Below the pieces are notes generated by a model, which made no database searches, was not told where the DNA came from, and was given only the letters and a program-made list of their open reading frames with translations. A program made the translations under genes and the position numbers. DNA of 64,000 nt, taken from NCBI GenBank assembly GCA_002633005.1, contig NMRA01000684.1, forward strand, positions 85,050-149,049. Direction: 5' to 3'. The DNA is from Phoronis australis. Its lineage: Eukaryota; Animalia; Phoronida. Positions 1-64,000 of the stretch are shown here, in pieces (the first letter of the stretch is position 1; each line of letters opens with the position of its first letter).

Positions 1-3000
1 ATAAGATTTCTACTTTACAATGTGATTAATAGACACTCAAAATGGCTACACAACGAGGTTGAAAGGCCGTGAATTATTCACGAAAGTAACAGCTAAAGAT
101 GAGTATATTTCAGTACAAAGCAGCTGAAAAACCAAAGCTTCATGTTGTAGTTTAGAGCAAATGCTCGGTGTTTTAGGAACACTTTACTGCAACACAGAAC
201 AGTGCAATAATGGTACAAAGAATCAGCAAGGAAACGAATCGTTATAATTAGGCTGAGGACGTATGAAATTCCAGTTTTAATCCACGTAGGAAAACAAATC
301 TGCTCTATCAATGAAGTTGAAAAGGTTTATTACAAGAGGCCTAGTATACAATTTTGTTGCATAATTGATTTGTTATCTCAGTATCACATGCTTGTTAATT
401 ATGTATTTATTCTCCGATAGTGTCCTGGCTGATAAATATGTATTCTAAACAAACACGTTAAATGAATATTTAGTCCAAGTAGTCAATTTCCAACTTGAAA
501 AGCAGTTGTTCTTGAGATTTTAATTAACTAGTAAGGGAATCTTTTCCGAACTTCAAAGTGTAAATAGGCAGCCAGGCTATTCGTCTGGATGATCAGCCCC
601 ACACATACACGGAGTCCGTACCCGACTAATTGGCAACTTTGATAGTGTGTACGAAGGATAATTTGAGGCCTCTAATATGTACGCCTTCCATGTATAAAAA
701 TGTGGAATACATTGAGTTGAATCTATCACAGTAATAATAGAAACGATTAGACCTAATCAGCCCAGAGAACAACAATCACTTTGTCAAAACGGGTTAATAG
801 CTAACTAAATTATAACAAATACACGTAATTATGTCTCATTTTCTACAATTAACACTTTAGCTATCATCAGTCGAAATGCCAGACTTTCAGCTGGCTCGAC
901 TGCGCATCTGAAATATGTCAATTGTGGCTTAGCGGGTGGTAACCCGACTGGTAATTCTAAGAAATCCATGATACTGTCAAATTACTGAAACTAATTGGTA
1001 GAATATATGTGTGTGTCTAGCATTATAATATCTGTAAAGACTGGCTTGTGAAGAGGTTTTGGCCCTGTGCTCCAAACTACTCCATGCATTCAACAGAAAT
1101 CAGACGAAACACCGGAAGCCTGCAAACACGTAATTTAAAAAGTTGCTGTTGCGATTTCGTGGCCAATTGGTATGATTCGCGATTATGCTCTCGACTACAA
1201 CCTCTTTCGTATTCCCTAAGACTAAATCAACGGGAAGTTTTATACTTGGATTTCGATCGCAATTAACACCGCAACAACGTGAGGTGCAGTCGCTCTGATT
1301 TAATTTATCAGTAACTCGAGCAATGGTCTTCGAAAGGAATTACGTGTTCACTTGGATTCAATTTGCAAACTCTTTTCAACGATGAATGATATTTCGTCGG
1401 ATATTTCCGACTTATGTGATGGTTCTAGATCTGGTTATGAGAAATCTTTACTTATTCAAGTACCGTGCTTGGCTTATGGTTACATGAAATATTCTCTTAG
1501 ACGTCATGACGATCCTCATAAGTAGGTAGCAAATCGCTATTGCAAAACACATTTTTTTGCAGTTGAGAAAATCTGCGACGTGCATATAAGAGTTGACGGT
1601 TGTATGGTGCATCAGCTTGCTTCAACATCACTGGGGCTGGCTCACGCACAGATTTCCTTCATTTGTTCGATGCCAATGCTTGTTCATTTTACGCTTATAT
1701 TCTGTTAGGAAATGTTTCCCGAAAGCTCCGACGTTGACCAACTGTAGGCGTAACTGAGATATTCTGCGAAAACTGCTTTATTGATAAAAAGAATATCATA
1801 CCTTTTCATTCTTGTTCTGGCTTAGTTAAAAACCACCACACATAGCAGGATACTGTTAAGGCGCTTATATTGGCTTGTTTTACCGTATTTAATACGATTT
1901 CTCATTCGGAGCATCGAGTAATCCAGCAACAAGCTAAGAGATTTCGCCACAGCGCGACCAACTTTGTGTAAATATAGGTCACGGTACCATATGATCCACA
2001 CGATTTCATTGATCAAGAAAACGGTATTTTGCAATACTAAAATGCAACACCGTGAATGAAAGCCGTGTTGTCCCAAGCGCCACAAACACATTTCATCACC
2101 ATTATCGAAATATCTTTAAAAACGCGAAAATATAAGAAAGTCAAGGCGCGTTAGTAGTTGTTGATCACGCTATTACGTCACTCGGGACAGCCAATGAGAC
2201 GCCAGGAGCTAAGTAATATAATGTGGCAATGTAGCATAATTAGTTTATCCCAAATCTCTATCTCACGCTCGAATGTGGTGCTTTTAGTATTTTAAGCGAA
2301 CGTATCTGCTTTGAAAACCTAGAAAATCAACGGATCATCCGATTGACGATGAAGTCCCCACGATCCAGTGGTACACTCGACATTAAGTGGTTCTAATCAA
2401 AAATGACTCTATTTTGTACTCTGGACTGTTCCGTAAGGCGGACACTATAGTGGGGCACTTGCATGTACTTCGAGAAATCGTCGCTCTTGGAACGGAAACA
2501 GAGAATTCAAACCCATAATTCAACATTCCGGTCTCGCCGATCAATCGCTCCACAGGCCTCCATTTAAAGCTACATTTCACCCGTTTAAGCTGACATAAAG
2601 CGTGACATAAAACCACGCAATGTGTACATTGCGGAGACGTCATTGAGCACTCACTTGTGAAGTTCTTGCTGACAGTTCTTCATCAATATTCCATTCGTGA
2701 TTGTTTGCATATAAATATTTGTGAAACAATTCCACAGTGCGCGCCTGAGTGGGCAATAACCCAGACGTGATATAGTATTTCACAAAACATTAACTGGATC
2801 ATTGTTTGACTTACTCCGAAATGTAATAACGTCGATAGGCCTACTGTAAACCTAGTCGGCAAGAAAAACAAACTACATAAAGATAAAATGGAAGTAAACC
2901 AGGTTTTGAAGATTTCCACCAATCCTCGATCTGCTGCCTGCTATTGCATCATTGGCGTCAATCGTCGAAGTCCATGTTAAACGCAGTAATCAATTAAAAT

Positions 3001-3199
3001 CTCATACTCCAACTTTGAACAATGTCGGCAAAACACAAACAGAAGTAACGATAATGAACCAATATTCTCGTTGTGACCTTGAAAATAATATCAAGGCCAT
3101 CAAATTCGACCGGCGGGTCTCGATGCCTTTGGTGCAAAATATGAAAAAAATACCCAAAAAACAAACGCTCTGCTTGAGCTAACGTGCTACACAAGGTAT

Positions 3200-3513
3200 A
3201 CTACACGGTTAACGGACTGCAAAACACCATGTCGAACGCAATAACACGATTCACATACACGTACAAGCGCTACTTACCCTGGAAGCCGATGAGTCCGTGA
3301 CCAACGTGTATTCGGCATGATTTGTCGGAGTGAACCGTGTTTGACTGTCCGTGTGACGTATTTCTAAGTGAATGTGAGTCCGCGGCCGTGTTTTGTGAGT
3401 GAAGTGTGTTGTAAGTCCGATCCCGTGTATTTGAGTCAGTGAACGGTGTTTTCAGTAAGTGAGTCGTGTTTTTGAGTCCGACACGGTGTTTTGCAGTCCG
3501 TTAGTAGTGTAGT
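3200..3513. mobile_element. MITE with ~35-bp TIRs and internal GTGTTTTGAGTCCG-like subrepeats
   Basis: ACTACACGGTTAACGGACTGCAAAACACCATGTCG versus CGACACGGTGTTTTGCAGTCCGTTAGTAGTGTAGT. Confidence 0.7.
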
Positions 3514-3865
3514 TAAGGCATCTTGTAACAACATCAGTTTGAACTAACGAGCGACGGGAGACAAAAACCGAAGCTTCCTTGCACATCAGTTGGAGGGATG
3601 TAGACACATGAGGATTAGTAGCAAAACAATTGAAATTTGAAATTCTGAATAATTATGATCTATGAATAGATGTAACTGACGAATCAGGCATGCAGGTCAT
3701 CAGACATAAGTGGCCATAAAAAATCTGAAATTTCATCACTTTCAGGATAATTGCATGCCTGCCACGGATTGAGTACATCGCCGTGTAAGGCGGAGTCGTC
3801 GGAACCGCAGATTTATTCAGCTCGACTAGCTAGGCACAGTGAAATGACACTTGTTAACTCCTTAA

Positions 3866-4640
3866 AGTACTTAAAATCACCAATTTCATACAAAAAACAC
3901 CAAAAGCCAATCCCACCAGTCGATCAGCTGTCAAATTAGAACGCCGGCAAAGACTATCTGACGATATGTTAAATAGTAGCTGATCTCGAGTTACGAGCGT
4001 TTACGTGTCGATACATACTGCATAGAATCGGGAGAACCAAACCCAGCATTAGTCATCTTTCATTGTGTTTAATGTGGGAAATCTTCAGGTATTACTGTTC
4101 GTTTTGCTGTGCTTTATGGTATAACAAAGAATGGCTAGGTTGATGGTTGTGACAACGCAGTATTTGAGCACGCTGTGGCTCTTTTCATTTTCCCCCGGGA
4201 CATCGGAGAAGCGAAGGATATGGCACAAGTTTGCACAAGCTTGTGTTGGTGGACATGACACACTGGCGCTGAGTACATTAATTGATCTATTGGCAGGATT
4301 TTGAGTGACGGCTTAAGTGACCACATAGAACTCCTCATTCTTGACACACCTTCGTTTCCAAGCCGCCATTTTACCCGACAAACAACACGTTGCCGGGTAA
4401 AACTTATTGTTTGTTAGTCGACATAAAGCAAGGCGACGGAGCTTGCTATAGGTCAAGTCGTAATACTCATCTCCGTTGAGCTAAGAAACTTTCAATTAAA
4501 GTCGCATTTCTTCAATTTTATCGTTTTTCGGACATGTATATAATTCACGGTTGCGATGTGCAATGCCATAAAGGAAGGTTTAACGATGTTGACAATGTAT
4601 TCACTTAAGTCACAACAAAGTCATTGTGGTTTTAAGCACT
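3866..4640. mobile_element. TTAA-flanked (Kolobok/piggyBac-type) non-autonomous element containing a nested MITE
   Basis: TTAA|AGTACTTAAAATCAC ... GTGGTTTTAAGCACT|TTAA. Confidence 0.55.
4281..4457 (+). mobile_element. ~175-bp MITE, copy 1
   Basis: Alignable end to end with 43421-43594; TIR about ATTGACCTATTGC. Confidence 0.75.
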
Positions 4641-7600
4641 TTAAAGCTACAGGCATTTAGGGCCATTTCGAAGGTCAAAAGCGTCAACACTATACCTTAT
4701 TGTTTTGACAAGTTCCGACAAGTTCCGGGGTATACGGAAATTGCCGTACAGATGGTTAACTTTCTCAAGACCATTTCTCCTACGAAAAGGCACCTTTTCC
4801 GTCAAAATTGCCCACAAAATAGTGCCTTCCTATTTAGCTCCCTACGAAAGGGCTCTTTTCAGATGTAATTCCCTACAAAAAGGTTCACCATGGGAGTTCA
4901 AGCTCTTCAAAAGGTTTCTTTTTCCAACTAGAAAACTGTATAGAAAGCTATTAATACCATCTTCTTGTGCCGTGTGTGGCTTAGTTGGTTAAAAAGACAG
5001 CTGTCCAATAATTAATACGATTGGGCAAGGTTCATTGAATTAAACCCTAACGGTGGTGTTTTCGGAACAAAACTCTGCAAAAGGGTGACATTTTGAAGAA
5101 AGTTCTCAACAATAACGCGTCCCTTTTTCGAGGGTACGTCGATTTATCGTGGTATTTCAGAATATTCTAAAGTGTTAAAGATTGTGTTTTAAGCCTAGGC
5201 AACGTCAGAGACACCCTTACAGCTTCGGCTAGGTAAAAGGACTTACCATCTGACTGCGAGCTCAAAAGCAAACTTCCGAACTTTTTCCAACTTCCTTCAT
5301 CTCCAAGCCATTAAAAACTTGGAATAAGATTAAAAGGACATTCCACCCACTCGGTCGCATTATAGTAACTTCTTTACGTGATCGCTGAAGTTATTCACAG
5401 ACCAATAAATCGCATAATCTGCTAAATGAAACAAAACTGACGCGCAGACGCACTTGTAACGCAGCAGAATACAAAGGCTTACAATTGCACCGCAACACGT
5501 AGCTCACGTGCAGCGATGGGAATGACGTCACAGTGGGACAAATCAGAGTGTTCATTAATAGAACAGGTTACTAATCTGCATTCACGCTGGTCTAAAAGTT
5601 TCGTCTTTCGGTTTTACAACTTTTCAAATCATCACAATTTACTGAACCTTTTGGGTTACCGCCTTATATTGGTAGCCTTTTCGACACGTGAATATGCATT
5701 ACAGGTCATCGTTAATTAACAATTTCAATTGTTATCTGTCAGCCCCATCAGGAACCCCATTTAATGCAGAAAAAAATTAGGGGGCGCTCGTTTAAATCAA
5801 ACCTAGTGATGTCATTAACCATTGACTTCGGAATTCAACGCAACCGTATTTTAATTAGATCCGGTCAGATTCTCTCCACATGAGTATTTTCGGACGAAAA
5901 CTTCATGGCAGAATCTTGTAATATCGGGTTTCAAAAGCAAAGACAAATGAACATTTTTTTTGATAATTGGGCTTCACTTCTTTTGCTTCTCGTAAATTGA
6001 GTGGACTCGTGAAGTGTAGGCGATTTCCACAACACGTTGTTTGGCAGTTCTAGGTGACCAGACACGTGGACGAGGCGGTCTGAGTCGCCATCTGGTGACT
6101 GTATCGGCAATACGACAGGAGCGAAATTCGTTGACATAGAAGAAGGTGTGCACCTACTGACAACATTGTTTTTCATTATTGTGAAAATTGAAGATGAAGT
6201 TACGTGGCTGCATAAATCAATTTATCGGATAGTTTTGAAAATTTTCAGGTCGACCTGCAAAAATATTCAAGCCTATATTGGAGACTTATGAAAGAACTGT
6301 GCAAAACTCAAGTCGAAAAATTATCTCTGAAATCCCTTTGTTTGTAACGATTAAGCGACTGTAAAGCGATTGTGCTTGTACATGTCCATACACATTTCCT
6401 ACCCATTAGAGTTAATTTTTGATCCTCTCATTCATGTTCTAAGTGAAATTAAAGTTCAAAGCCGCCGGTGATGGAACAGGATGAGGACCTGGCTTTCGCC
6501 TGATCACCAACTTATCTCCATGCAATAAGGCTTGCTGGCCTATAACATTTAATGCATGCATACATGTTCACAAATTCCTATTCTGCGCTACAGCAAAGTT
6601 ACCCGCATTTAATATCGAATATAGCAACACAAAATCAAACATTTTCACATTTAATCATACATGTGCAAATATGATTGACGGCAAAAGTGCAGTCACATGA
6701 CTCGATGTTTTATGTTAATGAAAAAATATGTCAGACGGTTCTGAGCTACTTATCACAATGGCAGGGGTAATTTGGGGTCAGTAATGCGTGACTACAGTTT
6801 ACTTCACGCTGAACCTTCTTTTCTACTACTGTCTACAATATAACTTCGCTCCATAATCACTTTATTAGCGTTTTTTCTTGACGTGGCTGAGTTCAACCCG
6901 ACCACGCGTCCCGTTCAGTACTGACGGCATGGCTTCCCTGGACTTCGAAAATTTTCCCGGTATTTCCTTGAAACTGTTCGTAGCACAAAACGTCAAAATG
7001 TTCGATGCAGACTTTTCGTTTTGTCGCTAGGTCTAGTCCTTATTTGCGGCCACAACTAATATATGCAATGCACGACTAGGTCAGACTAATGGGAACCCGA
7101 TAACGGCAGAACGTGGAAATGCACTCCGTTACAGAAAACGTTACCGTGACTGTTCAGCACGCGCGACTTCAGCATTTAATCGGCATTAGTTGGTGAGTTT
7201 GACCTTTGACTTGTGTTGCGATGTTTTGAAATAGGATTTCAAGACGCATAGTCTCATTAAATTATGAATATGCAAGTGAAGTACTAATTTATAAACAACC
7301 CCGGGTCCTTCAAAGTGCCGGAAACCATCCGAGAACCAGATAGCATTACAATCTCACAAAAGTCTCGTTTTGCGAGACTATTTTTATGTAAACCAGTATA
7401 GTAATATTTCATCGTTACCTTAATGAAACAAGGCGCAGTTTTTATTATTTGTTTATTTTATCATCAATTAACGATTGCGTAATATTTGGAATTACTAGAA
7501 TTTTCTATACGTTCACACGTGTTTTAAGCGTATCAGATGTAGTGTTTTCTGTAAAAAGCAATTTATTTACAAACTGTTTCTGTTCTCTAACCGTTTAAAC

Positions 7601-8446
7601 AAAAAATTCTTAGACGTACCCGTTTTTCATGGACGAGCTTCGTATCTAATGAGCATGGCCAGAAACACCCCGCGAAAATGTAAAATGTAACTTGTTCATG
7701 TAAACGGGTATGACAAGGACTCGTATATACTAATTTGTGTATGAAGTCTCACTGCTAATAAAAATGAACGTTGGGATAAAATAACATCTAACTACTGTAA
7801 GGCGCGTTTGAGATTTCATTCTAGTAGAATGTACTATTTTCAATTATTCTCAGTGACAGAAAACCCACCATTCCTTACGTCTCTTTTTAGCAGAGTTCAT
7901 CTGACATATACACTATGTACTATATATACATACACTATAACACAGTCATTTTCAAGACCCCTTTTCTTAATGGTCATATCAAATACATAAACAGAACGTG
8001 TCAGTATTTTCAGAAGTGCTAGCTTGAGTTGTATATCTTTAATTAACGCGGAAAGTTTATTACTTGAGTTGCTCCATTTGGGAAACCGATGACACGCCAT
8101 CAGATGTACTGCGTAGATAAAGAGCATTTTTCATCAATAAAATCAGCGTCTCCGTGAAAGGGTGTAAATCACCATTAACGTCAAATTCATTCAACAGTAA
8201 ACAAAAACGACTAGTTACGGCTTTGGGCGTTGCTTCTTCATTGTCACTACGACTTCACTACGCTGTACCGATAACGTGAGGTGACTGAAAGAAACCCACT
8301 CTAGAGAGCATTATGTGCCCTAAATGCGTATATCGTAATGTGAAAGTTGTCATTTGGGCCTAGCATAAACCACAAAGTCGCGGATCGGAGGCGCTTTCGC
8401 AGAGATGCCTACGGTTATTGTAGGCCAAATGCGACACAGGTCCTAG

Positions 8447-8710
8447 TTATTATAGTAATAATTCGCGATTTTTTTCAGTAATAATTCTTTAGCCAATCAG
8501 AAGCCAGGAATAATTACTGGAATAAATATCAATTACTGTAATGAATATTTATTACTGTAGTTATTCCTGGCATCTGATTGGTTTATTTATTCCAGTAATA
8601 AATATGCATTCCAGTAATAAATAACAATTACAGTAATCAATATTTAATATAGTAATTATTCTTAGCTTCTGGTTGGCTAAAGAATAAATCGCGAATTATT
8701 ACTGTAACAA
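8447..8710. mobile_element. Foldback/palindromic MITE
   Basis: Long imperfect inverted arms (TAGTAATAATTCGCGATTT...TTCTTTAGCCAATCAGAAGC versus GCTTCTGGTTGGCTAAAGAATAAATCGCGAATTATTACTG), with repeated AGTAAT units. Confidence 0.75.
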
Positions 8711-11700
8711 AAAGGAATTTTGCCACACTTGGCCTACCATGTTATCGTAGACCCATTCTTCCATCGCCCGAGATACAACGTTCCGTTTGAGTATCTTACA
8801 TGATGGAACTGTTTTAATTGCATGATATGATTTTTCGCACTTAAGACTGATTAAAAATCTGAAAAGATCTCGAATGAATTAACTTACAGTATAGTACTGA
8901 ACGTTAAAATATTTATGCACAACGGCTAGTGTTCATAGTAACTCAACATAAACACGTGCTACTTCGCCCGGGAGGCCCAAAACTGCTACAACATCACGGC
9001 CGGAAAACTAAAGTGATATTGCAGTGGGCTCTTGGATAGTGAGGTCATGTTGTCTGTGATAGTCGTTTCGTACAGTAGATATCACATATATCTTGTTGAT
9101 TCTGAGAGAAACTCCGTTAAAACGTTAATTATAGTTTAAGCTACAACCTGTGAATAGACCAATGTCAGGTAACAAAATGAATGCCGCACAACAGATGTGC
9201 ACCGCATCCCGTTTTCAACTTCTCTCTGTTGTATGTATTCGTACATGCAGTTTTCACACTTTCTGGGGCGCAGGACGTGTTATTCCGGGTGGCTAAATAA
9301 TTACTGTGTCTCAGCATTGGGACTCACACGACAGCACAAAAGTTGCTGCTGGTTTATTTAATATATAAAAACAGCAATTCCAGCGAGGTTGAAAATTGTG
9401 CGTTACGAAAGTGAAGCACTGTGGGCAAATACCGCACTTGCCCAGTAACACCTCATGATTTCGAAGGACTTGCTCAGGATGACGACTTCTCCAACAACTG
9501 CACGTGCTGTATGACGTCACAAATACCTTCATAAACAACGTCATACATATATCTTTACTATTGATCAATAGATCAAGAAAGGACGGGTGCGGATTTTCTT
9601 ATCCCAGATGCAAATTGTTTTACGTTCAACAGTTAATGGTATCGTTGTCTTAATTAATCAGTCTAGATGGAGTCGTAATGGATAGGGTCGAAATAATAAT
9701 GCATTTTAGCATGAAACGAATGGACACCCCGGCAGATCAAACGAGAGCACTTTACATTGATTTACGGATGTTTCGTGGAAACTTGAAGAAATACGTAAAT
9801 CTAGCGCAGATTTACACTTTGACTCTGCCCGTAGCTGTACAAACGTCTTAATTCGGAATCGATCTTTCTGGGCATAATTCAACCTGAACTGAAGTTGTAG
9901 TCGAAAACTTAAAATCTCCAATACTCGCCCACTACTTAAAGTGTCTATGAACCCCTGTTCTCTCCAAGAATGATTTTTTTATTTATACCACTTACCACTA
10001 CGGAAATGATCTAAACGAGTGACGTGATTTTTGGGTTTGAACTGCAAAGAAGTGACTGCTTGTTATTTCCCGAGACCATGCTTGGCGCATAAAATGACCC
10101 GCCGTGACAAGCTAACTTGCAGAGCCTGTTCTGAAGCAATCATCGCAACCAACAGTCAGATCTTTCAAATCCCTGAAATCGCCTCAAATTTGAGGAAGTC
10201 TCAATATGCGACCAATTGTACAACCCTTAAGTAGTATGGTGTCTGAATCCAAATTATTTTTCTTTGATGGAAGGTGGATTAAAAGGACAGATAATTCACG
10301 CCTTCTCAGTGTAAAAAACGATGTTGGTCACTTGCTGTTATAAAATCAGTCTCATCTCCATCCTTACTCTTGTTAGAAATGATTTCTAGACTTGACAAGA
10401 ACTGACGCTTCGTTATTTCTTCACTAGGCTCATGAAGTCTGCTTGTCACGGCGAGTTGGTTTCAGCGCGGCCAACGGAGTAGTTTGGTCGTTAGGGAAAC
10501 TTCGATTGTTATATTACAACCGATTTCAAATGCTATGAACACCAGTGACGTGGCTTTGGAAGAGTTGCCAATGTGAAGGCCGTTTTTGATTCCAGAACGA
10601 GTTTACAATTTCAGCATTTAAAAAAATTAAATATGAGCAGATAGTCCAACTGTTCGTGTTGTATTGAGAATTCAGATTTCACGCATCACACCAGTCTCAG
10701 CTGAAGGAATACACAGTGTTCAACTGCAACGACGTAACTGCAAACCATGAACAACATTTTGTTGACACGGATCCCCAGCATAAAAGTCAACACTACTAAT
10801 CACATCCGTTTGTGACTGGCACTTCTTGTGCCAGAAAACTACTAGTAATGCGCCGAAGCGATGTCCAACCGACACGGTGAAACGGACGGATTAAATGAAT
10901 TAAGCTGTTACACGATAGGTTCATAATTTGCTAATAAGTTATTTTTAAATCGACCCTCCGCCAAATGACATTTAAAAAATAAATACGTATAGCACAATGC
11001 ATGCTTCGGGCTGTGCAAGTGACTTGCATGATTTCCGAGTGTCTATTTTTGGTATTTACTCGGTTTTGTATTGTTTCTAAGGTTTACTGATGTTTAAGCA
11101 CTGAAAGTGACGGCCTTTTTGCTTTTTAACACTTGAGAAGCTGACATGACTAGGAAGTTTTCGTGTAGCAATTTACAAACTGCAGTTCATAAATGCCACA
11201 GTGAATAACAAATGTAAGGAATCGATTGCAATTCAAAGTCAATTCTTTAACAACAACTTATCACGATGAAGAAAATGGAAATTTATTTGCTTGTTTCAGT
11301 CATTATGACGTGATGACTTGACATTTGATCACGCGCTCAACCGGCGGCCGGTTCGATTTAATGTGAAGCTGTTCAATTAGCTAAGTTCATGAGCATGTTG
11401 ATGCCCACCGTGTATGCGCGTACTGAGGCCCTTGCGCTTGTACGTGAGGGTGTGCCTTTTTGCAAAACACTTGAGCAAGGCCCATCGCACAATTTTTTAA
11501 ATATAGTGAATCAAGCTTAACTTATTCGTTACAAAACGATGGACATGTACGATATTTGGCTTCGTCACTTAGACACATGTTGTCAAATTAAGGATTCTTC
11601 GATTCTTGAATCAAGGTGTCGTAATCTTGTGAAAATTCGTTCATGCAGATTTTACGCAGACGATAAAGGATTGTTGTCGACAAAGAATGTCCTTTAATAC

Positions 11701-14042
11701 TTATCTGTATTTTTATGAACAAGATTGAATTCAAATTTGAAAATTATCCTACTCTAAATATATCACGGCACGCTTTCGCTGTTCAAACCACAAACTGTTA
11801 ATATTGCAGTAGGCTGACACTTAAATATTGACCGGGCAGAAAGAGTGTGCCCTTGTTCTAATATCATTGAAGAAAAATACCATTTTCTTTTAAATTGTTA
11901 TACAATCATACCTTGAAATTAGAGAGACATATATGCACAAGTATTACTGCAAGTAACCTTCGCTAATAAATTCGCGCGCACCCGGGGGGGGGGAGCTCGG
12001 GAGGTTGAACGAGTTCCCCACTTGGCGAAGTGGGCAAAAAGGTTTGCCTCTGAGAAACAAAACTCCGAAAAAAGTAGAAAACGAGTCAAAAGTTAACTAA
12101 AAAGGCGTTTTCGCTGCACTGTTTTGGCAAGACCGCTTACTTCGAAGGATATACATGCACAGTGATGGGAGGCCTTCGTTTAGAGTCGCATTAATCAACT
12201 TTTTTGTAGAGCTTAGCGAACGTGTTTTGACTCCAAGTTCCGCTAAAAAACGACTCGGGTGGTGAGGAAATAAAACTCCTCGTTCGAGGTGCTACAAAAA
12301 ACGACTCTTTAATTCATGGACAGCTCGTCTTTCTGACTAAAACGCTGACGATTTAGCCAGGGAAACTGTGTCAGCGTTTTGTTGCCACTCTATGTGGACC
12401 TACATGTTGTATTTCGTCATGCAGTACATGACAAAGATTATAGACATGGTCACCAGTTGAAAAAATGGGGAACCCACATCACCACAGAAACGTTTTTCTG
12501 TCGGTGGAAATCTTTTGTAACAGGTTAGTAAAGGGTAATGCGTTTTGAAAAAAGTGTAATTGGTGCCTATAGTTGTAAACATGCACGTTTTGTGTAATAG
12601 TCATCGTAGGGCTAACCAGTATAATATGAGCTTGGGCGTAGACGCAAGAATCTCGCGAAAGGAGCTTGCGTGATCATGTCCTTCTCTTGGGTATACAGGG
12701 CGATATCTTGCGAAGTGCTACGTGACCTTGCGTTTTCTCGAGGGTTCTCGCGTCCCCGGAACGCGCGCCCGATTTTCACAGATGGATTCTCGTTAACTCG
12801 CGTTGAATACAGAGCATTGAAGGGTTCTGTTACAGTCGTTGCCGTTTCACCAGTGCACCTCTGTGTAAACGAAGATAATGGAGCAAACATTCAACAACCT
12901 TGAAAACCTACCATTAAAAGCAAATAGCTCTGAACTGACCTGTGAATTTAACGCGCCTGTTCCGAGGTATAATTCAAGTTTTAGAGAAGATATTCACGAC
13001 ATGGCCTACTAGCAGATGTGCATTTGTAGTTATGCGTTCGTTTACAAAACTGAAGTCATAGGTTTCGCTTGCGTCGTGTTAGCTCTGCCTAAATCGATTG
13101 AAATTAAAAAAGTAATTTCAACATAAGTATTACTTGGAAGTGTACAAAATCAACCTTTCCTGTTGCAGTTCTATACGAATGTTTCACGCACTAGTTTGTT
13201 TGGCTCCGACCGTAAGCCTATATGTGATACCAGAATTACGCACGTACTACTCGCTCGACGTGTTCTTAGAAAATTACAGGAATGTCAGTGCACGTCAACA
13301 GTTCATGACGAGATACGCGACCTTATAGATAGATTTTTGACTTGCTGAAAATCCCAATAATTCATCTAACACACGTATGATGACCAGCTTACTTATATCG
13401 GGTATCGCCTCTAAAACCAGGCAATTTTATGGCACGTGCGTGAACACGCGCCTTTGTACTGCAGTGGTTACCATCCGCCCGTGATCAGTTTAAACCCAAA
13501 GGTTAGCAAATCTAAAACTGCGTCGAGGATATTCGTTTCCGTACGAGACTCATTTCCAACTATGCGGCTGTCGATTAGGATTTAATGAACGGACCATAAA
13601 ATGTGATCAGCTCTCGACATTCATTAACTTTAACAAAAATACACCAAACGTTTTTGCCACGGGGTTAAACGTTCGCCCTGTATTTCCAGAGTAAATGTCC
13701 GAGTAAATGTCGGTTTCAATTAAAGCCAACGGGAACATAAGAATTCCAACCCCAAGTCTTTGTCGAAATTCAGAAGGATGTACAGTAACATTTCTGAAAC
13801 ATTTCCTATCCACATTCTTGGCTATTTTTTCAGTCTGTCGTTATTTTCAACATAGAACGCATTATTTATAAAACGGTTCATCAGCTTACTGGGTAGACGC
13901 ACATGTTTAATATTAAAGATAAGAACAATTTTGGATAAAAAAACAATAAAAAAGCACCTCATTAATAACTACATAAATATTGCACAGATAAATGCAACAA
14001 CTGACGTTGATAACATTGTTCCGTACTTTCGTTTCAACTCAC

Positions 14043-14430
14043 CTTTGATGAAACCCACGGCCTTATCAACACCGATAGTATCGCTATCACAGTCATCTTG
14101 TATGATAACTCCCAGTTTGTAGCCCTTCAAAAAGTTTGCGTCATTGTTTGTGAGATCTAGTGTATGGAGGATGGCTTCAACAACTTCTACCCCTCCGTGC
14201 GTCACCACGGGTCCGCACGTGAATGCGTCACTCTTTTCGTGCACGCGCACAATCACCCCCAGCATGACGTCTCCTTGAATTTTCACTTTCGTCTTCCTTG
14301 GCCAGTTTTGTTTGTCGTAAAGGCACTGGTCGCCATTGCTTTCAGCAATTTCGTAACGAACATTAGGGGACTGCCCTCCGACTGCCAACGACAATGAAAT
14401 GGCGAGGAGTTGAAGTAAGTATTTTTCCAT
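14043..14430 (-). CDS. First coding exon of a class C GPCR (metabotropic glutamate receptor family, mXR/mangetout-like): signal peptide and start of the Venus flytrap domain
   Basis: MEKYLLQLLAISLSLAVGG signal peptide; IQGDVMLG..VRVHE...CGP...GG...EAILHTLD..N...FL.GYKLG..I.DDCD.DT.G...A..FIK; strong phase-1 donor AAA G|gtgagt. Confidence 0.9.
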
Positions 14431-17400
14431 TACATAATCTTAAGAAATCAAACTTCAGTCCGCGTGTCGGTAAGTGCCAGTATAAAAGTATCGCTTGATA
14501 GATCTTCACCGAGTGTGTTCCAAATCGATAAGACGCTTTCTATAACAGCGAATTCTGAGAGAATTTTTCACACACACTCTGCCAGTACTAATCCGATAAA
14601 ACGACTCAAATGATTCCGTGCGATGGGTTTGATAATTGTTCAACTACTCTCGCTTCCACTACCAGCAGACGGCGCATGGTCACGTGACCGATCGAGTTTT
14701 GAGGTTTGAAAAGCTGAACTCGTTGGAATTTAAGTCATCGCGCATTGCTGAAACGAATTTGTCGTTCATTGCAGAAGCCAAAGAAAGAAATTCGAAATCA
14801 AACGACGTGACGTTGTAGAAATATGCTCATCAACGTCAAAACGGAGAACCCGAAACTTAATCAATATTCGCGGCGCTGATAAAAAAATCTAAAAAATCGT
14901 CTCAAGTGACGAAAACTGTAACAGCCAGCGATAAGACAGAAGAAAATAGCGTAACTGGTTCAGGTCTGCACCCGGCTCATTTTGAAACCTGGGTCTCAAT
15001 GTTTAAAGAAAAAAGACCGCGCTCGCGTCAATTTTAGCTGCATTCTATTCTTTCTAAAGCTAAACAAAATCTACAGTAGATTATCTAGTTTTTGAACGAA
15101 GTAGCTTGATCAAATTTCGGAACGTAAGTGTCTCAGACGCGGTCAGCCCTTTCCATCCGGTCGTTAGGCGTACCACGGTCTGGTCTAAAATGTGGTAAAG
15201 GGACATTTGCTGAAAAAATGTCTTCGTAAGCTGTAGAAACAGCATGTTTTTTGCGCCCAGGAGCCTCCCCGGCTGTTCCCCATTTGTGTACAGAATGAGT
15301 GCTGGACCTCTAAAACCGACTCAGCACACCTAATTGAGCTAGTTCACACAGGTGGTCATTTCGAAATGTGCAACTAAAACAAGACCCCACCAGCACATCA
15401 ATTCTCAAAAAATACAGACCATAAACAAGTATTCTTTTTGGCCTATACTGGGGCCCAATAGTCAATAACAACTGCAAGTGACATGCTTAGTCATGATGGC
15501 AAAACGTTTTGTTTTGGTGACTACGTGTAGATGCCCTCAGTCGTCAACGATCAGCCTTTCAAAACTATTTGTGGTTGATTCTTATTTGAAGTGTGTTACT
15601 GTAATCAGGAAAGGAGGTAATGCGCTATAAATGTAGCTGTTTACTGGAGCTAATGAGAACATCTGTAAGCACTGTCGAGCAGATCAGCCGTCAACGGTCT
15701 CAACTAAGCTCGGTACGCTACTCGCGAACATTAAAATGGTAGCCAGCGAAGTGATTTGTCGGCGAGGCTGGAGTGCTGAATAACGGGACGCATGTTGTTT
15801 CCGTTCCACAAGCGAAGATATTCCGCCGTAAGTGCCTCGCGAGTGTCTTTATTACGTAATACATGAGCTTTGTGAGATTAATTACAATCAGTTGCAATCA
15901 ATACTGAATGCTAATATAGATGCACAAATCGTATTTTAATCTAGCTTTGATAGATCAATAAAGTTATCAATTTATTTTTAAGACTCTGCTTCCCATTCAA
16001 ATCAGTTCAGGATGTAGTACGGTTTGTCGTCTCAGTAAAATATTCCTTCATCAGACCGCCGAGATCTGGATCGTTAACCTACATCATCATTCTATAGTCA
16101 AATCTCGGCGCGAATAGGTCATGTGATCAGTGTCACATCTACCGTTGTTATTCTTTGACCGCAATTACCAACTCATTCGAAGAGTTGGATAGCCGTCTTG
16201 CTTGGTATCTACCACTTTTAAAATTGCTATCAGAATATCGGAAGACTTGCTGAACTCATAGTGATATTGACTTCAAACAACTGACGTGAGAAGCATTTGA
16301 TAGTTCTGCTTTGTACAATAAAGAGGACAAAGGAGGTATATGGATAGATCTATAAAGACAATTAGATAAAATATCATAAATCCGTGTAAGAAGCACGTTA
16401 CAACACAGCGCATGTTCTAAAAAACACCTGTACATAGTGGTACCGAAAACAAAAGGCGTGACTCGCGTTCCATAGATTCAAAACGCTCGCAATGCTCTTG
16501 CGGCGAGAATCATCGGTTATGAAAAGGAAATGATGAATTCTACCCGTCATTCAGCATTTTAGCCTCACTGACAAATCATTTCATTGGCCGCTATCTCACT
16601 ACTGCTGGGCCGGGGTAGGCTAGCAAGGTCCCGAGCATACTCGTGAAACACTCGTATTTCATATGCGTGATTTTGCTCGAGTTTATTGTGGCTACTAGTA
16701 CGGACCGAACCTGGTGAATCGACCAGGCGTCACTTACACTGGACATACCGCTAAGGTAGCAGCTGTTTGCCAGGTAAGAAATGGTGACGTCAAGGCAAAA
16801 GTAGTAGAAGTCTGCAGCTGATTTATAAATTTAAGTTTAAAATATATGGTCCCCGAGACATGCCTCACGATGTTAGTTATGACAAACTACTATTCAGTGA
16901 AGTGAAGGCCAATTACATTTCTTAATAGCAGTTTTAATCATTATACCACAAGTTCAGAGTAACTCGGTAGTCACATCACATCATATGTAAGTGTAAACGG
17001 CACTTTTAGACAGCTAGCAAACTAGACGTGTTTAAGTAAGCGAGACTAATTTCTTGTGTATTACACGACTGTCTTGTTGTGCATTTAGTTGTGTATGTGT
17101 GCACATCTGTTTACTGTACATTATATTTTGTTCAGTATCTTTGTAATTTGCATATTTAATGTGTACACTTTCTGCCATAAATTAATATTCATTCGATTTC
17201 GTTATACATTGTCTCCACTTATATTTATGAAATAGAGCGTTTGTCTTTTCTGACAAACCTCCCTGTAAAAAAGGGTTCACCTCATGGCTTTAGAAAAACT
17301 CTTCATACAAGTCCGTTTGCGCATCGGGGCTCTACAAAAAGGTTTCGTATTCTTTTTGCCGGGTTTGCCAGGTTAAGAATACACTCCAGTATTGTAATTC

Positions 17401-20400
17401 AATAATCTTGGCCTCTGTGGGGGTGTTGTTACATGGAACAAACCTTTGCAAACACGTCGACCAGCCTAGCAGAGTTTGCCGCAAGGGAAAACCTCTTATC
17501 AAATCTTGATGCAGCTCCAGGCTATCAGCGCGCCTACTTAGCTGCTAGCAGTGAGTCGAATTAACTGTGGTTTTAATACAGTATATGAGCTAGTGTAGAG
17601 TGTAAATCAGTTGTCAACTTTCAAGTCCGTTCACGTTTTCACGAATCAGCTTTTTAAGAGTTAACTGTCCCCAATGACCGGAACACCCGAAAATTTGCTT
17701 CAAATCGTAACGCAGAAATGTGAACTTTTGAAAAATACTGATTTCATGAAAAGACTGTTGAATTTAATTTGCAGGAAAGCGTGTCTCAGATTTTTTCCGT
17801 CGAACAATGGAGACATCGGCCATCAAATTCCCGTCCAAAGTCTCTTTTGACAACTGATATCACCGTTTTGGAAAGTAACAAACATGTGCGACGACCTTCT
17901 CTGTAATATAAGTGTGAAATTTTTGTGCAAATTTACCCTCGATGTACGTTTAAGCCGCCAAAAGCGTCCAGAATCAAAAGGCTTGAACATGGCCAATGAT
18001 TATTTTCCACCGTGCACTTGAACTGAAGTCAGTAGTAGTCGTTCCAAACAACTTGCACAATAAGGCGTTTAAAGCAATAAAATTTGATTTCGTGTCAGGA
18101 AGATCTATCAATGACCGACTACGAGTAAGGAAAAAATAGCGGGTGCCCCCTAAACAAGTTTTTCATAAAAGCTCCCTACGAATAGGACCCTTTTGTTCTC
18201 ACTCTTCCAATTTCTCATCAATGACGTCATCAACCTTACTCGGTCACGATGAAAGATTTGACGTACCTCACGAGCTGTTCGTGTTCAGAATGTGTCGTAA
18301 ATGTACATTGCTAACAAAATTCAGACCACAACAAAACGTTGGTTCCTGTTGCAAGGCACTGAATTTCTACCGGCAGTTCTACGAATTCGCAAAATCGTAT
18401 AACTGAATCGGCTCATCTTTTTGATGAGCTGTGATACTCAGGTTTCCCCCTAAGGCTTCAGGCCGTGTTTTTAATGCACGCCTACTCAGTAAGCACATCC
18501 AAGAACTTGTTGAGTTATCGATTGAGAAGCAAGTAATCGCGGAAGTGTGAATTCTTTGTTCCACACGCCATGCATAATAATCCCCGTACTTTCAAAAACA
18601 ATGGTTACTTTAATGTTGTATTTTAAACTATATAATGTTTTCATAACCGGCGATTATCATAACCCGTCAGCTTCTTACAAAACCCTGGCTAGCAGAACAC
18701 TATAGCGGCTTTACTTTCCGTTCATTATTTTAAACAAGCCAATTAAATCTTTATTCATTCTGATCCTCAACATATGATAACACATTTGGTTCTGAAGTCA
18801 ATTTAATTGTGACGAGTGGTTTTCAGTTTTACACATTGTGAACCAATTATCAAAGTGGTCGAGTGCTTCTCTGAGTTTTATTGCAATAAAGAATAATTAT
18901 TCTACTCACATTTTTGTTTATTAATTTCCTATCAACGCTAACTCCCATTTAGTGACCGACATTCGATGTAAAATCAAGAAAGCTGAAAAGTACTCTAAGC
19001 TATTTATCAAATAATTGGTGCCCACGTTTGTCAATAAGTGATTTAAGGTGACAATATAGATGACAAAGTTCCGTATTTGAGAATCCATGACCTCATCGGT
19101 CGCAATTTCAATACTGCGCTAGGAGAGCTAATGGCCAAGTTTCGTGTTTTTTCAACAAACACGCCTATTTTCAGTCGACAAAATTAAATTTCACTGACAA
19201 AAGTGGGCGGCCTCACATTCACGACTAATACAAATTCATTGCCAAGAGTGCCACGTGACCTTTATTCCCCAGAATACGACGAATATAAACAAATGCAGTA
19301 TATCAAGTTCACGACCTTCCTCGTGGAATAAGGTAAATATCCTGCTTTCTTTAAGAACTTATAATTCTACATATAACGATCATGCTGAACAAGTCATGCC
19401 CGAACAGATAACATCGGGATGGGGACTCCTGCAAAAAAAGGGCCCCGAGTAAGGCCAAGCTAGAGAAGGCGGAAATTGAAATGTTACTGACCTCGACGAT
19501 CGATCAGACTTGTTATTTTTATTTGGCGAACTTACCGATTCAATATAAAACCTTGGCAACTTAGCTGACGTTTCGTTTGAACTCTCCTAGTGCCCACTAT
19601 GTCCGCAGACGGAGCGTCTGATTATATCGTCTGCCTTTTGTATAACGTTCCTTCGTTTGTCTCAATTCTCTTTTTTGGGCAATTCATTCTCTGTGGACGT
19701 CTGCCTCTTTGTCCCGATGACAGAGATGTGTCCAAGACCGCTATCTAGATTACGACCAGTACCGTTTAGCGGTTGTAGTCGAAATGTGAGATGAACAAAC
19801 AAATATAAGCACCCGCTGAGCGAAGTTCGAGTTGAGGCTGATTGATAAGTTTTTTCCACATTTTAGGAGACATTAAATAAATGTTTCCGGCGTAATTGCT
19901 ACAGAAAACTAAGATACGTGGCTTTGGGTATTTCTTTGTACCCGGATCAAAGATGATGATTTGTCTCGATGTAATATACAAAAATTCGATTTAATTAGAA
20001 TTTTATCCGTATTTTTTGTCAAACACGGGTCCATCGACTAATAGGGTGATCGGCCTCAATTTCAGTTAAATTCTACCAAATGGCTGGACGAGCGAACGTC
20101 GAGCATCGTCGATTTCCAATGAAATCACAAAAACATAACAGATTTTGCTATTTTCTAGCTCTGATCAAAGCCATTAACTTCAATCAATCCCAAAAGTGAG
20201 CTTTCGACCCCCTAAAACCGATTGTGTCTATTTAATCTTTTTCATTAGTCTCTTGTCCTAATTTCCATCGATTTCTCTTCCACTTACATTCGCATAACCG
20301 TAATGTCTCAATTACAGATTTGATAAGATTGCCAAGATTGCCTGACGATACAGCCCAAGTAACTATGTGATTCAACGGGGTTATAGCTGAACGACTCTAC

Positions 20401-23202
20401 ACGTAGTGTAATGTGCAACAAGGGGAATTTATGACGTGAATTTATCCTAGTGTTTATTCATTACGTATCAGGAGGATGGGCAAGGTTGCTGATCTACTGA
20501 AATTCCATTCTTGTGGAGCGAATTTTATTTTTTATCTTACGTACTACAAATTGTCACCTAAATCGAAGTGAACGTTTTGTTTACTGGTGCAATCTGTAGG
20601 CCTACTGTTTTCATGTGGAGTACGTTTTACGTGTATTGTTTTACACCGGTTGAGAACTTTTGAGGAGCACGTGTTGAAATTAACGTATTTAATTAAAGGG
20701 CAATGTGAGGTACCTTGTTGTAGGGCGCCACACCAATCCATCGTCTCACCGTGGTCACCTTTCTCGTACCACATGTTCAGGCACGGTCGCCCATTGACTG
20801 TGAGCGTACCTACTCTGTTATTTGTATCCGTTCTCAGCCAAAATCTATCTATTTTTAATTAATGGGCTCGGACAGATCCCTGGGGACAAATTTGATTCGA
20901 ATTATCACCGCAAGTACCCTGCTCTTTTCCAACACATGCATAACCTACTGCATGTATCTTATACGCACGTATTTAGCCGCATGCGCCTGTATGCGAAGCT
21001 GACGGCTTTCTTCTGCAATTAGGTGTATGCGCCTAAATGCGACACATTTGAGTAAAACCAAATGAATTTAGCTTAAGTATTACAGAATTGTTGACATTAA
21101 CTCGTATTCACTTGAAAGTACGTCGTATGCATGCGCTTGAATGCACATGAAACTCTAGGACAAAATGTTGTTTGAAAAACCGCAATATTTTGCATGTGGG
21201 TGCATCGGACTAAATATTCGCATGTAGGGTATTGCATAAGTTAGGTGTCACTTAAAGGTGATATCGCATTCAATATTATTTTAGGAAGGGACGATCCACT
21301 AAACTGATACGTGAACGAACGCTGTCACAACCTAATTGCAGGTTACATAAACACTGTTGTTTATGTTTACGTTTTTAGAAGAGTACCGTAAACAGATAAC
21401 TAGGTCACAAGCCAAGTGCAAATGCTAAAAATAAGACAGCTGTTTTTGCCATTCAGCCGATTTTAGAGGCAACCGGCGTGGGTATCTGTTATTGCAATAC
21501 GTTACGTACTTTTTACAAATAATCTCTTCTCGAATAAAGCATTTGCAGCAGTAGACTGGAGTTGGAGTAGTGGACAGTCTCTATTTCCAAGTTGTTTCAT
21601 GTATTTTGATACTGGGTCACTGTATGCGACTTCAGCCAGAGACCAAAAAAACAGAACAGTGTGTGTCAAACTGCCCAGGAACATTAAATACTCGAGATGT
21701 TACGGAGAATTTCACTTGTACCTGAATAACACAAACGCTTGATAACCGAGCTCACGCAGTGGAAGGGTACACATACCGTCCACCTCTGTGCTTCTAAATT
21801 CTAGCTACGCCTCCCAAGTCGTCAGAGTCCCAGACTTGCAAACATGGGGGCGCGGAGACCTAACTCCAGTCCTTGGGAACTAGTTTCTCATCCGAACAGA
21901 TGCCCGGAACTCAGGAGTTAGGGATCGCCGGCTCCATAGAGACTGGTTACAGAATATGGAGCATTTTTAACGCGTGTATGAAATTAAGAGTGCGGGTTTG
22001 GTGTTTTGTTGATCCCCGGGGCGCGCACATGACGGGATCGCTCGTTTGGTTATTCCGACATCAGCTTTACTGTTATCATTTTCTAATTCTTTACGAACAA
22101 TAAAAGAAGGTAGCACGGGAAAAGCGACAACACCCACGGGCTCTTCAGAAAACTTAAAAATACAAGTATAGGACGCCTTGCACTGTGAAAAGGTCAAACT
22201 TCTCACTGTAGGCGCGCCTTGGCGTTTTTACCGAACACTATTGGCTTTTGATTTTAGCCAAGACAGATATGTGACCATGACAAGCCAAAGTTATTTTTTG
22301 TCTTTTGCATCTTGTCTTCTGTCTATTCGAGCGCATTCAGGATTTCTGTTTTTTTGACAAATTTTCTGATCGACTTACAGCCTTAGCCTGTTTTGTGAAG
22401 CAGGCCAACCATCCGTCGACTGGTTTTTGGCCGGAAGTCGAAAGACTTCGAGAAACAGGCCAACCAGTAAAAGTGATCTTCAACCCAAAGAGACGCCATC
22501 ATCTTATATAACTCTATTCGACAATACAGAGCTAAGTGTTACGAGCTACTCAAAACCGTAGTACTCTAGATGTGTTGATTGGCATTATTATGGCACAGGT
22601 GAATGTCCAGTAGCAGTGGCGCTTGTTGCCGTCTTTAAATCGTTATTAAATGTCATGGTCATAAACAAACATGAACGTCGTTACTTCGCAGAAATATGAA
22701 ATAAAAAATAACCCCGTTATCCAGTTTTATTCTTGCGACATATTTAAAGTGGGTTAACGATAGATTTGTGCGGTATCATTAGTATAGTACCTTCTCGTTA
22801 AAATGAAACAAGTAATCGGGAAATTGGAAAATCAACTTGTATGCGTGATTCATGGAATGGTTTCCTCTCTTGTTCGGGAACTATGAAGTATTTCTGTATA
22901 CGCAATTAACCATCACAGTGTCCAGCATTCACAGGCCTTCGTTATATAGTAAGAAGATACAATTTCCCGCCGTTTTCATAAAATAATTAGACTGGCATTT
23001 CCCACAAAAAACGAGGTCGTATATCCAGTTAGTCAGTTTATTGACCACAGAGTGTGTGTACAAATTAAAACACAATGCACTCGATCAGCAAGCATTCCGA
23101 TCACTTAATAATGTAATAACAGTGAACAAAGCACTCAATGGCATAGCTATGAACAGTCGTAACAAAAGGATCCTATTTCTACTACTTAATTAACCTTATT
23201 AA

Positions 23203-23627
23203 TAGTAGAACCATAAAACTCCGTCTTTTGAAAATTCTCGATGATCACAGAATCATATATCAAATAGTGTCTAGATATTTGTAATCACAATTTATAAAAA
23301 AATCTTGATTTTCACCGCACGAAGATCGTCGTAATCCACAAAAACATCTTTTTCACATGAAACTTGCTAATTCTGTTTCTTCGTTCTATAAGCTACAAGA
23401 ATGTCCAGGATTTTCAACAAGACCATTTAGCCTGAGAACTCTGCTGTAAAAAACGAAGACGTCAACATTCTTTGAAAAAAGTGTTCGTGGAAAATACTCT
23501 CAGAGAAAAATTGAGATTTTCTTTAGGAAACGCGCAATCATGCACAATTGATAACTGCTTTTGAGTACATAACAAGATTCTGTGCTCATCAAGGATTTTA
23601 AAAATATATTGTTTTATGGGTCTACCA
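23203..23627. mobile_element. Diverged MITE with ~50-bp TIRs
   Basis: TAGTAGAACCATAAAAC...GATGATCACAGAATC versus GATTCTGTGCTCATC...GTTTTATGGGTCTACCA. Confidence 0.6.
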
Positions 23628-24742
23628 TCAATACTAAAGTTCTTTAAGAAGTGCAATGCTATGTAACGAAGGTAATCCATTAACATAACTTGCGCCAAAC
23701 CTAATTCGTTGTTATATATGGTGTATTTAAACACCCACTTAAACAAACAAAGATAATATGTGATTAGTGGAATCATTATGGCGTCTTACGTTTAAACAAT
23801 TAGACTAATGACGGTTTACAGGTTTACAGGGGAGTAAGTTGAGGCAAAACTATAAACATCAAACTCCCACTACCCGTTTTTCAAATCTTCGGTAACAGCG
23901 GCAAAGCATGAGACAGACACACACTTTGGGGTAGAGTGACAAATAGACACAGGGTAATTGACAGAAATGTCGGGCTAACACTCATTACCACCAGATGGTT
24001 CTTTCAACCTCCTCCACAGGCCACACCGGCTGGCCTATGCAGACAAGAGTACCACGTTAGGCAATGGTTATGTCTTACAGTTAGTCGTATACTTTTCTAA
24101 CCGTGCGGTTTCCCTATCAATAGTCTTTGTGTTTAATTCTTAGTAAAATACATTAACCTACATTTTAAAATAAACTCGCATTGTATCTTTTTTCATTGTA
24201 GGTGTATTTATTTCTGATGTTATTTATATTGTTCTTCTTACTTGTTAATATCTGTTTAATGTATATTACTGGGTGGTCAGCTATTAGCGGCCCCTGCCTT
24301 TGCTGGCCACCCAGTCATATAACAATGTGTTTTTAAGATTTAAAAATAAAAGTTTCTCTAAAGGCCAGGAGGCCGAGCGGCAAAAACTTTTTATTTTCGA
24401 ACACCCACCCAGCCGCCGTCTAGTTGGCTATCTTTTCATAACCTTTAACACTATACAAAGTGGCCCGATTTGATTGGCATTAAGTTACTAAAATAACCTT
24501 CGCCTCAAAGCCATCTACTTTGTTTGTTTCATGTGGCTGGGAAATCTCCCATAGAAGAGGTTGTCGGTGATATGCTGCAAGCGTGGGTGACTGCCCTGAA
24601 TTTTTGTGAGCAATTTCTGTTTTGCTCCCAGGTATGGGTGTCACCTCATCAGTGTCATCCAGAACTCGCCAGGTTTTGTATGCGTAAACATTAACAAAGA
24701 CTTTATATAGAACCTAATTTCTCCAGACATAATTTCAACACC

Positions 24743-24764
24743 GCGTGCGTGCGTGCGTGCGTGC

Positions 24765-24804
<40 letters not shown>

Positions 24805-24810
24805 GTGTGT
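24743..24810. repeat. (GCGT)n(GT)n compound microsatellite
   Basis: Seen directly. Confidence 0.95.
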
Positions 24811-25782
24811 GAGAATGGCGCGTGAAAGTCCTTCCCCCCCGCTCCCCTTTCCCGTTCCCGGTACATTTTATATTGCCTTAGATATCTATTAGTTGCTATT
24901 ATATACTTTTGTAAAAGCCAAAACTGAGGCACCCAACCTCCCAACCTCAGACTGGCTAGGTGATGTTGTCTGGGCAATAAATGTATTAAAAAAAAAAAAA
25001 AATCCAACCAAGGCACCACCAACAGTCATAAAACTAAGAAATCTATTTTATAGAAGCTGTTACATAAAAATATTCAAAAGCAGCACTGTTTCATACAAGT
25101 CTGGTTGTGGAGCAATTGCCAACTGCAGTCTGCAATGTGTCTATCCTTATATCACTGAGCTGGGCACAGGAAGTACAGTGAATACTTCCAGTGACCACGA
25201 TGAGGCCTAGCACTCCCAGCTAAAGAGATGAACTGAAGACCAGTCCTTCAAACACTGGGCAAATGAAGGCACAGTTTTCCTATTATTTAATATGTAGAAT
25301 ATCGAACAAAGTTCCCCTACAGAAAGCTAACAATAATTTAAACCCATTTACTACATTTCATCCCAACATTATTTGTTCCATTTTAACAGTACAACCGCTT
25401 TCTAACAAGTTAAGCTCAAAATAAGTTCATCAAGCACAATTTGAAAACGTTTATTTTTTACAAAGTGAGCCAACTTTTTGATGTCTGTGTCATAATAATA
25501 ATAATAAGACTTTTTTCCACTTTTATGTGCTCTTATTTACAAACTATTGAAATTTATTATCAACAGATTCTCCCCTCCCATCAGGTCACATTTTGAGTTG
25601 ACCCTCAGTGGTCATCCATTCACCCAACTACCCCTCCCCCTCCCACCAAATATTACCCCCTCACTCATCACTTCCGAGTCAATAAGAACAAAGCCGCACA
25701 AAATAATGCTTCACAGAGTGGACATCAGCTGCTCATCGAGGGGGTACAGTCACTCTTGTTGGACCCAACGTCTACAGACATG

Positions 25783-26117
25783 TTACTTGAACTCCCAGTT
25801 GTTTCCTACGCCTATGTGTACAACACTGAGGCACATGCGGGTTATTACCTGTGTCCATGACAACCCGAGCTCAAGATTTGAATACAGAGACCCGTATTGG
25901 GTATGCATTCGAGTCAAACAATCTCTCAGAATTTTCAGCAACTCATGTCTGTGAAGCCATGTGCTGTCGACACTTAGACTGCTTTCCAACTCTTCGATCA
26001 AGTTTCGTCTGTGATCAAGAGGGAATATGAAGACAATGGTTTTGTACATTCGCAGCAATGCTGTGCCCATAACTAGCACGCTAAGACATCTCTTCACTTC
26101 AATCTCCGCTCTCAAAC
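25783..26117 (-). CDS. PARP4: PARP4-like terminal coding exon, MVP-interaction domain (...QYGSLYSNLELGLSWTQVITRM...stop)
   Basis: ctag|GT TTG...TAA at 25783-25785; matches the PARP4 C-terminal QYP.I..RLELG..W motif. Candidate minus-strand AATAAA signals near 25553 and 25449. Confidence 0.88.
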
Positions 26118-29100
26118 CTAGAATTGGAAGAAATTGATGGACTATTTATTACAAAATGATAAACATCTTTTCTATACACAGGTAAATACACCATAATTCA
26201 CTATATAGTCAGGCAAGTCTAATGAAACATTCAGCAACAACTATTTTACAGTGCAAAATTATTGATCAGATAATACTAATCAAAAGGAACATGTCTTAAA
26301 GTGTACCATTGCTTTGAGGTCCAGGATAAACCAATAACTTAACAAGAATTCTGCGCCCAAGGCACCACCTGGGCCAGTAAACTTGCATTAGAAGTTCCGC
26401 ATTCATATCACATGTCTGGGTTTTATGATCCACGCATGATTTATCCACCATTCTAGGCCAAGAGTTCTCATCTCAAATGTAAAAATATTCCCATTTTGAA
26501 GGCAGGGGGAATTGTTTTGAACTCAAGGCAATACTCAACCTCTAAAGAGATGCTCAAACATGGAGTGAATGATCACAGTACATTACACAAATCAACTGGA
26601 TACACAGAATGTAATCTGTATATGGATGATAATCTACAAGTGAGATGAACGACCCTTACCAAGTGACTTGACACCAGCAGAGTTGAGAATCTCACACAGA
26701 GTTAGCCAGGTGTTGCCAACAGTTTGAAAATCTGCATCACTGTTACATTTGTTCTAAAATATAGAACAGCTCAGTAACTTTTATAAAGCACGACAATTAA
26801 ATAACGAAGTCGTGTCATAAGTCATTCTTAGTATGCTTGAAGATGATAGTTGGAATGACCAATATTGGCTGAATTCAAATGCTGCAGCAATATATCCAAA
26901 TAAAGACTGTCAGAAGAAAACAGGATTTTCCATGTTTACATATACACACATTCCAAGTAATTTCTATAATCAAAATGAATTCAATTTAAACATCTTTTAT
27001 GTACCGGTGCCTTGGATGATCTATTTGAGAATGAAAACCATCTTCTATCACGAGATGGAAATGTTTGAGACAAACATATTGTGTGGTGGAATGACAGGGT
27101 TTACAACTTTCATTTTAGTTGACGAGAGTGAAGAAAATATCCCTTTGTTAAATAAAACCCCTTTTCAATGGTTTATTATTAATAATTAAATGCAACATTA
27201 ACAATTAACATTTATGTTTACAAACTGATGTATCGATGATTCACTCAAAATGTCACATGACACTGAGGGTGAGGCTACCCATTTCTAACCATCAGATTTG
27301 CATGATTCAGTGCCAGAAGATGCTCCTAAACCTACCAGTGCTTTTGCCATAGCAAGTACATCGTCACTGAGTTCCAGGCGATTGCAGTACTTGTCTAGAA
27401 TGATGGTTTCTTCCAGAGACCATCTTTGCCACTTTTCATACAAAGATGAACCTGTTCAAATTGCATCAAGCCATAAGAAATGTCAATGAAGAGAGCTCCT
27501 GGAAGTCATGCACCAGTTTTAGGCAGAGTTGTGTTGTTGATTATATGTTGAAATATTTCAATATTTTAAAGGGTTAAACAAACTCACAAATGACTCAGAC
27601 AGCTTATCATTCTGAAATTTGTCTGGACTTACTCCTCTTGCACAGTGCATGACATGCTATTATATATCACAACTGTAGGGGCTTGTCTCGAGCAATAACG
27701 ACTCAAACTGTCAGTTGGAAGCCTAGGAATCACCTATAACTTGATAAGGAACATTTTGAGACAAATTTCATAGTGGTAAGATGTTTGTGTCAAAAGTCAA
27801 TTTTTGTGACTAAAAAGGGCTCAAATTTAAGCAATTAGGTTTTAAAAGTTTCCATGACACTTTCTTCTAGTTTTCAGGGTTTTGTTTCATGCTAATATGT
27901 AAATCTAGCACTATAACAAAACTAAATATCTGCCGTAAGCACTATTTCAACCCATTTCCGTAACAAATACCTCACACAATATTAACAAAAACTAAATACC
28001 AGTATCTGCCGTAAGCACTATTTCAACCCATTTCCGTAACAAATACCTCACACACTGATCAGCTGACAGACAACTGGGTCATGACCAGGAAACATACACT
28101 GAATGATCCCATCAAAGTCCTGCATATGTATTCATAAATTTCAAATCAACAATAAAAATTACCCAGCCATTGATCCTTGATACCTGGTTGTCACATTCAG
28201 TTCATGTGACGTCACACCATCTGATGGTACATGACATAGTATTTTTTAGTTTTTCGGTGTTGTTACTGGGTTCAGTGGTGCAGCCACAACATTCTTTCAG
28301 TGCAGCCATTGTGTTGGGGCATCTAGCCATGATAGTACTGTTTCTACCGTCTGAATAGTGGTTTACGCGCATGTGCAATTTGGGATTTTTTTGGAAAGTT
28401 TTTCCTGTACTGTGGTCAAGAGAAAGCTTTTCAGAGATGAGACAAAAATTACAACTTTGGATTTTTCAAGTCAATTTCATTTTTTCATTCCATTGTGTAT
28501 GAAAAATCTAAGGGCACATTGTCAACCTTACATCAAAATACAAAATATCAAATCAAAAATTCAAAATTAAGTACTCGTGGCCATGGCGGGACATGTTTAA
28601 AAGGTATGACAAGAATAAATATAACTTGAAAATAAATAAATACAAAGTACTGGTCAAATATTACTTTAAACAATATCAAGAGTGACGCAAAGCATTGATA
28701 TGCACCCACCTGGTGCAACACAAATGGCAAAGATATAAGGGCACTGACTCATTTGTTTAAATATTTCCATGCACAAGAGTGGAGGGCACTTATTGAACTT
28801 AAAACTGAGACTACAGGAGGCAGTGTTAGTTATCTGAAAATTGGCAAACGTAATCCTGATAGATATTGGGATTGAAGCCTGAAATTATCACTAGGGGGAA
28901 CTGCAGCAGTCAGATACATTCAGTAAATGATTCCAGTCATGTTAAGCTTAAGGGAAACTCGTTTGTCATGAGGATTGCTCAATGGATTTTGCAGGTAGAG
29001 AGGTGGACACCAAAAGAGAATAATTACCATGACAGTATTAACTAATAACACTGCTACTAGGGGGCACAACTTTTAAGCTGGCAATTACCAAAATGCAGAA

Positions 29101-32100
29101 GCCTAGGGTAGATGTCTCCTTGTTAAAATCTTTTCTGCCAAATTTCATGACAATCTTTGATCAAAGTTGGGGGACATTGAGACAATCACAAAAACGTTGC
29201 CATTGCAGACACGTTTCCATCAATATAATAAACACATTCATCAAATTTCATAAGAATTCTTCAAACCATTTACCAGGTAAAACGGCAAATGTTCAAAATA
29301 GACACCAAACTATTAAAACTACAACTAAGTCAACTAAGTGGTGCACAACAAGCCAAAGTCCTTCTTGACAGAAACACATTTGTCAAATTTTATGAGGTTC
29401 CATCCAGGATCTTGCTAGGTACAAAGCAAGCACAAAAAGGTATAATTGCCACAAGAGGGCAGGGCAGTAACTGGATACGTCTGAAAGTCAAAATAGGCCA
29501 TGTCCTCACTAACACGGATACACACACGCACGCATGCACAAAGTTCCATGACAATCCTTCAAGAACTTGGTTGCTACAGAGGTTTGCGCAAAATAAATAA
29601 AATTACCAATAGGGGGCACAGCAGTAATGCAATACATCCAAAAACAAAGTAATATATGAATCATACTCTCCTCACTAGAATCATATCTGTAAGTTTCAAG
29701 ATAGTCCTTTCACCAAACTTTAATTTGATAAATATTGAGGCAGGTGCAAAAAAGTGCCAGTAGGGGGCAGGGTGGTAATCAGATGTGTCCAAAAATCAAT
29801 GTGCCTCATGCTCTCACAAATGGCAACAAATTCCACGAATTTCATCAAGATCCATCAAAATGTTTGCTATATACAGATACAGACACAAAAAAACTACAAT
29901 TGCCCCTAGAAGGCACACATCAACAAAATGCAGCCACATGAAAATTGTCCTGTGACAATGGCTCTACGATACAAACATTTTTCTAATCCATCAAGGGACT
30001 TGGCAGATATAATATATAAACAAATACTGCAAAAAATCAAATTGTCACAAAGTAGCTGAATTTGTGTGAAAGCCGTCCTCATCCGTCAAGAAGTGCATAT
30101 GAACATAGCTGCCAAATTTTAAGATTAGTTCGTGTTCGAGGTTTAGAAGATACAGGCTGCAGATCCAATATGTACTAAATCTGATGCAGGATGGACAAAT
30201 GGATACAAGATGGACAGATGCCAGACAAAAATAATGGCAACATGTAAACAACATAATAACCAATACGAACATATTCAAAGGATTAGAATGATATCACAAA
30301 TCTAAGTCTGGTCAGCCTGCCATCAATTGGCCACATCACATGACCTAAAGAATATAAGTCTGAAAGGATTTCTGTCTGTCTGCACATTGCTTCCAATTTG
30401 TTCCTTGCTTTAAAGTAAACATTACAACATACCATCTCTTTTGGTGCCAACAGGAACTAGATTCTTGTACTGTGACGTCTGCTTCTCAAAGAATGGGAAA
30501 CATGGCCGTAAAAGGTGCCCAAAACGCTGACTGTCGAGCCACGCGCAGGTCAGAGTGTCTGACTTAACAGTGACAGTGGCGGAACGGGGCTGGTGGTAGA
30601 GAAGTGAGACCTCACCTGAAAACAGCAGAGCTCACATCATGTACACACTGGTCGGCATACAGATCAACATTGCTCAGGAACAGGCAGACAATATGCAAAG
30701 CACAATCCTACAAAGTAATGCTAAATGCCATATATGCAGGTCATCTCAAAAATGAGCACAAAGTTGTAATACAGTACCAGGAAATGGTTTTACTAACCAG
30801 ATCCTTTGCTTTAACTGCAACTCGAATCATAAATGAACCAACTGCATGACACGCTTAAAGTAAAATTAGAAATTTTGTAGCCGGTCTCAAATTGAGCAGC
30901 GTGAGTCCGAATTGAGTTTGAGTTCAGAAATTATACACTGGCCCCAGGTGTTGCCCTGGTTCCAATAATTCCAAACTTGCTTTGCAACGAATTAAGACAA
31001 GTGCCACACAGCTGACTCTATTTGCAGAGAACAGTTCAGCTCTAGCACAGAACACAAACAGTATAGCCTAGCTCCAGTGCAGATGTTGAGGAGTCAGACA
31101 AGCTGGTGTGCCAAGGCAATGAAGAACTGACACAACATGTACTGTTTTGTGATTCCGGTGTTCGGTCTGAATTAGCATATAGCCGACCTAGAAGGAGAAG
31201 TGTTACATCGCTGCTGCATTCATCCGTTGACCCCCAACACGTTCGATGGGATAGCAATTAAAATGAACAAGTAGGGGGGCTGACCAGTGAAGACAGTATC
31301 TTACGCGATTGATTAACTCTACTGCCAGTGGTATTTATGGTTGGAGGGCCAGCTCTATTCAAAAGTTGCTCCCAAGAATGTGAGATGCCATTCCCCTGGA
31401 CTGTTAAAATCAAGAAATTTCCAATATCAGGATCTGACCTAGAATCACGTTTGATTAATAATTAAAACTTGACAAACAAGTCTATTGTGTTGGTACACAG
31501 TGCTGTGGCAGTAAGTAGGTCAGAGCGGTCACACAAAGGAATCAGCAATAGATAGTTAAGCCTAATTTCTCTGAAAGTCGACCGTTTTTCTCTGTTTGAA
31601 GTTTTTTGGTGATAGTATTTCATAAAAAAACAATATTCTCCACAACATTTGTTGACTGTCATTTGGAAATAGTATTTTTTAAATATTGGTGAGCGGCAGG
31701 CGTGCTGTGTACAACATAATTGCTGGATTACATGAGCTTATCAGTTGAATGGAGACAATGAGCGAGCAGGACTATGTTAACATTGGTTTGTGAAACTGAT
31801 AATGCCACAGCTGCATCCCAAGTTCCCGATCAGCGAAATCGAGACTCACCCCACAGCATGGGAGCATAACGAAATGGTATCTAGCCTGAATGGGCTGTGC
31901 TGTTAAAAATAAAAGATAAGTTATAAATCGTTTGAGCACAAATCAAGAACAATTCTGAATTCTAGGTCAAATGCTGATCATGTTTAGATTCTGAATCACC
32001 AAAATCACCCATCGACAACTTACAGCTGAAGTTAAGAGACTCTAGTATTATTCTTACTATCCAAACTCTTTTAACGGTTTCAGTTACTGTTGACTCTTTG

Positions 32101-35100
32101 AGGCCTGTTAGATAACTGGCCTGCATATTGTTATACCAAACAAAAGACTGTGCCCTCAACAGTTAACAAAGGAGCCAGATGTCATCAGATGTTCACAACC
32201 AGGGAAAGTCTGGTACAGTTATTGTCAGGGTATCGCCTCAAGTTAATGTCTGCAAAGTACAGACAGGCTGTAAGAGTGTCATGTATTCAGTCTGAAACAC
32301 ATGACGGACCTAGTACAGTCTGGTGAAACAGGCACCTATAGTTTTATGACATAAGGAGATGTCATAAAGGATTACAGGGGTGGCCAAGCAGCCCAAGAGC
32401 TGGACTGATTTCAATGGGCTATTGTGTTCGCATTAGCACAATCTAACTGTCTGATGACCATCATCCCATAGTCAATTTTTACCTGAACTGGGCACCTCAT
32501 GAATACATTCTCCATGTTTTGTAAACAGGAATCAACTTTTAACATAAAAAGTAATTTGTAGTTGTTCTGGACCTGTTCTAATGGTGGCATTTTGGTAATG
32601 TTAGAAGGAAGCATGTTTGCTCTTTCAGCATTAGATCCACAAAAAACTGTCCTTTACTTGCTTCTTGTATTGTTGACAGGAACGTACACTAAATTTCATT
32701 CCTGCCTTTCTCACTATGGCCCATTATTGTCAACTTCCTCAATCCATGCACTTCGCATAGAAAGAAAACTTGATAAAGTCACCATATGATTAGCAATATT
32801 TGCTTCACAGTTAGGATGAAATTAAGCCTCCAACATCAACTACCCGATAACTACTTAAATTTTGATACTGAGTGCATCACACCATCTTACTGACCAAAGT
32901 AGTCATTCGCTTTCAAACAACCAACGTCAGTGGGCTGGCAGTCATCTTGGCTTTGCTGAGAAACTACGGCCTCCCCCTGAATGACAGAAATCGAGCAAGA
33001 TTACAAAAGTGAATGGAAAAGTCTGGAAACATTCATTTGCACGGGATTGAGCACATTTTTCTTTATTGTCGCGGACAGATCTTAATCATTCTTTACTGAC
33101 AGCACATGCTGAGTAATAAAGTTCGCAAGTATTTACTCACAGAGGCGCATGGCCAAAACCTTCAAAGTTCACTGCACAACATACACTCGACTAATGGATA
33201 AGATTTGTACGTGACCGAAAAAGTTGTCCTCGTGGTTTGCAATAGCAAAATGAAGTGTGCACGCAGCAAGACTTAACTAGACAGTGAACATGCAGCCATC
33301 AGCATTTTTGTTGGTTATCTAGCAATGCTTAGCAGAGTTGAAGACTTTTGAGAAAATCTACTTCGCACATCAAAATTATCATTTAAACGCAGCGGAATTA
33401 CAAATTTTAAAGACACTCAGATACAGTGAATTTAAGTTGACTACTGCTAGGACTATAAAATTGGAACACACTAATGCAATTCAGAAATAGAAGCCCATAC
33501 CCATGAAATGTGCAAGGAACAGGTGAATAAATCATTCTTCAAAGCTGATTTTTTGAAAGAAAGTATTAAGTCAAATGTTTTTAGCTAACTGCAATCATGA
33601 TTAAAGGAGAATACCACCCAATTTAATTAGTCTTTTTTACCGTCTTAATCAGTCTATATCCACATCACCTCGTATATGGTCGATCTCATCTCGCCGAGAG
33701 GTGTCGCGTTAACCTGTGAGGAAGGTGAGAAACAACTCAGCGACGTCAGTCGTTCTTCTGCAGAGTGAGTGTCGCTATGGTGTGGTGTATTGTTCCCGGC
33801 TTGTGCGAACTATGAAGCTATGAGGAAAGCAGGTATATCGTTTTTTCGATTTCCTTGAGAGCACAGAATGCTTTGGAAGTGGTTTGCCGTAGTAGAGAAT
33901 GAAAAGTACGCTGTAATACCAATTAAGTATGAGGCCGTGAAACTTCTCATGCCTGTCTGTGGCTGGCATTTCGTCTCCAGCAATTTCACTGACGATCGAA
34001 TGCCGGCATACCAAACAGCTCATGCCAGGGCAGAAAAAGAGACTGAGGATGAAGTCAGATGTCATGCCTAGTGTGTTTGCGTACGATAGGCAGGAGACAA
34101 ACCAACATGGATAGGTTTTTGCTCAGTTTTTGATCATGGAGAATTGTAGCTGGCCATGAAAACATAAGCAATTACAATTAACCCAAGGCATGAGAACATA
34201 ACGTTTTATATAGCCTGTTTGATGACTTACTCATTCGTCATGCTTCTGTTTGGACCTCTGGGTGTAGGATGTTTTCGCCAGTTCTTTTTCCCAGTCCCAA
34301 AAATGTCATATGCAGACTTCTGTTTAGATGCAGTGCAAAATCAGGATGGTCCGTGAGACACATCTACGCTGCTCCAAGAAGGCGTTTCACTTGCGGAATT
34401 TCGTGGCAGCAAACACAAGCGTCAGTTGTTTCCATTATCGTGCAGTTAGCACACTGACACCATGACAGATAATTCAAACGGTTTTCGGAACTATGTTCCG
34501 TTGTCTGTGCACGTTCACGGCGCCTCTCTTGTATTTCGTGATCAGTGAATTCCAGTTCGAACTGATAGCTTGTAAACCTACCAATCAACCTGTGAAGTCT
34601 TCGTCGGATGAGCACTCGTCTAAGTCGGGATTGTGAGTTGCCACAGTTAACGTTTATTATTGTGTGCCATTTCAAAATGAATTATTCTCACCCTAAGTAG
34701 AATATATATTAAAACAACAAGAATTGATCAACTGAATTTTTCGGATATAATAACGTCCTTCGTCAACAGAAACAGAAAACTATACGACAATTGACATTTA
34801 AGATATGGCGAAATGAATATGATACCCTAACCAATGCTTATATAAAACTGAAACAAAGATGCAATAAACTAATTGACCGCGCAACTTCATACCGTGAATA
34901 ATACGCTTACAAGGAAGTCACGCATTTCGAAAGATATGCGGGAATTTTCACCAGACAAGCGGCTTGTACCAGGATCAAAGAGAGCGTGGCGTCGGAATCG
35001 GGTACAATTGTGATGACCGTAATGCCTGATGTGAGCAAGAACCAATTAAATGAAATTATCCGACCATAAACTGTATTAGACATCTCTGACTGTACATAAT

Positions 35101-38100
35101 GGCGAATTTTCAAAATGCATTAACCATTTATTTTTGTATTCAGCTGGAAAAAAACAACCAATTACTGTTTTCAATTTTTAAAAATCGAATCTAAAAACTA
35201 CTACCATTAGGTACAATTGAAGATAAACTACCGCGCGTATTGATACACTCGGTGGATATTCAAACGCTGATCAGAGTTGACAATATCACATGGATTCATT
35301 TTTTAACATTCTTTCAAGCTCTAACCAGATTTTTGACCAGGAAACAGTTGTGCCCACTTTTCATTTTTTATTACTGACAAAGAGCTAGTCTAAGAATAGT
35401 TATATAGTCGGTGCCATCGAAATTGTCCAGAGATTCCAGATCCTCAGTTTGGTTATCACCATATTTGCACTTTTGTATATATTTTATGATTTGAGTTCTA
35501 ATAAAGATTAAACTTTAATGACACGTGAAATGTTTAGTGTAGGCCTACCTCTAATGTGGAAAGGTCAGGGATGGGCTCACAATGAACTTAACTAGTAATT
35601 AAGTTTAGCTGGCGATCAAACTTTACCACTATCGTTCCTTTGGGAAGTGGCTCTTTGTAAAGATAAACACAAGTTAACCTTTTTAGTCATTTTGCAATAT
35701 TTATAATGTACCAAGTTAAAACTACTCTCCAGAGGAAACCAACTTGGCGGTACTAACAACAACCATTGTTGAGACACTAATGCTAGCAATTACCACTTCA
35801 TTAGCTCAGATCTACTTCAATACAAAGGTCGTGCTGAATACTAGCCATGTAAAAGCTGTCTGGGGCTTAGGGAATCAAAGTGGTCACCAGTGTAAGCGAG
35901 AAATTCTTCACATGTTGGCGGTGTGAGCACATGCTAATGCAGTGTATGCTGACAGAAAGCTGTTTTTGAAACAATATCTCGATTGTATATCCTATGGTCA
36001 GATGTTAGGGGAATCTTAATTTAGATATTCATATACATATTTATTCAAATCATTGTTACTGTGCAACTTTTGCACTGACGGCTTTGCTGTGGAAGGGTAA
36101 CCTGACTTCGCGGCCCCCGACGAGCTAGTAAGTAGATATGCAGTTTTGCGTCTAATTCACCAAAATAATCACATGCACGTTATTTCTTTGGCTCACTAGT
36201 ATAGTCTTTTCGTGACGGGAAGTTTAGTTTCTAACTCTGCCTCGTTTGTGTTCGTGATGTCTTCAGGCCAGCCGTGACGGGCCTGATCGGGTTCCAAGCC
36301 ACTGGTCAGGATAACAAGCGTTTTAAAATTTGTGTGTTTAGAACTGAAAAAATCGCAAGTCTAAAATTACAACACACAGCTATGTTCTCCTGTCTGTATT
36401 TCACGGACGAATAATTCGAATTTATCACCAAACAGGGCCCAAAACTCCCGCGACCGACCTTGGTAAATTGGCCTACCGAACTTTGTAGACTACGGTACGT
36501 TCCAAAACCTAATCCGTAACAGTGAAATAAAACAACACATTTGTTCAATAACTCGATGTATTTGTAAGGGTTTTACATCGAATTTTGTTGATTTATTGGT
36601 GTAAAATGATGAATTGAACCGATAAGCTGACACCAGTAAGTGTGTTGTGAACTGCTGAACAGACTGCATTTGAACCTCTGACGTCATTGGTTAATTTCAA
36701 CACCTCCGTCTGCCGTCATGTTCAGGTAAAAGAACCGTACTTGCTGTTATCGAGTGGAACTACTCGATCTAAATTGATACAAAATAGTTTGTTTTCTGGG
36801 TAGCATTCTCCTTTAAAAACCACACATTCCTGGAAACCATTTTGACAAATTTCAAAGAACAATCTTGCTGTGATAACTGAAGGACATCACCACAGTAAGT
36901 GACCTGGCAGTTAATATGAACCTACCTCAATGACCACATAGAACCTACTCCCAGGCTCTTCTTGGTTCACAATCACATCCCCGCAGCTAAATGTTGCCAA
37001 CGTCAACGTAGACACAAGCAGTTGTCTGGCAATGTCACTCAGAGATTCTACAACAACACAAAACCAAGCATTCCGTGTAAGGCACTGGTTTTTGTACAAG
37101 TTAATTCACAGTGTTTAAACACGAAATCGTACAACGTAAATTGAGCCTATCAATCTGGACTTGAAAAATTTCCTCACCAAAATTCAGTTGAAACTTAGAT
37201 ATGATCCGAGACTGAACCACCACTTCCTGAAATACCACAACACCCTCTCTGAGTGTCCAGTATTACCCACAATGCTATGAGTTCATTAAGGTACTTAGCC
37301 TACAACTGTACACTGCTTCTGTGTCGAAATGCAGGCAACAAAAAAGCTCAGTGACATACACTATAATGTTGCTACCTCTGCAACAGATAAAATGTTGTAA
37401 AACGAAAATCTGGAAATTGGCAGTCACTGGTGGTAAAATGGTCAGCTCAAGATTTTCTATCATATACTATCATTTTTTTTGCACACACTTCGTGGAAATG
37501 TAGTCTGGTTCATTGGTAACAAAAATTTTCATATCAATGTTGTCGGGATTAGAGACCTAATGGTAAAGCTTCACTTATTTAGCACACAATATGGCTGAAA
37601 TTCTGTTTTGTCAATTTTCTACACAAAAATAAAGATTAAGAAAATTTTAATCTAGTAGATGGCATGAAATTTTTTTGGTAAATTTTCCAATTATGTAAAT
37701 GTGTTACATGTTCATGCATGAGATAAAAAAAACTGCATAATAAAACAGACATGTATGCACAAAAGATAAAACAAACTCGCAATCCAAAAGACAGTGGACT
37801 CAACAGTCCAGCGATGTAGCGTGCAAAAATGGCATTTACAATCATATGTGCCTAACACAAAGGTCCAAATTTGAAGAAATAATAAATACTTTCATTTACA
37901 AAAACATCAAATTCGCATTGTGCCACTGATCAAAGAAGCACAATCTAAACTAAACAACACACAAAACTCATTGAAAATAAAGATCATGACAAAATCCTTT
38001 TTTAATTAACAATGATTACTTAAGCACTGCATGTTGTTGACGCAGCTGATCAAGCCTTGGTTCACACATTCTCTTTTCGGCATCTGAAAAATAAAATTGC

Positions 38101-41100
38101 TTGATGAATATTGAGAAACGCAGTATTACATAAATATCGACCAGTCCTGAGGATGTTATCAAGTCTTAGGGATACAGGGACGGCAACATCACTCTCCCGA
38201 GGTTCACATGACCCAATAGGCTTTCGGGCTCCGTCTATATTATGTTTTATTACAACATGGACTGCCAACACCACATATTTTCAATGGACGAAATCTGTGG
38301 TCTTACGCATAAGCCGTGACGTCATTATTCATTAGCGACACCTGGCAGACATAGCACGTATTACTGCCAGCAAGTACGTCATCTGCCAATCATGGTCATT
38401 TCATCGAGATTTGGATCGGCGATTTCGCCAGATTCACTACTCCAGAAATAACTACCAGGCCTACTCAAAAACCAATCTTGCCCTTCAACAGCAATTTACA
38501 TGACATTTCATCTTAAGCTCGAACGCTGATGGAAAACCTTGAACAATGTTTCACTGCTGAAATTATTTTTTTGCACTAGACAGTAAAATAGAAGAATTTC
38601 TTGTCACAATACACTAACTGGAAGCTGAGAGTGCTATGTTTAGAGGGTGGCACCTCCTTTAGGATATTTTGCTGAAAATGTTGGAGTTGCGAATCTGTTG
38701 TCTATAACCTATGATTACGAAATAATCCACTGCTTCTTTCCTCGGATTTTTTCGTCTCTTGAGAAAGTCAGCTTTCGTAAAGAATGACTCAACAGCCTTT
38801 GGAAGTCTTATGCATTTAGTCTTATTTTCATAATCAGTTGTTCAATCAAACTGAAGTGGAACTTGCACGCTAATTCCTTATCTCTGTGATTGCTTACTCT
38901 AATCACTTAGAAACACAACACACAGCGACGATGTGAATTAAATGAAGTAGAAAATTGCCAAATGTCTTTCAGAAGAAGTTTTGAGGTGAAAATGATCCAC
39001 CGCAAATCACTCAACCGTATCCAGTACGTATCGTGACGTGGCGTACAAGAATAACATTGCATGATGCGGCCTATATGAGCCCCAATGGTACGTCATTGGT
39101 GCAAAGGTCACCTATTTGCAGAATTTTTTATTTTCACATTGACAAGCTGTCAATGAATACAAGAGCGCACTTTGTTTAGCGTAGATGATGTTCAAATAGC
39201 AGTGTTGTAATTAAAATCCTGTTATACATTTAGAGCATGTATTTATTATTCTTTAAATAACATACCTCCGTGTAATACCACATGCAATAATCCAGCAGAT
39301 AGTGAAGAAAATCACCCTCAATGACCCACAGCTCAGTGTCAGTCAAGGTCAAAAAGGTGGGCTCACATGAGCAAGGAAGAGAGAATGGCCATTCTCGCTC
39401 GATCCCGAAACTGTCACCAGCAGTCAACACAACGGCGGGACTCGTATCAGCCTGCACCTGTAAACAAAAGCCCGTACCTTAATACATGTAATACAAAACA
39501 GTTCACACTCTGTACAAGCTGAAGAGACATCCCTTTGACTCACTTTGATTATGCTGTAACAGAGAGTGCAATTCTTTGCAAGTGAACATTTTCTTTCATT
39601 GATAATACTTCTGAGTAACACTTTGCCTAACATTAAGCTGTGCAACGCATCAAATGGGTTACTAACTAAAATATAAACCTGGGCTTCATAGATCATAAAT
39701 TGACGTTTTGTAAGGTGTCACTTTTTGCCAAAAAATTGCTTCAAGCAGGTAAAATTGCAATAATTTGAAAACACTTGTTATGATCTGTGCAATAAGAACA
39801 AGAATCATGCGAGAAAATGTAAGAAGAACCGAACTAACAAGTGTTTGACTCTCTGCCCCCCTACACCACAAACCTGAGCATGCTAGTGATTTTCAGAATC
39901 TTAAATTAATGAAATTGGTCCACTCTAACAATGTCCAACATAAAGGCCCATGGGCATTTCATTGGATGGGCTTATCTACGGAAATATCGGTAGTCAAATA
40001 ATTTTTAGTCTGTGGTAGTCGTCACCTCAACAGCTCCCTTGCCAATTATGTAGTGCTTTGACAGACAAACCACCTTGTATCCAGCTTTCTTATAGACTGG
40101 CCTCAGGTGATCAATCAGCAGGCTGAAAAATAGAATAAAATAATAAGACATAAGCGATTTCAGCAATAACAAACAGGGCTTGGCTATCCAAAGCCAATAG
40201 GGGTAGTAAAACAATTATCATAAACCCTTTTTTAAGTTGTCTTTCCTTACACAGGCCAACTGGGACAGTTGTATGACTAAGAGCAGTGTTCGCACAGAAC
40301 AACTTTCAATGATCTTGCATGTCAATTGCCTTGTGAACAGCATTCATTTGGTTTCCGCCATTTTCAAAATTGTTTTGATTTTTTTTCCATCAGTCTGAAA
40401 CTTGACAAGATTTTACAAGTTAGTTTAAATAAACTTTGTATTTTTTCAACCCACACACCTTTTTAATGGACAAAACTGATAAAAGGTAAACAGTCTTATA
40501 ACCACCACATTTCTTCGGACATGGATTAAATTTTCAGTTATTATTTTTAAAGGATATAAGGACATGCAGCTTTGAGAATTTTACTGTAACCGGATCAAAG
40601 ATCATGATTTAATTGATGTGTCAAATACAAAAAAGATTGATTTAACTTCGAATTTTAACCACTTTATTCATCAAACACAGCAACTTTGAAGAAAAAAATT
40701 GATTCGATTTTTCTAAAAGATCATTCACCCAGACATTATCTTGGATAATTTTAATGGTAATTGTTATACCCAGGTAATAATTAAATTTTGTATTCGTATC
40801 ACGTGCCAGTTTTAGAGCATGATGTTCACCACCAGTTTATTCTGAACTCTCCATTCTAAGTCTACCCTCAGTCACCTTTTCACTAGACTGGCAAGCCAAG
40901 CAAACAGTCCGCATTGTTGCCCATGGAAATCAGATGACCCTTGGAACCCTAGTCGTTAAAATTATTTTACCAACAGATAACTGTGAAGCAGTACCATATT
41001 CGCCCTAATAAGCGCCCACGCCCCTATAAGCCCCCTCCCGCACATTTTCACACTTTGCTAAAATAAGCGCCCAGCCAATCAACGTGTATGTATCTGCAAA

Positions 41101-44100
41101 ATGGCTCACCTATAGTTCTAAAATTAACAGTAATGTCTCCAATTTATCAATAATATCCGACAGTCCTGAAAAATCATTGAGCGCGGAATTTCTAGACCAT
41201 GAGCCTCGCCACTATGTTGGTATTTAGCCATGACTGTACACTTCAAACTTCTGCAGTGCGAGGAACGTGTCCCACCATGGTTAGGCCTTTCAGAACAGAT
41301 GCAGCGTACTTGTCAACGGGATTGTATTAATATCTTTCCCGTACAGATCTTCTCCCTCAACAGGAATCCAATTTCTTTGTACATGTAAAAACTGTGAATC
41401 TAAGACTATAAAAAAAACTTGACCAGTGTTAAAAGCACAGGGCCAAGAAGCACGCGCAACATATATGTAGCTACTCTGGCAAATGAACTCTGAAAAGAAG
41501 CACGTGCTCGCTCACTCGGCACACACCTCCAGACTAACTTCAAAACAAACGTCACGTGACAACAACATTACGTGTTTGTACAGATTTTTCTCGTGCTGCA
41601 GGGAGCGATCTAGCGCAAGGCCATGGTATTCAAGTCAGCGGTGTGGCACGTTATTTCTTGGTTGTTCACCTCAATTCAAAAAAAGAAACTCCATTCAAGA
41701 TGAGAAAAAGCGATGCGGGTTTTGTTTTGTTTTTCTTTACTCACTGCTTGGCAAAACCATGGTGTTTCAAACCTTGCTTGCCTGTGCCAACATACCTTTA
41801 TGTAACTATGCAGCTACTCAACAGAAGAAGACGTAGCTTGGCTGAAACTGATGCAAGCGAGCGATTTTTTTTTCTCTTAGCTAGCGAGAGTGACTCTCAA
41901 AATGAATCGGTGTACAGGCCAGATTCATCTTATGTTAATTGGCCTATCATGTAGTCTGAGAGGTAGCAGAACTGATGTAGCATTGGAGTATAGACGAAAT
42001 TTGCCTGTGGCTACACATGCGAAGCAAAAACAGGCCGTACTTTTGGTTCAACTTACCTCATTGTTGACTCGTTGAGGAAAGAAAACCTAGGATTACTGAG
42101 GATCATCCGGTGAAGACTGGTCCTAGTCTCATAGTCTTTGTGGACAATCTGAAAACATACCGTCCCTTAAATTACAACGTCCTGGCTGAGGAAAATCGGT
42201 GGTAATTACAAGTGACTTCTCCGTTTAATCATCGGCAGTTATTAGATGTCAAAGTGTTAAGTAGCAGGGCAAGGCCTACTTACAGTATCAACCATATATT
42301 ATAGACAACAGATTTGCAACTCCGACATTTTCTTCCGTACTATCCTAGAGATGGCACCACTCTCCTAAATTATCTGGTTCATTTTCTGGTTAGTGTATTG
42401 TGATGGGAAATTTTCGCATCTATTTTACTGTCCAGTGCAACGAAAACGAAATAATAATTTCGGCATTGAGACGCTGTTCAAAATCTTAAAATAGTATAAC
42501 TCTTGGTACCGTGAGTACTTTTAGCAATGCTACTACCACCCGATCATACAACAGCCGACCAAGATTAGCAGACCATGTACTTGCCAGACACAACACCAGA
42601 TAATTAGGCCACGTGTCGCTAATGAATAATGACGTAACGTTGTATGGAAAAGCACAGATTTCAGATTTCGTCCATTGAAAGTATACAGAGTTGGCGGTAC
42701 CAACATATTGTACAAGAGTCATGTTAAGGGGTGAAAACTATCAGGTTAAGATTAATCGACAAGTATGTATATTCAGCCAAACACCTACAAACTGAATAAA
42801 TTTTAACGTACTATGAATATTCTGAAAATAGAAAGTCTGTGGAATTTGATTTTTAATGTCATATTACATCCACAGTATATGGGTCAAATGACCATGCGCT
42901 TTTAGAAAAAATCATTAAAAAGGAACAAGGAATATTCACAGCAAACAGCAGCATCCTGAACAACACGGCAAAATAAGATTTGAACATTTGAGATGAAATC
43001 TCAAAAATGCTGCAATTTACTCTAATTACATCATATTGCAGCTTTTGGGCTTTTTCATAAAAACAAAACCACGTTACTAACATTTGTAATCGCCACCATG
43101 CAAAAGTGAAACATCAAATAACAAAAAACAATTCCTAAAAGGTTTTGGCAAACACTGTATAAAGCACAGCATGTATCCATTTCACCTGAATCCGATCCGC
43201 TATTTCTGATATACGATGTTCTGAACCAAATTTGGACATTTTTTCTAAAGTCCTGCATAATCTTAAATGTTCTGCGAGCAATCACACGAAATTAGTACAC
43301 TGTCTGGCAAAAGTCTAGCAAAATGGAAAGGAAGGAAGTGTTGAATTATGGCAGCCTTGACAGGTTATAACACCTGAAATGCAATTCTCTTCATGGCATA
43401 AGTAAAAATTTCCCAAAGCAATTGACCTATTGCCAGGACTTTGAGTGACGGCTTAGGTGACCAATTAGAATGCCGCCTTCTTGACACACCTTCATTTCCA
43501 AGCTGCCATTTTACCCGACAAACAACACGACGCTGGGCAAAACATTATTGTTTGTCGACATTTTGCAAGGGGGCGGAGCTTGCAATAGATCAATTGTCTC
43601 GTGAAAGCTTACCTTTACCGATGGTGGGGCCAATGGTGCATTGCAGGGAGGCTTGCTAAATGCTCTCATCTTTGATGATATTTCTCCTGACAACAACACA
43701 ATAAAATTCAAAATGGTGCAAAATATTTTCCAGTATTTGCAGAAAGGTAACATGCAGATTCTTTATTTTGTGCACAAAAACAATAGGTACATCACAAACC
43801 AATGGCAAACGGTTCCTATTATTGCTTGCGACCAGTATGGGAATGACCTGACAACACTATAAGGCAGTGGGAAGCAGAAAAACATTTTCAATGGAATGAT
43901 AGTCAATGGTAAATTCACTCTGAGATGGCATTGCCAAGGCACCGTTAGTCTTTATTATCACGAAGATGAATAAGAGCAACGTAGAGTATTGATATGCGCC
44001 ACCGTGTGCAAATTTTTTTTTAAAAAGGCACAGCAATGCTACATTTTTTAAAACATTTCCGTCTCACTAAAACAATAAGTGAGCAACAATGAGTGTACTA

Positions 44101-47100
44101 AAACTGAGGCTACAAGGGACAGTGCTAGTCACCTGAAAATTGGCAAAATGTAATTTTGGTAGATATTGGGACTGACGCAACTTATTCTTGCCTTAAAGAA
44201 CTTTATCTTAAAAAAAAGCTATGCACACGGTGATATTTAAAATTAATGGATTTCACCAAACTCGACAATTACCTTAATTTTTAAGGTAACTGTCCTTGAG
44301 GAAAATTAACAATTGCCTTACCACCTTTGTTTTCTTCTGCTGATGGCAAAGTTTCACTAACTGCACCTTTAATGCTGTGTTCGAGTTTCTTTGAGCTTGC
44401 CCTTGGTTTCCCTCTTTTGCTTGTGGACAAATACGACGACCATTGTCTCCCCTCACTGGACGACAGAGTAGACACTTCTACATATTTTTCTTGAGCTCCC
44501 GTGGACTGCCCTAGATGGCTGATCTCTGTTCTTTCCTTAATTTCAAGAGGTTCTGACAACGAATATGGTTCTATTTCTTCATCTGCAACTAAGAGCGGTT
44601 CAGAGGCGGTGTAAGAAGCGACCATTGCTCGTCGCTGTGGTAGTGGTGCTATTGGCTTCGACATGCTATATGTTTGTGATGGTAACCGTGGCACCGCTAG
44701 TGGTGGTGGTGATGATGTTGGAGCGATACGTTTCGCTAATTTTGACACTGGCTGCTTATGTAACAGGATTGGACGTGAAAGTTTATCTCTATGAATACTA
44801 CTTGCTTTTGGTGGTTTTGGAGCAGCTGCACACAGACCATAGAGAAGTTGTGGAGCAGCTCTATCCTCAGCACCAATTTGATGGGATACAGCTGGTGATG
44901 GCAAAGGTCCACCACCATGCACACTTCCACGTGGTGGTGGTGGCGGCGGCGGTGGTGGGCCAGGTCTATGCATGGCACCAAATTGTTGAGCTCCAGTTGG
45001 TGGTTGCGAGGGTTTACGTTCTAGACGTACACTTCTACATGGTGGTGGTAATGGTGATGCTAGTGGTGGTGGTGGTGGTGCTGATGACGGTAGTGGTGCA
45101 TGATCACGACTATGCATGGCATGGGGTTTCTTTTGATGAACCACTTCTTGCGGTGGTGGAGGTCCAGTGACAGCAGTGCGCTTCTTGCGAACATGCGGCC
45201 GTAGTGGCAGTTGAGAAGATCTGTCTGTACCCCACACTATCTCATCATGAACTGGTAACCGCGGTGGAGCAGAATTATCTGTATCCCCCATCGACGACGA
45301 CATCACACCTACTGCTGGGGAAGGTCCGCCACCTCGCATACTTCCAGGTAATGGTAGTGGTCGTAACGGTGAAGAAACTTCAAGCACGGACGGAGGTGAT
45401 TCAAAATCCTCAGTCCCATAGGTATTATCTTCATCACTGCTAAAGTCATCACCCTCATAAGTGTCATCATAGACCTCACAGCCCATATCGTCACCAAGTG
45501 ACTCATACAGGCTCTCATCATTGTAACCAAGTTCGGCGATTTCTATTGGGAGAGTATCTGCAATAGTGATGACTAACATTTAACAAAAGTTATCACAGTT
45601 AACTTTTAATCAAAAATAACAAACACACAGCCAAATTACTGAATGAAGAGAACTTACTAGGCCTAAACTCTCCTAAACAAGTGCACCTCGTATCGCACTT
45701 AATGTAAACATCGAAAGTTGAGGTTTTTGTTTGTCCATGAAAGACATTATTGAAGCAGATTTATCCATATCCCCCACCGACATTCCACGAGGTATACCTA
45801 GTGCTGAGGAAGGACCGCCACCTCGCATACTTCCAGGTAATGGTAGTGGTCGTAACAGGGAAGAAACTTCATGCACAGACGGAGATGATACAAAGCCCTC
45901 AATCCCATAGGTATTATCGTCATCCATGCTTAAGTATTCACACACATAGGTATCACCATAACCCACAGAAATGTTGGCATAGACCTGACGGCACATATCC
46001 TCACCAAACAGACCAAACTCAAAGCTCTCTTCATAAGACCCATAGCTCTCCTCATCAGACCCAAGGCTCTCCTCATCAGACCCAAGGCTCTCCTCGTCAG
46101 ACCCAAGGCTCTCCTCACCCCACTTAATCGAAATTGCTTTAGGGAGAGTATCTGCAATGGTGATGCTAAAATTTAACAAAAGTTACAACACAGTTAACTT
46201 TTAATCACAAATAACGAGCACACAGCCAAATTACTGTTTGAAGAAAACTTACTAGGCCCAAACTCTCCCAAACACTGAGGTGCACCTTGTATCACACTCA
46301 ATGTAAATGTCAAAAGTTTGAGGTTTTTAGTCCATGAAGGATTGAAACATATCATGTTATCATGACTCTTCTGTGAACAACAGCAGCTCAGAGCAAAGAT
46401 ATTTACCAGAAGGGTAAAAATAGAAAGGGTGATAGACTGGTGACGCACAAGATTCAGTTATTTCCCCAGCCTAAAGAGCGCAGCACTAGTAACACAAAGA
46501 AAACTGGAGAGTGCAATCCCCTCTTTAAAAACCTCTGTCACAGCTTTTGTCTTTCACTGCGTAACATCAATCAAAGAAATATACACATCACGTGGTGGAT
46601 GTCAAAAACTACTATTGTCACCAGAAGGGATTCATCACTTTCTATCATGATACAATTTTCATTTCTCTTCTCGCAAAAATTGGTTTAAATAACGCACACG
46701 ACATTTGCCTTGGTATAATGCATGAATTTACAATACGTATCAGAGCATTTAATTTCTATCAAATAAAATTTGAGAAAGGAGGGGAGAGGGTGAGGGGGAG
46801 GAGGTGAGGGGGAGGATGGTACATGCCAAAAATTACAGTAAAATGACCACTAATAAAGTGGCACAAAACAGGTTGAATCCAAAAACAAAAAGGTGGTGTT
46901 GTCTCCCTAATACGTACCTATTTGTCAAATTCCAAGAAACAACATTAAGGAACTTCGAAGATACGGAGGCAAAAGTAATTGCCACTAGGGGACACACCGG
47001 GAGTCAGATGAGCATGAAACTTTGATTGTGCTGACCTATTCATGATACGGACATTTTCTATAAAATTTCATGAGCATCCATCCATTGGTTTTGAAGATAC

Positions 47101-50100
47101 AGCAGCGGGCATTGGACAGACGCCGTAGGGACACATTGGGATGACAGCAATACCCCCACAAATATTATGTAGGTTCATACAAATATTTTTACCGTTTTCC
47201 AGGTATTCCACTTGTGACAGGAACCAAGTGTAAAGAGTTCTCTAGGTACGTAATAGTATTTATTTTCCGCGAGTTCCTTCCCCACAAAAATATTATAATA
47301 GTCAGATTATTTTCATTGGCCATACATTATTTCCGATATCTAAACGAGAGTGTCAATTGGAGTACCCGAGGGCCACTAGCCTGAAAGTGTTTACTACATC
47401 AAAATTCCACCAGGGGTCTAGGAAAGAGAAATAATGAACAGGAAATAAATAAATCGATAACTCTTACAGAAAACAAGAACGAAAATGGTCAAATGGTCCA
47501 AATGACTGTAGTTGACATTGTCCTCGTGCAGCGTCACAATTCAGACAATTTTTTGCAGCTGTATGCAACAGATTAATGCAACTAAAGGTTTGCAACTCTT
47601 TTCAACCGAACCACAATTTCATGCCAAACTAGATAAAAACACAAAAGATTTAAGTTATCACATGATTATCATGATTATCCATGGTTTCACACAAATACTG
47701 CTTAGGGAATAAAATAGAGCAGTTCAGGTATCCATGGCGTGAACTCATGAAATCACTAGAAGTTTTCTACTCATCTCATGAATTTCCCAATAAGTTTGCA
47801 TTTCCCGGAAACTATTTTAATTGTATAATTGTTTTCAAGTTTCTCACATTTGACAACTTGATCTAGAACAATGTCAGGTGTGAAATCTTCATTCTCCTGG
47901 TGAGATTTTGTGGATTTAATATAGCTTGCTTGAATTAAGAAGCACCTCCTAACATGATTATTACCGAATTTATCAATCCGTCCATGCACCATCTCCAAAG
48001 AAATGTCAGTAGCCACCTGAAATAATAATTATATAACACTAATATCAAGCAATCACTGTAATAATAAATCAATAATCGTCCAAATATAATCGAACAGAGT
48101 TTTTTTCTAAATCTACACTGCACCGAGGACCAACTCCAGCAAAATGATGTAATGTTATCTATCACAATTAGGTAACTTCGTAAGGGACATAAAGCGGACG
48201 AAGCATTGAGCACAGCAAGGGAGTACCAGATAATGACATAAAGCAAATTATGTCGTCATGGACTGTACAGAGTTGCCAGCATAGCTAGTCAGGATGGTCG
48301 AAAATCCTGAGCTAATGCCAAGTCTTTGTTTAGAAGAAGATGACAGAGAAGCAGACGGCAAAGAGTTACCTAACGAATCAAAATGTTTTCACTGTCTCTA
48401 TTACTTTGTCTAGCTTATAATCCTTGAAGTCCCGAAGACTGCATCATGGTTTGCATTAGGCAGCAAATCAAAACCCTCAGACATGGGATGCACTTGTACT
48501 GCGCGGACATTCACTTGTATTCAGTGACTGGTGACCAATCTAAAGAGGGATCAGGGACCTCCATACCAAAAGTCAGAACATCTTACTGGTCAAATGGAAG
48601 AGAAAACTGTAAAATGGCCATTCACACAATCAAAAGATTTAGAACAAAAGACAATAAGCCCCTCGCTTTAATTTAACTAATTAAAATTTTCACCAAGGAT
48701 GAAGTGAACAAACACCGCATGTAAATTTAGTCATAATGTACAAAAGATTTTTGGAAGCTGCATGGCTCTGCTATTTCTTTTTTCCCTGAGAGAAGATAGC
48801 AGAGTGAAGCACTAAGCATCTGTCAAAAAACCGTTGTAAGACTTACCATCATGTCTACAGGTGTCTCTGTGTCCCAGCCGATATAATCTAGAATGTCACT
48901 TCGTTCCCTGTCAATCAACTCTTGCATGCTTGGCCCTTGGTCAAAAGTTTCGTGCTTAAACATCAAAAAAATTAATACAAAACTGAAACTGGATGGGGCG
49001 TGGTCATAATGATTGTACACCGCTTCTCATTAAATGCAATGTGCACCTGTCAAACGTGCAAGTTTCAGGTACAGTCAGGTAAAGACACCTGACCATTGTA
49101 ACTGTTTTCAAAATTGGAAAAGTGTCATAACAGCCCATCCCATAATTTTCAAAATTCAGTGTAACTCACTGGAAAAAAAAGTTATTGAAATAATATTAGA
49201 CAAGTGCAACCACAAATTAGTGGTACCCTGTGATGTCATCCCATTTGTAAGTTTGATGACTTTCAGCACAAAGGGCAAGTTAGCCATAGTCTGGCATCAG
49301 CCACGACATAGCATCTCCACCATGCATCTTATTAACACAGTCACCGTTTTAAAAGTTTAGTGAACCTCTTTTTCGGTTTTAAAAACAATAAATTCCGCAC
49401 TTTATCATAGTGCAAAGAGTGATTTTTTTGCATGCCTCATTAATAGTTATGTCTCAAATGCGTTGTTTTTAAAACCTAAAAAGGGGTTCAATTTTATAAT
49501 GACAGCTGCGCGAATAAGGCAAACAGGGAGCGTTTTTAGATTCACGGGTTCTTACAGGAGCAGGATCAAGAACAGAAAAAATGAATCAAAGTAACGAATT
49601 GAGAAGTAAAAAAACTTCCCATACCAATGAAGCCACTAAAACAATGGATCGTCTTCAATTTAATTGGTCTGTGATGTTAGCAGCAGCTTGTGGGATATTA
49701 AAGTAATGAAGTGGGGTGCCCTTTTGGCCTCATCACTGGTATTATGCGATCACTGTTTATAGAGGACTCAAAAGGCCGGGTCTTTGCCTTTACAGTACCT
49801 GGTCTCGTTTCTCCACGGCTATGAAACTAGTAAACTGTGTAACAATGGAATACTTCTTGCTGATGTTCACAATGGACGACTGTCGCTTCATTTTAACTGC
49901 CTGAAAATTAGAAATACATCATTTGTAGCAGGCTAAATATGAAATACAATGCAACCCTACCGTCGAGCATAACATACCATGTCATAGCTCACGATCAGAA
50001 AATTCAACCCATTTAAATAAAATTTGTGTTAGAAACAGCGTGCCATAAAATTCAACTTTTGCAGCAGAAGCATCGGCAAATTTAAGTCACCAACAGTCAA

Positions 50101-53100
50101 GATGCCAGAAAGCAATTGACTGCGTGGCACTATGAGTGAGCTGCTCAGACCTGTCATTACTTACTTCATGTTCCGATCGTTCAGAAGACAAGGTTCCATC
50201 CTCCCAGTCGTGGATTATAGCTTTGGCAGCTAGTCTGTGCAGAATCTGGGGAGCAAAAGAAAAAATATAAACTACTAACGTTGGGAGTAAGAGGTATCTT
50301 AACAATGTTGCTTTTCGGCTAAAATAGTAGGAAGAGTCTAATCACTAGCGCTCAGGTGAAGATTGACATATCCATATCCGACCAAAATTATATATAATAT
50401 TATTATGTTAATGTATATATTCACACTGCACAGGATCACTTGGAAACTTAATGCATGATGAGATAAATATACTGAGTACAGGACAACACCAATCATCACA
50501 GCTGGAGATTGTAAGCTCCAGACCTGTTCCTGTTTAGGTAACGCTCCGCATTTTTCTCCCTTACGCACTATAACTAAAGCTAAAACCATTCTTTATAACA
50601 AAAACATCTCAATGAACTGACACTTCTTCACTGTTTCATTTTTTCAATTTTGTCTTTAAACCTTTGTTTAAAGTTAAAACCCAGCCGTGCATATGCGTGT
50701 GTCATATCAAAACAGCAAAGAAATACGTTAACTGCTGTGAGATTGCACTTGCCTTCAGTTGGTCATCGGCACAGCTTCATTGTAAACAATGCCGTGCTAT
50801 CATCAGATTATATTTTTATGGATAGTTTTGCTTGGACACAGCCGTGTCCTAGTAGCAGATATACCAAAGCACACAAGCTGCAATTTGGCGACAACATGCC
50901 CTTGGCCATTACAATCAGTTAAGCGTGGTGTGGTATATGCGCAAACATAGTGTCCGATATTCGGGTTCTCTGAGGGTTTACTAGTTGTGTTTTTTACAGT
51001 CAGAACATAAATATGGCTTGCGGTGACAAGATTTAGTAACTACAGAAAAATTATTCCATAATAAGTCTTTATTTCAGTATTTAAGAATTTACAACTAGCT
51101 GTAATATTCTCAGTAAAATATAATGGAAAATTAGCCAAAACGTCCAATATTTAGGTCGCTTGACTGTAGTGTTCAGTCGAGTACAGCAAAAAGTCACGTA
51201 ATCGAGTTCCTAGGTGTGTGATCACCATTTCACGGATCATCACTGACCATCTCTTGAGCCAGATGGACAACCAGACTTAGGTCTATCGTTTTGTATGTAA
51301 CCATACCATGTGACTTCAACAGGTCACCGGTATTTAATGATTTTGTTTCATATCTTTCGTTCTTCCAAGAACCTAGTAGGACAATTATGGACCAGTCTGA
51401 CACCTGATACAAGACTGGACAACCATCAGTAAGAGAGAATGAGAAGTCAACACAACAAACCTTTCCTCTAGAAACTTGAAGTTCATGAGTTGAGACCATC
51501 GTAGAAACTTCCTGTCCGTCTATTTCCGCTTTCAGTGTGGCCTACGAGTTACAATTAACACCAATAATAATTCAGAACATTTTGTTATGATCTGCAGATT
51601 TCGCTGATAAATTCCTGCTTAAATTTACTTGCAAATGACGTTATGTCACAAAATGGTAGCATACAGAAAAAATAGCTCATAATATTTTGGTGTCGTTTTG
51701 GCGAAAATGTACACAGTTCATTCTAGCTCAAATTAATGGCGAGTTAGATGAATTATAACAAGTGCCTACCTTGGTGCAGTTGGGGATAAACCCATACACA
51801 ACAAGCCGTGAACCGTTGAACAAAGCCGTCACAAGGCTAGGTGCTTGAATGTACTCGCCCTCGGCACCATGTGTTTCCCAGTCAACTGACACTGAACTCA
51901 GCCCAGGCTGGGCAGATTTCTCAAGCTGGCTAACAACCTAATAGTGACACATAGAGTCAACTAACCTGAAAATCTAGGTATGGCTGAGCCCCTGATATTC
52001 CTTAAACGATAATACCATGATTTTATATTACAGCATTGAATATCTGCTCTGGCCTTTTAGCCCGTACAGCTCAACTTCCCTGAAAAGTTGAAGTCTTAAT
52101 TTGACAATGAAGCTCCCAATGAGGCTAACAGGCCTAAAAAGATCACAAGAAAATGCTTTGTAGCTGACAAAGACTGATTACTGTGAATTTTGTACTGTGA
52201 TCTCCGTGAAAAATTGTGATTTTTGAGAATAAACACAATAACGTGATTACGAACACCTGGGAACTGTTTATGGGCACATAATATAATTTTGTGATCATAC
52301 CGTATTAAAAGATTACAGTTTAATGGTGAAAATAAATCTTAGCGATGAGTTATTCGCAATCAATGGGCCTCCCCGTGGGTATAGTAAATTCTGTTGAAAG
52401 CCTCGCATCTTAAACACTAACACCTGTAAATTTGGTTCCTACACCAACTATGTTAAGAGCATAGCTCTAAGCCATTGCCAAACGTAACAAACTGTTAGGC
52501 ATATTGGCTTGCTTTTGTCTACGCGACCGCGATAATCACCTTTTAATTCAAATAGCTGCGGATAACACCTCCACGCAATGACCCCTTTTCAATTCCAACA
52601 TTTTTCGTTTGTGCAGGGATCTTATGGTGACGCAACATGGCACAAAAAAGGCAGCTTCATTTATCATTTGAAGGGCTTACATTTGCGCGATTGAACTCGA
52701 ATTTTCTTATTTTACAAACACTTTGATAGGACTATCTGGTTAGACAAATACATCTAAAATAACAAAATTCCATGATTGAAATTAGGCTTTAACACACTGC
52801 TTCAAATTCTCTGAATAAAAGTTTCTGCACATATCAAGTGTTTGAAATGTGTTCAACATTCGCTACTGTCTGCGCATAAAAAGATCTATGCATATCCAAG
52901 ATGATAGGAATATAGACAATATCTTTTGAGTGTTTTACCTTTCTTTCCCACTTCGACTTAGTTTTGCTGTCAAAGTATTCATAGAATCCACCACTCACTC
53001 GAGCCAACGTACGAAGAAGATAGCGATTAGGGGAAGAACTGGAAATATATGATGACTAATCATTACATTTTGCGAAATTCCTTATGTTTAAGTACGAAAT

Positions 53101-56100
53101 CTGCACAATCATACATAAACAAACTTAAGACAATGTATTAGTCGATGTTATGGTTCATTGTGACTAAACCATTCTCAAGACAAATGTTCACAATACTCCA
53201 GTCAGGTAACACAGGCTGAGAACAGTCTGCACAGTCAGGTACACAATGCCATCAAAATGCATTGTGAAGGGAGAGACCAGAAATCAAAACAGTTGGAGGT
53301 CAAATGATTCAAATGTTTCTATTCAGATAGCACTCAGGGTGATTCAATGGTATATGCATAACCTCCTTTATGAGAAGCCTGAAGGTAGTATTGTCCTTAT
53401 CCAAGATCTGAGCACCAAAGTTATATATAGTGTGACCAGCCGTCAATGAATTATTAAGAACAGCACGGTGTGTCTTGACAATTTCCTTTGACTTTGATGC
53501 TGTGAATCCTGCTGGCCATTCCAATAATAAAACTGCTCACATTCATTATAAGTATTTGGTACTCATATTTTGGCCAAAAACAAATTCAAAACCTATATTC
53601 AACAATAATTACATGGGGTACATAAAATGAGAAATCATTATTAAAGACACCCGATTGCACCTAATAGAATATAGATACAATTTTCAAGTTTCATGCCAAA
53701 TTTGTCGTGTATATGGCAGCCGTGACTTATCCTGTACTGAACTTGGATCAAGCCACAATCAGGTGATTACCAACAGTAAGGCGTAATAGCTATTTTTGTG
53801 TACAGAGTAGGTTTCCAAGATAATCAAGGATTTGAAAAATGCAGGGTTTCATGTGGGTTGACCAGATGTATTTTAAAAGATAATTTAAGAAGTGTGAACC
53901 TAGGTAGTGAAGGTATCAAACCATAAATACTATCCCACCTGTAATCAAGTGTACAAATTAAAGACAATTAGTTTACAAACCTGCATGGGAGATGAGGTCT
54001 GATCATTCATTTAGTAGAATACCAAAGATATACGAATGAGAGACTGTAATGCTAATGGAACCCAAAAGCATTTCCTCCTAACACAGAGAATAAACAGTGG
54101 AATGGAACAAAGCGGAAGTAGTGTTATCACACTACTGGCAATCATATGGTTTCTTGCTTCTTTTTATTGCCACGATATGCATTCCTTCAGGTAAGTCTAA
54201 CAGTATGAGCCAAAATGCGCATCTTTGGAAGGACTTGCATAGTGCTATCTTAATTGTTCCAACTTAACGAACAGTTGTAGTCGAACACAGGTTGAATTTA
54301 GCACATTCTCATTTTGGTACAGTCTTGTCATGAATTACTAATGGATAGGAGAGCCATAATTTTTCAACCAAACTTTTACTATATCCAATTACTTACCCAA
54401 AACCACAGGGAAATACCCTGGTATGGCTCTTATTTGAGGCAGATGCCTTCAGAATTCTGTCCGAGTTGCTGAAATGGCCATCAGAGAACAGGATCACGTT
54501 GCGGATTCCCTGGCTTAGAGGGAGCAAAAACAATGACTGTAAGGGCAGGACAAGCTCCGTGTTGCCTCTAGTTGCTTTCGTCTTCTGCAACCAATACCAA
54601 GCAGAACATGTAAAGTCTTGACAATATTATTACTTTTTAAAATAAATACGCTTTTAGGAAAGTTTTATTCTGTTTCTCATCATTAACAGCAAACGTCCGA
54701 AATTCTACTATTTAGGAGTTTGAGAGTATGAAAACGACCATTTCTCATGACGGTCCAGTCTCTAATTCTGGTGGACAAGTTTGACTAACTTAATATCAGA
54801 AAATGAACAGGGTCACTTAACCATACGTACTACTCAAAATAAGACCTGCTGTCCATTAACAATGGGTTTCATTTCGCATTTTGAGATTTACCAGTTTTCC
54901 AGATATTATTTTTCACTTTTGTTGTGTACTTAAGTTCCACTGAATTTTTTGACATTTTTTCAGTTTGCACAAGTTTTGCTTACATAGAAACTATTAAATT
55001 AACTTCATCATTTTCCACGTTTTCATTCATTATCAATGACAAACAATGGAAATCATGCTCAATTCAATGACGATTAGTGATGATGGCAATCAAAAATTAA
55101 TGTATCAAGGACACCTTAAACTGATGTTTTTGCATGCTACCAACTATGCTAATCAAAGTGCAGAAACGGTTGTATTCACAGACAACTGTGAAAACAAAAA
55201 ATTCTACAAATAACTGACCTTTGCACTGATGACATACCTTGGGGGGACACACATAGCCCACATCATGCAGTGTTATTCCCCAACACCACGTCATGATATT
55301 AACTGGACATGGTTGAGTGATTTCTGGCCATCACTTTCGACACAAAACTCAATGACATTCTTTTGGCAACTTTCAACCTACTCCATATTCACATCTTTGC
55401 TATATGTTGTGTTTCTAACTAGTTTGACCAAACTATCACAGCGATAAGGAATAAGCGTGCAAGTTCCACTTTAATTAAACAAAGTCCTATAGACGATTAT
55501 TGACCGATCAGATATTCTTCCAAGTAAAAAGCAACCAGTTGTTCAAATTAATGTTTCTTGAAGTTAAGATTTCTCACCTTTATGAAATGAAGAGCTTTTT
55601 CCATATTTCCCTTCGTTTTCTTTTGTGGCAAGATGAAGCACTCCTCAAAACCTGAAAGTCATAACCCAATTTCTTAAAAGTCCTAATAATTAAGACAGAT
55701 TTCCTTGTCTACAACTTTTCCCAGAAACAAAGTAGATGCCAGTAAACAAATTCCCTACATACAGCTGACAATCCATTGAGTACAAACAACTGCCTAAAGC
55801 TCAACATTTTGTAAATCGTAATTAATTTGTTGAGTTAAAGAATCCTATATGCCACTAAAACCTTGCATATGCAAATTTAACATTTGGCCATGAACGGAAT
55901 ACGCAAGGTAACAAAGTATCCTGGCCCAACGTGGTGCACCTAATCCGAGATCTTGTGCGAGTCTTAATTTCACAAACATATTTCATGATGCCAATTTTCC
56001 CATGATGAAAGAACCAAAGCCGGCCAAGAGATTGAAAACGATTGATAAAAAGTCAATTGATTTAACCCCTCACATAAAGCATCATGGCAAGACCAAAGAT

Positions 56101-59100
56101 TCTGGCTGAAGCAGCAAATAGTGAACTGGGATATTACTGACCCATTATGGGGAAAGCTTCTCATTTTAAAATTGAGTCCCAGTAGTAAATCGCAATGCTG
56201 TCACCGTGTATCATAGATAATCTGACACGGGATCAGTTGACTCTAAGAAACCTGTTTAGTTGCCTACAGCCAAAATTTGTGGACAACATCCATTATCAAG
56301 CAATTCTGCATCTCAAGTAGTTCAAATTCTGAGGTTTTATTCACATTTCTATGCCACATACCCATAAATTAAACAAGAAAACCACAAAAATCACACTGGG
56401 TCTGTGCACACTTTGTAGCTAATGAAATGCCCGCCGATCAATTTTAATTCCTTATTACTTGAACGGCCCTGATCTTACTTTGTGTACTGTTTTTAAACAA
56501 AAAAAAAAGAATCTTAACCAAATTTGCACTATCATGTTAATACATTTTCCAGTGGTAATGTTTGCAGCACTTTCAAGCCAAACGCAGTTCAAGTGTGAAA
56601 TGCTTCCGGATTACACAATCCTCCAGGAATTCACAAGGAGGTAAGAGTTTTTACACATTCGAGACTTAATGAGATACAGCTTTTAAGAACATGGTACGTC
56701 GCAACCAATCAAACATTCTGAACATAAGCTGAAATCTTTCCTTACTATTTCCAAATGCCAGGACATTGAATGTGCATGTCGAAGGCAGTTTCTGTATAGC
56801 TAGAATCAGCACAGCCTTTGCTTCCATCAGTGGCTGACCTCGCATGGAGTTGGACGCATCCAGAATAAACACAGCCTCATAGGAAATGATCTGACTGGCT
56901 TCAAACTCCGGGTAAAATGTCAGCATACATGCCTGTAATGCAGAATATTAGCAAAGGGATGGATAAAAAAAAGCATGCAGAATATTCAGCCAAAATCCTT
57001 CATTCACAGCTAAAACGTGAAGAAGTCTAGTAAGTTTTTGATATTAGGCAGTATTTATAACATCACAGACCAGAAATCGAATTACATCTGGCAGCAGGCT
57101 ATCAGGCATAAACCCACATTTGTTCTTGTCAGCACCTGACTCTTTTTGTACCTGCACCTCATTTTTCAGAGAAAAAAATGCCTCCCTGAATCAGGTTTTA
57201 AATACCTAGCAAAGTTCTCATTTTTCGAAAGCTACATGTTAACGTCAAGTGTTTTAAAAAATTAGTGGCTTGACAATTTATCGTCAATCACCTAGTTTAC
57301 GACTTTAATTGGTTGAGAAAGGATTTTCCAATTGGTCCAATTTTGAGTGACGGTCAACTCCCCCTCCTTCAATAGACCAGGGTACAGACTCTTCAGTAAT
57401 AAAAAGCTCATCCGTCTCAACAAGATGATTTGTTTTCAATAGGGCCATCGTGGATTACACAGTTTGAATCTCGCTGCATTATACCACAATGCCGTAAACA
57501 TCCGTCAGGTAATTTTGTTACCTTGTTTGCAGTCCATTGGAGTTTCACAGTCATGTTATTTGCTGTTGTCTGATTCTTAACAATGTTATTCTCAGTTGCA
57601 TTACATTATGTGTCCTTCCAATGCCAGCGGAGTATTGTTGTTGTGATCAGGACTTAGAATGACCAATGACAAAAAAACGCGGAAACTTTTACGCCCAAAT
57701 CATGCGCGCTACCCAGCTTTGAAATGGTCGATGTGGAGGGAGGACTAAAAAAAAAATGTTACCACCATCAGTAGCATGCGTCTGCGTCCTTTTGGGTCGC
57801 CCGTCCACTCCCAATCCACACACTTATGGCTGCAGAGCCGTAGTATTTGTTGCCGCGGTTTACAATAACACGAGACGCTATTGAAAATCCCACCACGCTA
57901 TCCCAGATGCCCCGGCAATGTTGACAATTTACGTTCCTCCGAAACATACAGAGCAACTTCCGCTTTTCGAGGTGAACGTCGTCTGCAACGCCGCGGTAAG
58001 AAAGGAATTTGCCGCGGAAATTTTATATCAAATCCGATTTTTTTTACATGGAAATATAATAAAATGCGCGGAAAGAACATTTGAAAAAAGCGGAAATCCG
58101 CGTTTCCGCGGAAAATTCCAAGCCCTGTGTGATGTGGGCTGCGACTCCAACATGAGAAAGTTTGATAAACTGGACAAGTACCCATGAATGGCGTGATGTG
58201 AAATTCTTTGCATTCCCCGGCATCAATGAGAGACACGAAAACGTACTTGATTTCCAAAACGAGGTCACATGCTTTCTTATCTCCGGGTCAAAGGAGAGTT
58301 CTACCACCGTGTAATCCGAGTCGGCCCTATTACAACAGTTTATGGAATGGCTAATGTTCACAAAATTACACTGCTTTGATTACCATGATAGCTTAAGTCA
58401 TTAACTGCAATGATAAATACATGCAAATTTCCATCAGGGGAACTCAGACTTACCCAACATAGCAACAATTTGCAAAAAACAGCAAACAAAAAAGATGATC
58501 CCATCTAACTGTGCACGAAATGTCAGAGGCCCCTCCAAGTGACCTCTCGCCAATTTATTGCCAAATCTCACCTGATGGTCACTGTCATCCACATCCTGTT
58601 CCACCCACATTCTGGGCATGTGGATCTCAGCCAGCCCTACACACAATTGAAACCCATCCTCTAACTGTTGATTCTTTGCCATTTCTACCACTGCTTTAGT
58701 GGCAGTTTTCTGTTGGAAAAATAAATCATAACGCATAAAATTCTTGCATCTTTGAGCCGAACGACATATTGAAAGTACCTAATTCTCAATAATATCCAAA
58801 AACGTCCTTGCTGATCCATGCAAATGGAACATTTTCGTGTTGTCCATAAACAAAACAACAATTTAATGTGCAAGTTAATGTCCAGTTAGGTGTCAAGTTA
58901 CGGCGAATCTTTTGAGCAAGTTTGACCTATATCAAGTCCCAGTAACCAATCACGTTGATGGATGACTTTTACTTGAGAATTTATTATTCAGACAGGTTCA
59001 ATAATATGAAAATTTAAAATAAAACGTAAAAAATGCAGGTGGTCTGGTGTCATCTACGGTGCATCAGACGTGTGCAGACCTCGTGCTTGGGACCATTGCA

Positions 59101-62100
59101 CACAACACAAGGCAACACATTACTATACAATACAATGCACAATAACAATACTGTGTTGTCACACATACCTTAGTTCGTATCTTGTGTGATGGACTTTCAA
59201 TGGATCTTATATCAAAAGGCATCTCAATGTTGACACGAACTGACAAGTTATCGCTGATATTGTCCTTGACGTGAAGCGTGTCAACATCCGTCTGAAAGAT
59301 AAAGTTAAACGCTACTTGTCGTCAACTTCTCACAACATTTCACAGTACATGCCATTACCTTCAAAAAAGATCAATAGTGAAGTTGCTGAGTACCGTAAAA
59401 ATTCTCCAAGTCTGGGGGAGTCGCTATAATTTTGGGCACAGAAATTTAAACAAAACTTGATTTTTTATTGCTGAACAATTTGGAACATCGACAACTTCGG
59501 CGATTAATGTATTTCTCAAATACCGGAATTTTTTGTATCAATTGAGTTTGAAAATAGACTTGAGAATTCATAAAATCATCAAAATAGCCATTGACACAAC
59601 CTTTGCATGTGTCCTCACAGTATGTTCCATTCAGGTGAATGATCGTAATTCCTGAATTTAAGACAGTCAATACTGTCCGTTTCTAAAACTTGATACCAGC
59701 TCTGACCTTAAGGAAAATTATCGATTTTTCATGGTGTCCCAAACCAGAGAATTTTTACCATTGAGCACAAGTTATGAATGTCAGAAGAAAGGAGATATGT
59801 GGTTCCAATATAAGCATTGAACTGTGTGGCCCAGTGGGACTCGAACCCACGACCTCGAGTAAAGAAGGCGGGCACCATCACACTAGGCCACACCGCCTCC
59901 TCCAAATCAGTTTGCAAAGATTCATGATGCTTTGAGTGGTTTAGCAGATAGATAGATGGGACACCAGTAAACAAACGCAAATAATAACCACAATCGACAC
60001 AAGGTGGCATACAATATGTCCAATTCATTCAAAAAATGGAATGGCATAGTTGCAATCTCAATAGAAACGTATTTGCCAAATTTCATGAAAATCCATCAAC
60101 TGAAGGAACTCCAAAGATACAGAGGCAACGTAAAAAGTTAAATTATTATAGTAACTAAGGGGTACAGCAATAGCCCGACAGGCATGAAACTCACAATGAT
60201 CTGTTGTCAACAGTGGACACAACCAGATGCCAAATGCCCAGACAGAGACGACAGAAATATACACCCGCATTCATGTGGGCACAAAATTTGTTCCATTTAA
60301 AAACATTGTCTGTTAATCCCATACTGACAATGAATAGCAGATACATTTTGACATTTTGAAGGAAATAACGACGGTGGTCGGAATATAAAAGTCTCAGCTG
60401 AGTATTTCCTACATCATCGCACAAAAATCAGCGTTTTACCCAACCTGAGTGATTTCAGCAAGATTTGCGTCTTTCCTCCAGGGGGCAACACTACCAGGTA
60501 CGTTGAACACAATCTTGTCTCCATCCACCTGAAGTTCAGTTACGTAGGTGATCTTTATCAGGACACTTGCTTGGGGTGGCAAGTTTCCTACACTCACAGT
60601 AAACACATCCTGAAAGCAACAAAACACACCCAGTGTATCGGAAATGTGAAACTAGATGTTCACTAGGCAATGCTATTATTAACTGAACAAGGGACATTTT
60701 CATTAAAGTTACTTAAGAGTTAAGACAGAAATTTGATATTAGGTTCCCAGTTCTCAATTGCTGAGTAAAAGTTTAACCGAGTATTTACGCATGCATCACA
60801 GTCAAGAAATAATCTATAGAGGTCATCCCAGTAACAAGCAGTTATGTGTACATTCTTAGACACTTTGCACTTTTGCTCAAGTGAGATTAAAACATTTTTC
60901 AGAAGTTCTTATGTGGAGTGTAAGATCAAATTTCTGTCTAAAGTCTTTTTAGGCACTTTTCATGAGAACTTATAAAACTGTTCACCAATACGGCACATGA
61001 CTACTGAAACACACACATCACCTACTGATCTATATGGTCTTAGCAAATTCTAAACACATTAGTCAGAGTTAACTAGTACGTATAGTGGCCTAGAATTTTG
61101 TGGACCGTTATAAATCATCTGTGTTGTTTACAAACAATAAGGCCAATGAAAGTACTTCTTTGTGAGCCCAGCTTTTAGTCATCAACCATCCCAGTTGGAC
61201 TGGGTAAGTAAACCCAGCTGAACAAAAGGTTTATGGTCCTGGGTGAGAAGATAATTGTTTAGTAACCCCAAAATGACAGCCAGGCACAAAACATAATCAA
61301 CAACGGGTCAGAAACAGAATTATTTGAAAAAGTCCAGATACAGTTACAGCACCTGTACACCAGCATCAAACAACACATGGTCTTCTTCATGATGAAGGAA
61401 CTTCAAAGCTCCTTATTGGTATTTCTAAAAAGACACGAGTCACTCTAGTCGCAGGCTGAACCTTTATCAACAAAAAAACATCAAGATCTTGTCTTTACTG
61501 AATTATATACGGAACTGTACAAAGATGCAGTGCACAAATAATCTTATAGAGAGACGTAATAACAGTTAAAACCCTTCAGACCACAGACCGGCGTTTCCTC
61601 ATCCTGGTCCATGAGGTAGGCCCCGTGCCCCTCCCTGATTGCCTCCTTGTACTCCCTGTGAGCTGTTTCCTTTTCCTTGACCTCTCCCACTATGTGCTTG
61701 CCATTGATGAATGCCTCAAAGCCACACACCGCCGCCATCTCGTCCAAAGGGAACACGTATTTAGCTTCAATGGCCACGTTATTGGTGTTGACGTATGCTT
61801 GCAGAACAACAACCTAAATGTGAAAAAGATTTCTTTGATGTTTAGTACGATTTTGTGTTCAAAAATAAGAGTTAAACCCAGAATTGCTTAGTAATGTATC
61901 CTAAAAAGAGTGGAATTGCTATTTAATAGTGATGTATCCGAAAGACACAAACATGTATTGTGAAATGCGTGTGGAGCACGGGCTTTGGCAGATACATTGC
62001 CAAGAATAAACTACTCAAAACATAGTAGACATAGAACGGCATTCTAAGAATTATTCAATTCTTTGCAAGGCATCAGGTATATTAGGCCAGTTACTAAGCG

Positions 62101-63286
62101 TGTTCTGCAATGAAAACTTCAACTCTCCACAGCAGAGATGTAAGTTCACTGAAAGTCACTTCCAAATAATTAAGCAGGTTTTAAACATCTGAGTTACTGA
62201 TTAGCAGTGCAGGCCAGGTGCTTTGTTAGCTCAAGAAATCATAAGATGACTACAATGCCCAGAGATAAAACTTTCTACTTCAAACCAAAATTAGAACTTG
62301 ATGGATGTGAAATAAAATACTGAAAGACAGTCACTTGGTTATTTTCTTAGCCAAAAACAGAACTGCATTATTTTTAACTTTCATCAAACTTGCAAGATAT
62401 ATCAGGGTAAAAACACTCCGATATTCAAGTTTTAAAACAATGTTATTCAAGCTTGGCCAATATTAATCAAGCTTTTTGGACCTACCTTATTCAAAGTTCT
62501 GTGCTAAGATTACATAACCTTGCCAGTACCATTGTCAAGAGCACTTGACTGCATGAGCTACTGTGCACACAGAAAATGGGCTCTCTTCATTTGATCGAAA
62601 ATTGGTAAGAAAACGAGTTTTGTTTGGTGACAGAATTTGCTAAAGATAGTAAGGGTTAGAATGGATTCTTGAGTTTAACCAGTGGCCCTGATGGCTCACT
62701 GGACTTAAGTGTCTGCACTTTTATCAGAAGGTTCCATTTTCAAGTCCCCATTGGGGCAGAAATCTTTTCAGACATATGCTCATTTGGTCACCTGATGTGG
62801 TCAACAGGTGGAGTGCAGACCAGACTTTAAAAAGTTTACCATCATTCTACATTTCTACGCTGGTTCAAGATTTACATTTTATTCCAGATTGCATTATGTT
62901 ACTGGAAAGCAATCTTATTCCTGCTTACAGTATTGATTATCAAGAAGCATGTGACCACTTAAATTTTTTTTCACCAATATCTTGGGTCTATAGAACACAG
63001 CCCGGATTTGCCTCGGGAACTGACAGAAGCCTCGAGAAAAGTGTCGAATAAACTGATCTACCAATAAGCTTGAGCAAGCTAAGTAATATATCAACATACA
63101 ACGTTATTTTGATAACAAACAAAATTTAATTTAATAAAAATGGTCGTTAACTTACTTCTGCAGCTAAATCCTTTAAGTGAGCCTGGACGCAGACTGACTT
63201 GAGGGGTACCGGAGTATCACTTTTGGACAACAGACCAGGAGCTACTTTAGTCAAGGGGTCGCATAAATCTGTGATGCTCGTCACCT
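25783..63286 (-). CDS. PARP4: PARP4 (vault PARP)-like gene, 5'-partial, 27 reconstructed exons: VIT-vWA-ITIH-like-Pro-rich-[PKA-RI-derived tandem cNMP-binding domains]-MVP-interaction domain
   Basis: Manual splice reconstruction: all introns GT-AG and all phases compatible, 4610 nt total. Motifs seen: VIT (EAKYVFPLDEMAAVCGFEAFINGKHIVGEVKEKETAHREY; DVFTVSVGNLPP), vWA (FILDASNSM, LFSDG), ITIH-like (YSIVTQFTSFIAVEKR), C-terminal GVKSLG...YGSLYSNLELGLSW. Confidence 0.9.
26660..26753 (-). CDS. PARP4: PARP4-like exon, MVP-interaction domain (NKCNSDADFQTVGNTWLTLCEILNSAGVKSL)
   Basis: ttag|AAC...CTT G|gtaagg; 94 nt; L...G..SLG motif. Confidence 0.85.
27336..27451 (-). CDS. PARP4: PARP4-like exon leading into the MVP-interaction domain (SSLYEKWQRWSLEETIILDKYCNRLELSDDVLAMAKAL)
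   Basis: acag|GT...CTG|gtaggt; 116 nt; phase 1-0 fits both neighbours; weak homology. Confidence 0.7.
27915..28054. repeat. Recent 76-bp tandem duplication
   Basis: Identical 52-bp core TATCTGCCGTAAGCACTATTTCAACCCATTTCCGTAACAAATACCTCACACA at 27927 and 28003. Confidence 0.9.
28690..30290 (+). repeat. Old composite repeat array (CCACTAGGGGGC / CAAATTTCAT..AATCCATCAA units), with related pieces at about 43990-44175, 46840-47170 and 60030-60190
   Basis: 28800-28877 aligns with 44100-44177; the degenerate motifs recur several times; resembles non-autonomous Helentron/HINE-like elements (family assignment is inference). Confidence 0.5.
30433..30615 (-). CDS. PKA-RI-derived exon, intact phosphate-binding cassette of CNB-B (GEVSLLYHQPRSATVTVKSDTLTCAWLDSQRFGHLLRPCFPFFEKQTSQYKNLVPVGTKRD)
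   Basis: tcag|GT...GAT G|gtatgt; 183 nt; aligns to [38 protein letters not shown]...QQYNSFV. Confidence 0.92.
32895..32976 (-). CDS. PKA-RI-derived exon, CNB-B (GEAVVSQQSQDDCQPTDVGCLKANDYF)
   Basis: tcag|GGG...TTT G|gtcagt; 82 nt; aligns to [27 protein letters not shown]. Confidence 0.9.
33777..34085 (+). pseudogene. THAP zinc-finger N-terminus of a Kolobok transposase, with frameshifts and a stop
   Basis: MVWCIVPG/CAN...GISFFRFP*...KW...VCGWHF...F.../MKSDVMPSVF matches the C2CH THAP signature plus the AVPTIF-type box. Confidence 0.8.
34230..34570 (-). pseudogene. KolX (P2X7 C-terminal-like Cys-rich) relic
   Basis: YQFE...RL....WCQCANCTIMETTDACVCCHE, then after a frameshift CLTDHPDF..HLN. 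Confidence 0.75.
36926..37047 (-). CDS. PKA-RI-derived exon, CNB-B (SLSDIARQLLVSTLTLATFSCGDVIVNQEEPGSRFYVVIE)
   Basis: gtag|AA...GAG|gtaggt; 122 nt; aligns to [40 protein letters not shown]. Confidence 0.9.
38020..38083 (-). CDS. PKA-RI-derived exon, A/B hinge (MPKRECVNQGLISCVNNMQCL)
   Basis: tcag|ATG...TTA A|gtaatc; 64 nt; phase 0-1 as required by both neighbours. Confidence 0.7.
38250..38707 (+). repeat. Interspersed repeat, copy 1 (inverted relative to 42298-42715)
   Basis: Shared blocks TTTCAATGGACGAAATCTG, ACGTCATTATTCATTAGCGACAC, GACAGTAAAATAGA, GGAGTTGC.AATCTGTTGTCTATAA. Confidence 0.8.
39266..39457 (-). CDS. PKA-RI-derived exon, degenerate CNB-A cassette (VQADTSPAVVLTAGDSFGIERE...TDTELWVIEGDFLHYLL...)
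   Basis: acag|GTG...GAG|gtatgt; 192 nt; G.SFG and T...LW.I motifs. Confidence 0.85.
40026..40122 (-). CDS. PKA-RI-derived exon, CNB-A (LLIDHLRPVYKKAGYKVVCLSKHYIIGKGAVE)
   Basis: tcag|C...GAG|gtgacg; 97 nt, phase 2-0; aligns to DIFDAMFPVSFIAGETVI...FYVIDQGE with a 4-aa deletion. Confidence 0.82.
40992..41400 (-). mobile_element. Transposon relic carrying a frameshifted HIRAN domain
   Basis: Minus strand 41258-41400 reads ..YKE/WIPVEGEDL.../NPVDKYAASVLKGLTMVGHVPR. It sits next to a terminus-like TACCATATTCGCCCTAATAAGCGCCC with a repeated TAAGCGCCC subterminal motif. Confidence 0.65.
42057..42148 (-). CDS. PKA-RI-derived exon (IVHKDYETRTSLHRMILSNPRFSFLNESTM)
   Basis: tcag|ATT...AG|gtaagt; 92 nt; aligns to RI-alpha [30 protein letters not shown]. 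Confidence 0.88.
42298..42715 (-). repeat. Interspersed repeat, copy 2
   Basis: The reverse complement aligns with 38250-38707. Confidence 0.8.
43421..43594 (+). mobile_element. ~175-bp MITE, copy 2
   Basis: ATTGACCTATTGC ... GCAATAGATCAAT TIRs (12/13); homologous to 4281-4457. Confidence 0.75.
43613..43686 (-). CDS. First exon of the PKA-RI-derived insert (EISSKMRAFSKPPCNAPLAPPSVK; degenerate inhibitor/linker)
   Basis: tcag|GA...AAG|gtaagc; 74 nt, phase 1-0; ends at the junction equivalent to RI 'YVRK|VIPKDY'. Confidence 0.7.
44322..45557 (-). CDS. PARP4: PARP4-like long acidic/proline-rich linker exon (412 codons)
   Basis: Within ORF 44281-45579; gcag|AT...GGT G|gtaagg; 1236 nt, phase 1-1; poly-Pro runs at the position of the large low-complexity exon of PARP4. 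Confidence 0.85.
45798..46151 (-). CDS. Possible extra or alternative acidic exon: tandem duplicate of the 5' part of the Pro-rich exon, with EESLGSD repeats
   Basis: Same acceptor as the next exon (ttgcag|ATACTCTCCC), open frame, candidate phase-1 donors after 45798 (G|gtatac) or 45831 (A|gtatgc). Confidence 0.4.
46025..46120. repeat. 21-bp tandem repeat (TCATCAGACCCAAGGCTCTCC-like, about 4 copies) reading EESLGSD on the minus strand
   Basis: Seen directly. Confidence 0.85.
47965..48016 (-). CDS. PARP4: PARP4-like small linker exon (VATDISLEMVHGRIDKF)
   Basis: tcag|GTG...TTC G|gtaata; 52 nt. It supplies the phase 0-to-1 change needed before the Pro-rich exon; no homology support. Confidence 0.6.
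48847..48954 (-). CDS. PARP4: PARP4-like exon (HETFDQGPSMQELIDRERSDILDYIGWDTETPVDMM)
   Basis: taag|CAC...ATG|gtaagt; 108 nt; P...ELI..E..D.L.Y..W motif. Confidence 0.85.
49361..49490. mobile_element. Small MITE with 28-bp TIRs
   Basis: TGAACCTCTTTTTCGGTTTTAAAAACAA versus TTGTTTTTAAAACCTAAAAAGGGGTTCA. Confidence 0.6.
49799..49900 (-). CDS. PARP4: PARP4-like exon (AVKMKRQSSIVNISKKYSIVTQFTSFIAVEKRDQ)
   Basis: tcag|GCA...CAG|gtactg; 102 nt; TQFTSF.AVEKR motif. Confidence 0.93.
50165..50245 (-). CDS. PARP4: PARP4-like exon (ILHRLAAKAIIHDWEDGTLSSERSEHE)
   Basis: ccag|ATT...GAA|gtaagt; 81 nt; H.LAA.A.I.D.EDG motif. Confidence 0.92.
51461..51541 (-). CDS. PARP4: PARP4-like exon (ATLKAEIDGQEVSTMVSTHELQVSRGK)
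   Basis: gtag|GCC...AAG|gtttgt; 81 nt. Confidence 0.9.
51770..51937 (-). CDS. PARP4: PARP4-like exon (VVSQLEKSAQPGLSSVSVDW...QAPSLVTALFNGSRLVVYGFIPNCTK)
   Basis: ttag|GTT...AAG|gtaggc; 168 nt; QAP...LF...RLVVYGF motif. Confidence 0.93.
52939..53038 (-). CDS. PARP4: PARP4-like exon, end of vWA (SSPNRYLLRTLARVSGGFYEYFDSKTKSKWERK)
   Basis: ccag|T...AAG|gtaaaa; 100 nt, phase 2-0. Confidence 0.92.
54397..54584 (-). CDS. PARP4: PARP4-like exon, vWA (ATRGNTEL...NVILFSDGH...TRVFPCGFG)
   Basis: gcag|AAG...GG|gtaagt; 188 nt; MIDAS Thr and Asp present. Confidence 0.93.
55578..55651 (-). CDS. PARP4: PARP4-like exon, vWA (FEECFILPQKKTKGNMEKALHFIK)
   Basis: tcag|GT...AAG|gtgaga; 74 nt, phase 1-0. Confidence 0.88.
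56746..56932 (-). CDS. PARP4: PARP4-like exon, vWA start with MIDAS DxSxS (ACMLTFYPEF...FILDASNSMRG...FNVLAFGN)
   Basis: acag|GCA...AAT A|gtaagg; 187 nt. Confidence 0.94.
57648..58127. mobile_element. hAT-like non-autonomous element (480 bp) with an apparent 6-bp TSD
   Basis: TIRs CAGGACTTAGAAT / ATTCCAAGCCCTG (11/13); TGTGAT directly on both sides; repeated CGCGGAAA subterminal motifs. Confidence 0.7.
58572..58709 (-). CDS. PARP4: PARP4-like exon (KTATKAVVEM...GLAEIHMPRMWVE...HQ)
   Basis: acag|AAA...CAG|gtgaga; 138 nt; PRMWVE motif. Confidence 0.93.
59169..59291 (-). CDS. PARP4: PARP4-like exon (TDVDTLHVKD...IEMPFDIRSIESPSHKIRTK)
   Basis: tcag|ACG...AAG|gtatgt; 123 nt; IEMPF.I..I.SP.H motif. 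Confidence 0.92.
59826..59900 (-). mobile_element. tRNA-derived SINE head or tRNA pseudogene
   Basis: A-box TGGCCTAGTG and B-box GGTTCGAGTCC with a T-arm GTGGG/CCCAC; acceptor stem does not pair. Confidence 0.6.
60445..60609 (-). CDS. PARP4: PARP4-like exon, end of VIT (DVFTVSVGNLPPQASVLIKITYVTEL...EITQ)
   Basis: tcag|GAT...CAG|gttggg; 165 nt, phase 0-0. Confidence 0.93.
60695..60970. mobile_element. Diverged foldback/MITE
   Basis: AGACAGAAATTTGAT / ATCAAATTTCTGTCT core with imperfect ~45-bp arms. Confidence 0.45.
61589..61813 (-). CDS. PARP4: PARP4-like exon, VIT domain (VVVLQAYVNTNNVAIEAKYVFPLDEMAAVCGFEAFINGKHIVGEVKEK...DEETP)
   Basis: ttag|GTT...CCG|gtctgt; 225 nt; very close to the PARP4 VIT consensus. 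Confidence 0.95.
63156..63286 (-). CDS. PARP4: PARP4-like exon, start of VIT domain (VTSITDLCDPLTKVAPGLLSKSDTPVPLKSVCVQAHLKDLAAE)
   Basis: ccag|AG...GAA|gtaagt; 131 nt; GL...VPLKSV.V.A.L.D.AA VIT-start motif. Confidence 0.88.
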
Positions 63287-63904
63287 CTGGAAAATTAATC
63301 AGATGATTTTAAAACTAAAAGATACAGATTGTCCAGATTAGTTTTAGGCACCCCGTATCACAAATGAGTGCAAGTAATTCTACATTGCCCAGAATGGTGA
63401 AGCCTTTTTTGCTTTAAATTATATAGCTGAAACAGTAGTGATTTTCATTGACATGAACAATTTATTATATCACTCGTACCAAGAATATTTTTCACCGAGA
63501 ACAAGACTACCCAGTATATAAGTTGCTCAAAACCAACTGTTTCTCACTTAAATCTTACACTAATCAAGAAATGAAAATAACTATACTATTTCATTTATCA
63601 AATTTCATTTTGCTACGAATTTACCCACAACAGCTGAGAGACAGCCGGACTATATCACAGAAATGACAATACGACATCATGGCGATTGGATGATACCGGT
63701 ATGTTAGATGCATTGTGACTGATTATTAAACTTTAGGGCTATTCATAGTTATGACAGTGACTATTAATTGACAAGCTACTGTTAAAAACTTAAAGAGAAT
63801 ACATTCATTTTGTGAAGTTTTTAGCAAAAATTGATGTGGGTAGGCACTCTTTCTTTTTTGTTAATGGGCAAACCACCAACAAACACGCTTCTTGAGCAGT
63901 GGAA

Positions 63905-64000
63905 ATCCACCACACTAACCCATCACACACTAACCCACCACACCAACCCAACACACCAACTCACCACTGACATCAGTCCACCACATCATCCCACAACCCA
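63905..64000. repeat. C/A-rich low-complexity tract (CACCA/ACCC units), running off the window edge
   Basis: Seen directly. Confidence 0.7.

Follow-up and report, generated by a model that had tools for sequence, protein, structure and literature searches.

In humans PARP4 is built as BRCT-WGR-HD-ART-ITIHL-linker-MVPID, the last part being the MVP-interaction domain (accessible parts of PMC10450202 and PMC12280208), and the function of vaults is described as still open in the available portions of PMC12280208 and of 10.64898/2026.05.01.722283. In mammals, positive selection acts recurrently on the counterpart of this linker, which was proposed as a pathogen interface (PMC4038475, accessible part) and has also been proposed as a cleavage site (PMC10450202, accessible part). 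Appended domains, whether 14-3-3, actin or ubiquitin-related, are carried by PARP4-like proteins of amoebae, Capsaspora, a choanoflagellate, lancelet and sea urchin, and the accessible text of Perina et al. 2014 (PMC4245714) connects them with signalling and the cytoskeleton rather than reading them as decoys; the words 'cNMP', 'cyclic' and 'decoy' are absent from that text.

The PARP4-like gene of Phoronis australis described here shares with human PARP4, as given in the accessible parts of the two papers cited above, the VIT-vWA region, a long Pro-rich linker exon and a C-terminal MVPID-like domain. It differs in having a 302-residue insert, derived from the type I regulatory subunit (RI) of PKA, ahead of the MVPID and an Asn at the position of Arg1689, and its catalytic part lies outside the sequence analysed. 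The insert has in common with PKA RI (PRKAR1A/B) the tandem of cyclic nucleotide-binding domains CNB-A and CNB-B, the intron phases and the ligand residues of CNB-B; it differs from it by an identity of about 32%, by the loss of the D/D domain and of the inhibitor site, by a degenerate pocket A and by a Ser in place of Ala after the pocket Arg. As with the PARP4-like proteins in the accessible text of Perina et al. 2014, a clade 5 PARP has acquired part of a core host protein downstream of its VIT-vWA, whereas here that part is a whole two-domain module with introns and is placed at the MVPID end of the linker.

Gene organisation and transcription

The window (the whole stretch of DNA that was analysed, 64,000 nucleotides) ends at base 64000; the BRCT-WGR-PARP part of the gene, with the PARP catalytic domain, would lie beyond this end. 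The features recognised are, in the order of transcription:

48847..63286, minus strand, VIT-vWA (ITIH-like) region, 14 exons, 623 aa; open model, Pfam VIT (1e-24) and VWA matches on single exons, tblastn with relatives
45798..46165, minus strand, second, tandem copy of the Pro-rich exon's 5' end (87% over 453 nt); may be a further linker exon, acidic in sequence
44322..45572, minus strand, Pro-rich linker exon, about 417 aa; acceptor at 45572 or 45557 inferred, RNA depth and joint 44322>43686
43613..43686, minus strand, cassette exon 1, 74 nt; what remains of the RI linker, without the RRxA inhibitor site
42057..42148, minus strand, cassette exon 2, 92 nt, equal in size to human PRKAR1A c.349-440; first part of CNB-A, KDYET at 42139
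40026..40122, minus strand, cassette exon 3, 97 nt; CNB-A beta strands, four residues deleted relative to RI
39266..39457, minus strand, cassette exon 4, 192 nt; phosphate-binding cassette of CNB-A, degenerate, with Arg209 to Cys and insertions, GDSFG at 39418
38020..38083, minus strand, cassette exon 5, 64 nt; B/C helix
36926..37047, minus strand, cassette exon 6, 122 nt, size of c.770-891; start of CNB-B, Trp260 and Glu261 positions replaced, QEEPGSRFY at 36964
32895..32976, minus strand, cassette exon 7, 82 nt, size of c.892-973; CNB-B to the phosphate-binding cassette, DYF at 32904 continued by GEVSLL at 30615
30433..30615, minus strand, cassette exon 8, 183 nt; pocket of CNB-B, in which Glu324, Arg333 and the capping Tyr371 persist and Ser stands at the Ala334 position, QPRSATV at 30592
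27336..27451, minus strand, MVPID exon 1; RNA joint, HMM of relatives
26660..26753, minus strand, MVPID exon 2; RNA, HMM of relatives
25784..26117, minus strand, MVPID exon 3, ending with the stop codon; the motif at 25884-25864 has Asn in place of Arg1689

The VIT-vWA core shares 53-60% of its residues with the 30 best-scoring invertebrate PARP4s and, in a tree drawn without a VWA5A outgroup, it falls among these proteins, weakly beside that of the annelid Lamellibrachia (80/60). A splice acceptor precedes the exon at 63286, whose sequence corresponds to the stretch that separates the catalytic from the VIT domain, and the Pro-rich exon is the positional counterpart of exon 30 of mammalian PARP4. 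In the tandem duplicate at 45798..46165 a motif resembling the ribosomal P-stalk tail was noticed by eye.

The eight cassette exons sum to 906 nt, or 302 codons. Every one of them is bounded by AG and GT and, once joined, they give a single frame without a stop that is entered and left in phase 1 (symmetric 1-1), so that the eight open same-strand exons with matching splice phases described in the original prediction were confirmed down to coordinates and frame. When pieces of the same sizes were taken from the window and joined at random, a stop-free frame was obtained in 0 of 20,000 trials.

RNA read mapping reached only up to 45640, and over the stretch that it covers, from the Pro-rich exon to the MVPID exons, all nine expected joints were seen in stranded reads of three runs (X2, X3 and X4), always with the first mate on the plus strand. 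The two joints that bound the cassette, which had been singled out beforehand for comparison with RNA, were both found (44322>43686 with 15 reads and 30433>27451 with 7, summed over the three runs); the internal joints had 12 (exon 1 to 2), 8 (2 to 3), 5 (3 to 4), 7 (4 to 5), 9 (5 to 6), 16 (6 to 7) and 10 reads (7 to 8). These depths are comparable to those of the flanking MVPID joints, and the first two joints are also present in a contig of a fourth run from a separate study. The skipping joint 44322>27451 was not found among the RNA junctions listed, which comprise all but one that ranks below junctions with 4-5 reads. The nine joints, in runs from two studies of which one carried different alleles, rule out both a misassembly and a nested gene of the CNB exons in a frame of their own. 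The PARP4-like/PKA-RI chimeric transcript is therefore genuine.

Origin of the cassette

The cassette was copied at the DNA level, introns included, from a PKA type I regulatory gene. It matches type I R subunits best (32% identity over 277 aa, E 5e-41), the comparison with Drosophila RI gave an E of 8e-39, and in a search of the PDB RI-alpha scored above RII. The phases of the internal junctions (0, 2, 0, 0, 1, 0, 1) agree with those of human PRKAR1A in 7 of 7 cases, and three exons, those of 92, 122 and 82 nt, have sizes identical to the human ones; the human intron at c.502 is missing from the cassette. Since the intron phases are shared with PRKAR1A, a retrocopy origin was ruled out.

In a tree of 37 rows, drawn without a row labelled RII, the cassette joins animal RI with an SH-aLRT of 83 on a very long branch (3.65, compared to 0.1-0.25 for the RIs). 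Its identity to four animal-type RIs is 30-33% in the A domain and 35-41% in the B domain, and the same four RIs are 75-82% identical to the sheep protein; the cassette thus evolves very fast relative to its source. Searches of the PDB with exons 2, 4 and 7 taken singly gave no relevant match. Moreover, a CNB profile built from two sequences missed the A half, 158 of 500 shuffles scoring equally high, and the homology of this half rests on the 277-aa match and on the RI alignment and tree, not on that profile. The single-sequence fold of exon 4 was of low confidence (pLDDT 55) and the fold search made with it was uninformative.

Binding pockets

The cassette begins in the RI linker and has no N-terminal D/D domain, and the RRxA inhibitor site is also absent, no RR pair being found in the cassette. 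Pocket A is degenerate, as Glu200 is displaced by an insertion, Arg209 is changed to Cys and the capping Trp260 to Ile; insertions are present both in this pocket and in the B/C helix, and the inter-domain contact residues Arg241, Glu261 and Asp267 are all replaced. Pocket B is canonical, with Glu324, Arg333 and the capping Tyr371 retained. The tandem like that of PKA RI, as read in the original prediction, stands by its identity to RI and by this second pocket, but because pocket A and the inter-domain contacts are lost it is not a working two-site switch of the PKA type.

The roles of Arg333 and Tyr371 are described in the accessible part of PMC10959531, and it is known for PKG that a hydroxyl residue at the specificity position favours cGMP (PMC3765617). 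We infer that CNB-B still binds cyclic nucleotide, perhaps cGMP besides cAMP, since Ser replaces Ala at the specificity position, Ala334. The retention of three pocket residues at a background identity of about 38% (about 1 in 20 by simple arithmetic) is modest evidence of selection.

MVP-interaction domain

The exons that follow the cassette match an HMM of 42 relatives with 18.3 bits (E 2.7e-7; best of 200 shuffles, 3.9 bits), and taken singly they gave no Pfam or PDB match. With the RNA joints and the RI identity, this homology bears out that a CNB-A/CNB-B tandem stands just ahead of an MVPID in a chimeric PARP4-like transcript. The domain is divergent: it has Asn where 37 of 37 motif-matched relatives (of the 42, five lack the motif) carry the Arg equivalent to human Arg1689, which contacts MVP according to the accessible part of PMC12280208. 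The hydrozoan protein P0084 is also without this Arg, as is VWA5A in the accessible part of PMC10450202. Vault docking by the Phoronis MVPID is thus uncertain, given that the MVP-contacting Arg is replaced by Asn. A sensor placed directly before the MVP-binding domain had been proposed, and its position holds, the MVPID exons following CNB-B in the RNA, but the same Asn puts the binding to MVP in doubt.

Host-protein pieces in the linkers of relatives

We surveyed PARP4s with at least 80 residues after the ITIH-like region, using Pfam, the PDB and motif counts, and a recognisable piece of a host protein was found in the linker of 23 of 34 invertebrate or unnamed PARP4s versus 0 of 42 vertebrate ones. 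The pieces comprise about 55-70 aa of actin, half of a 14-3-3, ubiquitin, calmodulin, SNARE motifs, the HSP70 substrate domain, the H3 tail and the ribosomal P-stalk tail, the last in 7 of 34 linkers (0 in 200 shuffles), and they look non-functional. Many of the relatives are partial or machine-made gene models, and some inserts may be merged neighbours, such as the calmodulin at the very end of P0009 and the Roc domain in P0042. No piece of actin, 14-3-3 or ubiquitin was found in the linker of the Phoronis window itself. The cassette is one case of a general pattern in the linkers of non-vertebrate PARP4s and not a one-off.

A second fusion was not found in 100 candidates (166-2000 aa) from a search with the last MVPID exon, nor in 8 candidates from a search with exon 8; in metagenome contigs exon 8 gave two loci, one of them (L001) a PKG-like kinase of protist type. 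Compared with 1.84 billion representatives, exon 8 gave 58 matches, none of which resembled the VIT-vWA core or the MVPID. PF00027 occurred in 0 of 120 PARP4 relatives listed, these being the best 120 of 941 matches and proteins of at most 2000 aa, with the fused protein estimated at more than 2000 aa; among the invertebrates in this check only P0055, P0084, P0091 and partly P0092 reach the MVPID, which makes it a weak one. In the literature searched, with most subscription papers outside it, nothing was found on a PARP4 with a cyclic nucleotide-binding domain, and likewise nothing on a link between the ITIH4 bait and PARP4 or, in titles, on a decoy or mimic reading of PARP4. The architecture was originally not known to have been described: the cyclic nucleotide version agrees with this, but extra linker domains are common in non-vertebrate PARP4s and were partly published in 2014 (accessible text of PMC4245714).

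Possible functions

We tentatively favour, at a little short of an even chance, that the cassette is a lineage-specific built-in bait or sensor which would report when pathogens interfere with cAMP/cGMP signalling. On this view, part of a PKA type I regulatory gene with its introns was copied into the last linker intron of the PARP4-like gene, and it is now spliced into the mRNA of that gene. The binding of a ligand or an effector, or cleavage of the linker, may then alter the state of the ITIH-like/PARP part or release it from its anchor, and since the lid helix of CNB-B ends about a dozen residues (~12) before the MVPID exons, its movement could pass directly on. In favour of the bait or sensor is that the cassette stays open, is constitutively spliced and keeps pocket B, though skipping it would preserve the frame. 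It is also a copy of a conserved host protein, fused into another scaffold and far outpacing its source in evolution, and the linker survey shows that integrations at this one site of the scaffold have recurred, each specific to its lineage. Bacterial and viral effectors are well known to target many of the host proteins represented, or to use them as cofactors, and for this reason the linker pieces may be read as decoys; such a role is suggested by pattern and analogy. An intact ligand pocket would fit a plain physiological sensor equally well, and a second species with the fusion was not found in the searches made; both count against the bait or sensor.

Such a plain sensor, in which CNB-B binds the animal's own cAMP or cGMP and the lid helix switches vault docking via the MVPID, or PARP activity, with no special immune role, would make use of the three retained pocket residues, of the MVPID exons directly after CNB-B and of the hydroxyl that favours cGMP in PKG (PMC3765617). 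We regard it as unlikely, as the MVPID is without the Arg1689 equivalent, divergence this fast is unusual for a housekeeping switch and the unrelated host fragments in the linkers of other lineages are left unexplained. Somewhat doubtful too, and slightly more so, is a tolerated passenger: a segmental duplication drifting in a phase-compatible intron of a floppy linker, with its frame open only because the downstream MVPID needs translation. The symmetric 1-1 phase, the loss of pocket A, inhibitor site and inter-domain contacts, the several indels, a linker prone to duplication (the tandem duplicate at 46165-45798) and the failure to find an orthologous fusion in the exon 8 search all speak for it; on the other hand about 13 kb, eight exons and nine junctions were kept through more than 1 substitution per site when in-frame loss was easy, pocket B is intact, and the listed allele differences are 4 synonymous to 3 non-synonymous in CNB-B against 1 to 8 in the Pro-rich and MVPID exons, a weak comparison among the 17 exonic sites listed.

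It is improbable that the transcript is a shorter one, with the CNB and MVPID exons starting at the Pro-rich exon and unjoined to the VIT-vWA/PARP exons, or that the gene is without a PARP domain as in VWA5A. Reads were mapped only up to 45640, the linker exons between 48847 and 45572 are provisional, an ATG lies at 45579, and the catalytic domain is outside the window, VWA5A likewise being without Arg1689 (accessible part of PMC10450202); yet the exons follow one another as in PARP4, no alternative 3' end is visible for the VIT-vWA exons, core and 63286 exon match those of PARP4s, and only 0, 1 and 2 reads (X2 to X4) run past the ends of the mapped stretch. Least probable of all is that the cassette binds the PKA catalytic subunit, as scaffold or inhibitor, and tethers it to PARP4 or the vault: derived from RI, it includes the region just upstream of CNB-A, but RRxA site and D/D domain are missing, Glu261 and Trp260 are replaced, and insertions lie in the A pocket and the B/C helix.

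A wider and rather unlikely reading is that the PARP4 linker serves as an animal integrated-decoy platform, to which look-alikes of pathogen targets were added in each non-vertebrate lineage; with a working PKA-derived sensor in Phoronis, the vault PARP would guard the cAMP/cGMP pathway and vaults would be an effector-triggered immune compartment. To our knowledge nothing is known upstream of PARP4 activation, and a PARP4 with a small-molecule-binding module of well-understood chemistry would offer a direct handle on vault function. The pieces found in the linker survey suggest bait as a single common hypothesis, one that would explain the positive selection on mammalian exon 30 as well. On the dullest reading the locus is still a clean, RNA-verified shuffle of an eight-exon domain with retained introns.

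Comparable arrangements are the integrated decoys of plant NLR receptors and the protease-bait linkers of alpha-2-macroglobulin, ITIH4, NLRP1 and CARD8. Like these, the PARP4 cassette would be a bait stretch or a rapidly changing copy of a host target inside a putative immune sensor, whereas the scaffold here is an ITIH-like ADP-ribosyltransferase.

The PARP4-like gene

The window has a GC content of 39% and carries a PARP4-like gene, of which the following parts are discussed here:

beyond base 64000 to the stop at 25784, minus strand, PARP4-like gene
63286-48847, minus strand, VIT-vWA (ITIH-like) region, 14 exons, 623 residues, open
45572-44322, minus strand, Pro-rich linker exon (predicted acceptor at 45572 or 45557)
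43686-30433, minus strand, cassette of eight cyclic-nucleotide-binding (CNB) exons

The VIT-vWA region shares 53-60% identity with the 30 invertebrate PARP4s that score best, and in a 41-row tree it falls among invertebrate PARP4s, only weakly next to an annelid (80/60). From exon order and strand, we infer that these exons are joined to the Pro-rich exon. A candidate 52-nt linker exon was noted at 48016-47965 (minus strand), whose phases would link 48847 to the Pro-rich region. Nearby, the end of the intron and the start of the Pro-rich exon form a tandem duplication (46318-45750 and 45719-45265, minus strand; 87% over 453 nt). Its first copy contains acidic repeats along with a P-stalk-like motif, and may represent an additional exon. 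Downstream, and unrelated to this gene, lies the first coding exon of a class C GPCR-like gene (14430-13972, minus strand; ANF_receptor, E 5e-7).

The cassette and its splicing

The eight exons that the original prediction assigned to an inserted PKA-RI CNB tandem are all present at the positions it gave, with canonical splice sites. They form a single stop-free frame of 302 codons which is entered and left in phase 1; of 20,000 random joins of pieces with the same sizes, none was free of stops. Three raw-read RNA runs from one study and a contig set from a second were aligned to the region. All nine expected joints from 44322 to 27451 were listed at 98% likeness (15, 12, 8, 5, 7, 9, 16, 10 and 7 reads, in order), and for all these reads the first mate was on the plus strand, which in most stranded libraries denotes minus-strand RNA. 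No 44322>27451 skip joint occurred among the joints listed, any other ranking below joints with 4-5 reads. At 90% likeness, 14 and 22 reads crossed the two joints internal to the MVP-interaction domain (MVPID); beside these, the counts of the cassette joints make its inclusion look constitutive or nearly so. The contigs represent different alleles and also contain the first two cassette joints. All nine joints being present in RNA, with runs from two studies and other alleles in one, the possibilities that the region is misassembled or that the cassette is a nested gene of its own were rejected.

A repeat-like, probably mobile element (34681-33778, minus strand) lies in the intron that separates cassette exons 6 and 7. 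It has RNA reads on both strands and weakly matches Pfam P2RX7_C (E 6e-4, which misses the cut-off).

Origin of the cassette

Among solved structures cassette exon 8 matched RI-alpha best (E 1.5e-8; RII, 5e-5). The whole cassette is 32% identical to type I R subunits over 277 residues covering both CNB domains (E 5e-41; Drosophila RI, E 8e-39). A 37-row quick tree placed it with animal-type RIs (SH-aLRT 83), on a very long branch with the placement flagged unsure. According to intronic variant names in PMC11240189, human PRKAR1A has introns after c.348, 440, 502, 549, 708, 769, 891 and 973. The seven cassette-internal junctions share its phases (0,2,0,0,1,0,1) and three exons its sizes (92, 122 and 82 nt), only the c.502 intron being missing. 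This exon structure shows the cassette to be a genomic duplication of a PKA RI gene, and a retrocopy was rejected. It starts within the linker of RI, by way of a new acceptor in phase 1, and in the alignment with animal-type RIs it has neither the D/D domain nor the RR inhibitor site.

State of the two pockets

Identity to four animal-type RIs is 30-33% for CNB-A and 35-41% for CNB-B, whereas three of those RIs are 75-82% identical to the fourth (sheep). The pocket and cap roles of Arg209, Arg333, Trp260 and Tyr371 are described in PMC10959531. In the CNB-A pocket Arg209 is replaced by Cys, an insertion displaces the Glu, and Ile stands in place of the capping Trp260; the Arg241, Glu261 and Asp267 positions are also substituted. 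The CNB-B pocket retains Glu324, Arg333 and the capping Tyr371. The position after Arg333, which we take to be that of the pocket threonine of PKG, is Ser in the cassette against Ala in all six aligned R subunits, and Ser or Thr in Plasmodium PKG. That threonine acts as a determinant for cGMP, and RI-alpha CNB-B loses its selectivity through single substitutions (PMC3765617). The residues thus suggest one putative live pocket, possibly less selective, beside a dead partner domain. A search with cassette exon 8 also retrieved a metagenome locus (L001, 465-3143) that encodes a PKG-like kinase of protist type containing several CNB domains; it served only as a reference.

The MVP-interaction domain

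A profile built from 42 PARP4 C-termini recognises the final three exons (180 aa; E 2.7e-7, 18.3 bits; shuffled controls, at most 3.9 bits). Human Arg1689 is reported to sit within a conserved patch (PMC10450202) and to be in contact with MVP (PMC12280208). Its equivalent, located by counting 36 residues from the end of mammalian orthologues, is the Arg preceding an LELG motif; it is found in 37 of the 42 relatives, the remaining five being without the motif. The Phoronis protein has Asn there (25884-25864, minus strand), and the Arg is also missing in one hydrozoan. The sensor had been predicted to sit directly before an MVP-binding domain; the homology of that domain holds, but its MVP-contact Arg is replaced, which makes vault docking uncertain for this protein. 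It may be a paralogue, or a PARP4 whose tie to the vault has been loosened or given up.

Host-protein pieces in PARP4 linkers

No cNMP domain was seen in any of 120 relatives among the matches listed (120 of 941 hits, at most 2000 aa), a weak negative given that the fused protein is estimated to exceed 2000 aa and that of the invertebrate relatives only P0055, P0084, P0091 and, in part, P0092 extend to the MVPID. Nevertheless, the stretch that follows the ITIH-like part is a hotspot of added domains in the family. Pfam identified N-terminal pieces of actin (sponge, hydrozoan, bivalves, brittle star, acorn worm), C-terminal halves of 14-3-3 (lancelets, acorn worm), ubiquitin (gastropods, bivalves) and one case each of EF-hands, HSP70, synaptobrevin and Roc. 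In PDB searches a clam linker also showed a SNAP-25 motif (E 2.7e-4), and a periwinkle linker the tail of histone H3 (E 2.3e-3). A tail motif, presumably of the ribosomal P-stalk, occurs in 7/34 linkers and in 0/200 shuffled sets, the label being backed by Pfam Ribosomal_60s in relatives P0039 and P0055. By our own tally of linkers of at least 80 residues, at least one host-protein piece is carried by 23/34 invertebrate or unnamed linkers versus 0/42 vertebrate ones (the latter from two motifs, precomputed Pfam lists and our own Pfam scans of five), in a set with many partial machine gene models where some inserts may be merged neighbours. A WH2-like motif was judged by eye in the sponge linker. 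Relatives with strings of pieces (actin, 14-3-3, ubiquitin, calmodulin, synaptobrevin, SNAP-25, HSP70, H3 tail, P-stalk tail) after the ITIH-like part are:

P0003, P0004, P0006, P0008, P0009, P0022, P0031, P0036, P0043, P0053, P0055, P0060, P0063, P0084, P0086

Many of the host proteins mimicked are common pathogen targets or cofactors that pathogens need. Mammalian exon 30, the counterpart of the linker, is under recurrent positive selection with a proposed contact to a pathogen factor, according to PMC4038475.

Possible function

We tentatively favour a bait or sensor role, although with less than even confidence. The linker would gather look-alikes of host proteins targeted or needed by pathogens, and the Phoronis australis lineage has added a PKA-RI module that has lost the parts for kinase control but retains pocket B. 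The trigger could be a cyclic-nucleotide rise, or a microbial factor that binds or cleaves the protein, and the effect could be on the PARP/ITIH-like part or on how it is anchored. The fusion, its origin and the patterns of residues and of the family are shown by the data, while ligand binding, the trigger and the output are inferred. The physiological cyclic-nucleotide switch originally proposed has the ligand-binding step in common with the bait or sensor role, but it leaves the speed of divergence and the family pattern unexplained and seems doubtful. That the cassette is a passenger is possible at low probability; however, the 13-kb cassette, although easy to skip, has persisted through extensive substitution. 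A split transcript or a non-PARP gene is unlikely, and a PKA scaffold very unlikely.

No PARP4-cNMP fusion was found in the literature or sequence databases searched, within the limits of those libraries. In the text of Perina et al. (PMC4245714), 14-3-3, actin and ubiquitin-related domains are already reported on PARP4-like proteins and read as ties to signalling and the cytoskeleton, with no mention of cNMP or decoy. The RNA-verified fusion makes direct biochemical tests of an open question possible. Clade 5 PARPs with appended domains are already known, and what appears new is the PARP4-cNMP fusion.
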